This document shows positions 1 to 43,557 of a stretch of DNA of 43,557 nt, piece after piece; within the stretch, counting starts at the first letter, position 1, and each line of letters starts with the position of its first letter. Origin of the DNA: Actinomycetota bacterium (GTDB lineage Bacteria > Actinomycetota > Actinomycetes > S36-B12); assembly GCA_046095085.1 (NCBI GenBank), contig JBJTIQ010000069.1, positions 1 through 43,557 of the forward strand. The letters run 5' to 3'. Below the pieces are notes generated by a model. The model made no database searches. It was given only the letters and a program-made list of their open reading frames with translations, and had not been told where the DNA came from. The position numbers were made by a program, and so were the translations under genes.

Positions 1-1440
1 GAGACCGTACGTCGCATCGCGCAGACCGCTGCCGAAGCGGGCGAGCGAGTAGCCGCCGAGCTCGGCGTCGCGGCCGTCGAGGAGACCGGCTTCGGTGTCG
101 CCGAGCACAAGAAGCTCAAGAACGTCGCCTGCTCGGTGGGCATCTGGAACACCTATCGCGATCACGACTACGTGTCGCCGGTCCTTCACCCCGACCGCGG
201 AATCGTCGAGGTGCCGCGCCCGGCGGGTGTGGTGATCGCGCTAACTCCATCGACCAATCCCGTGGCGACTGTCTTCTTCAAGATCATGCTCGCGCTGCTG
301 ACGCGCAACGCGATCATCATCTGCCCCCACCCCTTCGCCAAGCGGGTCTGCACCGAGGCCGCGTATGCGATGGCTGAGGCCGCTGTCGCCGCTGGCGCAC
401 CCGACGGCTGCATCCAGGTGGTCGAGGAGCCGTCGATTCCTCTCGTCAACGCCCTGATGACCGACGATCGGGTCGATGTCATCGTGGCCACCGGGGGCAC
501 CGCCATGGTGCGCGCCGCCTACCGCAGCGGCAACCCGGCGATAGGAGTCGGTCCCGGCAACGTGCCGGTGATGGTCGACGCCACCGCCGACGTCGCTGCC
601 GCGGCCCACCGCATCGTGGCGAGCAAGGCCTTCGACAACTCCATCCTGTGCACCAACGAGTCGGTGCTCATCGTCGAGGAAAAGGCCGCCGGGGCTCTCG
701 AAGCCGCACTGCGGCGCGAAGGCGCCTACGTCCTAGCCGGCGAGGAGATCGATGCCGTGAAGAGCGTGATCTTCGACGGCACCACCTTCAACACGGCATG
801 GGTCGGCAAGTCGGCCACGCAGATCGCCGAGGCTTCGGGCATCAAGGTGCCGGCCAACACGCGCATCCTCGTCGCACCCTTCCCGCTCGTCGTACCCGAG
901 GAGATGCTCTCCCACGAGAAGCTCTGCCCCGTGCTTGGCATGGTCGTCGTGCCGAGTGCCGCTCGCGGCATCGATGCGGCCCGTGCCGTGCTGCGCATCA
1001 GCGGAGCAGGGCACAGCGCCGCCATCCACAGCGAGGACGCCGCGACGATCATGGCTTTCGCCTCGGCCGTGCCGGTGTTGCGCGTCGCCGTCAACGTTGG
1101 CAACAGCCTCGGCAGCGCCGGTATCGAGACACATCTGGCCCCGACCATGACCATCGGCACCGGGTTCTTCGGTCGCTCATCGGTGGGAGAAAACCTCGAG
1201 CCGAAGCACCTGGTCAACATGACGCGGATCGCCTATCCCTCGGACGGCAGTTCAGCGATGCCCGACTTCAGTGCTCTGCAGCCCTGGCACGAACCCGCCG
1301 GGGCGGTTCCGCCGTATCCGATCGCCTCCAACATGGAAGGGGCCCCCGCCCTCGTGCGCGCCGACGACCCGCAGGACGAACTGCGCGACGAGATCCGCCG
1401 CATGGTCGTCGAAGAGCTCCGAGAGATCCTGCGGGGCTGA
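1..1440 (+). CDS. CoA-acylating aldehyde dehydrogenase, BMC-associated (PduP/EutE class), 5' partial
   Basis: Frame 1 is open from base 1 (ETVRRIAQTAAEAG... precedes the listed start at 136), so the N-terminus lies outside the window. ALTPSTNP, ATGG, GPGNVP and the catalytic-Cys context FDNSILCTNES fit PduP/EutE-type acylating AldDH. A Pro-rich linker is followed by a C-terminal amphipathic helix, DELRDEIRRMVVEELREILRG. Confidence 0.85.
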   Translation, partial: ETVRRIAQTAAEAGERVAAELGVAAVEETGFGVAEHKKLKNVACSVGIWNTYRDHDYVSPVLHPDRGIVEVPRPAGVVIALTPSTNPVATVFFKIMLALLTRNAIIICPHPFAKRVCTEAAYAMAEAAVAAGAPDGCIQVVEEPSIPLVNALMTDDRVDVIVATGGTAMVRAAYRSGNPAIGVGPGNVPVMVDATADVAAAAHRIVASKAFDNSILCTNESVLIVEEKAAGALEAALRREGAYVLAGEEIDAVKSVIFDGTTFNTAWVGKSATQIAEASGIKVPANTRILVAPFPLVVPEEMLSHEKLCPVLGMVVVPSAARGIDAARAVLRISGAGHSAAIHSEDAATIMAFASAVPVLRVAVNVGNSLGSAGIETHLAPTMTIGTGFFGRSSVGENLEPKHLVNMTRIAYPSDGSSAMPDFSALQPWHEPAGAVPPYPIASNMEGAPALVRADDPQDELRDEIRRMVVEELREILRG

Positions 1441-1441
1441 C

Positions 1442-2047
1442 ATGGCTGAACTTCGTTCCTTCATCTTCCTTGACCGCCTGCAACCGCAGACGATGTGCTA
1501 TCTGGGCACGTGGATCCGCGGGTCGCTGCCGCGAGCGGGTGTCGCGGCACAGATCATCGAGGTGGCTCCCGGCCTCGACATCGAGCCCCTGACCGATATC
1601 GCGCTCAAGCACGCCGACATTGGCGCGGGCATCCTCTTCGTCGAGCGCCAGTTCGGCTACCTCGAAGTGCACGGCCCCACGAGTTCGGTGCGTAGTGCTG
1701 CCGACGCTGTGCTCGAGCACCTCGGAGCCAGCGCATCGGATGCCACGGCCCCGCAGATCCTCGCCTCGCGCGTGGTCCCGAAGATCGACCGTCAGCACGC
1801 GTTCCTCATCAACCGCAACAAGCTCGGCTCGATGGCACTGCCGGGGCAGTCGCTCTTCGTGCTGGAAATGCAGCCCGCGAGCTATGCGATCCTCGCCACC
1901 AACGAGGCCGAGAAGGCCGCGCGCATCAACGTCGTGGACTACCGCATGGTGGGTGCCACGGGCCGCGTCTACCTAACCGGCACCGAGTCCGAGGTGCGAG
2001 CTGCCGCCGACGCAGCCGAGGGTGCCCTGCGGAGCGTGGTCTCATGA
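1442..2047 (+). CDS. BMC-T shell protein (tandem BMC domains), copy 1
   Basis: ATG at 1442 lies 1 nt after the AldDH stop. The 201-aa product is about twice the size of a single BMC domain. It is a paralogue of 2945..3604 and shares L(D)x[24 protein letters not shown] and GRVY-xG. The N-terminal ELRSFIFLDRLQPQ resembles CsoS1D/CcmP-type trimers. Confidence 0.85.
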   Translation: MAELRSFIFLDRLQPQTMCYLGTWIRGSLPRAGVAAQIIEVAPGLDIEPLTDIALKHADIGAGILFVERQFGYLEVHGPTSSVRSAADAVLEHLGASASDATAPQILASRVVPKIDRQHAFLINRNKLGSMALPGQSLFVLEMQPASYAILATNEAEKAARINVVDYRMVGATGRVYLTGTESEVRAAADAAEGALRSVVS

Positions 2048-2373
2048 CCTCCCCCGACATGCTGCGCGAGGTCATCCGCGAGGTCGTGCGCGACGTCATC
2101 CGCGAGGTCATCGCCGAGGAGATGGCAGCCGTTGCGCTCAGCCAGGCCTCCGGCACCAACCATGCTTCACCGCGGGCCACACAGCCCGCGCCGCGGGCTT
2201 CGGTGCCGACCGGCGTACTGCTGGACCGCGGAGCACTGACCGAGCGTCACGTGCGATCCGCGGGCGACGCCAAGTCGATAACCATCGGAAGCAAAGTCGT
2301 CATCACGCCCCTCGCCCGCGAACGTGCGCGGACGATGGGCATCGAGATCATCCGGGTCTCGGTCGAAGGGTAG
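2044..2373 (+). CDS. small BMC-locus protein with an N-terminal (REVI)x4 amphipathic helix; function unknown
   Basis: The start overlaps the upstream stop (ATGA at 2044-2047). Coding bias is good. The N-terminus is MTSPDMLREVIREVVRDVIREVIAEEM, followed by a Pro/Ala/Ser linker and a roughly 50-aa C-terminal module (VLLDRGALTERHV...VVITPLARERARTMGIEIIRV). It lies between shell genes. Confidence 0.6.
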   Translation: MTSPDMLREVIREVVRDVIREVIAEEMAAVALSQASGTNHASPRATQPAPRASVPTGVLLDRGALTERHVRSAGDAKSITIGSKVVITPLARERARTMGIEIIRVSVEG

Positions 2374-2381
2374 GAGAAGAC

Positions 2382-2630
2382 ATGCTGCGCGCACGCGTCA
2401 TTCAAAGCGTCTGGTCGACGAAGAAGGTCTCGTCGATCCCCAACGGCGCCTTCCTCGAGGTCGAGGTCGAACCCGGCGGTGCCCGTCTGGTCGCCTTCGA
2501 CGTGCTCGGATCCGGCGTCGGCGAGGCCGTGCTGGTAACGACCGGCTCGGTCGCGGCCGCATGGCTGCCCGGCGACGCACCCCCCATTGACGCGCTCATC
2601 ATCGGTTCGATCGATGAGGAGCGGAACTGA
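2382..2630 (+). CDS. BMC-P vertex pentamer protein (EutN/CcmL/PduN family)
   Basis: ATG at 2382 is preceded by AAGGGTAGGAG. The 82-aa product MLRARVIQSVWSTKK...LVAFDVLGSGVGEAVLVTTGS..IDALIIGSID is typical EutN/CcmL. The longer ORF from 2022 overlaps the preceding gene and is rejected. Confidence 0.9.
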   Translation: MLRARVIQSVWSTKKVSSIPNGAFLEVEVEPGGARLVAFDVLGSGVGEAVLVTTGSVAAAWLPGDAPPIDALIIGSIDEERN

Positions 2631-2666
2631 GCGGACCACCGCTCGGCAACCACGAAAGGAAACACC

Positions 2667-2948
2667 ATGTCCAACAACGCGATCGGCATGATCGAGACCA
2701 AGGGTTACGTGGCTGCGCTTGCTGCCGCCGATGCCATGGTCAAGGCAGCCAACGTGACCATCGTCAGCCGCGAGCAGGTCGGCGACGGACTCGTCGCCGT
2801 GACCATCCAGGGCGATGTCGGCGCCGTGAAGGCTGCGACCGACGCTGGTTCCGAGGCTGCTAGCCAGGTGGGCGAGCTCATCAGCGTCCACGTGATTCCG
2901 CGGCCGCACCAGGAGCTGTCGAAGAACTTCGGGGTATCGGCGAAGTGA
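2667..2948 (+). CDS. BMC-H hexamer shell protein (PduA/EutM type)
   Basis: [30 protein letters not shown]...[13 protein letters not shown]...[10 protein letters not shown] is the canonical single BMC domain. An RBS (GAAAGGAAA) lies upstream. Confidence 0.95.
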
Positions 2949-3604
2949 GCCAGGGCGGACTTCCCGCCTCGGCCGCACCGGAACTCCGGGTCTACCTGCA
3001 GCTGCTCGATCTCCAGCCGCAGTTCGCGGCGTATCTCGGTACGCCGACGCGCGCTCGCGGCTACCCGCCCTATGCGGGCCAGCACGCCCTCATCGTCGAG
3101 GTCGCGCCAGGACTGGCGATCGAGCGAGTGACGGATCTCGCGCTCCGGCAGGTGCCCGAGGCCGAACTGGGCATCCTCTTCGTCGAGAGGCAGTTCGGCG
3201 TGCTCGAGGTGCATGCGGATTCACGTGAGCACGTCGAGGCAGCCGGAGCAGCGATCCTCGCCGGCCTGGGCGCGCGACCCGAGGATCAACTCAGGCCGCA
3301 GGTGCTCTTCCATGACGTCATCCACGACATCACCGACCAGCACGCGGTGATCCTCAACCGCGTGCGTCAGGCCTCGATGGTGCTGCCCGGGCACAGCCTG
3401 CTGGTCTTCGAGATGACACCGGCGCTCTTTGCTGCCGTAGCAGCCAACGAGGCGGAGAAGGCGGCGCCCGACATCACCCTGGTCGACGTCCAGATGATCG
3501 GCGCAGCCGGACGGGTCTACATGGCCGGCAATCCCGAGTCGGTCGAGCGCGCACGCGAGGCCATCGGGGCAGCCCTTGCTGCGGTGGCGGGCCGGGATCA
3601 GTAG
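2945..3604 (+). CDS. BMC-T shell protein (tandem BMC domains), copy 2
   Basis: The GTG start overlaps the BMC-H stop (GTGA). The 219-aa product is a paralogue of 1442..2047 and shares the same motif set. Confidence 0.85.
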
Positions 3605-3627
3605 CGTCTGAGCCCGGAGGGAGCACC

Positions 3628-4605
3628 GTGACCGATCCCGTGGCCTCATTCGAGGAGTTCGCCTACGCCGCACTGCCGGCGTACGGGCTCACCGATGCCA
3701 CGCGGCTCACGCTGCTGAACGTCTCCGAAAACGGCACCTTCCTGGTCGAGGACCCCGAGCAGGGTCGCTCGGTCCTGCGCATTCATCGCACCGGCTACCA
3801 CTCCCGCGAGGCCATCCTCAGCGAGTTGGCGTGGATCGATGCGCTAAGAGCCCAGCAGATTGTCGACACCCCCGCGTTCATGCCCACTCTCGACGGAGAA
3901 CTTGTCGCGACTGCTCGCACAGCCGACGGTCGTGAGCGCTATGCCGTGCGATTCGCGTGGGTCGACGGGGTCGAACCCACCGAAGACCGTCTCGCGCAGG
4001 ACTTCGAGGAGCTTGGCTCGATCACCGCACGCCTCCACCTGCATGCCAAGTCATGGCAAAGGCCAGCGACGTTTACCCGTTTCGTGTGGGACTACGACAC
4101 TGCGCTGGGACCCAACGGGCACTGGGGGCGGTGGCAGGACGGCCTTGGCGTGGGTCCATCAGAGATCGACATCCTCGGCCGATGCGCCGATCTGATGCGC
4201 CAGCGCCTCGATGCCTACGGCAAGGGCCAGGATCGCTTCGGCCTGGTGCACGCCGACATGCGCCTTGCCAACCTGCTGGTCAACGGACCCCGCGTCAACG
4301 TCATCGACTTCGACGACTCGGGCCTGACTTGGTACATGTACGACCTGGGATCGTCGCTGTCCTTCATCGAGCACGAGCCCTACGTGCCCGAACTCGTCGA
4401 CGCCTGGATTCGCGGCTACCGGCGGACGACCGATCTGGACCCCGCCGACGAGGCCGAGCTCCCGACCTTCATCATGTTTCGACGTCTGCTGCTCGTGGCT
4501 TGGATCGGCTCGCACGCCGAGACCGAGACCGCCCAGCAGATGGGCCCGGAGTACGCCGTCACCAGCTGTCGTCTCGCCGACGACTACCTCACCAGGATGA
4601 GCTAG
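3628..4605 (+). CDS. APH-fold small-molecule kinase, probable (S)-1-amino-2-propanol kinase of RMM loci
   Basis: GTG start after GGAGGGA. Catalytic loop [13 protein letters not shown] and metal-binding IDFDDSG match the aminoglycoside/choline-kinase fold. The position next to shell genes matches the RMM locus layout. Confidence 0.75.
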
Positions 4606-4613
4606 GAGGATCC

Positions 4614-5396
4614 ATGTTCACGTCGATTGCCGGCCGCTCGGCCATCGTGACCGGTGCCACGAAGGGCATCGGCAAGGGCATCGCACGCGTGCTGGTGTCT
4701 GCCGGCGCCAATGTGCTCATCACCGGACGCAACGAAGACGACGCCAAGGCCACGGTCGCCGAGCTGTCGGACCTCGGTGGAGGCACCGTCGCATACTCTC
4801 TCGGAGACGTCGCTGACGCGTCAGCCTGCGCCCGCATGGTCGAAGCCGCACTTAGCGCACACGGTGGCCTCGACATCCTTTGCGCCAATGCGGGGATATT
4901 CCCCGATGCCAAGCTCACGTCGATGTCGGAGGCCGACATGGACCGAGTCCTGGACACCAACATCAAGGGCACACTGCTCAGCGTGCAGGCGTGCATTCCC
5001 GAACTCGCCAAGAGTGGCCGGGGCCGCGTGATCCTGACGTCTTCGATTACCGGACCCATCACCGGATTCCCCGGCTGGTCCCACTACGGCGCGAGCAAGG
5101 CTGCCCAACTCGGATTCATGCGGACCGCGGCCATCGAGCTCGCGCCGATGGGCATCACGGTCAACGCCGTGCTGCCGGGCAATGTGATCACGGAGGGGCT
5201 GGAGGACCTCGGCGCGGAATACCTGAAGGCCATGGAGATGTCCATCCCACAGCGGCGCCTCGGCAGCGTCGCCGATATCGGCAATGCCGCGCTGTTCTTT
5301 GCCACCGACGAGGCCGCATACATCACCGGTCAGGCACTCGTCATCGATGGCGGCCAGATCCTTCCGGAGTCTTTGGCTGCGCTCGAGGCCATGTAG
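4614..5396 (+). CDS. short-chain dehydrogenase/reductase, probable aminopropanol/aminoacetone dehydrogenase
   Basis: ATG at 4614 after [17 protein letters not shown] cofactor motif and YGASKAA (YxxxK). The upstream part of ORF 3957..5396 overlaps the kinase and is rejected. Confidence 0.85.
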
Positions 5397-6193
5397 TGGC
5401 CGAAGCTGCCGCGTCGGGCATGGGCGCCACCGCCGAGGGCGTGCGCCAGCGCCTCATGGCCATGGTCGAGCGCGGGGCTCTCAAGCCCGGCGAGCGCCTG
5501 GGCGCTGAGCGCGACCTCGCCGAGCAACTCGGTGTCAGTCGTTCGACGCTTCGACAGGCGCTGGGGTCGCTCGAGGCTTCCGGCGTTGTCCGCCGCGTGC
5601 CTGGCCGCAGCGGTGGCACCTTCATCGCGCCAGGCAAGGTAGACCGCGACCTGTCCCGCATCGTCGGCGTGCCAACACTGCTGCGCGATCAGGGCTTCAC
5701 GGCAGGGTCGCGCGTGGTGAGTGTCGCCGTGATGCCCGCTGGCCCCGAGGCTGCCGATGCCCTCGGTCTAGATGCGAATGACTTCGTCGTCGACCTCGTG
5801 CGGATTCGACTGGCCGACGGATCCCCCATCTCGCTGGAACACGCCCGCTTCCCCGCCGATCTCGTGCCCGGCCTGCCCGAGCGCGACCTGAGCGGGTCAA
5901 TCTATGAACTCATCGACGACGCCTACGGGCTTCGCCCCGACACGGCGACCGAGACAATGGAGGTCGTCGGAGCGGCACCCCTCGAGGCATCCATTCTCGG
6001 CGTGGAGGTCGGCTCACCATTGCTCTCCATCACTCGCACAACGCAGGACGCCAGTGGTCGTCTCTTCGAATTCTCGCGCGACCTCTTCAGATCCGATCGC
6101 ACACGCATCAGCGTGCGAGTGCAAGGAGCGCCGTCCTCGGAGAGTGCCCGACTTCGCGGTCGTCGGGTCGAGCTCGTGCCCCCGCCCGACTAA
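5396..6193 (+). CDS. GntR/HutC-family transcriptional regulator (wHTH plus UTRA domain)
   Basis: GTG at 5396 shares one base with the SDR stop codon; ATG at 5420 is an alternative start. wHTH region LGAERDLAEQLGVSRSTLRQAL, followed by a UTRA-like C-terminal part. Confidence 0.8.
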   Translation: MAEAAASGMGATAEGVRQRLMAMVERGALKPGERLGAERDLAEQLGVSRSTLRQALGSLEASGVVRRVPGRSGGTFIAPGKVDRDLSRIVGVPTLLRDQGFTAGSRVVSVAVMPAGPEAADALGLDANDFVVDLVRIRLADGSPISLEHARFPADLVPGLPERDLSGSIYELIDDAYGLRPDTATETMEVVGAAPLEASILGVEVGSPLLSITRTTQDASGRLFEFSRDLFRSDRTRISVRVQGAPSSESARLRGRRVELVPPPD

Positions 6194-6663
6194 TCTGCGC
6201 GGCGGCGCTCGAAGAATTCGCGCACCACGCTCCCGCACTCTTCTGCCAGTACGCCGCCAACCACCTCCGGGCGGTGACTCAGACGGCGGTCGCGCAGGAG
6301 ATCCCACGACGAGCCCGCCGCGCCGTAGTCCTCGTTCCAGGCTCCGAACACCACGCGGTCCACGCGTGCGAGGTGGGCCGCGCCCGCGCACATCGGGCAC
6401 GGCTCGAGGGTGACGACAAGGGTGCAACCTGCGAGATCCCGGTCACCGCGCGCTGCCGCAGCTTCGCGCAGCACGACGACTTCGGCGTGCGCTGTGGGAT
6501 CAGACAGAGCCTCACGACGATTGCCCGAAGCCGCAAGCACGCGTCCTGCGTCATCGATGAGAAGGGCGCCTACGGGTACGTCCGCGTCTCTGGCGAGTAG
6601 TGATTGCCGGGCCAGGGAAAGCGCCTCGCGCATCGCCGCCTCATCGGCCGGCCGGAACTCCAC
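6190..6663 (-). CDS. tadA: tRNA-specific adenosine deaminase
   Basis: CDA zinc motifs HAEVVVL and PCPMCAGA. The 157-aa length is typical of TadA. Confidence 0.9.
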
Positions 6664-6669
6664 GCCCGG

Positions 6670-7164
6670 TCAGTCCTTGTCGAGGGACTCGAGCACGGTC
6701 GACAGCAGCTCACCGAAGCCGATGCGGGTGGCGATGCTGGTCACCTGCTCATCGGGGTAGAGATCAGGATCGCCGAGGATGAGTTCCATCTCGTCGACGG
6801 TCACGCCGAGGTCGGCGAACAGCGTCGTATCACCCGCCGGTTCGAGTTCGTCTATCTCCTCCTCGTCATCGGGCAGGTCGACCTCGATGAGATCGGCAGC
6901 CTCTTCGGCAATCGGCCACTCGTAGGCCGCATTGAGGTCGGAGAGCACCAGTCGCGTGGCACCATCGGGAGTAACGCGGACGGCGATGAAGAACTCCTCA
7001 TCGACGGCAAGGAATCCGAGGGCACCTCCCTCGGCCGTGAGTTGTCGCAGGGCCGCGGTGAAAGAATTGAGCGACGTCGTGGCCCGAGGAGGCAGAGCGG
7101 ATACCGACCAGCGGCCATCCTCCTGCCACGCGGCGACAGCGAAGTCGACCTCATCGTCTGCCAC
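6670..7164 (-). CDS. tRNA adenosine deaminase-associated protein (actinobacterial, acidic)
   Basis: GTG at 7164 is preceded by GGAGGAGG. The gene ends 6 nt upstream of tadA. The product (164 aa) has an acidic C-terminal half ([14 protein letters not shown]). The longer ORF extending to 7647 overlaps upp antisense and is rejected. Confidence 0.65.
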
Positions 7165-7290
7165 GTCGCACCTCCTCCACACTCCCTCGACGGCATCGTG
7201 GCACGACAACCCGTCTCGTGTGTCGAGTTCGACCCAGGTTGTCGAACGAGGCCGGTGCGGACGGTCCGCCTCGCCCGATACGCTGCGCCC

Positions 7291-7929
7291 GTGCGAACAG
7301 TCGTCGTCCAGCATCCCCTGGTGGCCCACAAGCTGACCACCCTGCGTGATGAGACCACAGACTCGGCGACCTTCCGCCTGCTCGTGGAGGAACTCGTCAT
7401 CCTCCTGGCCTACGAGGCCACCCACCAACTGCGCACGACCCCGGTCACGATCATGACGCCGGTCGCCGAGACAACCGGCGTTCACCTGGCGCGTCCTCGC
7501 CCCCTCGTGGTGCCGATCCTGCGCGCCGGACTCGGGATGCTCGAGGGGATGATGCGACTCATGCCGACCGCCGAGGTCGGCTTCCTCGGCATGGTGCGTG
7601 ATGAGACCTCGCTCATCGCATCGACGTACGCCGACCGAATCCCCCACGACCTCAGCGGGCGTCAGGTGTTCGTGCTGGACCCCATGCTCGCGACCGGCGG
7701 CACCCTCGTCGCCGCCATCGATCTACTGCTGGACCGTGGCGCGAGCGACGTCACCGCGATCACGCTGCTGACGGCACCCGAAGGCCTGCGCCGCGTCGAG
7801 GAGACCTACGCGGGGCGCCCGGTCGATGTCACCGTGGTCACCGCCGGCCTCGACCTTCAGCTCAACGAGAAGGGCTACATCGTGCCAGGCCTGGGCGATG
7901 CCGGCGACCGCCTCTACGGCGTCGTCTAA
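7291..7929 (+). CDS. upp: uracil phosphoribosyltransferase
   Basis: GTG at 7291. [24 protein letters not shown] and the PRPP motif [11 protein letters not shown]; C-terminal [15 protein letters not shown]. Confidence 0.9.
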
Positions 7930-7930
7930 C

Positions 7931-8050
7931 CCCTACCCCGCCCCAGCGTTTCTCCCACTTTGTGGGACAAGCGGTCGATATTGGGCCTCTGACCTCCCCA
8001 AACGCACCGGCTCTCCCACTTTATGGGACAAACGGCGGAAGGGGTGGGGG
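7931..8050. repeat. composite palindromic intergenic repeat, copy A
   Basis: A C-rich left end and a G-rich right end flank two 17-bp palindromes: CTCCCAC-TTT-GTGGGAC (7952-7968) and CTCCCAC-TTT-ATGGGAC (8013-8029), 61 bp centre to centre. A GGTCGATAT box follows the first. It aligns in the same orientation with 22731..22850. Confidence 0.65.
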
Positions 8051-8060
8051 TCGTCGAGCG

Positions 8061-9436
<1,376 letters not shown>

Positions 9437-9437
<1 letters not shown>

Positions 9438-9745
9438 CACAGCACCTCCTCGCCCTTGGCGGCCTTCTTGGACTTGAACATCCCGAGCATGCGGTCGGTT
9501 ACGACGAAGCCGCCGACCAGGTTGATCGCTCCCAGCAGGATGGCGATCACGCCGATGATCGTCTGCACAAGCGACGTGGAGGCACCCGTCACGGTGATGC
9601 CACCGATGAGAACGATGCCGTGGATCGCATTGGCGCCCGACATCAGCGGGGTGTGGAGGATGGTCGAGACCTTGGATACGACCTCGAATCCGACGAAGAT
9701 GCTGAGCACGAAAATGGTGAGGAGCGCAACGCCATCCATGCTCAC
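9437..9745 (-). CDS. pntAB: NAD(P) transhydrogenase subunit alpha part 2 (membrane)
   Basis: A 102-aa product with three TM segments, including HTPLMSGANAIHGIVLIGG. It overlaps both neighbouring pnt genes. Confidence 0.85.
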
Positions 9746-10881
9746 CCACCTCCCTGCAGGGCGGAGATGGCGGCGTCATTGCGGACGTTGCCGTCTAGCA
9801 CCACTGAGCAGCCGGCGATGATCTCGTCATCGGGATCCACGACCACCGCACCATCCTTAGAGACGAGAGTGAGCAGGGAGTAGACGTTCATGCCGTAGAG
9901 CTGCGAGGCATGGATGGGCATCTCGCTGGGCACGTCGCGCGCCCCCCAGACCACCACTTCGCCAAACATCACTTCCTCGCCCGGCAGAGAGCCCTCGACA
10001 TTGCCACCGGATTCACTCGCGAGGTCGACCACGACCGACCCGGCGCGCATGCCCTCCACCATCGCACGCGTCACGAGCAGCGGCGCCTGCCGTCCGGGCA
10101 CCGCTGCAGTGGTGATCACGGCATCGGCCTCGGCAATGTGAGGCGCGAGCAGGTCGCGCTGTCGAGCGGCGCGGTCATCGGACATCTCGCGGGCGTATCC
10201 GCCAGATCCCTCGAGGGCATCGAGGTCGAGGCTGATGAACGTCGCACCCATCGAGCGGACCTCGTCGGCGCTGGCCGCGCGTACGTCGTAGGCGGAGACC
10301 CGCGCGCCGAGCCGCTTGGCCGTGGCGATGGCCTGCAGCCCCGCCACGCCCGCGCCCAGGACCAGCACGCGTGCGGGCTGGATCGTGCCGGCGGCCGTCA
10401 TGAAGAGCGGGAAGAACTTCGGGAGGCGGTCGGCAGCCACGAGGGCTGCGCGATATCCGGTGACCAGTGACTGAGACGTCAGCGCATCCATCGACTGCGC
10501 CCGCGAGATACGTGGCACGAGGTCGAAGGACAGTCCGGTGGCACCCGCATCATGGAGACCGCGAATCGTGTCGAGGTCAATGGCCGGCGATAGGAACGAC
10601 ACGGCGACTGCCCCCGGCCGCAGGCGCTTGGCGCGGACGTAGTCGAGGGGGCGAACGCTCGCTACGACATCAGCGGCCGCCAAGGCGTCGTCCATGCCCG
10701 ACGTCGGCACCACCAGCGCTCCAGCAGCCGCGTAGTCGGCGTCTTTGGCGTAGGCCAGATCGCCGGCGCCGGACTCGATGACGACCTCATAGCCGAGCTG
10801 GCGGAACTTGCCCACGACGGAGGGGAGGACCGCCACGCGTCGCTCGCCCGGACGTGTCTCTCCGGGGACGAGAAGCCTCAT
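9742..10881 (-). CDS. pntAA: NAD(P) transhydrogenase subunit alpha part 1 (alanine-dehydrogenase-like)
   Basis: ETRPGERRVAVLPSVV, Rossmann motif VLVLGAGVAGLQAIATAKRLGA, and operon position upstream of pntAB and pntB. Confidence 0.9.
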   Translation of the reverse strand: MRLLVPGETRPGERRVAVLPSVVGKFRQLGYEVVIESGAGDLAYAKDADYAAAGALVVPTSGMDDALAAADVVASVRPLDYVRAKRLRPGAVAVSFLSPAIDLDTIRGLHDAGATGLSFDLVPRISRAQSMDALTSQSLVTGYRAALVAADRLPKFFPLFMTAAGTIQPARVLVLGAGVAGLQAIATAKRLGARVSAYDVRAASADEVRSMGATFISLDLDALEGSGGYAREMSDDRAARQRDLLAPHIAEADAVITTAAVPGRQAPLLVTRAMVEGMRAGSVVVDLASESGGNVEGSLPGEEVMFGEVVVWGARDVPSEMPIHASQLYGMNVYSLLTLVSKDGAVVVDPDDEIIAGCSVVLDGNVRNDAAISALQGGG

Positions 10882-10921
10882 CTGAACCTCCGGGGCAGGA
10901 GCCTACGGCTACCGTGGTGAC

Positions 10922-11923
10922 GTGCGCGGACCCCTCACCCTGATCCGCGGAATCCGCCATCCCGAGGCCTTTCACGGCACCGGGCTCGACGGTGGATTCT
11001 TCGAGGGGTGGTACGTCAAAGTAGCGGATTCCCAGCAGATCGCTCGCTGGGCGTTCATCCCCGGGGTCTTCCGTGGGCACGACGGCACCACCACTACCGA
11101 CGAGGCCTTCCTGCAGGTGCTCGACGGCGCCACCGGCGAGTCCGCCTACTACCGCTACGACGCACAGGACTTCACCGCGGCCACGGATCGCTTCGACGTC
11201 TGGGTGGGCCCGCACCACTTCTCCAGCGACGGACTCAGTGTGCGACTCCCCCATCTTCAAGGAGACATCGAGTTCACGACGCCCATGGATCCCTGGCCCG
11301 TGACGTGGCGTCGTCCGGGCATCATGGGCTGGTACGCGTGGGTGCCCATGATGGAGTGCTACCACGGCGTCGTGTCCTTCGGCCACGATCTGCGCGGCGT
11401 GCTGACGGTCAACGGCCAACGCCAGGACTTCGACGGCGGGCGCGGCTACATCGAGAAGGACTGGGGGCGAGCATTCCCCGCCGGCTACGTCTGGATGCAT
11501 TCGCAGCATTTCGTCGGCGAACCCACCGCGTGCCTCGTCGCGTCGGTTGCCATCATCCCGTGGCTGCGCTCGTCGTTTCGCGGCTTCATCGTGGGCCTGA
11601 GACTCGGAGCCGATCTCCACACCTGGGCCACCTACAACGGCTCGCGCGAGCGCTGGCTGGAAATCGACGAGACCCACGTCCGCTGGGCCATCGACGGCCC
11701 TTCCGGATCGCTCGAGCTCTCCGCGGAGCGCAAGCGCGGTGGCCTTCTCCGCGCACCCATCCGCACGCGGATGCACGAGCGTGTCGAGGAAACCCTGGAT
11801 GCGGTCATAGCCGTGCGGTATATCGCGCCGGACGGACGCGTGGTCCTCGACACGACTGCGACCACGGCCGGCCTCGAGGTTCATGGCGACCTCGAACGAC
11901 TGCTGGCCGTGGGCACGCGCTAG
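10922..11923 (+). CDS. tocopherol-cyclase-like family protein (function unknown in bacteria)
   Basis: GTG start. HPEAFHG...FFEGWYVKV, GYIEKDWGRAFP and WMHSQHF resemble the tocopherol cyclase fold family. The assignment is by recalled motif similarity only. Confidence 0.45.
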   Translation: MRGPLTLIRGIRHPEAFHGTGLDGGFFEGWYVKVADSQQIARWAFIPGVFRGHDGTTTTDEAFLQVLDGATGESAYYRYDAQDFTAATDRFDVWVGPHHFSSDGLSVRLPHLQGDIEFTTPMDPWPVTWRRPGIMGWYAWVPMMECYHGVVSFGHDLRGVLTVNGQRQDFDGGRGYIEKDWGRAFPAGYVWMHSQHFVGEPTACLVASVAIIPWLRSSFRGFIVGLRLGADLHTWATYNGSRERWLEIDETHVRWAIDGPSGSLELSAERKRGGLLRAPIRTRMHERVEETLDAVIAVRYIAPDGRVVLDTTATTAGLEVHGDLERLLAVGTR

Positions 11924-11968
11924 GCAGGATGTCCGGCGAGCCCGCTCGCCACACGGCAGGATGTCCGC

Positions 11969-12973
11969 ATGGCAAAGACACCTCTCAGCCCTCGACAGTG
12001 GCATCCTCCCAAGGACGTCGGCCTCCGTGGTCCCTTCGCGCCCAATGCCGCGCTGGCCGACGTCGACGTCATTCCCATCCCCGGCACGGGGGCCGAGGAT
12101 GTCGCTGTCGACAGCCAGGGGCGCATCTACACCGGCACCCGCGAGGGCTACATCCTGCGCATCTCCCCCGATGGGCGCCACGTCGAACGCATCGTGCAAA
12201 CGGGCGGGCGTCCCCTTGGGATCGAGATCCACCCCGACGGCTACCTCATCGTGTGCGACGCGCATCGCGGCCTGCTTCGCATCCATCCCGACACCGCGGA
12301 GGTGGAGGTCCTCATCAGCGAGGTCCACGGAGTACCGCTGCGCATAACCAACAACTGCGCGATCGCAGCCGATGGGACCATCTACTTCTCCGACTCATCC
12401 CAAGACTTCGGCCTCGATGAGTTCAAGGGCGACATTATCGCCCACACGGGCAGTGGCCGACTGCTGCGCAGGCAGCCCGATGGCACGATCGAGGTGCTGC
12501 TCGACGGCCTCAACTTCGCCAACGGTGTCGCCCTCGCTGACGACGAGTCCTTCGTCCTTGTTGCCGAGACCAGCGGCTACAGCGTGGTGCGTCTGGACCT
12601 GACCGGCCCCTCCGCGGGCCGTCGTTCAGTGATCATCGAGAACCTTCCGGGGCTTCCCGACAACATGTCGACAGGGTCCGATGGGGTCTTTTGGATCGCG
12701 ATGCCATCCGTCCGCAACAAGCTCCTCGACCTACTCCTGCCCAGGCCAGGATTCCTGCGCAAGGCCATCTGGGCGATGCCCGACAGGTTGCAGCCGGATG
12801 CGTCCCGCATCACCTGGGTCATCGGCATCAACGGTGAAGGCACCGTCGTTCGCAACCTGCAAGGACCGGGGACCGCTTATCACTACGTCACCGGGGTCCG
12901 CGAGTACGACGGCAAGCTCTATCTCGGCAGCCTGGTCGAGCCCGGCGTGGCCGTCGTCGAGTTGAAGCGCTAG
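11969..12973 (+). CDS. strictosidine-synthase-like / SMP-30-gluconolactonase-type beta-propeller protein
   Basis: The pattern AEDVAVDSQGRIYTG, RPLGIEIHPDG.LIVCDA, TNNCAIAADGTIYFSDSS, FANGVAL and DNMSTGSDGVFWIA is typical of the Str_synth/SGL six-bladed propeller. Confidence 0.6.
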   Translation: MAKTPLSPRQWHPPKDVGLRGPFAPNAALADVDVIPIPGTGAEDVAVDSQGRIYTGTREGYILRISPDGRHVERIVQTGGRPLGIEIHPDGYLIVCDAHRGLLRIHPDTAEVEVLISEVHGVPLRITNNCAIAADGTIYFSDSSQDFGLDEFKGDIIAHTGSGRLLRRQPDGTIEVLLDGLNFANGVALADDESFVLVAETSGYSVVRLDLTGPSAGRRSVIIENLPGLPDNMSTGSDGVFWIAMPSVRNKLLDLLLPRPGFLRKAIWAMPDRLQPDASRITWVIGINGEGTVVRNLQGPGTAYHYVTGVREYDGKLYLGSLVEPGVAVVELKR

Positions 12974-14607
12974 ACGCGCTTCTTCAGCGCATCGGTCAGG
13001 CGCGTGAGCGCCGGACTGCGGTCGGTCTTGGGCACGACCGCGCGAATGATGCACAGCGAGTCGGTGGCGAGCGCCTCGGTGAGGGCATCGTCGAACTCAT
13101 CTTCGGTGGTCGCCAACCACCCCTTGCCAACTCCAAACACCTCGGTCAACTTCTCCGAGGAGAGGTGAGGGATGTCGTTGTAGGTGCCATCCATCATCGG
13201 TCGCTGCGTGCCATAGCCCTCGTTGTCGAGCACGACGATCAGGGGCTTCACGCCGTGGTAGGCCACAGAGGCCGCCTCGAGACCGGTCATCGCGAAGGCC
13301 CCATCTCCCACGAGGACCACGGGACGAAGCTCTGGATGCGCAAGTCCGGCACCGAGGGATGCGGGGACGGCGTAACCCATGGTTGCGTAGTAGGCACTGG
13401 CCAGGCACCAGTTGGGGCTTGTCAGGTCGACCGACGCAAACAGGCACTCGCCCGGGTCGACGATCAGGCCGTGACGCTCATCGAGGTGCGCATCGATCGC
13501 CGTGATGAAGCGTGCCACCGAGAGAGGCTCGCCCGGCTTGGCCTCGAAGGGGTGCCGCTCGCGCATCGAACCTTCGGGCATCGGGTTGGGCTTGAGCCCA
13601 CCCTTCTGCGCCGCCGCTGCCAGAGCCGGGACAAAGGCCCACAGGGGGACGTCGCGGTAGGTGCGCATGCCGATGGTGACCTCGGCGTCGTGTACGTCGA
13701 TTCGTCGATTGGGATCCAGGTGCGCGGTGAAGGCCCCCATCGTGAGGTCGGTATTGAGCACGCCGACACTGAGGATCATGGCGGCGTTCTCCACCTTGTC
13801 GACGACCTCTGCCGGGGAGACCGCCCCCATGTAGACACCGAGGGACAGCGGATGCCTCTCAGACAGCACGCCACGGGACAGGGAACTGGTGGCAACCGGA
13901 GCGTGGGCCCACTTGGCAGCCTCGATCAACTCGTCGCCTAGCCCGCGGCGCCAGGCCATGACGCCGATGTGCATGATCGTCGAATCGCTGTCACGCAGGT
14001 GCTCGAGAGCGTCTTCGACCGCGGCCTCGAGGTGGGCCTCGTTAACCGTGGGCAGGTGCTGGCGCAGCTTGCCCCGGGGGGGCGCGATCGGCACTTCCAC
14101 CATGTCTCGCGGTATCTCGAGGTAGCCCGGGCGCTGTTCGGAGAGGATCTCGGCGATCACCCGATCGATCTCGTCCGCGGCGATGGCCGGATTCGACAGG
14201 ACGGCCTGCGCCACCGTCAGTTCCTCGAAGACGGCCAGTTGGGAATCGAAATTCTTGATCTTGTGGTGGAGCATCACGTCGCCGGCTCGCTCACGTAGTC
14301 CGGGAGCTCCGGAGATGACGAGTAGGGGAACCTGCTCGGCCCAGGCGCCCGCAACCGTGTTGGCGATCTTCAGGCCACCGACGCCATAGGTCACGGCCAC
14401 CACGCCTAGTCCCTTGAGCCGGGCGTAGGCGTCCGCAGCGAAGGCGGCGCCCTGCTCGTCTGCGGTGACCTTGATGTGAAATCCGTCCTGCTCGAGGTCG
14501 GTGAACAGCCGGAGCGCGTAGTCGCCGACGATGCCGAAGCCGAACTCCACGCCTCTTTCCCTCAGGCGCGCAGCGAGGTGGAGTGGGATCGTCAGCTCGT
14601 CCGACAT
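12970..14607 (-). CDS. thiamine-diphosphate-dependent 2-keto-acid decarboxylase (indolepyruvate/phenylpyruvate decarboxylase family)
   Basis: N-terminal PYR domain (GIVGDYALRLF, EQGAAFAADAYARL, TYGVGGL) and C-terminal TPP motif VLVGDGAFAMT...VLDNEGYG. Product is 545 aa. Confidence 0.8.
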   Translation of the reverse strand: MSDELTIPLHLAARLRERGVEFGFGIVGDYALRLFTDLEQDGFHIKVTADEQGAAFAADAYARLKGLGVVAVTYGVGGLKIANTVAGAWAEQVPLLVISGAPGLRERAGDVMLHHKIKNFDSQLAVFEELTVAQAVLSNPAIAADEIDRVIAEILSEQRPGYLEIPRDMVEVPIAPPRGKLRQHLPTVNEAHLEAAVEDALEHLRDSDSTIMHIGVMAWRRGLGDELIEAAKWAHAPVATSSLSRGVLSERHPLSLGVYMGAVSPAEVVDKVENAAMILSVGVLNTDLTMGAFTAHLDPNRRIDVHDAEVTIGMRTYRDVPLWAFVPALAAAAQKGGLKPNPMPEGSMRERHPFEAKPGEPLSVARFITAIDAHLDERHGLIVDPGECLFASVDLTSPNWCLASAYYATMGYAVPASLGAGLAHPELRPVVLVGDGAFAMTGLEAASVAYHGVKPLIVVLDNEGYGTQRPMMDGTYNDIPHLSSEKLTEVFGVGKGWLATTEDEFDDALTEALATDSLCIIRAVVPKTDRSPALTRLTDALKKRV

Positions 14608-14625
14608 GCGTCGCAGGCTAGCGCC

Positions 14626-15348
14626 TCACGCCTCCAGCTCCGGGTGCGGACCATCGTCGGGCTCCTCCGCGACCGCGCGCGCACCAGCCAGCCAGCCGAC
14701 CAACTTCAATCCGTAGCCGACAGAGGGCCCGATCAACAATGCGAAGGCAAGGGTTCCGATGCCCACCGTGCCGCCGAGGAGCCAGCCCGCGGCGAGCACG
14801 ACAACTTCAATGCTCAGCCGGATGGGAGTCACGGCGATGCCAGTGCGCTCGTGAATCCCGGTCATCAGACCATCGCGAGGACCCGGCCCGAGGTTGGTGG
14901 TCAGGTAGAGACCACTGCCGATTCCGACAAGGAGGATGCCGATCGCCACCTGGATCAGGCGGAGGCCCAGGCCATCGGGTTCGGGCAGCACCCACACCAT
15001 GACCTGGAGGGCCGTGGCGATCACGATCGCATTGGCGATCGTTCCCAGGCCCGGGCGTTCGCGAAGCGGAATCCACAGCAGGAGCACGACCACGCTGGTC
15101 ATGAAGGTGGCGACGCCGATCTCCAGGCCCGACCGCACCGAGATGCCCTGGGCTAGAACCGTCCAGGGTGCGTTGCCGAGCGCAGCGTCAACCAGCATGG
15201 CCTCACCGGTGCCAAAAAGCCAGAGTCCGACGACGAGAACGACGAATGTCGCGGGGCCGGTGCGCCACCGCGAGCCCTCACTTCGCCAGCGAGTGATGGG
15301 AATCGTGCGCGAGGGGACGATACGACGCCACCACTCGCGCACGGTCAC
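14626..15348 (-). CDS. YczE/YitT-like integral membrane protein
   Basis: GTG start. Six predicted hydrophobic segments. GTGEAMLVDAALGNAPWTVLAQGIS resembles the YczE family. Function unknown. Confidence 0.5.
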   Translation of the reverse strand: MTVREWWRRIVPSRTIPITRWRSEGSRWRTGPATFVVLVVGLWLFGTGEAMLVDAALGNAPWTVLAQGISVRSGLEIGVATFMTSVVVLLLWIPLRERPGLGTIANAIVIATALQVMVWVLPEPDGLGLRLIQVAIGILLVGIGSGLYLTTNLGPGPRDGLMTGIHERTGIAVTPIRLSIEVVVLAAGWLLGGTVGIGTLAFALLIGPSVGYGLKLVGWLAGARAVAEEPDDGPHPELEA

Positions 15349-15366
15349 GAGCGCCGACCCTAGCCG

Positions 15367-16596
15367 CTAGTCGACGATTGCCCGGCGCGGGCCGATCCCC
15401 CAGTGGACGTAGTTCCACGCCCAGTCCGCAAGGACGCTCATGCGATTGCGACCACCCGCGAGGTAGACCACGTGCAGGCCCAGCCACGCGAGCCATGCCA
15501 GGGTGCCGTGCAGCCGCAAGCCCTGCGGGGTCTCCGCCACCGCTCGACGGCGCCCGATGGTTGCCATCTGGCCCTTGTCGACGTATCGGAACGGCTCGAT
15601 CTCGTTGCCTGCCGTCATGGCCGCGATACTTCGCGCCGCATGCCGGCCCATCTGCATGGCGACGGGAGCCACCATCGGAAGCGGCGCATCGCCCGGCTCG
15701 CCAATGAAGGCGGCCGTGTCACCGACGACCCAGACATCTGGCACGCCCGGCAGGCGAAGGAACTCATCGACGACCAGCCGACGCGAGGGGCCGGTGGGGG
15801 CCAACTGCCCCCACATCTCAGGAGCGGCGACGCCGGCTGCCCACACGACGGTGCCGGCCGGGAGGATCTCGCCCGACTTCAGATGCACATCGGTGGCGTA
15901 CATCCGATCGACCATCGTGTCGACCTTGACGATGACCCCGAGCTGTTCGAGTTCGGCCTTGGCGTGGGCGCTGGATTTCTCTGTGAATGACGGGAGCAGG
16001 CGCGGGCCGGCCTCGACGAGTGTGACGCTCGCGCGTGACGCGATATCGGGGTACTCCCTCTTCATGGTCGACTGCAGCTCCGCGACGGCTCCACTGACCT
16101 CGACACCGGTGGGGCCACCGCCCACGACGACCACCTTGAGCGCGTCTCGCGATAGGCGCCCCTCCTGGACATCCTCGTAGGTCACCAGTAGGCGCTTCTT
16201 GATGGCGCGGGCCTCGACGATCGTCTTCATCTGCAGGGCGTGCTCGTCGACTCCGGGGATGCCGAACGTCGTGCCGACGCTCCCAGTCGCGATGATCAAT
16301 TGGTCGTAGGAGATCTGCGTGCCGTCGTACAGCCGGATGCGGTGACCCTCAGGGTCGACTCGCACCACCTCTCCGCGGACGAAATCCACGCCCGGGATCG
16401 CCGCACGCACGGGGTAGGCGATGTCGTCCTCGGGCAGCGCCCCCGTCGCCACCTGATAGAGCAGGGGGCTGAACAACTGGTAGGGATGGCGATCGACGAT
16501 GACGACGTCGATATCGGGCGACTTGCGCAGCACCTTTGCCGCATCCAGACCCCCGAAGCCGGCGCCGATGATCACAACCTTGGTTCGGGGGCCCAT
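15367..16596 (-). CDS. ndh: type II NADH dehydrogenase (NDH-2) / FAD-dependent pyridine nucleotide-disulfide oxidoreductase
   Basis: KVVIIGAGFGGL and VVVGGGPTGVE dinucleotide folds; LFSPLLYQVATG and VGDTAAF motifs. Confidence 0.85.
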   Translation of the reverse strand: MGPRTKVVIIGAGFGGLDAAKVLRKSPDIDVVIVDRHPYQLFSPLLYQVATGALPEDDIAYPVRAAIPGVDFVRGEVVRVDPEGHRIRLYDGTQISYDQLIIATGSVGTTFGIPGVDEHALQMKTIVEARAIKKRLLVTYEDVQEGRLSRDALKVVVVGGGPTGVEVSGAVAELQSTMKREYPDIASRASVTLVEAGPRLLPSFTEKSSAHAKAELEQLGVIVKVDTMVDRMYATDVHLKSGEILPAGTVVWAAGVAAPEMWGQLAPTGPSRRLVVDEFLRLPGVPDVWVVGDTAAFIGEPGDAPLPMVAPVAMQMGRHAARSIAAMTAGNEIEPFRYVDKGQMATIGRRRAVAETPQGLRLHGTLAWLAWLGLHVVYLAGGRNRMSVLADWAWNYVHWGIGPRRAIVD

Positions 16597-16628
16597 GGCG
16601 GGATGGTGCCAGTGCCCGGGGGATTGCG

Positions 16629-17087
16629 CTAGGCGAGGCAGATGTCGTCAAGCGGAGGTGCCCCGGACTCCGCCCCGACGAGGGTGGCGTAAAGACGCGC
16701 ACAGTCAGCACTCACCTGCTCGCTCTGCTGCGCGACATCCCGGAGGATGACAAGCGCCTCGTCAAGCCCGCCGGCCGACTTCACGGCCTCGAGCTGGATC
16801 CGGACCTGGTCGAAGGGATCCAGACTGGATCCGGGCACCGGGGGCGCCGAGAGCCGAGCGATGTCTTCCTCGCTGAGTTCGGGAACGCCGATGCCATGGC
16901 GGTGCGCCTCCGCCGCCACGATGTCGGCGACCGTTGGGAGCTCGTCGACGGCACTGACGTCGTCGTTTTGGGCCGCTCCCCACACCAGGAGGCCGACCAG
17001 GCCCAGGCACGCGAGGGCCAGGGAGATGACTCCTGCCCGCACGACCATGGATGACACGTGTCGATAGTCGCCCATGGAAATTGCCAT
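16629..17087 (-). CDS. hypothetical membrane-anchored protein
   Basis: Codon bias is consistent with coding. One N-terminal TM segment (VISLALACLGLVGLLVW) and two C-terminal Cys. No recognisable family; start uncertain. Confidence 0.4.
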   Translation of the reverse strand: MAISMGDYRHVSSMVVRAGVISLALACLGLVGLLVWGAAQNDDVSAVDELPTVADIVAAEAHRHGIGVPELSEEDIARLSAPPVPGSSLDPFDQVRIQLEAVKSAGGLDEALVILRDVAQQSEQVSADCARLYATLVGAESGAPPLDDICLA

Positions 17088-17143
17088 GTCTACGCCAGGC
17101 GTGGCGACACACCCGACCGGCAGCGGCCACCTAGCGTCGGAGC

Positions 17144-18655
17144 GTGCCCACTCTCAGTCCCCCCGCCACGCGTCCGTGGTGGTCGCTCATCGCCCTATGC
17201 CTCGTTACGGCTCTGGTGTGGGTGACAGCCAGCGACATCAGCATCGCCCTGCCGACGATCGGCCGCGAACTCGGCGGAAGCATGGACGTCCTGCAATGGG
17301 CGGTCAACGGCTACTTCCTAGCCGGCGCCTTCATCATCGTCGGCGGCCGGATCGGTGATCTCTTCGGTCGGCGCCTGGTCTTCCTGTGCGGAACGCTGCT
17401 CATCGTCGTCGGCTCCATGGTCGCGGGTCTCGCCGTCAACCCGTGGATGCTGATCGTGGGCCGTGTCATCGAGGGCCTCGGTGCGGCAGCGGTTCTGCCC
17501 ACGGCCCTCGCCATGATCGCGGTGACATTCTCAGGCAAGCAGCGCGACACCGCGATCGCCGCGTGGATCGCGGTGTGCTGGGGAGCTCAGGCGCTCGGGC
17601 CGCTCGTCGGCGGAGTCATCATCAACGGACTCGGGTGGCGGTGGATCTTCTGGATCAACCTGCCCATCGCGCTCGTGGCCATCGCGCTCCTCCTGTGGAG
17701 CACTGCGGAGAGCAGAGATACCAATGCCGCGAGGTCTATCGACGTGCCGGGAGTCATCACCCTGGTCGGCGGCATCTTCCTGCTGTCTTGCGCACTGGTC
17801 TTCGCCGATGACATCGGCGTGGTCGGCTTCCTGGGCATGCTGGCCGGTGCGGTGATCCTGCTCGTGCTCTTCATATTCATCGAACGTCGGTCCAAGAACC
17901 CCATCGTGGTCCTGTCGATCTTCCGCAAGCGACGCTTCGACGGTGCGGTCTCGGCCAACCTCATCGCCAACATGGTCTTCGGGGCCGTCGTCTTCTTCAT
18001 GGCCCTCTACCTGCAGGTCGTCGAGGGCTACGACCCGCTCACGGCCGGCCTACTGTTGCTGCCGGCCACCATCCCGATCCTGCTGGTCAATCCCCTGGGC
18101 AACTGGCTCGGGCAGCGATTCGGCCCCGCCCTGCCCACGGCCGTAGGCATGGTCTTCCTCGCCGTGGCGGCGATCCTGCTGCTGCGACTCAGCGGCTCCT
18201 ACACCGACCTGATCGCGCCCTTCATCTTGATCGGCATCGGCATCGGGCTGCAGATCACTCCGTGCGCGGCGACCGCGGTAGAGGATCCGGGCGAGGCCGG
18301 CGAAGGCGTCGTCTCCGGCGTGTTCAAGGCCGCTTCCATGATCGGCGGATCCCTCGGCGTGGCCATCAGCACCGCCGTCTTCCAGTCGAGCGCGCGCAGC
18401 CAGCTTGAGAGCCTGCTTTCCTCCCCCACCGCCGAGACGCTCACCAAGGTGATGTCTGCCCTCTCGGGGGGTATCAGTGTCAACGACATTGCCCAGCTCG
18501 TGCCCGGAGATGCGCAGCAACTCATCAGCGACGTATTCGACAAGGCCGTCGGGCTCGCCATGTGGCCAGCCATCATCGCCTCGCTGATCGGCGTGGTGGT
18601 CGCTATCGTGCTCCTGCGCGGCCGCCCTGTCGCCGGTGAACCCACCGGTCACTGA
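17144..18655 (+). CDS. MFS transporter, DHA2 (EmrB/QacA-like, about 14 TMS) drug/H+ antiporter family
   Basis: GTG start. MFS motif A GGRIGDLFGRRLVF, about 14 hydrophobic segments, 503 aa. Confidence 0.85.
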   Translation: MPTLSPPATRPWWSLIALCLVTALVWVTASDISIALPTIGRELGGSMDVLQWAVNGYFLAGAFIIVGGRIGDLFGRRLVFLCGTLLIVVGSMVAGLAVNPWMLIVGRVIEGLGAAAVLPTALAMIAVTFSGKQRDTAIAAWIAVCWGAQALGPLVGGVIINGLGWRWIFWINLPIALVAIALLLWSTAESRDTNAARSIDVPGVITLVGGIFLLSCALVFADDIGVVGFLGMLAGAVILLVLFIFIERRSKNPIVVLSIFRKRRFDGAVSANLIANMVFGAVVFFMALYLQVVEGYDPLTAGLLLLPATIPILLVNPLGNWLGQRFGPALPTAVGMVFLAVAAILLLRLSGSYTDLIAPFILIGIGIGLQITPCAATAVEDPGEAGEGVVSGVFKAASMIGGSLGVAISTAVFQSSARSQLESLLSSPTAETLTKVMSALSGGISVNDIAQLVPGDAQQLISDVFDKAVGLAMWPAIIASLIGVVVAIVLLRGRPVAGEPTGH

Positions 18656-18684
18656 CCGCGCTCACGACGAGACCGAGGAGTTTC

Positions 18685-19173
18685 ATGCCTATCTCCGTTG
18701 GCGATCGGATCCCCGACGCGACCTTGCGTGTCATGAACGACGGTGCACCTCAGCCCGTGCCCGCAGCCGAACTCCTCGGCACCGGACGCGTGGTCCTCTT
18801 CGCCGTTCCGGGAGCCTTCACCCCCACCTGCTCCGCGGTCCACCTGCCTTCCTACGTCGACACCGCCACTGACCTCGCCGCCGCCGGTGTCGATCGGATC
18901 GTGTGCCTGTCTGTGAACGACCCCTTCGTGATGTCTGCCTGGGGCGCATCTCAGGGCGTGGGCGACGAGATCGTGCTCGCTTCGGACGGCAATGCCGAGT
19001 TCACTCGTGCTGTGGGCATGGAGGTCGACGCGTCCCGGGGCGGACTCGGCGTACGCTCCAAGCGCTATGCCATGGTCATCGACGAGGGCGTGGTTACGAC
19101 CTTCCTCCCCGAAGAAGACGGCTTCTCGGCTCTGGTGAGCACGGGTCAGTGCGTGCTTGACGCGCTGAGATAA
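18685..19173 (+). CDS. peroxiredoxin, Prx5-like
   Basis: RBS GAGGAG. The peroxidatic Cys context FAVPGAFTPTCS and VNDPFVM.AW are typical of the Prx5 subfamily. Confidence 0.85.
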   Translation: MPISVGDRIPDATLRVMNDGAPQPVPAAELLGTGRVVLFAVPGAFTPTCSAVHLPSYVDTATDLAAAGVDRIVCLSVNDPFVMSAWGASQGVGDEIVLASDGNAEFTRAVGMEVDASRGGLGVRSKRYAMVIDEGVVTTFLPEEDGFSALVSTGQCVLDALR

Positions 19174-19176
19174 GAC

Positions 19177-21480
19177 TCACGCCACCGCCGCGGCGCTTGT
19201 CGCCAGCACGCGCGGCAGATCGCCGGTGTAGGCGACGATCAACTCGCGCGTTGCCCGTGTGAGGGCGACATACAGATCGCTCCCCGGCCGGGGTGACTCG
19301 AGGTCGATCAACCCCGGCTCGGCGACCACCACGATGTCGAACTCCAGTCCCTTGGCCTGCTGAACCGTCAGCACGACGACCGGCGCATCGAGGCGGGCGT
19401 CGCCATCACCAACGAAGCCCGCGGGGAGGACCCCGCGCAGGGCCTCCTCGACAGGGCCCACGAGGCTCGGCGCGGTGATCACGCCGAGGCGCCCGAGATC
19501 GGGGTCGACGACGATGTCCTTGACGAGCGACGCCACTTCTTCGATGCCCAGCAGGCGGGCGAGTACGGGCGGAAGCCCGTCGCGGATCGACTCGACCTGG
19601 CTCGGCTCGCGCCCCAGCGCGCGCATGACGTCCTGCGCGAGTTCCATGAATGGACGCGGCGTCCGGTAGTTGACGGTCAAGCGCTCGACCCGCCAGCGCT
19701 GCTCGCCGCCGGGTCGCGCCTTCGCAATATCGCCAAGGGCCTGCGACCAAGTGGCTGGACCGGCCGAGGATGACGACTGATCAAGGTCGCCGACGACCGT
19801 CATCGACAACGACGGGCAGCGTCGGGCCAGGAGGCGCCAGGCCATCGGCGACAGCTCCTGCGCCTCGTCGACGACGATGTGTCCGTAGACCCACTCTCGG
19901 TCATCGGCAGCTCGCTCGGCCAAGGAGATGCTCTCGCCCGCGGTGGCGTAGCGATCAATGAGTTGGTCGGCCGAGACTCCTCGAGTGCCGGTCATCTCGA
20001 GCACCGACTGCGCGTAGTCCATCTCGGCTCGGCGGTCGGCGCTGGTACGAGCCTGGGCGAGGCGATCCGCCTCGTCGTCGACTCCCAGTGCCTCTGCCGC
20101 CTCGTCGAGCAGGGGAACGTCGGCCGGGGTCCACGGAGCTCCTCGGTCGCGCTGGAGCAGTTCGCGCTGATCGGGCCTGAGGTGAGGGGCCGCCGCGGCC
20201 AGCAGGTCGGGGCGCGCCCACAGGTCGGCGATGACCTGCTCCGGTGTCAGCGGCATCCATGCGAGGTTGACCTCACGGCGGACGTCGGGCGAGTCGCGCA
20301 GGTCGGAGATGAGCACATCTCGGTGGTTGTCGAGATCGACGCGCGCCTCGTCGGCCAGGGCCTGAGCCAGCGTCTCGAGCAGGGTGAGCGCAAATGTGCG
20401 CCTGGCCACGTTGTGGGGGCGCCGTGTCGCGCGCGCACGATCGCGTGCGGCCGCGACCATGTCTGGCGTCATGACGATTCGAGCGCTCCCGACGGCGAGG
20501 GTTCGCGGGCCATCAGGGATCCGCTGCCTCATCCGCACTGCCCGAGAGATGACATCGGCCATGCGCGAAGAACCCTTGAGCGCAGCGATGTCGTCAGGTT
20601 CCCACGCCCGCGCATCGACACCGGGATACAACTGTCCCGGCGTCGCGAGAACCGCCGATGTCTCGCCAAGTGCGGGCAGGACTTGGCCGATGTAGTGCAG
20701 GAAGATGCGGTTGGGTCCGACGATCAGCACGCCACTGCGAGAGAGCTTCTCCCGGTGCGTGTAGAGGAGGTAGGCGGCCCGATGCAGGGCCACCACTGTC
20801 TTGCCGCACCCCGGACCCCCCTCCACCACGAGGATGCCGGGCAGCGGGGAGCGCACGATGGCATCCTGCTCAGCCTGCATCGTTGCCACGATGTCGTGCA
20901 TTCGACCCGTGCGCCGGGCCGCGAGTGCGGCCATCAGCACTCCGCCGCCCTGCACATCGTCGGCCCCGATGCCTGCTCCGCCCTCTGCCAGGGCTTCCAG
21001 GTCGAGCACGTCGTCCTCGAGGGCGGATACTTCGCGGCCCTCCGTGACGATGTGCCGACGCCGTACGACGCCGCGGGGAAGTGCGGACGTCGCCTGGTAG
21101 AACGGCTCGGCTGCAGGCGCCCGCCAGTCGGTGAGCAGCGGCTGCTGGTCGTCGTCGGCTAGCCCCACGCGCCCGATGTATCTGACGGTGCCGTCATTGA
21201 GATCAAGGCGGCCAAAGCACAGACGGGTCTGCGCGGCGGCGAGTGCTTCGAGTCGCTCGGTATAGAGGCGGACGAACGCCTCCTGCTCGGTGAGGGCGGC
21301 GGGAGTGCCGGCCGTCTGCTCGCGCTGTGTGCGACGAAGATCCTCACGCGCGCGCTCGAGCAGGTGGTCGAGTCGGGCATAGAGGGCGGCGACGCGTTCG
21401 CGTTCGGTCGCGAGTTCGCGCTCGCGCCGCGCGGCCGCAGAAGCGGCTGAGCCGCTGTGCTCGGCAGCGTGGGCCGACAT
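19177..21480 (-). CDS. helD: HelD-like UvrD/Rep superfamily-1 helicase (RNA-polymerase-associated ATPase class)
   Basis: N-terminal coiled-coil region; LCFGRLDL...YIGR.GL and LLTDWRAPAAEPFY (HelD signature region); Walker A GGPGCGKT; C-terminal GLEFD..VV and YVALTRA. Confidence 0.75.
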   Translation of the reverse strand: MSAHAAEHSGSAASAAARRERELATERERVAALYARLDHLLERAREDLRRTQREQTAGTPAALTEQEAFVRLYTERLEALAAAQTRLCFGRLDLNDGTVRYIGRVGLADDDQQPLLTDWRAPAAEPFYQATSALPRGVVRRRHIVTEGREVSALEDDVLDLEALAEGGAGIGADDVQGGGVLMAALAARRTGRMHDIVATMQAEQDAIVRSPLPGILVVEGGPGCGKTVVALHRAAYLLYTHREKLSRSGVLIVGPNRIFLHYIGQVLPALGETSAVLATPGQLYPGVDARAWEPDDIAALKGSSRMADVISRAVRMRQRIPDGPRTLAVGSARIVMTPDMVAAARDRARATRRPHNVARRTFALTLLETLAQALADEARVDLDNHRDVLISDLRDSPDVRREVNLAWMPLTPEQVIADLWARPDLLAAAAPHLRPDQRELLQRDRGAPWTPADVPLLDEAAEALGVDDEADRLAQARTSADRRAEMDYAQSVLEMTGTRGVSADQLIDRYATAGESISLAERAADDREWVYGHIVVDEAQELSPMAWRLLARRCPSLSMTVVGDLDQSSSSAGPATWSQALGDIAKARPGGEQRWRVERLTVNYRTPRPFMELAQDVMRALGREPSQVESIRDGLPPVLARLLGIEEVASLVKDIVVDPDLGRLGVITAPSLVGPVEEALRGVLPAGFVGDGDARLDAPVVVLTVQQAKGLEFDIVVVAEPGLIDLESPRPGSDLYVALTRATRELIVAYTGDLPRVLATSAAAVA

Positions 21481-21545
21481 ATCGCCCTCCCGGATTTGGG
21501 GGAGGATCGATCATGCCGCATCCGGCGGCAGGGGGCACGGCGGGG

Positions 21546-22634
21546 TCAGCTGTCGGGGGCGTCCAGCGCGCGACTGTTGTCGATCCAGGTGGCCCAGTCG
21601 ACGTTCCACATGGCCCCCGGCCCCTCCCACGGATCGATCGGCAGCCCGGTGTCGGTCGTGATGACCGGGTCGCCCTCGAGTGCGCGCCCGAAGAACCACA
21701 TGCCGTCCTCGTAGGACACGTTGGTGCAGCCGTGCGATGTCGAGTAGAGGCCGAGGTTGTGTTCGTTCCACGGTGCGGCGTGCAGGAATTCACCGCTCGG
21801 AGTCAGTCGAAGCGCGTAGGGAACGTCGACGTCGTAAGGCTCGCGAGGCCCGGGGTTGACCATGCGCTTCATGGCGTAGCGCTCCATGATCGCCTTGATG
21901 CCTGAGGTGGTCTCCCATGTGGGCTTGCCGAGCGACACCGGCACCTTGCGAATGGTGAGGCCGTCACGCTTGACCTTGCCGATGAGTTTGTTCGCGGAGA
22001 CCTCAAGCGTCTGCGAGCGTCCGACGAGGAACTTCACGTCAGGATTGAACGTCGCGAAGCCGTGCTTCTTCCACGAGAAGTCAACCTTCACGTCGGTGTA
22101 GGCGGGCCAGAAGGTCTCCGGACGGAAAGCGAGGGTGTTGTCGTCGAACCAGCTCCACGAGGCGTTTTCGAGCGGCTTGCTCGTGATGACCCTGGCCGAG
22201 CGCTCCAGGAGGCCCTTGAGCTCATCGGGTACGGCGTAGGCGAAGTCGATGCGAATGACGATTCCGACGCCGTACACGCCCTTGACCGTGCTGGGGTAGA
22301 CCTCCGACACGATGGCGGGGTCTTTGTCCCATTCCAGATCGGCCACATCAGCGGTGTAATCGCGAGTCCCCTCCGCACCGAGATAGGCGGGAGTGACCAC
22401 CGGCGTGGCGGGCACGCTGCCGGCGTCGGGTGCCGGGCCCTCGTCGGTGGGCGACGGGGTGACGATCGACGCAACGGCGAGATCAAGCGCTGGCGCCCAC
22501 GGGACACGAAGTCCCGCGGCCAGACCCCCCGCCACCGCTACGAGGGCAAGGACGAGCGCGCCGACCGCGAGGCCAGCGAAACGTAGGCCCGGCCGTCGGT
22601 GAGTCTCCGAGGGCCGGGCATGCCGTCCTGCCAC
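21546..22634 (-). CDS. L,D-transpeptidase (YkuD domain) with N-terminal membrane anchor
   Basis: Catalytic motif STSHGCTNV near the C-terminus and TM segment LAVGALVLALVAVAGGL. I place the start at GTG 22634 because the ORF's first ATG (22799) lies inside repeat copy B. The start is uncertain. Confidence 0.7.
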   Translation of the reverse strand: MAGRHARPSETHRRPGLRFAGLAVGALVLALVAVAGGLAAGLRVPWAPALDLAVASIVTPSPTDEGPAPDAGSVPATPVVTPAYLGAEGTRDYTADVADLEWDKDPAIVSEVYPSTVKGVYGVGIVIRIDFAYAVPDELKGLLERSARVITSKPLENASWSWFDDNTLAFRPETFWPAYTDVKVDFSWKKHGFATFNPDVKFLVGRSQTLEVSANKLIGKVKRDGLTIRKVPVSLGKPTWETTSGIKAIMERYAMKRMVNPGPREPYDVDVPYALRLTPSGEFLHAAPWNEHNLGLYSTSHGCTNVSYEDGMWFFGRALEGDPVITTDTGLPIDPWEGPGAMWNVDWATWIDNSRALDAPDS

Positions 22635-22730
22635 GTCCCCAATGGTGAGGCACGGTGGGTCGAATGGGGCGAACGAGGCGGGTGTGGCGCGCGGGGCGTT
22701 ATCGTTCCGTGACCCGAGTGGTAGGACTCG

Positions 22731-22850
22731 CCCCACCCCCCTCACCGTTTGTCCCACGTTGTGGGAGAGGTGGTCGATATACGCCTCCCCGGGGCCCAAA
22801 ACCGACCATTCGTCCCACTTTGTGGGACAAACGCGGTGGGGGTGCGGGGC
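22731..22850. repeat. composite palindromic intergenic repeat, copy B
   Basis: Same architecture and orientation as 7931..8050. The palindromes are GTCCCAC-GTT-GTGGGAG (22751-22767) and a perfect GTCCCAC-TTT-GTGGGAC (22812-22828), again 61 bp apart. The GGTCGATAT box and the C-rich/G-rich ends are present. Confidence 0.65.
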
Positions 22851-22866
22851 ATGTCAGGCTGCCCCT

Positions 22867-23310
22867 GTGGACGACGAGACCGACCGCCTCCTGATCCGCC
22901 TCCTGGCGGCCGATGGACGCATGTCGTTCGCCGACCTGGCCCGCGAGTCGGGCCTGTCGACCTCCGCAGTCCATCAGCGCGTACGCCGTCTCGAGCAGCG
23001 CGGCGTGATCACCGGCTACGGCGCACGCTTCGACGACCGACTGATCGGGCTTCCCCTCACCGCTCTGGTCGACCTGACGCCCCTCGACCCGGCAGCGCCC
23101 GACGACATCCCCGAGCGCCTCGTCGACATCGCCGAGATCGAGTCATGCTGGTCTGTGGCGGGGTCAGCGTCGTACGTCGTGAAGGTGCGCGTGGCCGAGC
23201 CCGTAGACCTTGAGGATCTCCTCGCCCGGATTCGTGCCACGGCCGGGGTGTCGACGCGCACGACCATCGTGCTGTCCACGCCCTTCGAGGGACGCGCACC
23301 CAACGTCTAG
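22867..23310 (+). CDS. Lrp/AsnC-family transcriptional regulator
   Basis: GTG at 22867. HTH region DETDRLLIRLLAADGRMSFADLARESGLSTSAVHQRVRRLEQRGVI, followed by a RAM-like C-terminal domain. The upstream ORF extension runs through the repeat and is rejected. Confidence 0.8.
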   Translation: MDDETDRLLIRLLAADGRMSFADLARESGLSTSAVHQRVRRLEQRGVITGYGARFDDRLIGLPLTALVDLTPLDPAAPDDIPERLVDIAEIESCWSVAGSASYVVKVRVAEPVDLEDLLARIRATAGVSTRTTIVLSTPFEGRAPNV

Positions 23311-23316
23311 GCGCAC

Positions 23317-24363
23317 CTACTCCTCGAAGAGCGGAATCACCGAGGTCGCATCCCAGGCCACTCCCACGTCACTGCCTCGTGATGGCAGTACGTCGTCACG
23401 CACATTGGCGAGAAAGGCCACCTCGTCGACCTTCACGAGGGCAAGGGCGTGATCCCCCTGGAAGTAGACCTCCTGCACCGTCCCGCGACGCACGGCGGCA
23501 GCGTCGTCGGTCGTGGTCAGGCGCACAGCCTCGGGCCTGAGGGCAATGGCTATGGCACCTGCGCAGTCCGCGCCTGCAGCGATGGCTCCGACGCCCACGG
23601 CCTGCCATGCACCGTCGGCGTATGTGCCCTTCAGGATGGTGCTCGAGCCGATGAAGTCGGCCACGAAGATGCTGCGCGGACGACGATAGAGGTCGAGGGG
23701 CGCATCGAGCTGTCGCACGACCCCCTCGTCCATCACGGCCACCCGGTCGGCCAGGCTCATGGCCTCGTCCTGATCGTGGGTGACGACGACAAACGTGATA
23801 CCGACTTCATGTTGAAGTCGCTTGAGCTCGATCTGCATCTCGCCACGGATCTTTCGGTCGAGAGCGGAGAGCGGCTCATCGAGAAGCAGGAGTCGCGGGC
23901 GCTTCACGATGGCGCGGGCAAGGGCGACCCGCTGACGCTGTCCACCGCTGAGCTCACGCGGCAGTGATGAACGCTTGTCGGTCAGGCCCACGGTCCGAAG
24001 GACCTCGTCGACCCGGGCGCGGATCTCATCGCGCGGCAACCTCTCGCAGACGAGGCCATAGGCGACATTGCGCTCGACGGTCATGTGCGGAAAGAGCGCG
24101 TAGGACTGGAACATCAGGTTGACGGCCCGCTTCTCGGGAGGAATGGGCAGCAGGTCGACACCATCGAGCGTGACCGTGCCCTCATCGGGCTGCTCGAAGC
24201 CGGCGATCACGCGCAACAGCGTCGTCTTGCCGCACCCCGATGGACCGAGCAGCGCGAAGAACTCGTTTTCGTGGATCTCCAAGCTGACGTCGTCGAGAGC
24301 ACGTGTGTCGCCGAAGGAGCGGCTGACGCCGTGAATGTTGAGCAACGCGGTGCCGGCGGTCAC
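23317..24363 (-). CDS. ABC transporter ATP-binding protein (PotA/polyamine-opine importer type)
   Basis: Walker A GPSGCGKTT, signature LSGGQRQRVALARA, Walker B LLLLDEPLSALD, and a C-terminal TOBE-like regulatory domain. Confidence 0.9.
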   Translation of the reverse strand: MTAGTALLNIHGVSRSFGDTRALDDVSLEIHENEFFALLGPSGCGKTTLLRVIAGFEQPDEGTVTLDGVDLLPIPPEKRAVNLMFQSYALFPHMTVERNVAYGLVCERLPRDEIRARVDEVLRTVGLTDKRSSLPRELSGGQRQRVALARAIVKRPRLLLLDEPLSALDRKIRGEMQIELKRLQHEVGITFVVVTHDQDEAMSLADRVAVMDEGVVRQLDAPLDLYRRPRSIFVADFIGSSTILKGTYADGAWQAVGVGAIAAGADCAGAIAIALRPEAVRLTTTDDAAAVRRGTVQEVYFQGDHALALVKVDEVAFLANVRDDVLPSRGSDVGVAWDATSVIPLFEE

Positions 24364-25148
24364 GGTCGCGCCTCCCTTCGACGAAGCGAGTCTCCCAGGC
24401 GGGACGTTCGCTGGATGAGCAGAACGGCGATGAATGACACGAGCAGCAGGAGGGTGGCGAGGGCATTCACCTGTGGTGTCACGCCGAAGCGCACGCTCGA
24501 GTAGATGACAATGGGCAACGTCGGGTCAGCGGGTGACGCGGTGAAGAACGCGACGGTGAACTCGTCGAGGCTGAGCGTGAAGGCCAGGAGCGCGCCGGCG
24601 ATGATCGCCGGACGGATGCCCGGAAGCGTGACGCTCCAGAAGGTCTTCAGGCTTGACGCCCCCAGGTCGCGACTGGCTTCTTCGAGGCTGGAGTCCATGC
24701 CAGCGAGGCGCACGCGCACCACGGCGGCGACGAACGCGATCCCGAAGACCGAGTGCGCGAGGATCACGCTGAAGGCCCCGAGGGTGAAGTTGACCAGCGT
24801 GTAGAAGGCGAGCAAGCCGATCGCCAGCATGATGTCGGGCATCACAGCGGGTGCGGCTGCCGCAGCGTCGAGGAACCGAGACGGGAAGTAGCGCTCGAGG
24901 GCCAGGGCCAGCAGCGTGCCGAGAATCACGGAGATCACCGTCGTGCCCGACGCCACGATGAGGGTGGTGCGAAGACCTCCCATGATGTCGGCATCCTGGA
25001 GAAGCGCCGGATACCACTCGAGCGAGAAGCCGCTCCACAGGAACGGATTGTCGGAGGCGTTGAAGCTCATCACGATAACGACGGCGATGGGCACGTAGAG
25101 GAAGATGTAGAGCACCCATAGTGGAGCAACACCCATGGCGCGCCTCAT
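24360..25148 (-). CDS. ABC transporter permease (PotC-like)
   Basis: ATG at 25148 overlaps the upstream stop (TGATG). EAA loop LEEASRDLGASSLKTFWSVTLPGIRP; six TM segments. The ORF extension to 25427 is rejected. Confidence 0.85.
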   Translation of the reverse strand: MRRAMGVAPLWVLYIFLYVPIAVVIVMSFNASDNPFLWSGFSLEWYPALLQDADIMGGLRTTLIVASGTTVISVILGTLLALALERYFPSRFLDAAAAAPAVMPDIMLAIGLLAFYTLVNFTLGAFSVILAHSVFGIAFVAAVVRVRLAGMDSSLEEASRDLGASSLKTFWSVTLPGIRPAIIAGALLAFTLSLDEFTVAFFTASPADPTLPIVIYSSVRFGVTPQVNALATLLLLVSFIAVLLIQRTSRLGDSLRRREARP

Positions 25149-26026
25149 CAGGCACCCCACTTGCGCGAACGGCGCGCCGCGCTCGCCTGCAGCATGACGA
25201 TGATGACCAGCAGCGCGAGTACGAGCAAAGACAGGGCAGAGCCGAACGGCCAGTCGCGGGACTTCAGGAACTGATCGCGAATGAGATTTCCGATCATCTG
25301 GGAGTTGCCACCACCGAGGAGCTCGGGGATCACGAAGTTGCCCAAACTCGGGATGAAGACGAAGAGGCAGCCCGTGATGATTCCCGGCATCGTGAGCGGA
25401 AGGAGGATCGTGCGAAATCGACGCCACGGCCCAGCCCCGAGGTTGCAGGCAGCTTCGAGGAGCATCGGATCGAGTCGCTGCAGGGAGGCGTATACGGGCA
25501 GGACCATCAGCGGGATGTAGGCGTAGGTGAGACCGAGGATCACCGCCTCACGCGTATAGAGGACCTCGATGGGCCCGAGACCGATGAGCGCCAGTCCGTC
25601 GCTCAAGATCCCCTCTCGGTTGAGCAGCAGGATCCAGGCGTAGGTGCGGATGAGGAAGTTGGTCCAGAAGGGCAGGACCACGGCGATCAGCGCAACGGTC
25701 TGCCAACTCGGCGATAGGCGGGTGATCGCGAGAGCGGCCGGGAAGCCGATGAGGAAGGCGATGAACGTCGCGAGCCCGGCATTAACCACGCTGGAGGCCA
25801 GCACCTCGAGGTACAGCGGCTGGAAGAGTCGGGCGATGTTGTCAAGAGTCGCCGGGCCCTGCACGCCGCCGAAGCGGCCCGAGGTCAAGAAGGCGTAGGC
25901 GATGACGAGGCCGAGCGGAATGACCATGAGGACGAGCAGGTAGACAAGCGCCGGCACGCTGGAGAGTGCACGCAGCAGGGGCCCGTCGCCGCGGCGACGG
26001 ACCCCTGCTGTCGCGCGTGAGGTCAA
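25148..26026 (-). CDS. ABC transporter permease (PotB-like)
   Basis: EAA loop LEAACNLGAGPWRRFRTILLPLTMPG; six TM segments. It overlaps the SBP gene stop. Confidence 0.85.
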   Translation of the reverse strand: MTSRATAGVRRRGDGPLLRALSSVPALVYLLVLMVIPLGLVIAYAFLTSGRFGGVQGPATLDNIARLFQPLYLEVLASSVVNAGLATFIAFLIGFPAALAITRLSPSWQTVALIAVVLPFWTNFLIRTYAWILLLNREGILSDGLALIGLGPIEVLYTREAVILGLTYAYIPLMVLPVYASLQRLDPMLLEAACNLGAGPWRRFRTILLPLTMPGIITGCLFVFIPSLGNFVIPELLGGGNSQMIGNLIRDQFLKSRDWPFGSALSLLVLALLVIIVMLQASAARRSRKWGA

Positions 26027-27141
26027 CTCGCTTGAACCTCGGTGGCGATCTGCTGGTAGATCTTCGACGCGGCGCCGAGGTCGACCAGGCTTTCGCCCTT
26101 GGCCAGATCAGCCGGCGTCATGGCGATGTTGGGGAAGTCCGCCCCGAGCTCCGCGGCCGCCTTCTCGGCGACCGTCTTGTTGGGGCTCTTGTAGAGGATG
26201 TTGTTGGTCATCCATGACTGCATCTCATCACCAATCATGAAGTTGATGTAGGCCATGGCGGCTTCCTTGTTCTTGCTGGACTTCAGCACCACCATCGTGT
26301 CGGCCCACAGGTCGGCACCCTCGGACGGCACCACGAACTTCACGTTTGGATCGCCCGAGTAGTTGCACCAGCCATCCCACGCAACGGCCATGACGACCTC
26401 ACCGGCAGCCAGGCGGCTGTAGAAGGTCACGTCATCGAAGCCCAGCAGGGTGGGCTTGGTCTTGAGCAGCTGCTGCTTGATCTGCTCGAGCTCACCCTCG
26501 TCGGTGGTGTTGGCGCTGAAGCCGAGTGCCTTGGCCGCGGGCAGGTTCAGCCACGGCTGGGTCGCCAGCATCAACGTCTTCTTCTCGTATTCGGGCGCGG
26601 GATTGAGCAGGTCGTTCCATGAGGTGGGCGGGGCGGCCATGAGGTCCTCGCGGTAGCAGATGCCCGTTGTGCCCCAGGCGTAGGGAACGCTGAACGTGCT
26701 GCCCGGATCGAACGACAGGTTCTTGCTCTCCGGGTAGAGGTTGGCCATGTTGGGCACGAGGCGGGGATCGATCGGCTCGAGCAGCCCGGCCTCATTGAGC
26801 GCCTGCGCATATTGGCCCGACACGAAGGCAACATCGATGCCCGGATCGCCACCCGCGGTCAACTTACCGACGATCTCCTCGTTGGTCGCATGCTTGGCGA
26901 CCGTGATGTTGGCCTTCGTGGTGTCGGTGAACTTCAACGCAACGTCCGGATCCATGTAGGCATCCCAGTTGCTGACAACGATCGACTGCTTACTCAGATC
27001 GGCGCTGGGGTCAAGCGACGGAGAGGGACTTGCATCTCCGCCTGAGGATCCGCCACCGCATGCGGCCAGGAGGACGGCACAGACCGCTCCCGCGATGCCG
27101 AGGACGGAGGCCCGACGGGCCCGTGTCCGCTGTGTTGCCAT
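26023..27141 (-). CDS. ABC transporter substrate-binding lipoprotein (PotD/PotF family)
   Basis: ATG at 27141 after AAGGAG. Lipobox LLAAC-GGG. VVSNWDAYMDPDV...NEEIVGKLTAGG and PYAWGTTGI match the polyamine/opine-binding family. The ORF extension to 27501 is rejected. Confidence 0.85.
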   Translation of the reverse strand: MATQRTRARRASVLGIAGAVCAVLLAACGGGSSGGDASPSPSLDPSADLSKQSIVVSNWDAYMDPDVALKFTDTTKANITVAKHATNEEIVGKLTAGGDPGIDVAFVSGQYAQALNEAGLLEPIDPRLVPNMANLYPESKNLSFDPGSTFSVPYAWGTTGICYREDLMAAPPTSWNDLLNPAPEYEKKTLMLATQPWLNLPAAKALGFSANTTDEGELEQIKQQLLKTKPTLLGFDDVTFYSRLAAGEVVMAVAWDGWCNYSGDPNVKFVVPSEGADLWADTMVVLKSSKNKEAAMAYINFMIGDEMQSWMTNNILYKSPNKTVAEKAAAELGADFPNIAMTPADLAKGESLVDLGAASKIYQQIATEVQAS

Positions 27142-27170
27142 CTCTTCTCCTTCTCTCCTGTAACGCCACG

Positions 27171-27851
27171 TCACGAGGACTGCTCGCGACGACTCAATTG
27201 GATTTCGGGGAGGTCGCCGAGATCGACTCCCAGTTGCTCGCACGCAAACGAGCGAATCAGGCCGCGAACCCGCCCAAGAGGGGTCCACGAGTAGCCGACG
27301 ACCGTGCGGAAGCACAGGCCATCGACCATGGCGCTGATGCGTTCGGCCACCACCTCCGGCTCGCTCACGGGATGGAAGGCACCCGCAGCGGTGCCCTCCT
27401 GGACGAGCTTCACGAGTTCGTCGCGGTAGTCGGCGGCGAGCTCCTCGCACAGTGGCTGCAGCGAGGCATCGTGCGTCGCCGCCGTCCAGAGTTCGAGCCA
27501 AAGGACGTATTCGTCGTAGAGCACGCCCGGATGGGGAAGGCTGACCTCGAGGAGCGTGGCCAGCACCGTGAGGTAGTCGCCGTCGCGACGAAGCGCAGCA
27601 AAGCGCTCCGCCGGCTTGCCGATCGCCCAGCGCAGGGCGTCGACGAGCATCTCGTCCTTGCTGCCGAAGTAGTAGTGCACGATGCCGGTCGACACCCCGG
27701 CCTCGACGGCTACGTCCCGCACGCGCATGCCCGCCGAGCCGTCGCGCACCAGGACCCGCGCTGCTGCGGCCATGAGGTGCTCACGGCGGTCGAGGGCGTC
27801 ATCCGCCGACAGATTCGGCGGAATGGCCACCGACACATCCATGAGCGCCAT
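27171..27851 (-). CDS. TetR/AcrR-family transcriptional regulator
   Basis: HTH region MRVRDVAVEAGVSTGIVHYYFGSKDEML. It is the first gene of the minus-strand importer operon and is divergent from the gene at 27911. Confidence 0.85.
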   Translation of the reverse strand: MALMDVSVAIPPNLSADDALDRREHLMAAAARVLVRDGSAGMRVRDVAVEAGVSTGIVHYYFGSKDEMLVDALRWAIGKPAERFAALRRDGDYLTVLATLLEVSLPHPGVLYDEYVLWLELWTAATHDASLQPLCEELAADYRDELVKLVQEGTAAGAFHPVSEPEVVAERISAMVDGLCFRTVVGYSWTPLGRVRGLIRSFACEQLGVDLGDLPEIQLSRREQSS

Positions 27852-27868
27852 ACCTTGGGACTGTACTG

Positions 27869-27882
27869 ACTGGACGTCCAGT
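27869..27882. promoter_or_regulatory. candidate TetR operator (perfect 14-bp palindrome ACTGGACGTCCAGT)
   Basis: A perfect inverted repeat in the 59-bp divergent spacer between the TetR gene (start 27851) and the saccharopine-dehydrogenase-like gene (start 27911). It is flanked by a direct TTGGGAC repeat (27855-27861 and 27882-27888). Confidence 0.45.
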
Positions 27883-27910
27883 TGGGACCGGAAACCGGGA
27901 AAGGACCCCC

Positions 27911-29080
27911 ATGCGGATCGGTGTCGTCGGCGGCGCGGGGGCCATGGGCTCGGTCACGGTTGCCGACCTGGCGGGCTCCGCCGGCATCACCGAGGTCGTC
28001 ATCGTCGATCCCGATATCGAGCGCGCCCGCGCCCTCGCCGAGCGTCTCGACGGACGTGAGGCAGCCCTCGTCGCGCGCGGCATCGACGCACCCCTCGCCG
28101 TCAGCCTCGCCGGCTGCGCTGCCGTAGTAAATGCCTCCGGCCATGCCCACAACATCGCGGTCATGGAGGCCTGTCTCGAAGTAGGAGCCCACTACACCGA
28201 TCTCGGCGGCTTGTTCCACGTCGCCGTGCGTCAATACGACTGGCATCAACGCTTTGTCGACGCCGGGCTGACGGCCACGCTGTCGATGGGATCGGCTCCC
28301 GGCCTCACCAACCTGATGGCTGCACGCGGAGTCGAACTCGGGCAACTCGACACCGTTGAGTCCATCGAGATTGCCGATGCCGTCGTACCCGGTCGGCAGT
28401 ACCACCCCTCGGAGCCCTACGGCCCGCCGTACGCCGCGCTGACCCTCATCGAGGAATACACCGCTCCCGCGCCGCAATTCGTCGATGGTGCCATCGGTTT
28501 CTACCCGGCAGGGTCGGGAGCCCGCACCTACGCATTCCCCGGCGGTGAGGTGGAGTGCGTCTACACGATCCACTCGGAGCCGGCCACCCTGCCGAGGTCC
28601 TACGCCGACCGCGGGATCGAGCGAGTCGAATGGCGACTAGGCCTCGCCCCGGCCGACCACGTGCGACTGCTGTCCTTCGTGGCCTCCGGGCTGGCCAGTG
28701 AGGAGCCGGTGGTCGTCGACGGCGTGAGCGTGCGTCCTGCCGACGTGCTGATCGCTGTGTTGGCCCGCCAGGCACGTGCCGATGCGGCAACGCCTGATCC
28801 CGATGCGGTGGAGTGGTTCCGGGTCATCACCACGGGCTCGCGCGATGGTGCCCGAGTCACCGTGACATGCGATGTGAAGGTGACCGACCCACCGTCCGGG
28901 GAGTTCTCCGGCGGCGCCTGGGTGACCGGCGTACCGCCGTCGATCGCCGCCCAGATCATGGCCTCGGGCCGAGCCCTGCGCACCGGCGTACACGGACCCG
29001 AGCTCACCATGCCCCTTGACCTGTTCTTCACCGAGCTTGCCGGGCGGGGCATGATCCCGCTAGACCAGATCGACGACTGA
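27911..29080 (+). CDS. saccharopine dehydrogenase-like NAD(P)-binding oxidoreductase
   Basis: Rossmann motif MRIGVVGGAGAMGS; HYTDLGG, SAPGLTN and a C-terminal Sacchrp_dh_C-like region (LIEEYT.PA..F.DG). Product is 389 aa. Confidence 0.75.
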   Translation: MRIGVVGGAGAMGSVTVADLAGSAGITEVVIVDPDIERARALAERLDGREAALVARGIDAPLAVSLAGCAAVVNASGHAHNIAVMEACLEVGAHYTDLGGLFHVAVRQYDWHQRFVDAGLTATLSMGSAPGLTNLMAARGVELGQLDTVESIEIADAVVPGRQYHPSEPYGPPYAALTLIEEYTAPAPQFVDGAIGFYPAGSGARTYAFPGGEVECVYTIHSEPATLPRSYADRGIERVEWRLGLAPADHVRLLSFVASGLASEEPVVVDGVSVRPADVLIAVLARQARADAATPDPDAVEWFRVITTGSRDGARVTVTCDVKVTDPPSGEFSGGAWVTGVPPSIAAQIMASGRALRTGVHGPELTMPLDLFFTELAGRGMIPLDQIDD

Positions 29081-29093
29081 CCGCGGAGGCACC

Positions 29094-30386
29094 ATGGCTG
29101 ATCGACCCCTCACTGTGCTCCTCGCCGCCGAGAGCGCCTACGGCCCCACCAACAACTGCATCGGCATCGGCGCCGAACTCATCAAGATGGGGCACCGAGT
29201 CGTCTTTGCCGCCGAGGAATCCTGGGCCGGCAAGATCGAGCCACTCGGCATCGAAGAGCGGCTGGTCTCTATGGCTCCCCCACCCGAGGAGGAGGCAGCC
29301 GCCGGTCAGTTCTGGATCGACTTCATCCGCGATACCTCTCCGGAGTTCCGCAAGAGCACGTTCGACCAGATCACGACGTTCATCGAGCCCGTGTGGCGCA
29401 GTCTCATGGATGGGGCAACATACGCAAACCCGCAGTTCGCCGCGATCGTCGATGAGATTGCCCCCGACATCATCGTGCAGGACAACGTGTCGGCCTTCCC
29501 CGCGCTCAAGGCGGCCGGTCGGCCGTTCGTGCGGCTCGTGTCATGCCAACCGCTCGAGATGACCGGGCCCAAGCTCCCTCCCGCGCTAGCCGGACTCCCC
29601 GCCGACGACTCAAGCCAATGGCAGGCGTGGCGCGATGAATACGCGCGCGTCAATGCTGGCGTATGGGCCGAATACAACGAGTTCTCGCAGGACTCAGGTG
29701 CCGGGCCTCTGCCTGCGGGCGAGTTCAACTACGTCGGCGATGCCAACGTCTACATCTACCCCTCGGTCGTGGACTACGTCGATCGGCGACCTCTCGACGC
29801 CACCTGGCATCGGGTGCAGTCATCCGTGCGCCGCACCGAGCAGCCGATCGACGTGCCCGCTCACATCCTCGAGGGTGACGGATCCCTGGTCTACCTCTCG
29901 CTCGGTTCGCTCGGCGGAGCAGACATCGACCTCATGAAGCGACTCACGGGCTTCCTCGCCGACAGCCCCCACCGCTTCATCGTCAGCAAGGGTCCCCGCG
30001 CTGACGAGTGGGAGGTCCCCGACAACATGTGGGGCGCGGGCATGGTGCCGCAGACCACGCTCCTCGACAAGGTCGACCTGGTCATCACGCACGGCGGCAA
30101 CAACACGACGTGTGAGTCCTTCCACTTCGGCAAGCCCATGGTCGTCCTGCCGCTCTTCTGGGACCAATACGACAACGCCCAACGCGTCGACGAGACCGGT
30201 TTCGGAAGGCGACTCGACACCTACCGTGTCGAGAAGGCGCAGCTCAACGCCGCCATCGACACGCTCCTGGCCGACACCGCGCTGCGCGAGCGCATGGCCG
30301 ACATCTCGCGCCAGATCCGGGCCGAAGACGGCGTTCGCCGCGAGGCGGAGATCATCGCTGACCTAGGGAAGTCCGCGGCACGCTGA
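29094..30386 (+). CDS. GT1-family (UDP-glycosyltransferase/MGT-like) glycosyltransferase
   Basis: C-terminal nucleotide-sugar motif VITHGGNNTTCESFHFGKPMVVLPLFWDQYDNA. The N-terminal acceptor domain has the GxxxP pattern AAESAYGPTNNCIGIG. Confidence 0.8.
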   Translation: MADRPLTVLLAAESAYGPTNNCIGIGAELIKMGHRVVFAAEESWAGKIEPLGIEERLVSMAPPPEEEAAAGQFWIDFIRDTSPEFRKSTFDQITTFIEPVWRSLMDGATYANPQFAAIVDEIAPDIIVQDNVSAFPALKAAGRPFVRLVSCQPLEMTGPKLPPALAGLPADDSSQWQAWRDEYARVNAGVWAEYNEFSQDSGAGPLPAGEFNYVGDANVYIYPSVVDYVDRRPLDATWHRVQSSVRRTEQPIDVPAHILEGDGSLVYLSLGSLGGADIDLMKRLTGFLADSPHRFIVSKGPRADEWEVPDNMWGAGMVPQTTLLDKVDLVITHGGNNTTCESFHFGKPMVVLPLFWDQYDNAQRVDETGFGRRLDTYRVEKAQLNAAIDTLLADTALRERMADISRQIRAEDGVRREAEIIADLGKSAAR

Positions 30387-31333
30387 TGAAGCCTGACCTG
30401 TTCGAGCGCGATCTGCTCGACATCCCGTCGCGCCTCGAGCAGCTCGCCACCCGTCTCGACGCCGGCGACCCGTGGTCGTTTGTCACCTCCCGCAACGCGC
30501 TCCTCAGCGGCATGGGCTCCTCGCAGTACGCCGCGCGCTCCGCGGCGGGGTGGCTGCGCAACAGGGGTGTGGGCGTCGTCGACGAGATCGCCTCGACCGA
30601 CCCGGGCTGGCCGGGCGGCCCGGGCACCTCCGCCATCCTCATCTCGGCGTCGGGAGGGTCTGCCGAGACGCTCGACCGCAGCGCGCGCCTCGCCGATGGC
30701 ACGCAACGCATCGCGCTGGTCAACACGATCGACTCCGCGCTCGCGCGAGAGTCCGACGCCGTCATTGCGATGGATGCGGGGCCGGAGACAGGCGAGGTCG
30801 CCTGCCGCAGCTACCGCCACACCATCGCCCTGCTGCTGGCGCTGGCGTATCCCGAGGCAGACATCGCCGCGGCGTGCCGTGCTGCCGCTTCTCACACGCG
30901 CGCCTTGCTCGCCGACACTTCATGGCTCGATGCAATCGACGAGCTCCTCACGCCCACGGAGACGACGTACTGGATTGCGCCGGAGAGTCGCATCGGGTCC
31001 GCGCTGCAGTCAGCGCTCATGATGCGAGAGGTACCCCGACGCCCGGCGGTCGGATGCGAGACCGGCGACTGGAGCCACGTCGACGTCTACCTGACCCTCA
31101 CCACCGACTATCGATGCGTCGTCTTCACCGGGTCGAGCTGGGATGCGCAGGCCACCGCCTGGCTCACCAAGCGCGAGTCCCGTGTGGTCAGCGTGGGCGA
31201 TGCACTCGGCGTGCCGGGCGAGCTCCATCTGCCCATGCCCGGCGATCCCTTCACCCGCATGCTGTGCGAGACGATCGTCGCCGAGCTCCTGGCCCTGCGC
31301 TGGTGGCGCAGCAGCCCCGTCGAGGTCGCATGA
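30386..31333 (+). CDS. SIS-domain sugar-phosphate isomerase/deglycase-like protein (GlmS-isomerase/FrlB-like)
   Basis: ATG overlaps the GT stop (TGATG). SIS motifs LLSGMGSSQYAA and ILISASGGSAETLD, followed by a second SIS-like half. Confidence 0.75.
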   Translation: MKPDLFERDLLDIPSRLEQLATRLDAGDPWSFVTSRNALLSGMGSSQYAARSAAGWLRNRGVGVVDEIASTDPGWPGGPGTSAILISASGGSAETLDRSARLADGTQRIALVNTIDSALARESDAVIAMDAGPETGEVACRSYRHTIALLLALAYPEADIAAACRAAASHTRALLADTSWLDAIDELLTPTETTYWIAPESRIGSALQSALMMREVPRRPAVGCETGDWSHVDVYLTLTTDYRCVVFTGSSWDAQATAWLTKRESRVVSVGDALGVPGELHLPMPGDPFTRMLCETIVAELLALRWWRSSPVEVA

Positions 31334-32562
31334 CCCTGCTCGACGAGGTCCGATCAGACCTGGGCCGCGTTTCCGCCGACGACCTCGTCCCGGCCCTCCG
31401 ACACGGACAGCTGCCCGCGATCGAGCAGATCGACGACGTCGCCCCGCTGTCGCCCGATGTCGCCGTCGCCGCTATCCGGCTCACGGACTCCCGCGAATTC
31501 TTCGTGCCACTCGTACACGACCGCAGCTGGCGACGGGCCGAGCCCGGTGACGGCGTGAGCATGGCAGCGCTCGATGCGCCGGCGCCGATCGTGGTGGAGC
31601 ACCTTAATCCGCTGCCCGCCGTCGCCACCGGTCGCGAGCGTGCGATCGACGTCGACATGACCAACGACGTGCGCGTCATCGATGACTCGGTCGTCGTCAA
31701 ATGGCAGTTCCTGCGCCAATCGGGATCTCTCATCGGTCCTCGCGTGGTGTCGCATCTGTGGTCCGCTGGTTTTCGCGAACTTCCAGAGCCATTCGCCACG
31801 GTGCGCTGGAACGACGACCTCCTGGTGTCCTTCGCGAGATTCCTCCCGGGAGCCGAGGACGGGTGGGAGTGGATGCTCGACGATGTCCGCCGGATGCTTG
31901 CCGGCGAGGCACCCGCGCCTTCGTGGCCGGAGGTGGTCGGCCAGCTAGCGGCTCGGATGCATGCCGCTGCCGTGCACCCGACTCAGCTCATCGATCACCC
32001 GGTCGAGCGCCGCTCGCTGGCCCCCATCGCTCAGCACTACCGGGCGCTTCTTGACTCGACCCTCGACGCCGAGTTGCGGGCGGCGGTCGAGCGCTGGCGT
32101 TCGGGATTCATGGATGCGTGCGACACATTGACCGCCGCGGATGACGTCGACGTCATGCCCATTCATGGAGACCTGCACCCCGGTCAATTCCTCCGGTGGC
32201 GTGATGGCGTTGCCATCTGCGACTTCGACGGCAACCCCACTCTTCCCGCACACCTCCGGACCCTTCGAGGGCCCACCGCGCAGGATGTCGCGGGCATCCT
32301 GCGCGGATTCGATCACGTGGCGATCGCGGCCGCCCGCCACACGGGCGAGTCTGCGGCGCTCGGACCAGCCCGCGAGTGGGCCCGCGATGCGCGAGGCAGG
32401 GCCTTATCGGCGTATCGCAGTGAGCCGGGCGTCCCCGCCCTCGACGAGTCGGTGCTAGGCGCCCTCGAGACGTTGTCGCCCCTGCACGAGGCGGTCTACG
32501 CCACGACATACCTGCCGCGCTGGCGCTACGTCCCCCTGGCGGTGCTTGACGGAGGCTGGTAG
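31330..32562 (+). CDS. maltokinase-like (Mak/Pep2-fold) sugar kinase, possibly glucosamine-kinase type
   Basis: ATG overlaps the SIS stop (ATGA). An N-terminal cap-like region is followed by the catalytic loop MPIHGDLHPGQFLRW and the metal site ICDFDGNP, very like the maltokinase HGDLHLGQVL / DFEGEP. Confidence 0.7.
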   Translation: MTLLDEVRSDLGRVSADDLVPALRHGQLPAIEQIDDVAPLSPDVAVAAIRLTDSREFFVPLVHDRSWRRAEPGDGVSMAALDAPAPIVVEHLNPLPAVATGRERAIDVDMTNDVRVIDDSVVVKWQFLRQSGSLIGPRVVSHLWSAGFRELPEPFATVRWNDDLLVSFARFLPGAEDGWEWMLDDVRRMLAGEAPAPSWPEVVGQLAARMHAAAVHPTQLIDHPVERRSLAPIAQHYRALLDSTLDAELRAAVERWRSGFMDACDTLTAADDVDVMPIHGDLHPGQFLRWRDGVAICDFDGNPTLPAHLRTLRGPTAQDVAGILRGFDHVAIAAARHTGESAALGPAREWARDARGRALSAYRSEPGVPALDESVLGALETLSPLHEAVYATTYLPRWRYVPLAVLDGGW

Positions 32563-32563
32563 C

Positions 32564-33601
32564 TCAGGCGCCCATCTCGCCACTGATAGCCGCCACAAAC
32601 CCATCGACGTCTTCAGGTGTCGTATCCCATGAGCACATCCACCGAACTTCACCGGTGCGCTCATCCCACTCGTAGAACCGATAGTGCTGCTGCAGCCGGG
32701 CCGTGACGTCGCGTGGCAGGTAGGCGAAGACGGCATTGGCATCAACTCGTCGAGCGATTGTGACGCCGGGGATCTCCTTCACGCCTTCAAGGAGCCTCTG
32801 TGCCATCGCATTGGCGTGCGAAGCGTTGCGGCGCCACAGATCGTCGGTGAGAAGAGCGCACAACTGGGCGCTGACGAAGCGCATCTTGCTGGCCAACTGC
32901 ATGGACGACTTGCGTAGGAACGGCACCGCATGCGCAAGACCTGGATCGAGCACGACGACGGCTTCGGCTCCCAGGGCGCCGTTCTTGGTGCCACCGAACG
33001 ACACGATGTCGATGCCCACGTCGGTCGTGATGGCGCGGAGGTCCACGTTGAGACCAGCAGCGGCATTGGCGATGCGCGCGCCATCGAGGTGGACCTTCAT
33101 GCCCAGGCCGTGCACATGGTCGACGAGGGTGCCGAGCTGGTCGACGGAGTACGCCGTGCCGAGCTCGGACGACTGCGTCACGGTGACGACGGCCTGCTGC
33201 GCCCGATGAACGTCGCCGAAGCGCACGGCATGGAGATCGATGGCCTCGGGAGTCAGGAGCCCATCGGCCGTGGGCGTGGTCCAGAGCTTCAGGCCGGCGA
33301 CCTTCTCGGGTGCGCCTCCCTCATCCACGTTGACGTGGGCGGTGTCGGAGCAGACGACCGCCTCCCACGGGCGGCAGATGGCCGACAGGGCCACGACGTT
33401 GGCACCGGTGCCATTGAAGACGGGGAAGACCTCGGCCTGCGACCCGAAGTGATCGCGCACGAGGTCAGCAAGGCGCGCCGTCTCGTCGTCCTCGCCGTAG
33501 GCCACCGCGTGACCGGCATTGGCGCGCACAACGGCATCGAGCACCTCCGGGTGCGCGCCGGCGTAGTTGTCGCTCGCGAAGCCTCGCCAGGGTGCGCTCA
33601 T
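32564..33601 (-). CDS. low-specificity threonine aldolase (PLP-dependent, beta-eliminating lyase family)
   Basis: ATG at 33601. FASDNYAG..PEV, NGTGANV and the PLP-lysine motif SFGGTKNG. The ORF extension to 34033 overlaps the SDR gene and is rejected. Confidence 0.85.
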   Translation of the reverse strand: MSAPWRGFASDNYAGAHPEVLDAVVRANAGHAVAYGEDDETARLADLVRDHFGSQAEVFPVFNGTGANVVALSAICRPWEAVVCSDTAHVNVDEGGAPEKVAGLKLWTTPTADGLLTPEAIDLHAVRFGDVHRAQQAVVTVTQSSELGTAYSVDQLGTLVDHVHGLGMKVHLDGARIANAAAGLNVDLRAITTDVGIDIVSFGGTKNGALGAEAVVVLDPGLAHAVPFLRKSSMQLASKMRFVSAQLCALLTDDLWRRNASHANAMAQRLLEGVKEIPGVTIARRVDANAVFAYLPRDVTARLQQHYRFYEWDERTGEVRWMCSWDTTPEDVDGFVAAISGEMGA

Positions 33602-33602
33602 C

Positions 33603-34277
33603 TCAGGCCTCCGTGAGATCCATGCGCGTGCCGTTGGGCACGTCACCGTCGACGATCCCACGGATCGCTGCCGCGAGGTCAGAGGTATCCGTGTATCCCT
33701 TGAAGGCCTTGTCAGGGTCGCTCGCCCGCATGCTCTCGTCGACCAGTGCCATGACCGCCACGATCGCCGCCCGCGCCTGAGAATCCTTGAAGGAGTTGGC
33801 GAGCCCGCCCACCCAGGTCTCGGCGGCCGCCTTGGCCGTGGCGTAGGCGACGTTGCCCGCGGTGGGCCTGGTGGCGGACGTGCTCGAGACCATGACGTAG
33901 CAGCCGCCGGCATCGATGAGAGCGTCGCGGAAGGCGACGGTGGTCGTGCGGACAGTGCCGAAGACGCCCGGCGCGATCGAATCCCAGGCATCGAGCGCGG
34001 ACCGGTCGACAGTCGTGGATCCCTGCCATCCACCGACGAGGTGCACGACGGCGTCGATCCGCCCGTGTCGAGCGATCACGTCGTCGCGGAAACGAGCCAG
34101 GTCGTCGACGTCCAGCAGATCCACGACGGCAGCCTCTCCACCGACCGCATCGGCAGCCGCGTGCGCGAGATCCTCGCGACGGTCGACGACGATCACCAGA
34201 TAGGTCGAGCCCAGTGCCTTCGCCACGGCACGACCGCCCATGCCCGCGCCCAGCACGATGGCGACGGGCCGGCTCAT
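33603..34277 (-). CDS. SDR-family oxidoreductase
   Basis: IVLGAGMGGRAVAKAL nucleotide fold, catalytic YATAKAA (YxxxK), 224 aa. The start overlaps the stop of the upstream gene (ATGA). Confidence 0.75.
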   Translation of the reverse strand: MSRPVAIVLGAGMGGRAVAKALGSTYLVIVVDRREDLAHAAADAVGGEAAVVDLLDVDDLARFRDDVIARHGRIDAVVHLVGGWQGSTTVDRSALDAWDSIAPGVFGTVRTTTVAFRDALIDAGGCYVMVSSTSATRPTAGNVAYATAKAAAETWVGGLANSFKDSQARAAIVAVMALVDESMRASDPDKAFKGYTDTSDLAAAIRGIVDGDVPNGTRMDLTEA

Positions 34278-36361
34278 ACGGTCGCTCCGGTGATGCCGCG
34301 CGCGGAGTCGATGGCGGGTGCGAGGGCCTTGCGCAGCGACTCGTAAAAGACGTTGAGCGGGAACTCATCGGGAAGGACGGCATCCACCGCCTCCTTGAGT
34401 TCACCCGGCAGGGCCTGAGCGCCCTGGGCCCAGACCGACTGGGGATGCGGCGGCACGAGCGCACTCACGAACTCGTAGGCCGCGATCCAGTGGCCGAGGC
34501 GGGAGCGGTCGATGCCCTCGCGGTAAAGCGCGTCAACCTCGGCGCACAGGGCGTTCATCGCACCCTGCACGCCACTCCAGTCGATGCGCAGGGTGTTGTC
34601 GGTCCAGCGGATCACGTCGTGCTTGTGCAGCCACGCGAAGATGATCTGGCCGGCGAGTCCGTCGTAGTTGCGCACCCGCTCACCGGTGGTCGGGAAGCGG
34701 AAGAGCCGGTCGAAGAGGATCGCGATGCGCACGTAGGGGGCGAGCACGATGCCCCGCTCCCCCAAGGCCTCGGTCTCGCGGAAGGTCGACAGGTCGCAGC
34801 GCAACTCCTCGAGGCCGTACATCCAGTAGGGCATGCGCTGCTTGATCATGAAGGGGTCGAAGGGCAGGTCGCCGTGGCTGTGGGTGCGATCGTGCACGAG
34901 GTCCCACAGGACGAAGGTCTCCTGGGCGATGGCCTGGTCGTTGAGCAGGAGTTCGGCCTCCGGGGGCAGGTCCAGGCGAAGTCGGTCGGCGGCCGCCCGC
35001 GACACCCGGCGGAACCGAGCGGCCTCGCGGTCGCAGAAGATCCCTCCCCAACTGAAGGGCACCACCTCACGGGTCGCGACCGTCTCGGGGAAGAGGACCG
35101 CCGAGTGAGTGTCGTATCCCGACGTGAAGCCCATGAACTCGATCGGAACGAAGGCGGCGTTGTCGTACGACGTGGCCTCGAGCTCGGCGATCCAGTCGGG
35201 CCACACGGTGCGGATGGTGACAGCCTCGACATTGCGGTTGGGATTGCCATTTTGCGTGTACATGGGAAACACGACGACGTGCTCGATGCCATCGCGACGC
35301 ACGGACTCCGGGTGGAAGGTCATCAGCGAGTCGAGGAAGTCAGGCACGCCGAATCCACCATCGCGCCAAGCCCGGAAGTCATTGGTCACCGCCTCGATGT
35401 ATGCGGCCTGGTGCGGCACGTGGGGAGCAAGCTCGTGCAGCGCCGCCACGATCTCTTCGACGCGAGCCGATGCGACGTCAGGGTCGCCGACGATCGCGCC
35501 GTCCTTGGCCTGCAGGGGACGCAGAGCTTCGACGGCGGTGGTCAGCCGCTCCCATGCGGGACTGGAGATGACGACACTGGCCGCGGCGGTCTGCCCGCTC
35601 AACCGTGGACCCGCGGCCGCCCAGGTGACCAACGCTCGCCACAGGGCCCGATTGCCCACGTCGTCGATGGAGTCGTCACCGGCGAAGTCGGAGTCGGCCG
35701 CCACCACGACCCGCCCGGCACCCACTGACACGCCGACCAGCACCGGAGCATTGGCTGGTGATGCGGTGGGCGAGCTGGTCGCGAAGGCGTAGGCGTCGGA
35801 TTGGTCAGCCTGAACCTCTAGGACTCCCGATCGATAGAAGCACGCTGCCTGGACGTCGGCGAAGACGGTGCAGCCATGCGCATCATGTGGTTCCAGCATG
35901 ATCCATGTGGATACATCGTTGAATCGGGCAACCGGGTCTTGCGCCGTCGCATTGACGACGCCCACGCCAAAGAGCTGGGCAATGGCTCCCAGGTTGTTGC
36001 CGTACTTCGCCTGCTCTGTCTCGGCGAGGACCACCAGGCCCCCACCCCGTCGTACGAAGCCTTCGATGACGGAGATCTCATCACCGGAGTAGACCGGAGA
36101 CCCCACGCCGACCGTCGACTCCCACGCATCGTCGGAGCAATGGGGCAGCACCAGCACATCAACATCGGCAAGAATCCCCGCCGTGAGCGGACCGTCGACA
36201 TGGACCGCGACGTCGAAGCCAGCCACGGCGAGGGTGCGAGCCGCCTCGGCGTAGGACGAATCGGCGGGGTTGGCCGGGCTCATGTGTGCGGCCACCTCGG
36301 GCCGGGTCGACCACGCCTGGCGGTGGCTCTCGTCGACCATGACCTTCTTGAGCGGACGCAT
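34274..36361 (-). CDS. two-domain protein of unknown function (N-terminal GATase1/DUF4350-like domain plus C-terminal uncharacterised HxxxH-containing domain)
   Basis: A 695-aa ORF with strong GC3 coding bias. The N-terminal roughly 250 aa (DVLVLPH...EGFVRRGGGLVVLAE) resemble a non-catalytic class-I amidotransferase-like fold. The C-terminal part carries LVHDRTHSHGD...GLEELRCD. No confident family assignment. Confidence 0.6.
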   Translation of the reverse strand: MRPLKKVMVDESHRQAWSTRPEVAAHMSPANPADSSYAEAARTLAVAGFDVAVHVDGPLTAGILADVDVLVLPHCSDDAWESTVGVGSPVYSGDEISVIEGFVRRGGGLVVLAETEQAKYGNNLGAIAQLFGVGVVNATAQDPVARFNDVSTWIMLEPHDAHGCTVFADVQAACFYRSGVLEVQADQSDAYAFATSSPTASPANAPVLVGVSVGAGRVVVAADSDFAGDDSIDDVGNRALWRALVTWAAAGPRLSGQTAAASVVISSPAWERLTTAVEALRPLQAKDGAIVGDPDVASARVEEIVAALHELAPHVPHQAAYIEAVTNDFRAWRDGGFGVPDFLDSLMTFHPESVRRDGIEHVVVFPMYTQNGNPNRNVEAVTIRTVWPDWIAELEATSYDNAAFVPIEFMGFTSGYDTHSAVLFPETVATREVVPFSWGGIFCDREAARFRRVSRAAADRLRLDLPPEAELLLNDQAIAQETFVLWDLVHDRTHSHGDLPFDPFMIKQRMPYWMYGLEELRCDLSTFRETEALGERGIVLAPYVRIAILFDRLFRFPTTGERVRNYDGLAGQIIFAWLHKHDVIRWTDNTLRIDWSGVQGAMNALCAEVDALYREGIDRSRLGHWIAAYEFVSALVPPHPQSVWAQGAQALPGELKEAVDAVLPDEFPLNVFYESLRKALAPAIDSARGITGATV

Positions 36362-36449
36362 GGGGACCTCCTGGGGAAGAACAAGCGGTCCATCGTACCA
36401 AATGACGACGATTGTCCTGTAGCGGTGGGCATTCGCCGGAAATCGTCCC

Positions 36450-37730
36450 GTGGCTGCGCCCAGGCCCTACCGTCGCTACGGTCGTGGGGTGCGCACGAAC
36501 TGGTCCGGCACGGTCGCCTTCGAGCAGCCGCTGGTGCTGCCCACGAGCCTCGATGAGGTCCGGTCGCTAGTCCGCGAGAACGAACGCGTGCTTGCCGTGG
36601 GGTCGGCGCACTCATTCAGTCGCGCGGCGGTGTCGAGCGGCCTTCACCTCGGCACCGAAGATCTCCCCGCCGACATCGACGTGGCGCCTGATCGCTCGAC
36701 AGTCACCGTTTCGGCCGGCATGCGCTACGCCGAGCTCGGCCGTGCACTCCACGCGCAGGGCCTTGCCCTCGCCGCCATGGCATCGCTGCCCCACATCAGC
36801 GTGGGCGGCGCCGTGGCCACGGGCACGCACGGATCAGGCGACGCAATAGGCACGCTGTCGTCTGCGGTCACCGCACTCGAGGTCGTCACGCCCGACGGCG
36901 ACGTGCGCGAGGTACGGCGCTCCGATGCGGACTTTGCCGGGTGGATCGTGGCACTCGGCGCACTCGGCGTCGTCACGAGAGTCACGCTGGCCGTCGAGCC
37001 GACATACGAAGTCGCTCAGAGCGTGTTGCTCGGCCTCGATCTCGACGAGGTGGAGGCGAACTTCGACGCGGTATTCGGCGCGGCCACTTCGGTGAGTGTC
37101 TTCACCCGATGGCGCCCCGAGCCCGACGCGCAACTGTGGCTGAAGAGGCGCGTAGACCGGGAGGGCGCGTGGAAGGGCGCGCCAGACTTCAGGGCCCAGG
37201 TGAGTGAGCGCAAGATGCACCCGCTGGAAGACCTCGATCCGGTGCACTGCACGGAGCAGTTGGGACACGCAGGTCCGTGGCACGAGCGGCTCCCGCACTT
37301 CAAGGCGGAATTCACCCCGAGTTCGGGCGATGAGATCCAGGCCGAATACCTGCTGCCGCGTGTGCGTGCGGTGGAGGGCATCCGGGCGATGCGCGCCATG
37401 GCCGACCGCATCACGCCGCTCCTTCACGTCACCGAGATTCGCACGATGCGAGCAGACGATCTGTGGATGAGCCCGGCATACGGACATGGCACCGTCGGCA
37501 TCCACTTCACGTGGCACAAGGACGAGCGCATCTTCGACGTGCTTCCTGCCATCGAAGATGCGCTACTGCCGCTGGGTGCACGTCCCCACTGGGGCAAGGT
37601 GACATGCGCCACACCCGCTCAACTGGTGGCCGCGTATCCCCGCATTGACGACTTTCGCGGCCTCGTGAATGCCGTAGACCCCCTGGGCAAATGCCGAAGC
37701 ATCGTGGTTGACAGCCTGATGAACGCCTAG
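36450..37730 (+). CDS. FAD-dependent alditol oxidase / D-arabinono-1,4-lactone oxidase family flavoenzyme
   Basis: TNWSGTVAF, VGSAHSF, MASLPHISVGGAVATGTHGSG, WHERLPHFKAEFTPSSG and the C-terminal RPHWGK resemble Streptomyces alditol oxidase as I recall it. The start is GTG 36450 or GTG 36489. Confidence 0.8.
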   Translation: MAAPRPYRRYGRGVRTNWSGTVAFEQPLVLPTSLDEVRSLVRENERVLAVGSAHSFSRAAVSSGLHLGTEDLPADIDVAPDRSTVTVSAGMRYAELGRALHAQGLALAAMASLPHISVGGAVATGTHGSGDAIGTLSSAVTALEVVTPDGDVREVRRSDADFAGWIVALGALGVVTRVTLAVEPTYEVAQSVLLGLDLDEVEANFDAVFGAATSVSVFTRWRPEPDAQLWLKRRVDREGAWKGAPDFRAQVSERKMHPLEDLDPVHCTEQLGHAGPWHERLPHFKAEFTPSSGDEIQAEYLLPRVRAVEGIRAMRAMADRITPLLHVTEIRTMRADDLWMSPAYGHGTVGIHFTWHKDERIFDVLPAIEDALLPLGARPHWGKVTCATPAQLVAAYPRIDDFRGLVNAVDPLGKCRSIVVDSLMNA

Positions 37731-37781
37731 TGCCCGGTGCGCCTTCGGCGCCTCCGATCCTCGGCGGCCTAGCCTTGTGGC

Positions 37782-38186
37782 ATGACTACACGCACCGCGC
37801 GCTACGCGCTTCTCACCACTATCGCTGCCGGTGCCCTCGTGCTCTCGGCATGCGGCGGCTCCTCCTCATCTGATTCGAGTGCATCCGAGAGCCCCATCGG
37901 CGGCGGCTCGGCGTCCTGCGATCAAGCCACCCTCGAGGGACTCGCACAGCAGGCGACCACCGATTCGGGATCCACCTGGGTCTCGGGCAAGAGCGTCGAG
38001 TGTGTCGACGGCTGGGCACTCGTCTTCGGCATCACCAAGACGGGCGACATCGAGCAGACCACCGCGTTTGCCTTCGAGGCCGAGGGTCCCAACTGGGCAC
38101 TCAAGCAGCAGGACGCCATCTGCGGCGACGGCTCCGACGACGACATCCCCGCGCAACTGAAGGACCAGCTCTGCGCACTGCGCTAA
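37782..38186 (+). CDS. small secreted lipoprotein, unknown function
   Basis: Signal peptide with lipobox LVLSAC-GGSSS; four further Cys residues; followed by a strong hairpin. Confidence 0.55.
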   Translation: MTTRTARYALLTTIAAGALVLSACGGSSSSDSSASESPIGGGSASCDQATLEGLAQQATTDSGSTWVSGKSVECVDGWALVFGITKTGDIEQTTAFAFEAEGPNWALKQQDAICGDGSDDDIPAQLKDQLCALR

Positions 38187-38198
38187 TCCAAGGCTGAG

Positions 38199-38234
38199 AT
38201 GAGGGCGGGAGAGCGCACTCTCTCCCGCCCTCAT
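38199..38234 (+). terminator. intrinsic-terminator-like hairpin (15-bp perfect stem, 6-nt loop)
   Basis: ATGAGGGCGGGAGAG-CGCACT-CTCTCCCGCCCTCAT, 13 nt after the lipoprotein stop. There is no clear U-tract. Confidence 0.6.
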
Positions 38235-38257
38235 GCTGTCCGTGCGAAAGTAGCCGC

Positions 38258-38920
38258 GTGAGCAACCCGATCATCACGGTGCTCCCGTTCGCCGTCGGCG
38301 CGATGATCAGTCCCTTCGTGCTTACCGTGCAAGCGCTGATCCTCGCCAGCGGCATCCAGCCAAAGCTGCGCGGATGGCTCTACACCCTCGGGTGCACGGC
38401 ATTCACGATCGTGTTCATCGTCGCGGTCTACGCCGGCCTCAGCAGGGTCGCCACCGGCAACACCACGCCCAGTCCCGTGCTCAGGGCTATCGAGATCACC
38501 ATCGGGATCTTGCTTCTCGTCCTCACCGTGCGCGTGCTTATGCACAAGCATCGGCCGGGAAACGACCACGAGACCCGCGTGCAGCACATGGTGCAGACCG
38601 CCAAGCCCTGGTCGTTCTTCATCGTCGGCCTGGCCGTGATGGCCACCGACCTGTCATCGCTCATCATCCTCGTCCCCGGCGTACGAGCCGTGCAGGAGAC
38701 CCAGGCCGCCTTCTCACTGCAGGCGATCGCCCTCGTCATCGCCCTCGTCTTCACGCTGATGCCTGCGCTACTCCCGGTCGCACTGGCGACCACCTTCGGG
38801 CAGCGGGCCGACCACTTCCTGATCTCGCTGAATCGCTTCGTGACGAATAACAGCAGGTTCATCACGGCAGGGATCTGCGTGATCCTCGCGATATTCCTCT
38901 TCGTCGGCGCGCTGCGCTAG
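38258..38920 (+). CDS. GAP/Sap-like (DUF2910-type) integral membrane protein
   Basis: GTG start. Six hydrophobic segments. The N-terminus ITVLPFAVGAMISPFVLTVQALIL resembles the Sap/GAP family. Low-certainty family call. Confidence 0.45.
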   Translation: MSNPIITVLPFAVGAMISPFVLTVQALILASGIQPKLRGWLYTLGCTAFTIVFIVAVYAGLSRVATGNTTPSPVLRAIEITIGILLLVLTVRVLMHKHRPGNDHETRVQHMVQTAKPWSFFIVGLAVMATDLSSLIILVPGVRAVQETQAAFSLQAIALVIALVFTLMPALLPVALATTFGQRADHFLISLNRFVTNNSRFITAGICVILAIFLFVGALR

Positions 38921-40314
38921 GCGGTGGCCGTGCGCGGCCAGGGCATCGCCTCTTCGAGCTCGAGGGCGATCGACAGCAATCGGCGCTCCTCGCCAACGGG
39001 AGCGGCGACCTGCACACCTATGGGCAGCCCCTCCGGGTTGCGTGCAAGGGGCAATGAGATGGCCGGTGAGCCGCAAACGTTCTGCAGAGGGGTGAACGAC
39101 GTGAAGCGAAGCAGCCGCACGAGTTGCTCGCGCACGGGCACGTCGGGACCGAGATAGCCGATGGGTGGAGCCGGGTGGCTCACCACGGGGGAGACGACGA
39201 CGTCCACATCCTGGTAGACAGGCTCTGGCTCGCGAGATGCACGGACGAGGCGACGCATGCTCAGCGGAGTCTTGACGGCCTGCTGCACGAACATGGCGCT
39301 GAGGCCCTTCGTCAACGCCTCGGTCTTGGATCCGTCGAATCCTTCGCCGATAAAGCGACCGCCGGCCCTCTGCAGCATGAAGGACAGCAGGGCCCAGTAG
39401 CGAAGGAAGTCGCGGCCGAACTGCTCGCCGACGTCGAGGGTGACCTCGCGGACCTCGTGGCCGAGATCCGCCAGCGTGCGGCCAGCGTCGATCACGGCAT
39501 CGCGCGTGTGCGGATCGAGGGGCGAGCCCGCGAGGCTTTCGGTGAGGAGTCCAACGCGCAGGCGACGGCGCTCCGGTCGCACGACCATGCCGACGGGTGG
39601 CAGGTCGGGGTTGCGGTAGACGCGCTCAGCCTCCGCGAAGTAGTACGCCGTATCGCGCACGCTGCGCGTGAGCACACCCTGCGTGACCAGATTGACCGGG
39701 AGGCGATCCAACTCGGGCAGGTCGATGAGCCGGCCGCGAGAGGGCTTAAGGCCCACGAGCCCGTTGAGGGCTGCGGGGATGCGGATGGATCCGCCACCGT
39801 CGTTCGCGTGACCGATGGGCACCGCTCCCGACGCGACGAGCGCCGCCGACCCACCGCTCGATCCACCGGTGGAGTGGCCGGTGTTCCAGGGATTGCGGGT
39901 TGCCCCGTAGCGCGTGGACTCAGTCGTGGCCGTCAGGCCGAACTCGGGCAGGGTGGTCTTGGCCAAAGGAGTGAACCCGAGCCCCAGATACTGCGCCACC
40001 CACGGATTGGAGCCGGTGGCAGGGCGATCGGAGGGGGCCCACGACCCGTGGAGAGTTGGGTAGCCCTCGAGGTCCACGTTGTCCTTCAGCACCGTGGGGA
40101 TGCCCGCGAACGGACCCGATACGTCGCCTTCGGTCTCGAGGGTGCGCACGACCGCGTTGAGCGAGGCATTGGCTGCCTCGATGCGTGCCTGAGCTGCGGC
40201 ACGAAGCTCGGCCGGCGACACCTCGCGCTTGCGCAGCAGGTGCAGGAGATCCATCACGTCGTACGAGCCGAGCGCGTCGTCAGTGACGACACTCACCGTC
40301 ACGCTGTCAGGCAC
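38917..40314 (-). CDS. amidase (amidase-signature family)
   Basis: AS signature [46 protein letters not shown] with the Ser-cisSer-Lys context. Confidence 0.85.
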
Positions 40315-41218
40315 CGTTGGCCTCCGTGAGATTGCCGTCGTAGCCGCGAGGCAACACGATCGCCGGGACCGTGCAGACGCGAAGCAGCTTGTGGGTCATG
40401 TCGCCGAGGAAGACACGGGCGATCGGCCCCAGGCTGCTCGAGGCGACGACGAAGAGATCGGAGTCCTGCCAGTCGAAGCGCGACATCGCGCGCTCCGGCG
40501 TGTCACCGGTCACGACCGAACCCGTGATCTGGTCCCCTCGAGCAGCCGTGAACCGGCCCTGCGCTTCCTGCTCGCGCTCAATGAGCGCCTGCATGACCTG
40601 TCGCTCAGCATCTCGGCCGACACGCGCACCCACGATACGCGTGGCGCGCAACACGACCGTGAGGAGATGCACGGGGATGCGATTCCGCGCCGCCACATCG
40701 ATGCACAGTTGCACTGCCTCGATCGACTCCTCGGTGTCTTGGAAGCCGGCGACCAGTCGCGCGATGTGATCGGGTGCCGTTTCGCGGTATCCCTCCGGCG
40801 CGGCCGCAACAGCGGCGGGCCCTCCGTGGAGAAGCGAGTGGGCGACGGAGCCCAAGCTCAGGCGCCCGTCGAGGCGGCTCGCTCCCGGCCCGATGGCGAT
40901 GAGCGAGGCACCGCGCTCCTCGGCCACGTTGCGCAGGGCGTGTCCCACCGATGCATGCGCGTAGACGACGCAGTCGACATCGGTAATCGACCACTCAGTC
41001 TCGAGGTCGTGGCGCGCCTCACTCAGGGTGGCATCCGCTCGCTCACGCAGGAACGCCTCCCACTCGGCATCGACATTGCCCAGGCTGGGGTAGTCGATCG
41101 TCGGCGGATGGACGTAGGTGAGCACGAGTCGGGCGCCAAGAAGACGGTGAAGGACCGCGCCCAGCGCTACGGCATCGTCACCCGACTCATCGGGGCTCAC
41201 GCCGACGACGATCTCCAT
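40307..41218 (-). CDS. tandem universal stress protein (two UspA domains)
   Basis: ATG at 41218 lies 8 nt after AAGGA; ATG 41227 is an alternative. Two Usp halves end in G..SRL.GRL.LGSVA and SSSLGPIARVFLGDMTHKLLRVCTVPAIVLP. The gene overlaps the amidase start by 8 nt. Confidence 0.75.
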   Translation of the reverse strand: MEIVVGVSPDESGDDAVALGAVLHRLLGARLVLTYVHPPTIDYPSLGNVDAEWEAFLRERADATLSEARHDLETEWSITDVDCVVYAHASVGHALRNVAEERGASLIAIGPGASRLDGRLSLGSVAHSLLHGGPAAVAAAPEGYRETAPDHIARLVAGFQDTEESIEAVQLCIDVAARNRIPVHLLTVVLRATRIVGARVGRDAERQVMQALIEREQEAQGRFTAARGDQITGSVVTGDTPERAMSRFDWQDSDLFVVASSSLGPIARVFLGDMTHKLLRVCTVPAIVLPRGYDGNLTEANGA

Positions 41219-41309
41219 CGCTGCCATCCTTCGGGAACTCCCGCGCGGCGGCGGGAACGGGACTACCGTAGCCGCGTGCCACCGGCGAGGTGGCGGGATG
41301 GGAGGGCAA

Positions 41310-42701
41310 ATGGCATCCACGCTCTTCCGACTCAAGCCGATCCAGGACGTCACCGGTCACGGCGAGCTCAAGCGGACGATGGGGCGCTCCGCACTCCTCT
41401 TCTTCAGCGTCGGATCCATCATCGGCAGCGGAATCTTCGTCATCCTCGGCGTTGCCATACCCAAGGCGGGCCCAGCGGTCCTTCTGTCATTCGTGCTCGC
41501 CGCCGTAGCCGCCCTCTTCTCAGCGCTCTCGTACGCCGAATTGGCCAGCGCCGTGCCCGCGTCGGGATCGTCGTACTCCTATGCCTACGTCACCCTTGGC
41601 GAGATCGTGGCTTGGGCGGTCGGCTGGATGCTGATGTTGGAGTACGGCGTCTCCGTGGCTGCGGTCGCCGTGGGCTGGGGTGAGTACCTCAATCAGTTCC
41701 TCGGCACGTTCGGCATCACCGTTCCGCCAGAGATCGCCAGCCCTCCTGGGCAGGGTGGCGTCTTCAACGTGCCGGCCCTCATCGTGGTTGCCGCATGCAC
41801 CTTCCTGCTCATCAGGGGCGCATCGGAGTCTGCTCGCTGGAACACGATCATGGTGCTCCTCAAGATCGCGATCCTGATCTTCTTCTGCGTGGTCGCGTTC
41901 ACCGCCTTTGATGGAAACAACCTCGAGCCCTTCCTGCCGCTGGGCTTGCTCGGCGTGACCGCAGCTGCGGGCCAGGTCTTCTTCTCCTACATCGGATTCG
42001 ACGCGGCTTCGACGGCCGGGGAGGAGGCAAAGAATCCCAAGAAGGACCTGCCCATCGCCATCATGGGCAGCCTTGCCGTGGTCACGGTCCTCTACCTCCT
42101 GGTCACCCTTGCGGCCCTCGGCGCGCAAGACTGGAAACTCGACACGACGAGCAGCTCCGAGGCCGTCCTCTCGACGATTGCCGACACGGCCCTCGGTGCC
42201 TCCTGGCCCGGCGCTCTCATCGCCCTCGGCGCCATCGTCTCGATCTTCAGCGTCGTACTTGTCACGCTCTACGGCCAGACGCGGATCCTCTTCGCTATGG
42301 GACGCGACGGACTGCTCCCCAAAGCTTTCACGCGGGTCAGTCCACGCACGCAAACCCCGGTCACCAACACCATCATCGTCGGCGCGCTGGTGGCGATTCC
42401 GGCATCCCTCGTCTCACTCGGCCAACTCGCTGAGGCGACGAGTATCGGCACTCTCGGCGCCTTTGCGGTGGTCAACATCGGCGTCATCATCCTGCGCAAG
42501 CGCGAGCCTAACCTGCCCCGCGGATTTACCACGCCGCTGTTCCCCCTGATGCCGATCCTCGGGCTGATTCTTATCGCCGTGATCGTGCTGAGCCTTCAGC
42601 CGGTGACGTGGCTGGTCTTCGCCATCTGGATGGCCGTGGGATTCATCATCTACTTCGCCTACTCACGGCGACACTCCGTGCTGGGACGTACGGGCACCTA
42701 G
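41310..42701 (+). CDS. APC-superfamily amino acid permease (cationic amino acid transporter-like)
   Basis: ATG at 41310 after GGGAGGG; 41298 is an alternative. GSIIGSGIFVILG and SYAELASAVPASGSSYSYAY; about 12 TM segments. Confidence 0.85.
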   Translation: MASTLFRLKPIQDVTGHGELKRTMGRSALLFFSVGSIIGSGIFVILGVAIPKAGPAVLLSFVLAAVAALFSALSYAELASAVPASGSSYSYAYVTLGEIVAWAVGWMLMLEYGVSVAAVAVGWGEYLNQFLGTFGITVPPEIASPPGQGGVFNVPALIVVAACTFLLIRGASESARWNTIMVLLKIAILIFFCVVAFTAFDGNNLEPFLPLGLLGVTAAAGQVFFSYIGFDAASTAGEEAKNPKKDLPIAIMGSLAVVTVLYLLVTLAALGAQDWKLDTTSSSEAVLSTIADTALGASWPGALIALGAIVSIFSVVLVTLYGQTRILFAMGRDGLLPKAFTRVSPRTQTPVTNTIIVGALVAIPASLVSLGQLAEATSIGTLGAFAVVNIGVIILRKREPNLPRGFTTPLFPLMPILGLILIAVIVLSLQPVTWLVFAIWMAVGFIIYFAYSRRHSVLGRTGT

Positions 42702-42759
42702 TTCGGTCGTTAGCGCAGGTTCGCTTGCTCGCACGGCAAGGCCCGGCCTACTGTGAGGC

Positions 42760-43557
42760 ATGCGTCGATGGCAGGCACTCACGGCGATCGCGGCCACCAC
42801 ACTCGTGCTCGCCGGATGCACCTCGTCCGGGAGTGCCAACCCCAACGCCAGCGTCGAGATGCCCACCGCGTCTTACAGCCCGCCCCCCGATGCTGCCGTC
42901 ACTCCTCCTGACCGCATCACGCTCGCCAACGTGCAGCCCAACGACGGCATCCAGCCCGTCGTCGACTTCATCCGGTCCGCTCAGTCGTCGATCGACATAT
43001 CGATCTACCGGATCGACTCGGACTTCGAGCCTCTCGTCGGGGCGCTGGCCGACGCGGCAGCGAGTGGGATCCACGTGCGCGTCTCCATCTCGCGCCAGCT
43101 GGTGGGCGAGCCCAATCCGCCGCAGGGCAACTCACAGCAGATTGTCGTGCAGCAGCAGTTGCAGGCAAAGGGAATCCAGGTCGAGCTCAGCCGCCCGGAG
43201 TTCCACTACGGCCACGAGAAGTGCATCATCATCGACGCCGGCACCCCCGAAGGCAAGGCGACGATCGCAGACTGGAACCTCCAGGCCTCCTACTTCGGTC
43301 CCAAACAATACGGCCCCGTCGGCGCGCGTGGCATGGCGGTGCTCAATACGGATCCCCAGGATGTCGCCACCATCGCCGCCTACTTCAACGCCAACTGGCC
43401 GCCGTATGCGCCCTACCCGGTCTCGACCCGAGCATCCCTGGTGTGGAGTCCCAGTGGCATCGAATACTCGCCCGTGGGCAACTCTGTCGCCGTGCTGACC
43501 CAATTCGTCCAGGTCGCCAAGACCAGCCTCGACATCTACGCCGAATACGTCCAGGAC
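42760..43557 (+). CDS. phospholipase-D-like (HKD motif) lipoprotein, 3' partial
   Basis: Not in the ORF track because no stop occurs before the window end. My translation from ATG 42760 gives MRRWQALTAIAATTLVLAGC (lipobox)...IDISIYRIDS...HYGHEKCIIID (HxKxxxxD) and is open through base 43557. The listed ORF 42608..43498 is an Arg/Ser/Pro-rich alternative frame. Confidence 0.7.
   Translation, partial: MRRWQALTAIAATTLVLAGCTSSGSANPNASVEMPTASYSPPPDAAVTPPDRITLANVQPNDGIQPVVDFIRSAQSSIDISIYRIDSDFEPLVGALADAAASGIHVRVSISRQLVGEPNPPQGNSQQIVVQQQLQAKGIQVELSRPEFHYGHEKCIIIDAGTPEGKATIADWNLQASYFGPKQYGPVGARGMAVLNTDPQDVATIAAYFNANWPPYAPYPVSTRASLVWSPSGIEYSPVGNSVAVLTQFVQVAKTSLDIYAEYVQD

Follow-up and report, generated by a model that had tools for sequence, protein, structure and literature searches.

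Gene content of the locus

We analysed a window of 43,557 nucleotides, which is one entire contig of an uncultured Actinomycetota MAG. Reading of the open reading frames identified nine co-directional, closely packed genes between positions 1 and 6193, and the contig end falls inside the first of them. The genes are listed in their order along the locus, with features inside a gene placed below it.

1–1440, plus strand: CoA-acylating aldehyde dehydrogenase (AldDH), positional equivalent of msmeg_0276, 5′ end cut by the contig end (Pfam Aldedh, 6e-21)
1375–1437, plus strand: C-terminal encapsulation-peptide (EP)-like amphipathic helix of AldDH, DELRDEIRRMVVEELREILRG, after a Pro-rich linker (conservation)
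1442–2047, plus strand: BMC-Tdp shell protein 1, tandem permuted BMC domains, MSM0275 orthologue (NCBIfam CcmP, 4e-62; PDB 5L39)
2044–2373, plus strand: 109-aa protein at the msmeg_0274 position, candidate PduM-like structural protein (hhalign, AF2 model, gene position)
2053–2145, plus strand: N-terminal EP-like helix of the 109-aa protein, residues 4–34
2215–2355, plus strand: conserved C-terminal β-α-β-α-β domain of the 109-aa protein, residues 58–104 (AF2 model)
2382–2630, plus strand: BMC-P pentameric vertex protein, MSM0273 orthologue (PF03319, 1.5e-18; PDB 5L37)
2667–2948, plus strand: BMC-H hexameric shell protein, MSM0272 orthologue (PF00936, 7e-28; PDB 5L38)
2945–3604, plus strand: BMC-Tdp shell protein 2, MSM0271 orthologue (NCBIfam CcmP, 8e-55; PDB 5SUH)
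3628–4605, plus strand: APH-fold kinase, putative (S)-1-amino-2-propanol kinase, msmeg_0270 position (PF01636, 1e-25; PDB 6EF6)
4614–5396, plus strand: SDR, putative aminoacetone/(S)-1-amino-2-propanol oxidoreductase, equivalent of msmeg_0269 (adh_short, 3e-52)
5396–6193, plus strand: GntR/HutC regulator with winged HTH and UTRA effector domain, last gene of the operon (GntR, 7e-17; UTRA, 7e-39)

The TGA stop of AldDH (1438–1440) is separated by 1 nt from the next ATG at 1442, the junctions ATGA (2044–2047) and GTGA (2945–2948) overlap, and base 5396 is common to a TAG stop and a GTG start. The remaining intergenic gaps are 8, 36, 23 and 8 nt, each containing a Shine-Dalgarno-like purine run. 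The nine reading frames and these four junctions are present just as the original prediction described them, and every gene family that it assigned is backed by domain models (Pfam, NCBIfam). The family matches in nine successive reading frames are strong, and a chance origin is not expected. A convergent tadA-like deaminase gene follows (6190–6663, minus strand), its 3′ end overlapped by the stop codon of the regulator. In a related contig (L001, 99.45% identical to the window at the nucleotide level) the regulator is called from the equivalent GTG, giving 265 aa.

The shell set is minimal: a single BMC-H and a single BMC-P accompany two distinct BMC-Tdp proteins. The candidates matched BMC/EutN models; both BMC-Tdp proteins match CcmP, and only BMC-Tdp 1 reaches the Pfam BMC model unaided. 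BMC-Tdp 1 was most similar to 5L39 'RMM microcompartment shell protein MSM0275' (9e-94, versus 1.5e-42 for MSM0271) and BMC-Tdp 2 to 5SUH 'MSM0271 protein' (3e-90, versus 9e-47 for MSM0275). For BMC-P the best PDB match was 5L37 MSM0273 (5e-30, next 2e-5). The best natural match of BMC-H, in which the basal motifs KAAN and PRPH can be read, was 5L38 'MSM0272 - RMM microcompartment shell protein' (4e-42), exceeded only by the engineered tandem-fusion entry 6NER (1.7e-49). Position for position, the best structural matches of the shell proteins are those of the Mycobacterium smegmatis RMM.

The AldDH frame is open from base 1, contains the catalytic-Cys motif FDNSILCTNE and best matches NCBIfam models of acetylating aldehyde dehydrogenases (5e-126 and 9e-110). 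The complete protein in L001 is called at 496 aa; a start at a GTG overlapping the preceding stop codon would extend it to 516 aa. It is likewise full-length (496/516 aa) in the relative L003. Thus, the window misses only about 17–37 codons. L001 and L003–L008 all retain the terminal helix, preceded by a linker that varies. This arrangement is as defined for EPs and agrees with the 'type I AldDh, C-terminal EP' class described by Sutter 2021.

The kinase best matched 6EF6 (2e-93, 49.8% identity over 311 columns), followed by amicoumacin kinase (1e-15), and the motifs HADMRLANL and IDFDD are conserved in the alignment. Clustering with aminoglycoside-resistance enzymes was considered, but 6EF6 lies far ahead and NCBIfam gave no aminoglycoside-resistance APH model at E ≤ 0.01. 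The substrate is probably (S)-1-amino-2-propanol, although the specificity is unproven at ~50% identity to the characterised enzyme. The SDR, in which TGxxxGIG and YGASK can be read, best matched 6CI8 and 6CI9 (1e-101, 63.3% identity over 256 columns), which we take to be aminopropanol dehydrogenase.

The small protein and its likeness to PduM

The main new point of the locus is its small protein, which looks like a distant relative of PduM, a structural protein of the Salmonella/Klebsiella Pdu system (PF15953). The protein has no Pfam or NCBIfam match at threshold and belongs to a family of >400 members annotated 'hypothetical'. A disordered linker joins the N-terminal helix to the C-terminal domain, and the helical hydrophobic moment, 0.71, is the highest among the nine proteins. 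The C-terminal domain aligned with the C-terminus of PduM in hhalign (82.6%, 9.7e-6) with a score of 37.9, versus a mean of 11.5 and a maximum of 17.4 in shuffle controls, and the secondary-structure elements of its AF2 model coincide with those of a PduM model.

Both proteins have an N-terminal amphipathic signal-like helix and a C-terminal β-α-β-α-β segment with the common motif ...V(I/V)T(P/A)(L/M)ARxxA...I..I. Both genes directly precede that of the BMC-P protein, pduN in the case of pduM. However, the similarity is limited to ~40 residues and is below the Pfam threshold, and PduM is longer (163 versus 109 aa), with most of its body replaced by the disordered linker in the window protein. 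One of 22 long-form members of the family matched PF15953, weakly. Homologues of PduM outside Pdu are reportedly not known. We infer that a PduM-like protein here would use its helix as an anchor in the enzyme core, while the C-terminal domain may help to link that core with the shell. Such a link could lie close to the pentamer, whose gene follows directly.

Upstream genes, pathway and alternative readings

A phospho-lyase and a permease had been predicted upstream of base 1. In L001, the gene directly preceding AldDH encodes a class-III aminotransferase, and all other relatives reaching far enough (L003–L006, L008–L011 and L017) have this gene upstream together with a divergent amino-acid permease. 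The relatives thus bear out the expected class-III homologue beside AldDH, and the more distant ones the permease; in this genome both genes would lie outside the window, as their presence in relatives suggests. The assignment of phospho-lyase activity fared less well. The best PDB match of the aminotransferase is putrescine aminotransferase, with putrescine, ornithine and acetylornithine transaminases as its nearest solved relatives, and the PDB matches include no close, characterised phospho-lyase, so this step is drawn from the pathway. No conserved terminal amphipathic helix was found in the aminotransferase among the relatives compared, and encapsulation of this enzyme is therefore unsupported. 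The window kinase also weakly matches the kinase part of two NCBIfam kinase-aminotransferase fusion models, PRK06149 (8e-8) and PRK06148 (1e-5), presumably the rhizobial aminopropanol kinase-phospho-lyase fusions. Here, in contrast, the kinase and the PLP enzyme are separate genes in a shell operon; the match supports a functional pairing of the two.

The pathway steps proposed here follow work on M. smegmatis, reportedly that of Mallette and Kimber in 2018. The permease would import aminoacetone or 1-amino-2-propanol, the SDR would interconvert aminoacetone and (S)-1-amino-2-propanol, and the kinase would produce 1-amino-2-propanol O-phosphate. Inside the shell, the PLP enzyme may then eliminate phosphate and ammonia to give propionaldehyde, which the encapsulated AldDH would capture as propionyl-CoA. 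Binding of an amino alcohol, or of the corresponding phosphate, to the UTRA domain would cause the GntR repressor to free the operon. Neither a phosphotransacylase nor an alcohol dehydrogenase was found, whether in the window itself or in the relatives' 10-kb flanks, and the literature likewise notes that both are missing from RMM/AAUM. Some other means of exchanging or recycling NAD+ and CoA is therefore required, perhaps passage through the pores of both Tdp trimers.

The shell and AldDH might also serve 1,2-propanediol, since propionaldehyde would be the product of both routes. All five relatives that extend past the permease (L003, L005, L006, the Nocardioides MAG L008 and Longivirga aurantiaca, L017) carry beside it, on the opposite strand, a B12-dependent diol dehydratase cluster comprising a PduCD fusion, PduE, a PduG-like reactivase and an HbpS-like protein. 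An FmdA-type amidase gene accompanies the cluster in L003, L006, L008 and L017 and was not detected in L005. This layout is the 'RMM2' of Axen et al. 2014, where a bifunctional option was raised. We consider such a dual input unlikely. The dehydratase genes are divergently transcribed in a region entirely outside the window, and none of the subunits shows an EP or an N-terminal extension: the large one begins at the PduC-equivalent N-terminus, the small one at profile position 19, and the medium one, as part of the fusion with the large one, lacks a free N-terminus.

A different amino alcohol is less probable still. Ethanolamine, for example, could pass through phosphoethanolamine and acetaldehyde to acetyl-CoA, with the SDR peripheral, and the 50% identity of the kinase, the acetaldehyde dehydrogenase models best matched by AldDH and a weak match of the relatives' permease to an ethanolamine permease model (4e-11) all point that way. 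However, acylating AldDH models do not discriminate C2 from C3 aldehydes, the SDR, conserved in every related locus, shares 63% identity with 6CI8/6CI9, and the window is fully colinear with the M. smegmatis AAUM locus. An older proposal, that of Axen 2014, has the class-III enzyme transaminate aminoacetone to methylglyoxal for detoxification by AldDH inside the shell. Although its closest solved relatives are true transaminases, we regard this as very improbable: it gives a strictly conserved APH-fold kinase nothing to do, the kinase matches existing models of kinase-aminotransferase fusions, and later literature takes the kinase/phospho-lyase route to propionyl-CoA.

The RMM (aminoacetone/1-amino-2-propanol) interpretation is therefore upheld by the shell, kinase and SDR matches, the gene order and the relatives' upstream genes. 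The shell composition also fits the RMM1 definition (a single H, a single P and two different Tdp proteins). Positions 1–6193 very probably represent an RMM1/AAUM-type metabolosome operon, of which the contig contains the 3′ nine-tenths.

Comparison with known loci

Gene by gene, the operon is colinear with the M. smegmatis stretch from msmeg_0276 to msmeg_0269, with an orthologue at each position, and the gene order given in the original prediction agrees with the msmeg_0269–0277 assignments in Supplementary Data 6 of Sutter et al. 2021. The RMM1/AAUM locus of strain MC2 155 (msmeg_0269–0279) has identical gene content and order, with the aminotransferase and permease beyond AldDH, and 6EF6 and 6CI8 are likewise M. 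smegmatis proteins from the matching operon positions. However, the window host is a freshwater bacterium, identity is only 50% for the kinase and 63% for the SDR, and the small protein is a short form (~109 aa) without the middle segment of the ~150-aa form. The window's relatives also differ in carrying the diol-dehydratase cluster adjoining the permease.

The 'RMM2' of Axen et al. 2014, from Mycobacterium spp., combines RMM genes with an opposite-strand diol dehydratase, exactly as in L003, L005, L006, L008 and L017, whereas the window has an RMM1-like order and the dehydratase region lies outside it. Sutter 2021 has since reassigned the name RMM2/AAUM2 to a type from Proteobacteria whose genes are ordered differently. 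An assembly named for the described species Longivirga aurantiaca (GCA_042660085.1, 2.36-Mb contig) has the same 16-gene arrangement: one strand carries the dehydratase cluster together with the permease, and the opposite strand the genes from the aminotransferase to GntR. Its small protein, however, is of the long form (146 aa), and its downstream neighbours differ.

Loci of this type beyond Rhodococcus and Mycobacterium were known before, RMM1/AAUM1 already comprising 140 loci in 'various Actinobacteria and Proteobacteria' by 2021. The locus type is known and is not a new kind of microcompartment; the operon is a 5′-cut but otherwise intact copy of the catalogued RMM1/AAUM aminoacetone/1-amino-2-propanol organelle operon.

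Operon layout and orthology to the M. smegmatis locus

The nine + strand open reading frames claimed for the first 6193 bases were all found where the original prediction had placed them. The features of the window are as follows.

1..1440, + strand, CoA-acylating aldehyde dehydrogenase (AldDH); frame open from base 1, 5' end cut at the contig end
1442..2047, + strand, BMC-T 1 (T1)
2044..2373, + strand, 109-aa protein (hereafter the small protein)
2382..2630, + strand, BMC-P, PF03319
2667..2948, + strand, BMC-H, single-domain PF00936
2945..3604, + strand, BMC-T 2 (T2)
3628..4605, + strand, kinase of the APH fold
4614..5396, + strand, SDR
5396..6193, + strand, GntR regulator with GntR plus UTRA domains
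downstream of the operon: tadA-like deaminase (convergent), upp, pntAB
then, unrelated genes: TPP enzyme, NDH-2, MFS transporter, helicase, L,D-transpeptidase
then, unrelated genes: ABC transporter, saccharopine dehydrogenase-like gene, glycosyltransferase
then, unrelated genes: beta-eliminating lyase, DUF6421, FAD oxidase, amidase, amino-acid permease

All four junctions quoted in the prediction are present in the sequence (a 1-nt gap at 1441, ATGA at 2044-2047, GTGA at 2945-2948 and a shared base at 5396), and the remaining intergenic gaps measure 8-36 nt and carry Shine-Dalgarno-like runs. Each of the predicted gene assignments is confirmed by Pfam and NCBIfam models. Both tandem-domain proteins match the CcmP (BMC-Tdp) model (T1, 4e-62; T2, 8e-55), with Pfam BMC matching one domain of T1 and none of T2, and BMC-H contains the basal KAAN and PRPH motifs.

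We searched all PDB sequences for the best solved-structure matches. Among natural proteins, T1 was most similar to 5L39, 'RMM microcompartment shell protein MSM0275' (9e-94; MSM0271, 1.5e-42), and T2 to 5SUH, 'MSM0271 protein' (3e-90; MSM0275, 9e-47). The best natural match of BMC-H was 5L38, 'MSM0272' (4e-42), with the engineered fusion 6NER scoring higher (1.7e-49), and BMC-P was closest to 5L37, 'MSM0273' (5e-30; second-best match, 2e-5). The kinase matched 6EF6 best (2e-93, 49.8% identity), followed by an amicoumacin kinase (1e-15), and the SDR matched 6CI8 and 6CI9 (about 1e-101; 6CI8, 9e-102; 63.3% identity). We take 6EF6 and 6CI8 to be the characterised M. smegmatis kinase and dehydrogenase. 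There are also weak matches between this kinase and the kinase portion of two models of kinase-aminotransferase fusions, PRK06149 and PRK06148. Grouping with aminoglycoside-resistance enzymes had been named as the result that would count against its role, and no aminoglycoside-resistance APH model matched in the domain scan. By homology, the kinase and SDR are orthologues of the enzymes that act on aminopropanol in M. smegmatis, a kinase and a dehydrogenase, and would share their activities. At 50-63% identity, the enzyme orthologues provide diverse sequences for mapping specificity-determining residues.

In the M. smegmatis locus, msmeg_0269 is the SDR, 0271 and 0275 are the Tdp proteins, 0272 is H, 0273 is P, 0276 is the AldDH, 0277 belongs to Aminotran_3 and 0279 is the permease (Sutter et al. 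2021, Supplementary Data 6). Together with the PDB matches, these assignments make the window colinear with msmeg_0276 down to 0269. The gene order that the prediction gave for M. smegmatis agrees with them, with the two Tdp paralogues at orthologous positions.

Pfam scans beyond 6193 revealed no BMC-related gene, and the window also contains no tRNA genes. The tadA-like deaminase gene (6190..6663, - strand) is convergent with the GntR gene; a 4-nt overlap of their 3' ends leaves no space for an intrinsic terminator between the two. The pntAB genes (proton-translocating NAD(P) transhydrogenase; 8061..10881, - strand) lie 2 kb downstream of the operon and are also found in the related loci L001 and L003; a link to NAD+ recycling in the compartment would be pure speculation. 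Further along, at 32564..42701, is a loose amino-acid-related group comprised of the beta-eliminating lyase (threonine aldolase-like), the large DUF6421 protein (34274..36361, - strand), the FAD oxidase, the amidase and the amino-acid permease, which has no obvious link with the RMM operon. Aminoacetone is known to arise from threonine catabolism. Horizontal transfer, or carriage on a mobile element, was considered and rejected on the uniform GC (0.62-0.70) and on the downstream synteny of the tadA-like gene, upp and pntAB, which is common to the relatives.

Upstream genes in related loci

The phospho-lyase and permease that were expected upstream of base 1 are not on this MAG contig, which the window covers in full and which ends inside the AldDH gene, but candidates for them are found in relatives. 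L001 is 99.45% nucleotide-identical over window 1..12047 and reaches 1026 bases further upstream, where an Aminotran_3 gene directly precedes its AldDH gene (496 aa as called, 516 aa from an overlapping GTG). Nine related loci, from lake and river MAGs and a Nocardioides MAG, were recovered when GTDB species genomes were scanned. In every related locus that reaches far enough (L003-L006, L008-L011 and L017, the last from the Longivirga aurantiaca assembly), the aminotransferase gene lies directly upstream, with a divergent amino-acid permease gene beyond it. Thus, the expectation is supported, via the relatives.

The aminotransferase of these relatives retains the PLP-lysine context. The solved structures closest to it are those of putrescine, ornithine and acetylornithine transaminases, and no characterised phospho-lyase occurs among its 48 matches at E<=1e-30. 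The N-terminus is poorly conserved and has no amphipathic helix. Given these transaminase relatives and this N-terminus, a phospho-lyase role and encapsulation of the enzyme rest on the M. smegmatis model, from which both would be carried over by analogy.

The permease-aminotransferase intergenic region contains three ATTYGGTMT direct repeats, about 11-13 nt apart, the last of which overlaps the aminotransferase ATG (L003 8498..8600, L004 about 2090..2150 and equivalent sites in L005, L006 and L009-L011). We take TGGTMT to resemble HutC/GntR operator half-sites, and the direct repeats are a candidate operator for the GntR regulator of the locus. A search inside the window found no copy of ATTYGGTMT, and none would be expected there, as the promoter region precedes base 1. 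The intergenic region also has a conserved inverted repeat closely preceding the direct repeats, GTGAC-N4-6-GTCAC (L003 about 8480..8500 and equivalent in L004-L011; columns about 138-156 of alignment A2).

In the L005 MAG (13350..14300), 97 of the 260 SDR residues align, as do 187 of the 265 residues of the GntR protein, which suggests a deletion running from the 3' end of the SDR gene into the 5' end of the gene for GntR. The kinase of the MAG L018 (4240..5189) is called as two open reading frames, of 212 aa (no Pfam match) and 104 aa (weak APH match), and this split is likely a frameshift or an assembly error.

Beyond the permease, each of the five relatives whose sequence extends far enough upstream (L003, at 95% nucleotide identity to the window, L005, L006, L008 and L017) carries an opposite-strand cluster. 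It encodes an HbpS-like protein, a fused diol-dehydratase large-plus-medium subunit (about 746 aa), a small subunit and a PduG-like reactivase, and in L003 it spans 1233..8497 on the - strand, permease included. An FmdA/AmdA-type amidase gene is present in four of the five (L003, L006, L008 and L017) and was not detected in L005. None of the dehydratase subunits is extended at the N-terminus or bears an extension resembling an encapsulation peptide (EP), and canonical encapsulation is therefore unsupported. The same layout was named RMM2 by Axen 2014, where a bifunctional compartment was one option given; Sutter 2021 later considered the PDU enzymes incidental. The full conservation of the diol-dehydratase neighbourhood in this clade reopens the question of two feeding routes.

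Candidate encapsulation signals and the small protein

At its C-terminus, the AldDH has a Pro-rich linker and then DELRDEIRRMVVEELREILRG. This terminal helix is conserved across AldDH identities of 65% to 97% and the preceding linker is variable, a pattern that fits the EP definition and the class of AldDh with a C-terminal EP. The small protein starts with LREVIREVVRDVIREVIAEE, which forms a long helix in the AlphaFold prediction and has a helical hydrophobic moment of 0.71, the highest among the nine window proteins.

The family of the small protein has >400 members, every one labelled 'hypothetical', and falls into two size classes, a short form of about 108 aa in the window and close relatives, and a long form of about 150 aa that fills the same slot in RMM loci. 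Two parts are conserved throughout, the helix at the N-terminus and, at the C-terminus, a domain of about 45 aa (RGALTERHV...VVITPLARERAR..GVEI). In the family alignments A1 and A4, the long form carries an additional beta-alpha-beta segment (VTVRTQADLDAAIRRVL...RFVL) between these two parts; in the short form, a disordered Pro/Ala/Ser linker appears to have taken its place.

The window protein has no Pfam match at threshold and none to PF15953 (PDU_like), the family of PduM in Supplementary Data 6 of Sutter 2021. PduM is a structural protein of Pdu microcompartments. A search of PDB sequences with the family profile found nothing. Foldseek comparison of the small-protein model with the PDB returned nothing significant (best, eIF5B domain III, E 0.2), nor did a Foldseek search with the PduM model (pLDDT 91); thus, neither protein receives a fold assignment. 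Weak, sub-threshold Pfam matches to IF-2 in 13 of 22 long forms were rejected as an identification and treated as a generic small alpha/beta resemblance.

We compared the family with PduM sequences taken from genes in annotated plasmid records and from the protein database. One long-form relative matched PF15953 below threshold (E 0.046, 14 bits vs a cut-off of 27), and in the scan of 22 long forms one matched it, also below threshold. Using hhalign, the C-terminal 42 columns of the family aligned with PduM residues 121-162 (probability 82.6%, E 9.7e-6), and a profile-profile comparison of the long forms with PduM gave 61.5% and 7.8e-5. The observed score of 37.9 compares with column shuffles of mean 11.2-11.5, sd about 2.2-2.3 and maximum 17-19, and was reached by none of 270 shuffles (150 + 120). 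The first column shuffle of A1 included one outlier score of 133, suspected to be a parsing artefact, and the rerun on match columns only gave 0 of 120. Under the hhalign alignment, the elements of the small-protein AF2 model (E58-65, H67-73, E78-87, H89-98 and E101-104) map one-to-one on PduM E122-123, H125-129, E134-138, E143-144, H146-154 and E157-161. The gene position is also shared: in Pdu loci pduM immediately precedes the BMC-P gene pduN, and the small gene holds the corresponding place before BMC-P here.

According to a 2025 study, PduM carries a signal sequence at its N-terminus, is located in the core and is required to couple core and shell; the study also states that no homologues are known outside Pdu compartments. 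The match described here is short and PF15953 matches are few, and we propose a PduM-like identity for the small protein at about even odds. It provides a testable hypothesis for the sole unannotated gene of the RMM operon. More tentatively, and on balance leaning against it, we consider a joint reading in which the gene at the msmeg_0274 position would be a divergent, partly truncated PduM homologue and the compartment in this clade may also join a conserved 16-gene super-locus with the B12 diol dehydratase. If the former were true, a PduM-type linker of enzyme core and shell would be an ancestral part of aldehyde-processing metabolosomes and not a Pdu peculiarity; if the latter, aminopropanol and 1,2-propanediol would both feed a single propionaldehyde organelle in these aerobic bacteria of fresh water.

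Comparison with known microcompartment types

RMM1/AAUM1, the aminoacetone / 1-amino-2-propanol type, was described in 2014 (Axen 2014). A single H, a single P and two distinct Tdp proteins define the type, and 140 loci in 'various Actinobacteria and Proteobacteria' were known by 2021 (Sutter 2021). Structural and enzymatic characterisation exists for the M. smegmatis system. The shell genes of our locus comprise one PF00936 single-domain protein, one PF03319 protein and two different BMC-Tdp proteins, with no further shell genes among the scanned large open reading frames of the window. They are accompanied by a pfam00171 AldDH with an EP-like C-terminal helix and by the GntR-plus-UTRA regulator at 5396..6193, and neither the window nor the flanking sequence of the relatives has a PTAC or alcohol dehydrogenase gene (PF06130, PF01515 or Fe-ADH). 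On these assignments the locus is RMM1/AAUM1, with all features open to testing present, and would encode a compartment of this type.

Two other types were weighed against RMM1/AAUM1. RMM2/AAUM2 sensu Sutter 2021 has RMM-like content in a different gene order and occurs in Proteobacteria and Marinimicrobia; it was rejected, since the gene order here is that of M. smegmatis RMM1 and the host belongs to the Actinomycetota. A PDU microcompartment was rejected because the operon is without dehydratase, PduL and PduQ. The signature enzyme of the PDU type is an EP-bearing B12 diol dehydratase, and its shell operon includes PduL, PduQ and PduP; the dehydratase of the relatives is divergently encoded and without N-terminal extensions. 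As an RMM1/AAUM1 system, the locus largely confirms a catalogued type that is widespread in Actinomycetota, found here in lake and river MAG lineages.

Follow-up and report, generated by a model that had tools for sequence, protein, structure and literature searches.

The window, as we call the whole 43,557-nucleotide stretch of DNA analysed here, comes from an uncultured freshwater actinobacterium. At 27911-32562 it carries a co-directional unit of four genes on the + strand, facing away from a leftward operon that encodes a TetR-type regulator and a Pot-type ABC importer (Table 1). The four-gene unit had been described in an earlier note, and its junctions are exactly as reported there: a 13-nt gap at 29081-29093 between the dehydrogenase and GT1 genes, inside which a GGAGG ribosome-binding site is found, followed by a 1-nt TGATG overlap and a 4-nt ATGA overlap. 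Neither promoter-like nor terminator-like sites were found within the unit. In the leftward operon, 29 nt separate the TetR gene from the binding-protein gene downstream of it, and the TetR gene is kept in all lineage loci. The position of the PotA-like ATPase (350 bits on the NCBIfam polyamine PotA subfamily, slightly below cutoff) is likewise kept across orthologous loci, and the start of the PotC-like permease was chosen by codon-position scoring together with a 260-aa orthologue in locus L001. Downstream of the four genes, a convergent ORF at 32564-34033 was corrected to two genes.

Table 1. Features of the divergent locus.
Feature	Position	Strand	Assignment
PotA-like ABC ATPase, last gene of leftward operon	23317-24363	-	Pfam ABC_tran + TOBE_2
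PotC-like permease	24360-25160	-	BPD_transp_1; PotC model 211 bits
PotB-like permease	25148-26026	-	BPD_transp_1; PotB model 245 bits
PotD/PotF-family lipoprotein substrate-binding protein, remodelled pocket	26023-27141	-	SBP_bac_8/6/1
TetR-family regulator, BetI-type C-terminal domain, first gene of leftward operon	27171-27851	-	TetR_N + TetR_C_6
Invariant block with perfect 14-bp palindrome ACTGGACGTCCAGT	block 27863-27887, palindrome 27869-27882		candidate TetR operator
Carboxyspermidine-dehydrogenase-like gene (gene 1)	27911-29080	+	389 aa; Pfam Sacchrp_dh_NADP + Sacchrp_dh_C
GT1 UDP-glycosyltransferase (gene 2)	29094-30386	+	430 aa; EryCIII-like_C, UDPGT
SIS-domain amino-sugar-phosphate isomerase/deaminase-like protein (gene 3)	30386-31333	+	315 aa; Pfam SIS
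GlcNK-family kinase, Ser/His sister clade (gene 4)	31330-32562	+	410 aa; NCBIfam GlcN_kinase, PDB 6HWJ
PLP aldolase	32564-33601	convergent to four-gene unit	split from ORF 32564-34033
SDR	33603-34277	convergent to four-gene unit	split from ORF 32564-34033

The spacer of 59 bp between the TetR gene and the four-gene operon houses the palindrome. The block around it is identical across 11 aligned orthologous spacers while the adjoining spacer bases vary, and it occurs once in the window, with a chance expectation of 0 matches. Each of 15 lineage loci has the exact palindrome ACTGGACGTCCAGT once, and where TetR or SDH was mapped it sits at the corresponding place in the spacer or close to it; none of the 113 other loci has it. 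The two operons form a divergon, most likely controlled by TetR through this candidate operator.

The last three genes of the unit are the already published GT1-SIS-GlcNK triad of Actinobacteria (Manso et al, 2019, mBio; PMC6520443); the earlier note had correctly named a maltokinase-like glucosamine kinase beside a glycosyltransferase and a sugar isomerase. The three families and their tight linkage are the same, but the order here is GT1-SIS-kinase rather than GT1-kinase-SIS, the kinase shares no more than 39% identity with canonical members, an extra dehydrogenase gene heads the operon, and an importer and a TetR regulator take the place of a biosynthetic cluster as context. With SjGlcNK (PDB 6HWJ) and MsGlcNK, the window kinase shares the fold family and the catalytic motifs (P-loop, VVKW Lys, HGD.H.GQ, DFD); its own VVVKW, HGDLHPGQ and DFDGNP are all intact. 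It has no match in Pfam and reaches 200.8 bits on NCBIfam GlcN_kinase (cutoff 550). The published glucosamine-binding fingerprint, to which the earlier note had pointed, fails: Q-x2-RE-x2-YA-x3-LP-x-W reads S-PL-HE-AV-YA-TTY-LP-R-W, the glucosamine-specifying Gln405 and Arg408 being replaced by Ser and His, while five of the seven glucosamine contacts are retained (Asp300, His302, Glu409, Tyr412 and Trp420). The Ser and His recur in every sister-clade cluster found by motif search (42 of 45 clusters matched). The kinase belongs to this sister clade of GlcNK, which is known from metagenomes only.

Could the kinase instead be a genuine maltokinase serving the GlgE alpha-glucan pathway? It does resemble maltokinase structures weakly (E 1e-15 to 1e-12) and scores 54.8 bits on a TreS C-terminal model, but the match to the glucosamine kinase 6HWJ is far stronger (E 4e-40), Lys426...Tyr429 of maltokinase become Ser...His, treS, glgE and glgB are absent among the scanned window genes, and maltose is not used by GlcNK-family enzymes. 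We regard this identity as hardly credible.

The SIS protein had been placed with GlmS-isomerase/FrlB enzymes; of these, it is nearer to the isomerases. In the family profile, 7kqa ranks best, followed by the NagB-II glucosamine-6-phosphate deaminases 8eol/3hba (1e-15) and the GlmS isomerase domains (1e-12), whereas the FrlB-like 3eua reaches 4e-5 only; similarity to FrlB/FraB deglycases is much weaker. The protein shares the two-SIS architecture of NagB-II, AgaS and GlmS isomerase-domain enzymes (PDB 8EOL, 3HBA, 1MOQ) and a Ser/Thr-rich phosphate loop, here ISASGGSAET; the catalytic Glu and His, Glu488 and His504 in GlmS, are kept as well. It differs in being shorter, in scoring at most 42 bits on all curated models (cutoffs 381-430) and in having no evident counterpart of the C-terminal Lys603 tail of GlmS.

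The GT1 protein finds its top structural matches in the spider-mite enzymes UGT203A2 (E 2e-69) and UGT202A2 (E 8e-56). Its donor motif HGGNNTTxE...PLFWDQYDNA is intact, but the usual catalytic His is missing: an N-terminal YGPTN, present in 92 of 92 intact family members, aligns to FGHVN/GPGHLN of the mite enzymes. The family is very widespread and highly conserved, with 54-97% identity over about 100 loci sampled in soil, sediment and freshwater, and GT1 is the most conserved component of the module; the kinase and SIS protein evolve much faster. An island for modifying antibiotics or xenobiotics, whose TetR-controlled APH-fold kinase and macrolide-GT-like transferase inactivate a cationic toxic compound, would fit the aminoglycoside-phosphotransferase/ELK fold of the kinase, the sub-cutoff scores of GT1 against TIGR01426 and NF033129, two macrolide-GT models, and the frequent control of resistance genes by TetR proteins. 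It is nevertheless very unlikely, as the co-regulated transporter is an importer and not an exporter, none of four aminoglycosides tested was phosphorylated by SjGlcNK, the SIS and dehydrogenase genes would be unaccounted for, and the conservation of GT1, often amid housekeeping genes, is atypical of resistance genes.

The first gene had been described as saccharopine-dehydrogenase-like; profile, residues and predicted fold bring it closest to carboxyspermidine dehydrogenase (CASDH), and not to saccharopine or opine enzymes. CASDH/CANSDH structures (PDB 4RL6, 4INA, 8DEB, 8H4Z) are its top sequence-profile matches (E 1e-29 to 1e-22) as well as its top structural matches, an AlphaFold2 model (pLDDT 87) superposing in Foldseek at TM 0.80-0.84 on CASDH and 0.73 on LysDH. 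Identity is just ~19%, yet H221, E223, T133 and E182 are equivalent to CASDH His228, Glu230, Ser144 and Glu188, which keeps a His/Glu/Thr relay. An invariant Ser (S222) takes the place of Glu229, and where the known enzymes bind the NADP 2'-phosphate through Ser-Arg, the end of beta-2 has the Asp of IVDPD, an NAD-type motif. Unlike them, the window dehydrogenase has no carboxyspermidine decarboxylase partner at its locus and is co-transcribed with sugar enzymes.

The importer had been called polyamine/opine-type, and we see no sign of an opine-type one. Its binding protein carries a lipobox (LLAAC) and belongs to the family of PotD and PotF (PDB 1POT, 1A99, 4EQB; E 1e-42 to 1e-30; E. coli PotD structures at E 4e-40). 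The aromatic box and Asp257 are retained (W34, Y37, S83, W229, W255, D257 and Y293 at E. coli PotD ligand positions), but Glu36, Tyr85, Asp168, Glu171 and Gln327 of E. coli PotD become A, Q85, T168, W171 and L327. In E. coli PotD, the acids Asp168 and Glu171 are key to the binding of polyamines. Because these are lost and a Trp gained while the box and Asp257 are kept, the importer would take up a cationic amine other than classical spermidine or putrescine. The pocket pattern is common to the 22 to 25 GT1-adjacent homologues alignable per position (the exceptions being L072, with P85 and Q327, and three loci with V327), and is absent from three Pot-like proteins that are not adjacent to GT1.

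Conservation of gene order was followed across surveyed loci. The same four genes stand in the same order at at least 15 other loci (related MAGs and metagenomes), with kinase identity down to 52-56%. As a four-gene operon the unit is nevertheless specific to this lineage: the dehydrogenase is absent from every locus outside the clade, where an FAD amine oxidase (DAO) and an aldehyde dehydrogenase stand in its place. As it occurs in a single lineage, its linkage counts as one evolutionary event, which speaks against our preferred reading. In distant loci (GT1 54-60% identical), the PotD-type protein, DAO and an aminobutyraldehyde dehydrogenase (ABALDH; above the NCBIfam cutoff in L032) are reshuffled around GT1, kinase (KIN) and SIS. 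ABALDH-DAO-PotACBD is divergent from TetR-GT1-KIN-SIS in L028-L032 and L088. L090 and L114 show this arrangement without ABALDH, and L105 shows it without ABALDH and DAO, all three at contig ends or with genes unseen. In L076, PotDBCA-ABALDH-KIN-SIS, with a 4-nt ABALDH/KIN overlap, is divergent from AsnC-GT1-DAO with 4-nt overlaps; GT1 and DAO also overlap in L109, and PotCBD is divergent from GT1 in L072, L092, L118 and L123. Four Ser/His-type loci (L003, L019, L020, L053) have an opposite-strand aldehyde dehydrogenase downstream of the kinase. In the window the CASDH-like dehydrogenase has no aldehyde dehydrogenase beside it, which speaks against our reading. Together with the shared-spacer palindrome, the recurrence of the PotD-type subtype beside GT1 in rearranged loci upholds the link of TetR and importer to the operon that had been proposed, although much of the importer association could derive from shared ancestry among related Actinomycetota.

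Do these genes form one module or two? A polyamine uptake and oxidation module (TetR, PotABCD, dehydrogenase) might merely adjoin glucosamine salvage or catabolism (kinase, NagB-II-like SIS) with a GT1 of separate function, co-transcribed only through genome compaction. Kinase and SIS would suffice to convert glucosamine to fructose-6-phosphate, Pot, DAO and ABALDH make a plausible putrescine route by themselves, and GT1 is frequently found without any other module genes. Since it stands alone amid housekeeping genes in about half the loci sampled, GT1 need not depend on the others, a point against our own reading. Dehydrogenase homologues elsewhere are also unlinked to GT1, SIS and kinase; those of 58% identity are coupled to a glutamine-synthetase-like gene with glutamate-synthase-like genes close by, an amine-catabolic setting that favors our own reading. 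We consider two modules unlikely all the same, given the interleaved, translationally coupled genes of L076 and L109, the binding-pocket subtype that tracks GT1 adjacency, and the one conserved candidate operator that both operons share in this lineage.

A route in the anabolic direction, as Manso et al. proposed, is also unlikely here but deserves slightly more weight. Glucosamine, salvaged by the kinase or made by the SIS protein from fructose-6-phosphate, would be activated by a housekeeping mutase and uridylyltransferase and transferred by GT1 to a small acceptor, a polyamine analogue built by the dehydrogenase through reductive condensation from a precursor that the importer brings in. 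A phosphoglucomutase (PGM) and a UDP-sugar pyrophosphorylase (UDPGP) flank the S. jiangxiensis triad, which suggests such a route, and several triads lie within predicted biosynthetic clusters (PMC6520443). Carboxyspermidine dehydrogenases are biosynthetic (PMC10413350), a glycosyltransferase is naturally so, and the strong conservation of GT1 suggests a conserved product. Against this, PGM, UDPGP, PKS, NRPS and carboxyspermidine decarboxylase are absent among the scanned window genes (several smaller genes lay outside the scan) and the surveyed lineage loci, and the scanned genes hold no other biosynthetic genes. The recurrent partners, namely the FAD amine oxidase, ABALDH, importer and ornithine aminotransferase, are catabolic, the dehydrogenase motif is of NAD and not NADPH type, and kinase and SIS evolve far faster than GT1.

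We therefore tentatively favor, at a probability of roughly 0.4, a co-regulated module for the uptake of an amine and the processing of an amine-sugar intermediate. In the scheme that we infer, from its individual catalytic steps to its catabolic direction and the nature of its substrate, TetR would bind the spacer palindrome and keep both operons off in the absence of the substrate or a derivative, and the TetR-PotD-PotB-PotC-PotA operon would provide import. The His-less GT1 would use UDP-hexose to form a sugar conjugate that joins amine and sugar chemistry; its acceptor is the weakest step, and catabolic routes do not usually include a transferase that consumes UDP-sugar. The kinase would act on the 6-OH of a sugar of the glucosamine type that departs from free glucosamine around the 2-N, as the Ser and His of the kinase may indicate, although its only assayed relatives phosphorylate free glucosamine (PMC6520443). 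The SIS protein would then turn the amino-sugar 6-phosphate into a keto-sugar 6-phosphate, setting free amine or ammonia, and the NAD-type dehydrogenase may oxidatively split, or form, a secondary C-N bond in a polyamine-type compound, substituting for the FAD oxidase and ABALDH of sister loci.

Purely as a working analogy, the sister loci can be set beside the E. coli Puu pathway (PuuP, PuuA, PuuB, PuuC, PuuD), which breaks down putrescine by way of a gamma-glutamyl tag: both place a conjugating enzyme and a de-conjugating step, an importer, a DAO-family oxidase and an aldehyde dehydrogenase under one regulator. Homology is limited to DAO and Aldedh, at the family level. There is no gamma-glutamyl ligase or hydrolase here; a UDP-glycosyltransferase would conjugate and kinase plus SIS de-conjugate, with the CASDH-like enzyme replacing oxidase and aldehyde dehydrogenase in the window. 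For the triad family, the comparison of about 100 related loci links the GT1-SIS-kinase trio with the uptake and breakdown of amines rather than with the synthesis of antibiotics.

The four coupled genes and the divergent importer operon may form one co-regulated module for amine uptake and the processing of an amine-sugar intermediate, a reading to which we give a probability of about 40%. Dehydrogenase, GT1 glycosyltransferase, SIS protein and kinase lie where an earlier note placed them from the sequence, and their junctions are those it described, a 13-nt gap followed by a TGATG overlap of 1 nt and an ATGA overlap of 4 nt; a GGAGG ribosome-binding site lies inside the gap. The G+C content of the window is 64–69%; the MAGs most closely related to it are of freshwater origin and carry the label Actinomycetota or "Candidatus Nanopelagicales". 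The spacer between TetR and the operon contains an invariant 25-bp block (27863–27887), inside which lies a perfect palindrome of 14 bp, ACTGGACGTCCAGT; across 11 aligned orthologous spacers the block does not change, and the adjoining spacer bases are variable. The exact palindrome occurs once per locus in 15 lineage loci, which are orthologous to the window, and in none of the 113 other loci. This is the form expected for a TetR operator common to both divergent operons, and the co-regulation of operon and importer that had been proposed is supported, as far as sequence can show it, by this conserved candidate operator. An Rfam scan of the whole window gave no match, so no glmS ribozyme or other riboswitch, and a scan of 27000–33000 for consensus promoters and terminators, uninformative for high-GC Actinomycetota, found none.

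Genes of the four-gene operon and its flanks in the window
Gene	Position	Strand	Remarks
Dehydrogenase	27911–29080	+	Sacchrp_dh protein (Pfam, NCBIfam)
GT1 glycosyltransferase	29094–30386	+	Pfam, NCBIfam
SIS protein	30386–31333	+	Pfam, NCBIfam
Kinase	31330–32562	+	No Pfam match; NCBIfam glucosamine kinase 200.8 bits; 6HWJ E 4e-40
TetR	27171–27851	-	59-bp spacer to operon; then PotD-like lipoprotein, PotB, PotC, PotA, down to 23317
GntG/threonine-aldolase-like PLP enzyme	32564–33601	-	Convergent operon, end 1 nt from kinase stop codon
SDR	33603–34277	-	Middle gene of convergent operon
DUF6421/DUF4350 protein	34274–36361	-	First gene of convergent operon; DUF6421 without NCBIfam match
FAD_binding_4/ALO sugar-lactone-oxidase-like gene	36489–37730	+	Divergent from DUF6421-SDR-aldolase operon

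GT1, SIS protein and kinase of the window are a member of a published and unexplained triad, because their families match those of Manso et al (2019). That study described an actinobacterial maltokinase paralogue tightly associated with GT1 and SIS genes (PMC6520443), which confirms the maltokinase-like glucosamine kinase that the earlier note had placed beside a glycosyltransferase and a sugar isomerase. O6 phosphorylation of glucosamine was shown for the enzymes from S. jiangxiensis and M. smegmatis, the Km of SjGlcNK being 8 mM, and a glucosamine kinase (GlcNK) fingerprint was proposed, Q-x2-RE-x2-YA-x3-LP-x-W, in which Gln405 confers glucosamine specificity and Arg408 holds it (PMC6520443). 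The triad appeared in 2019 with a solved kinase structure, its physiological role left open and a link to secondary metabolism or antibiotic biosynthesis drawn only tentatively (PMC6520443); later work on it was not found in our literature search.

The match of the window kinase to 6HWJ spans residues 29–403, and maltokinases match at 1e-15 or weaker. Like GlcNK, the window kinase is tightly linked to GT1 and SIS genes and has the motifs of the ELK/maltokinase-like fold (P-loop, VVVKW, HGDLHPGQ and DFDGNP, also VDMTND). The glucosamine-binding residues, which the earlier note had singled out for checking, are kept in part: the contacts Asp300, His302, Glu409, Tyr412 and Trp420 are retained, whereas Gln405 is replaced by Ser and Arg408 by His. 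The resulting fingerprint, S-PL-HE-AV-YA-TTY-LP-R-W, departs from the published one, and the score of 200.8 bits on NF041273 compares with a curated equivalog cutoff of 550 and with 417.5 bits for the canonical-type kinase of locus L032. The kinase clade comprises 45 database clusters, 44–95% identical to the window kinase and all from metagenomes or MAGs, with Ser and His at the two fingerprint positions in all 42 of the 45 that a motif search matched; some members have HRD in place of HGD, and the catalytic Asp is present in all. Database matches at 39% identity or less all have Gln at position 405, the canonical ones carrying Q and R or H. Among the GT1-linked kinases sampled, the fingerprint pair is Q/R in 11, Q/H in six, S/H in 19 and maltokinase-like K/Y in one, and from these four states it follows that the family is diversifying at its sugar pocket. 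The published fingerprint thus does not cover the whole kinase family, as the Ser/His clade shows, and to label proteins of this clade "glucosamine kinase" or "maltokinase" would be premature.

A true maltokinase in a GlgE context has a negligible probability and was rejected on similarity, residues and context: Lys426, Tyr429, Tyr370 and Arg438 of MtMak, aligned via SjGlcNK, are Ser, His, His and Leu in the window kinase, and neither glgE nor treS is among the window neighbours scanned. At another locus, whose gene order is GT1-kinase-SIS (L127, 8355–11770), the kinase has a maltokinase-like Lys...Tyr (KECYE) and DFEGEP replacing the GlcNK residues.

The SIS protein had been read as of the GlmS-isomerase/FrlB type, and of these two the GlmS isomerases are the nearer. 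A profile of 19 homologues matched 7KQA best, then the NagB-II glucosamine-6-P deaminase (8EOL/3HBA, 1e-15) and then GlmS isomerase domains (1e-12); FrlB/FraB deglycases were weaker (3EUA 4e-5, 8GLR 2e-3), and on these profile E-values an FrlB-type deglycase identity was rejected. As in NagB-II and GlmS, a phosphate loop is present (ISASGGSAET), together with equivalents of the catalytic Glu488 of GlmS (in MMREV; 17 of 19 family members) and of its ring-opening His504 (in DWSHV; all 19). In contrast, the window protein scores 42.4 bits where the glmS cutoff is 418, and 29.2 bits where that of NagB-II is 430. Two GT1-adjoining SIS proteins at loci lacking the kinase (L074, 8976–9935; L094, 2593–3552) have Gln for the catalytic Glu (RQGPR versus REGPR), a substitution that suggests non-catalytic or altered proteins.

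GT1 is the most conserved component, with identities of 86–97% in the lineage, 66–78% at other Ser/His-type loci and 50–60% at the most distant loci, a range of loci over which kinase identity falls to 30–60%. Its relatives occur on more than 581 metagenome contigs, the best 80 retrieved being at least 55% identical. Rates are unequal within one syntenic block: at L001 and L008–L018 the binding protein is 92–99%, GT1 86–97%, SIS 63–82% and the kinase 52–88% identical to the window. The closest solved structures are spider-mite UGT203A2 (E 2e-69) and UGT202A2 (E 8e-56). As in UGT/MGT-type GT1 enzymes, the C-terminal nucleotide-sugar motif is intact (HGGNNTTCE ... PLFWDQYDNA); however, the N-terminal motif is YGPTN where the mite UGTs have FGHVN/GPGHLN, and the catalytic His is missing. 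This N-terminal His is the catalytic general base of GT1 enzymes. Pro takes its position in 92 of 92 intact N-termini of the family, and the absence of the His suggests an acceptor without need of deprotonation, or a different base; a literature search on the catalytic residues of UGT202A2 found nothing useful. Mite UGTs probably have a bacterial origin, and the lineage that donated them may have been a near relative of this abundant family of actinobacteria. A xenobiotic-modification island, as a reading of the window locus, is very improbable.

The first gene of the operon is closest to carboxyspermidine dehydrogenase (CASDH). PDB searches with the single sequence and with a profile placed CASDH structures on top (8DEB, 8H4Z and the mis-named 4RL6 and 4INA; E 1e-29 to 1e-22), followed by Pyrococcus lysine dehydrogenase (E 2e-7). 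The AlphaFold (AF2) model (pLDDT 87, pTM 0.86) has the three-domain fold of CASDH, and Foldseek gave TM scores of 0.80–0.84 to 8H4Z, 8DEB, 4INA and 4RL6, 0.73 to LysDH and about 0.7 to saccharopine reductases; a saccharopine, opine or lysine dehydrogenase was rejected, CASDH being closer in both profile and Foldseek comparisons. Measured against the published CASDH active site (PMC10413350), His228, Glu230, Ser144 (as Thr) and Glu188 have equivalents in H221, E223, T133 and E182, but the His228-Glu229-Glu230 triad becomes H221-S222-E223, with Ser222 invariant in the family alignment. In addition, the NADP-phosphate-binding Ser-Arg after beta-2 is replaced by Asp: the window lineage ends the strand with IVDPD and a tier of 58% identity with IVDRD, versus IASRT in 4RL6 and 8DEB. 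Judged from this motif only, the enzyme would be NAD-preferring rather than NADPH-specific, and we infer that it forms or cleaves the secondary-amine link of a polyamine-type amine to an aldehyde, one that is not aspartate semialdehyde. The gene for the CASDH partner, carboxyspermidine decarboxylase, was found neither among the window genes scanned nor in the lineage loci.

In Gaiellales and other MAGs, homologues 58% identical to this dehydrogenase overlap with a glutamine-synthetase-like gene at its stop codon, and the ornithine-cyclodeaminase-like and GATase/GXGXG/Glu_synthase genes with them make the setting amine-catabolic. At three such loci (L045 and L046, both 6676–9176; L047, 3652–6152) homologues of 58–59% identity overlap the Gln-synt_C stop and adjoin a PucR-type regulator and an ornithine-cyclodeaminase-like gene, with GATase_6/GXGXG/Glu_synthase in L045 and L046. 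These loci look like an uncharacterised N-methylglutamate-pathway-like amine route, with the CASDH-like enzyme at the place of N-methylglutamate dehydrogenase. A further locus has the homologue upstream of an M20 peptidase.

The binding protein of the importer falls in the PotD/PotF family (E 1e-42 to 1e-30). The window protein and its GT1-adjacent homologues (22 to 25 aligning per position) keep W34, Y37, S83, W229, W255, D257 and Y293 and have Q85 (P in L072), T168, W171 and L or V at 327 (Q in L072). The ligand positions of E. coli PotD, which we take from the PotD literature to include the acidic Asp168 and Glu171, differ here: the window protein and all GT1-adjacent homologues have Thr and Trp in place of these two, whereas three Pot-type proteins of the same loci that are not adjacent to GT1 keep the acid at 171. 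At the roughly 30% identity of the alignment, these pocket residues indicate a ligand that is probably neither classical spermidine nor classical putrescine; a single anchoring Asp within a widened aromatic cage would fit either a bulky cation or a monoamine that bears a neutral or sugar-like portion.

For the neighbourhood survey, species-representative genomes were scanned with the kinase and metagenomes with GT1, and neighbouring genes were called and clustered by home-made means. The window lineage is syntenic (Ldt, AsnC, PotABCD, TetR / dehydrogenase-GT1-SIS-kinase / aldolase-SDR-DUF6421 / FAD oxidase), which alone says little on function. Counts of nearby genes over 99 GT1 loci, many on contigs too short to judge, are 39 for the kinase, 35 for SIS, 28 for a PotD-like protein, 21 for TetR, 11 for an aldehyde dehydrogenase and nine for a DAO-family FAD oxidase. 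As to the co-occurrence of the four genes and the importer that the earlier note asked about, the dehydrogenase adjoins GT1 only in the window lineage; its linkage to the operon is a single evolutionary event. In tblastn searches of the distant loci neither the window dehydrogenase nor TetR was found, and the two TetR groups are joined through intermediates by single-linkage clustering.

The same families recur in distant loci in different arrangements. In L028–L032, including cultured Longivirga aurantiaca, and L088, an aminobutyraldehyde dehydrogenase (ABALDH), a DAO and PotACBD are divergent from TetR-GT1-kinase-SIS; the L032 aldehyde dehydrogenase exceeds the NCBIfam aminobutyraldehyde-dehydrogenase cutoff (642 vs 615 bits), and the FAD oxidase of L032 has no close solved relative in the PDB. 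L090 and L114 share this layout with ABALDH not seen (contig ends), L105 with neither ABALDH nor DAO seen and L098 without the importer. L076 has PotD-B-C-A-ABALDH-kinase-SIS on one strand, with a 4-nt ABALDH/kinase overlap, divergent from AsnC-GT1-DAO, also with 4-nt overlaps; GT1 and DAO overlap in L109 too, and PotCBD is divergent from GT1 in L072, L092, L118 and L123. In the Ser/His-type loci L003, L019, L020 and L053, an aldehyde dehydrogenase lies downstream of the kinase on the opposite strand, directly after it in L003 and L053.

Could two unrelated modules simply adjoin? About half of the GT1 loci are without these partners, among housekeeping genes, and part of the importer association may come from common ancestry. 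We nevertheless consider this unlikely, since several lines argue for genes that work together: rearranged loci mix members of the "amine" and "sugar" sets and couple them translationally, the binding-protein subtype tracks GT1, and one candidate operator is common to both operons in the window lineage. The neighbours of GT1-only loci are housekeeping genes (cyclophilin, Ppx/GppA, Tad pilus, FBP aldolase) and gave no functional clue, and the other recurrent neighbours (PNPOx-like, glyoxalase, M14 peptidase, cupin, STAND NTPase) showed no pattern.

In the co-regulated amine-sugar module that we favour, GT1 would make the conjugate, the kinase and the NagB-II-like SIS protein would convert its glucosamine-type moiety to a ketose phosphate and amine, and the CASDH-like NAD enzyme would stand in for the FAD oxidase and aminobutyraldehyde dehydrogenase of the sister loci. 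An anabolic glycoside pathway, as Manso et al proposed, deserves consideration but is doubtful: a secondary-metabolite cluster context was rejected, since the scanned genes of the 43.5-kb window and the lineage loci include no PKS, NRPS, CDPS, PGM or UDPGP, and the window locus and its roughly 100 relatives point to a specific importer subtype and amine-oxidising enzymes, not to antibiotic biosynthesis.

Amine or polyamine catabolism, or polyamine homeostasis, by way of a glycosyl tag would be analogous to the gamma-glutamyl (Puu) and acetyl routes, although we rate it as distinctly improbable. The imported amine would be N-glycosylated from UDP-hexose by the His-less GT1, its free end oxidised by FAD oxidase and ABALDH in most loci or by the NAD-dependent CASDH-like enzyme in the window lineage, and the tag removed by the GlcNK-like kinase and SIS and recovered as sugar phosphate. 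The L076 gene order would match this sequence of steps (import; GT1, oxidase; aldehyde dehydrogenase, kinase, SIS); our literature search found nothing on bacterial glycosylated polyamines. If true, free glucosamine (Km 8 mM, SjGlcNK) would be no more than a surrogate substrate of the kinase family, and the pocket variants Q/R, Q/H, S/H and K/Y would reflect differences in the tagged amine.

Elsewhere in the window, the DUF6421-SDR-aldolase operon and the FAD_binding_4/ALO gene are conserved throughout the lineage and absent from distant GT1 loci. APH-family phosphotransferase, PntAB transhydrogenase, tocopherol-cyclase-like and strictosidine-synthase/SGL-like genes (3628–4605, +; 8061–10881, -; 10922–12973, +) have no evident link to the four-gene operon, the APH-family gene being unrelated.

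Taken as a family, GT1 is a good study target: it is abundant among Actinomycetota of soil and fresh water, shows high conservation and has no canonical catalytic base. The role of the triad is now testable, with Longivirga aurantiaca and Mycolicibacterium smegmatis as cultured carriers. Freshwater actinobacteria are known consumers of polyamines and amino sugars, and the module may be a trait that serves them in acquiring nitrogen and carbon.
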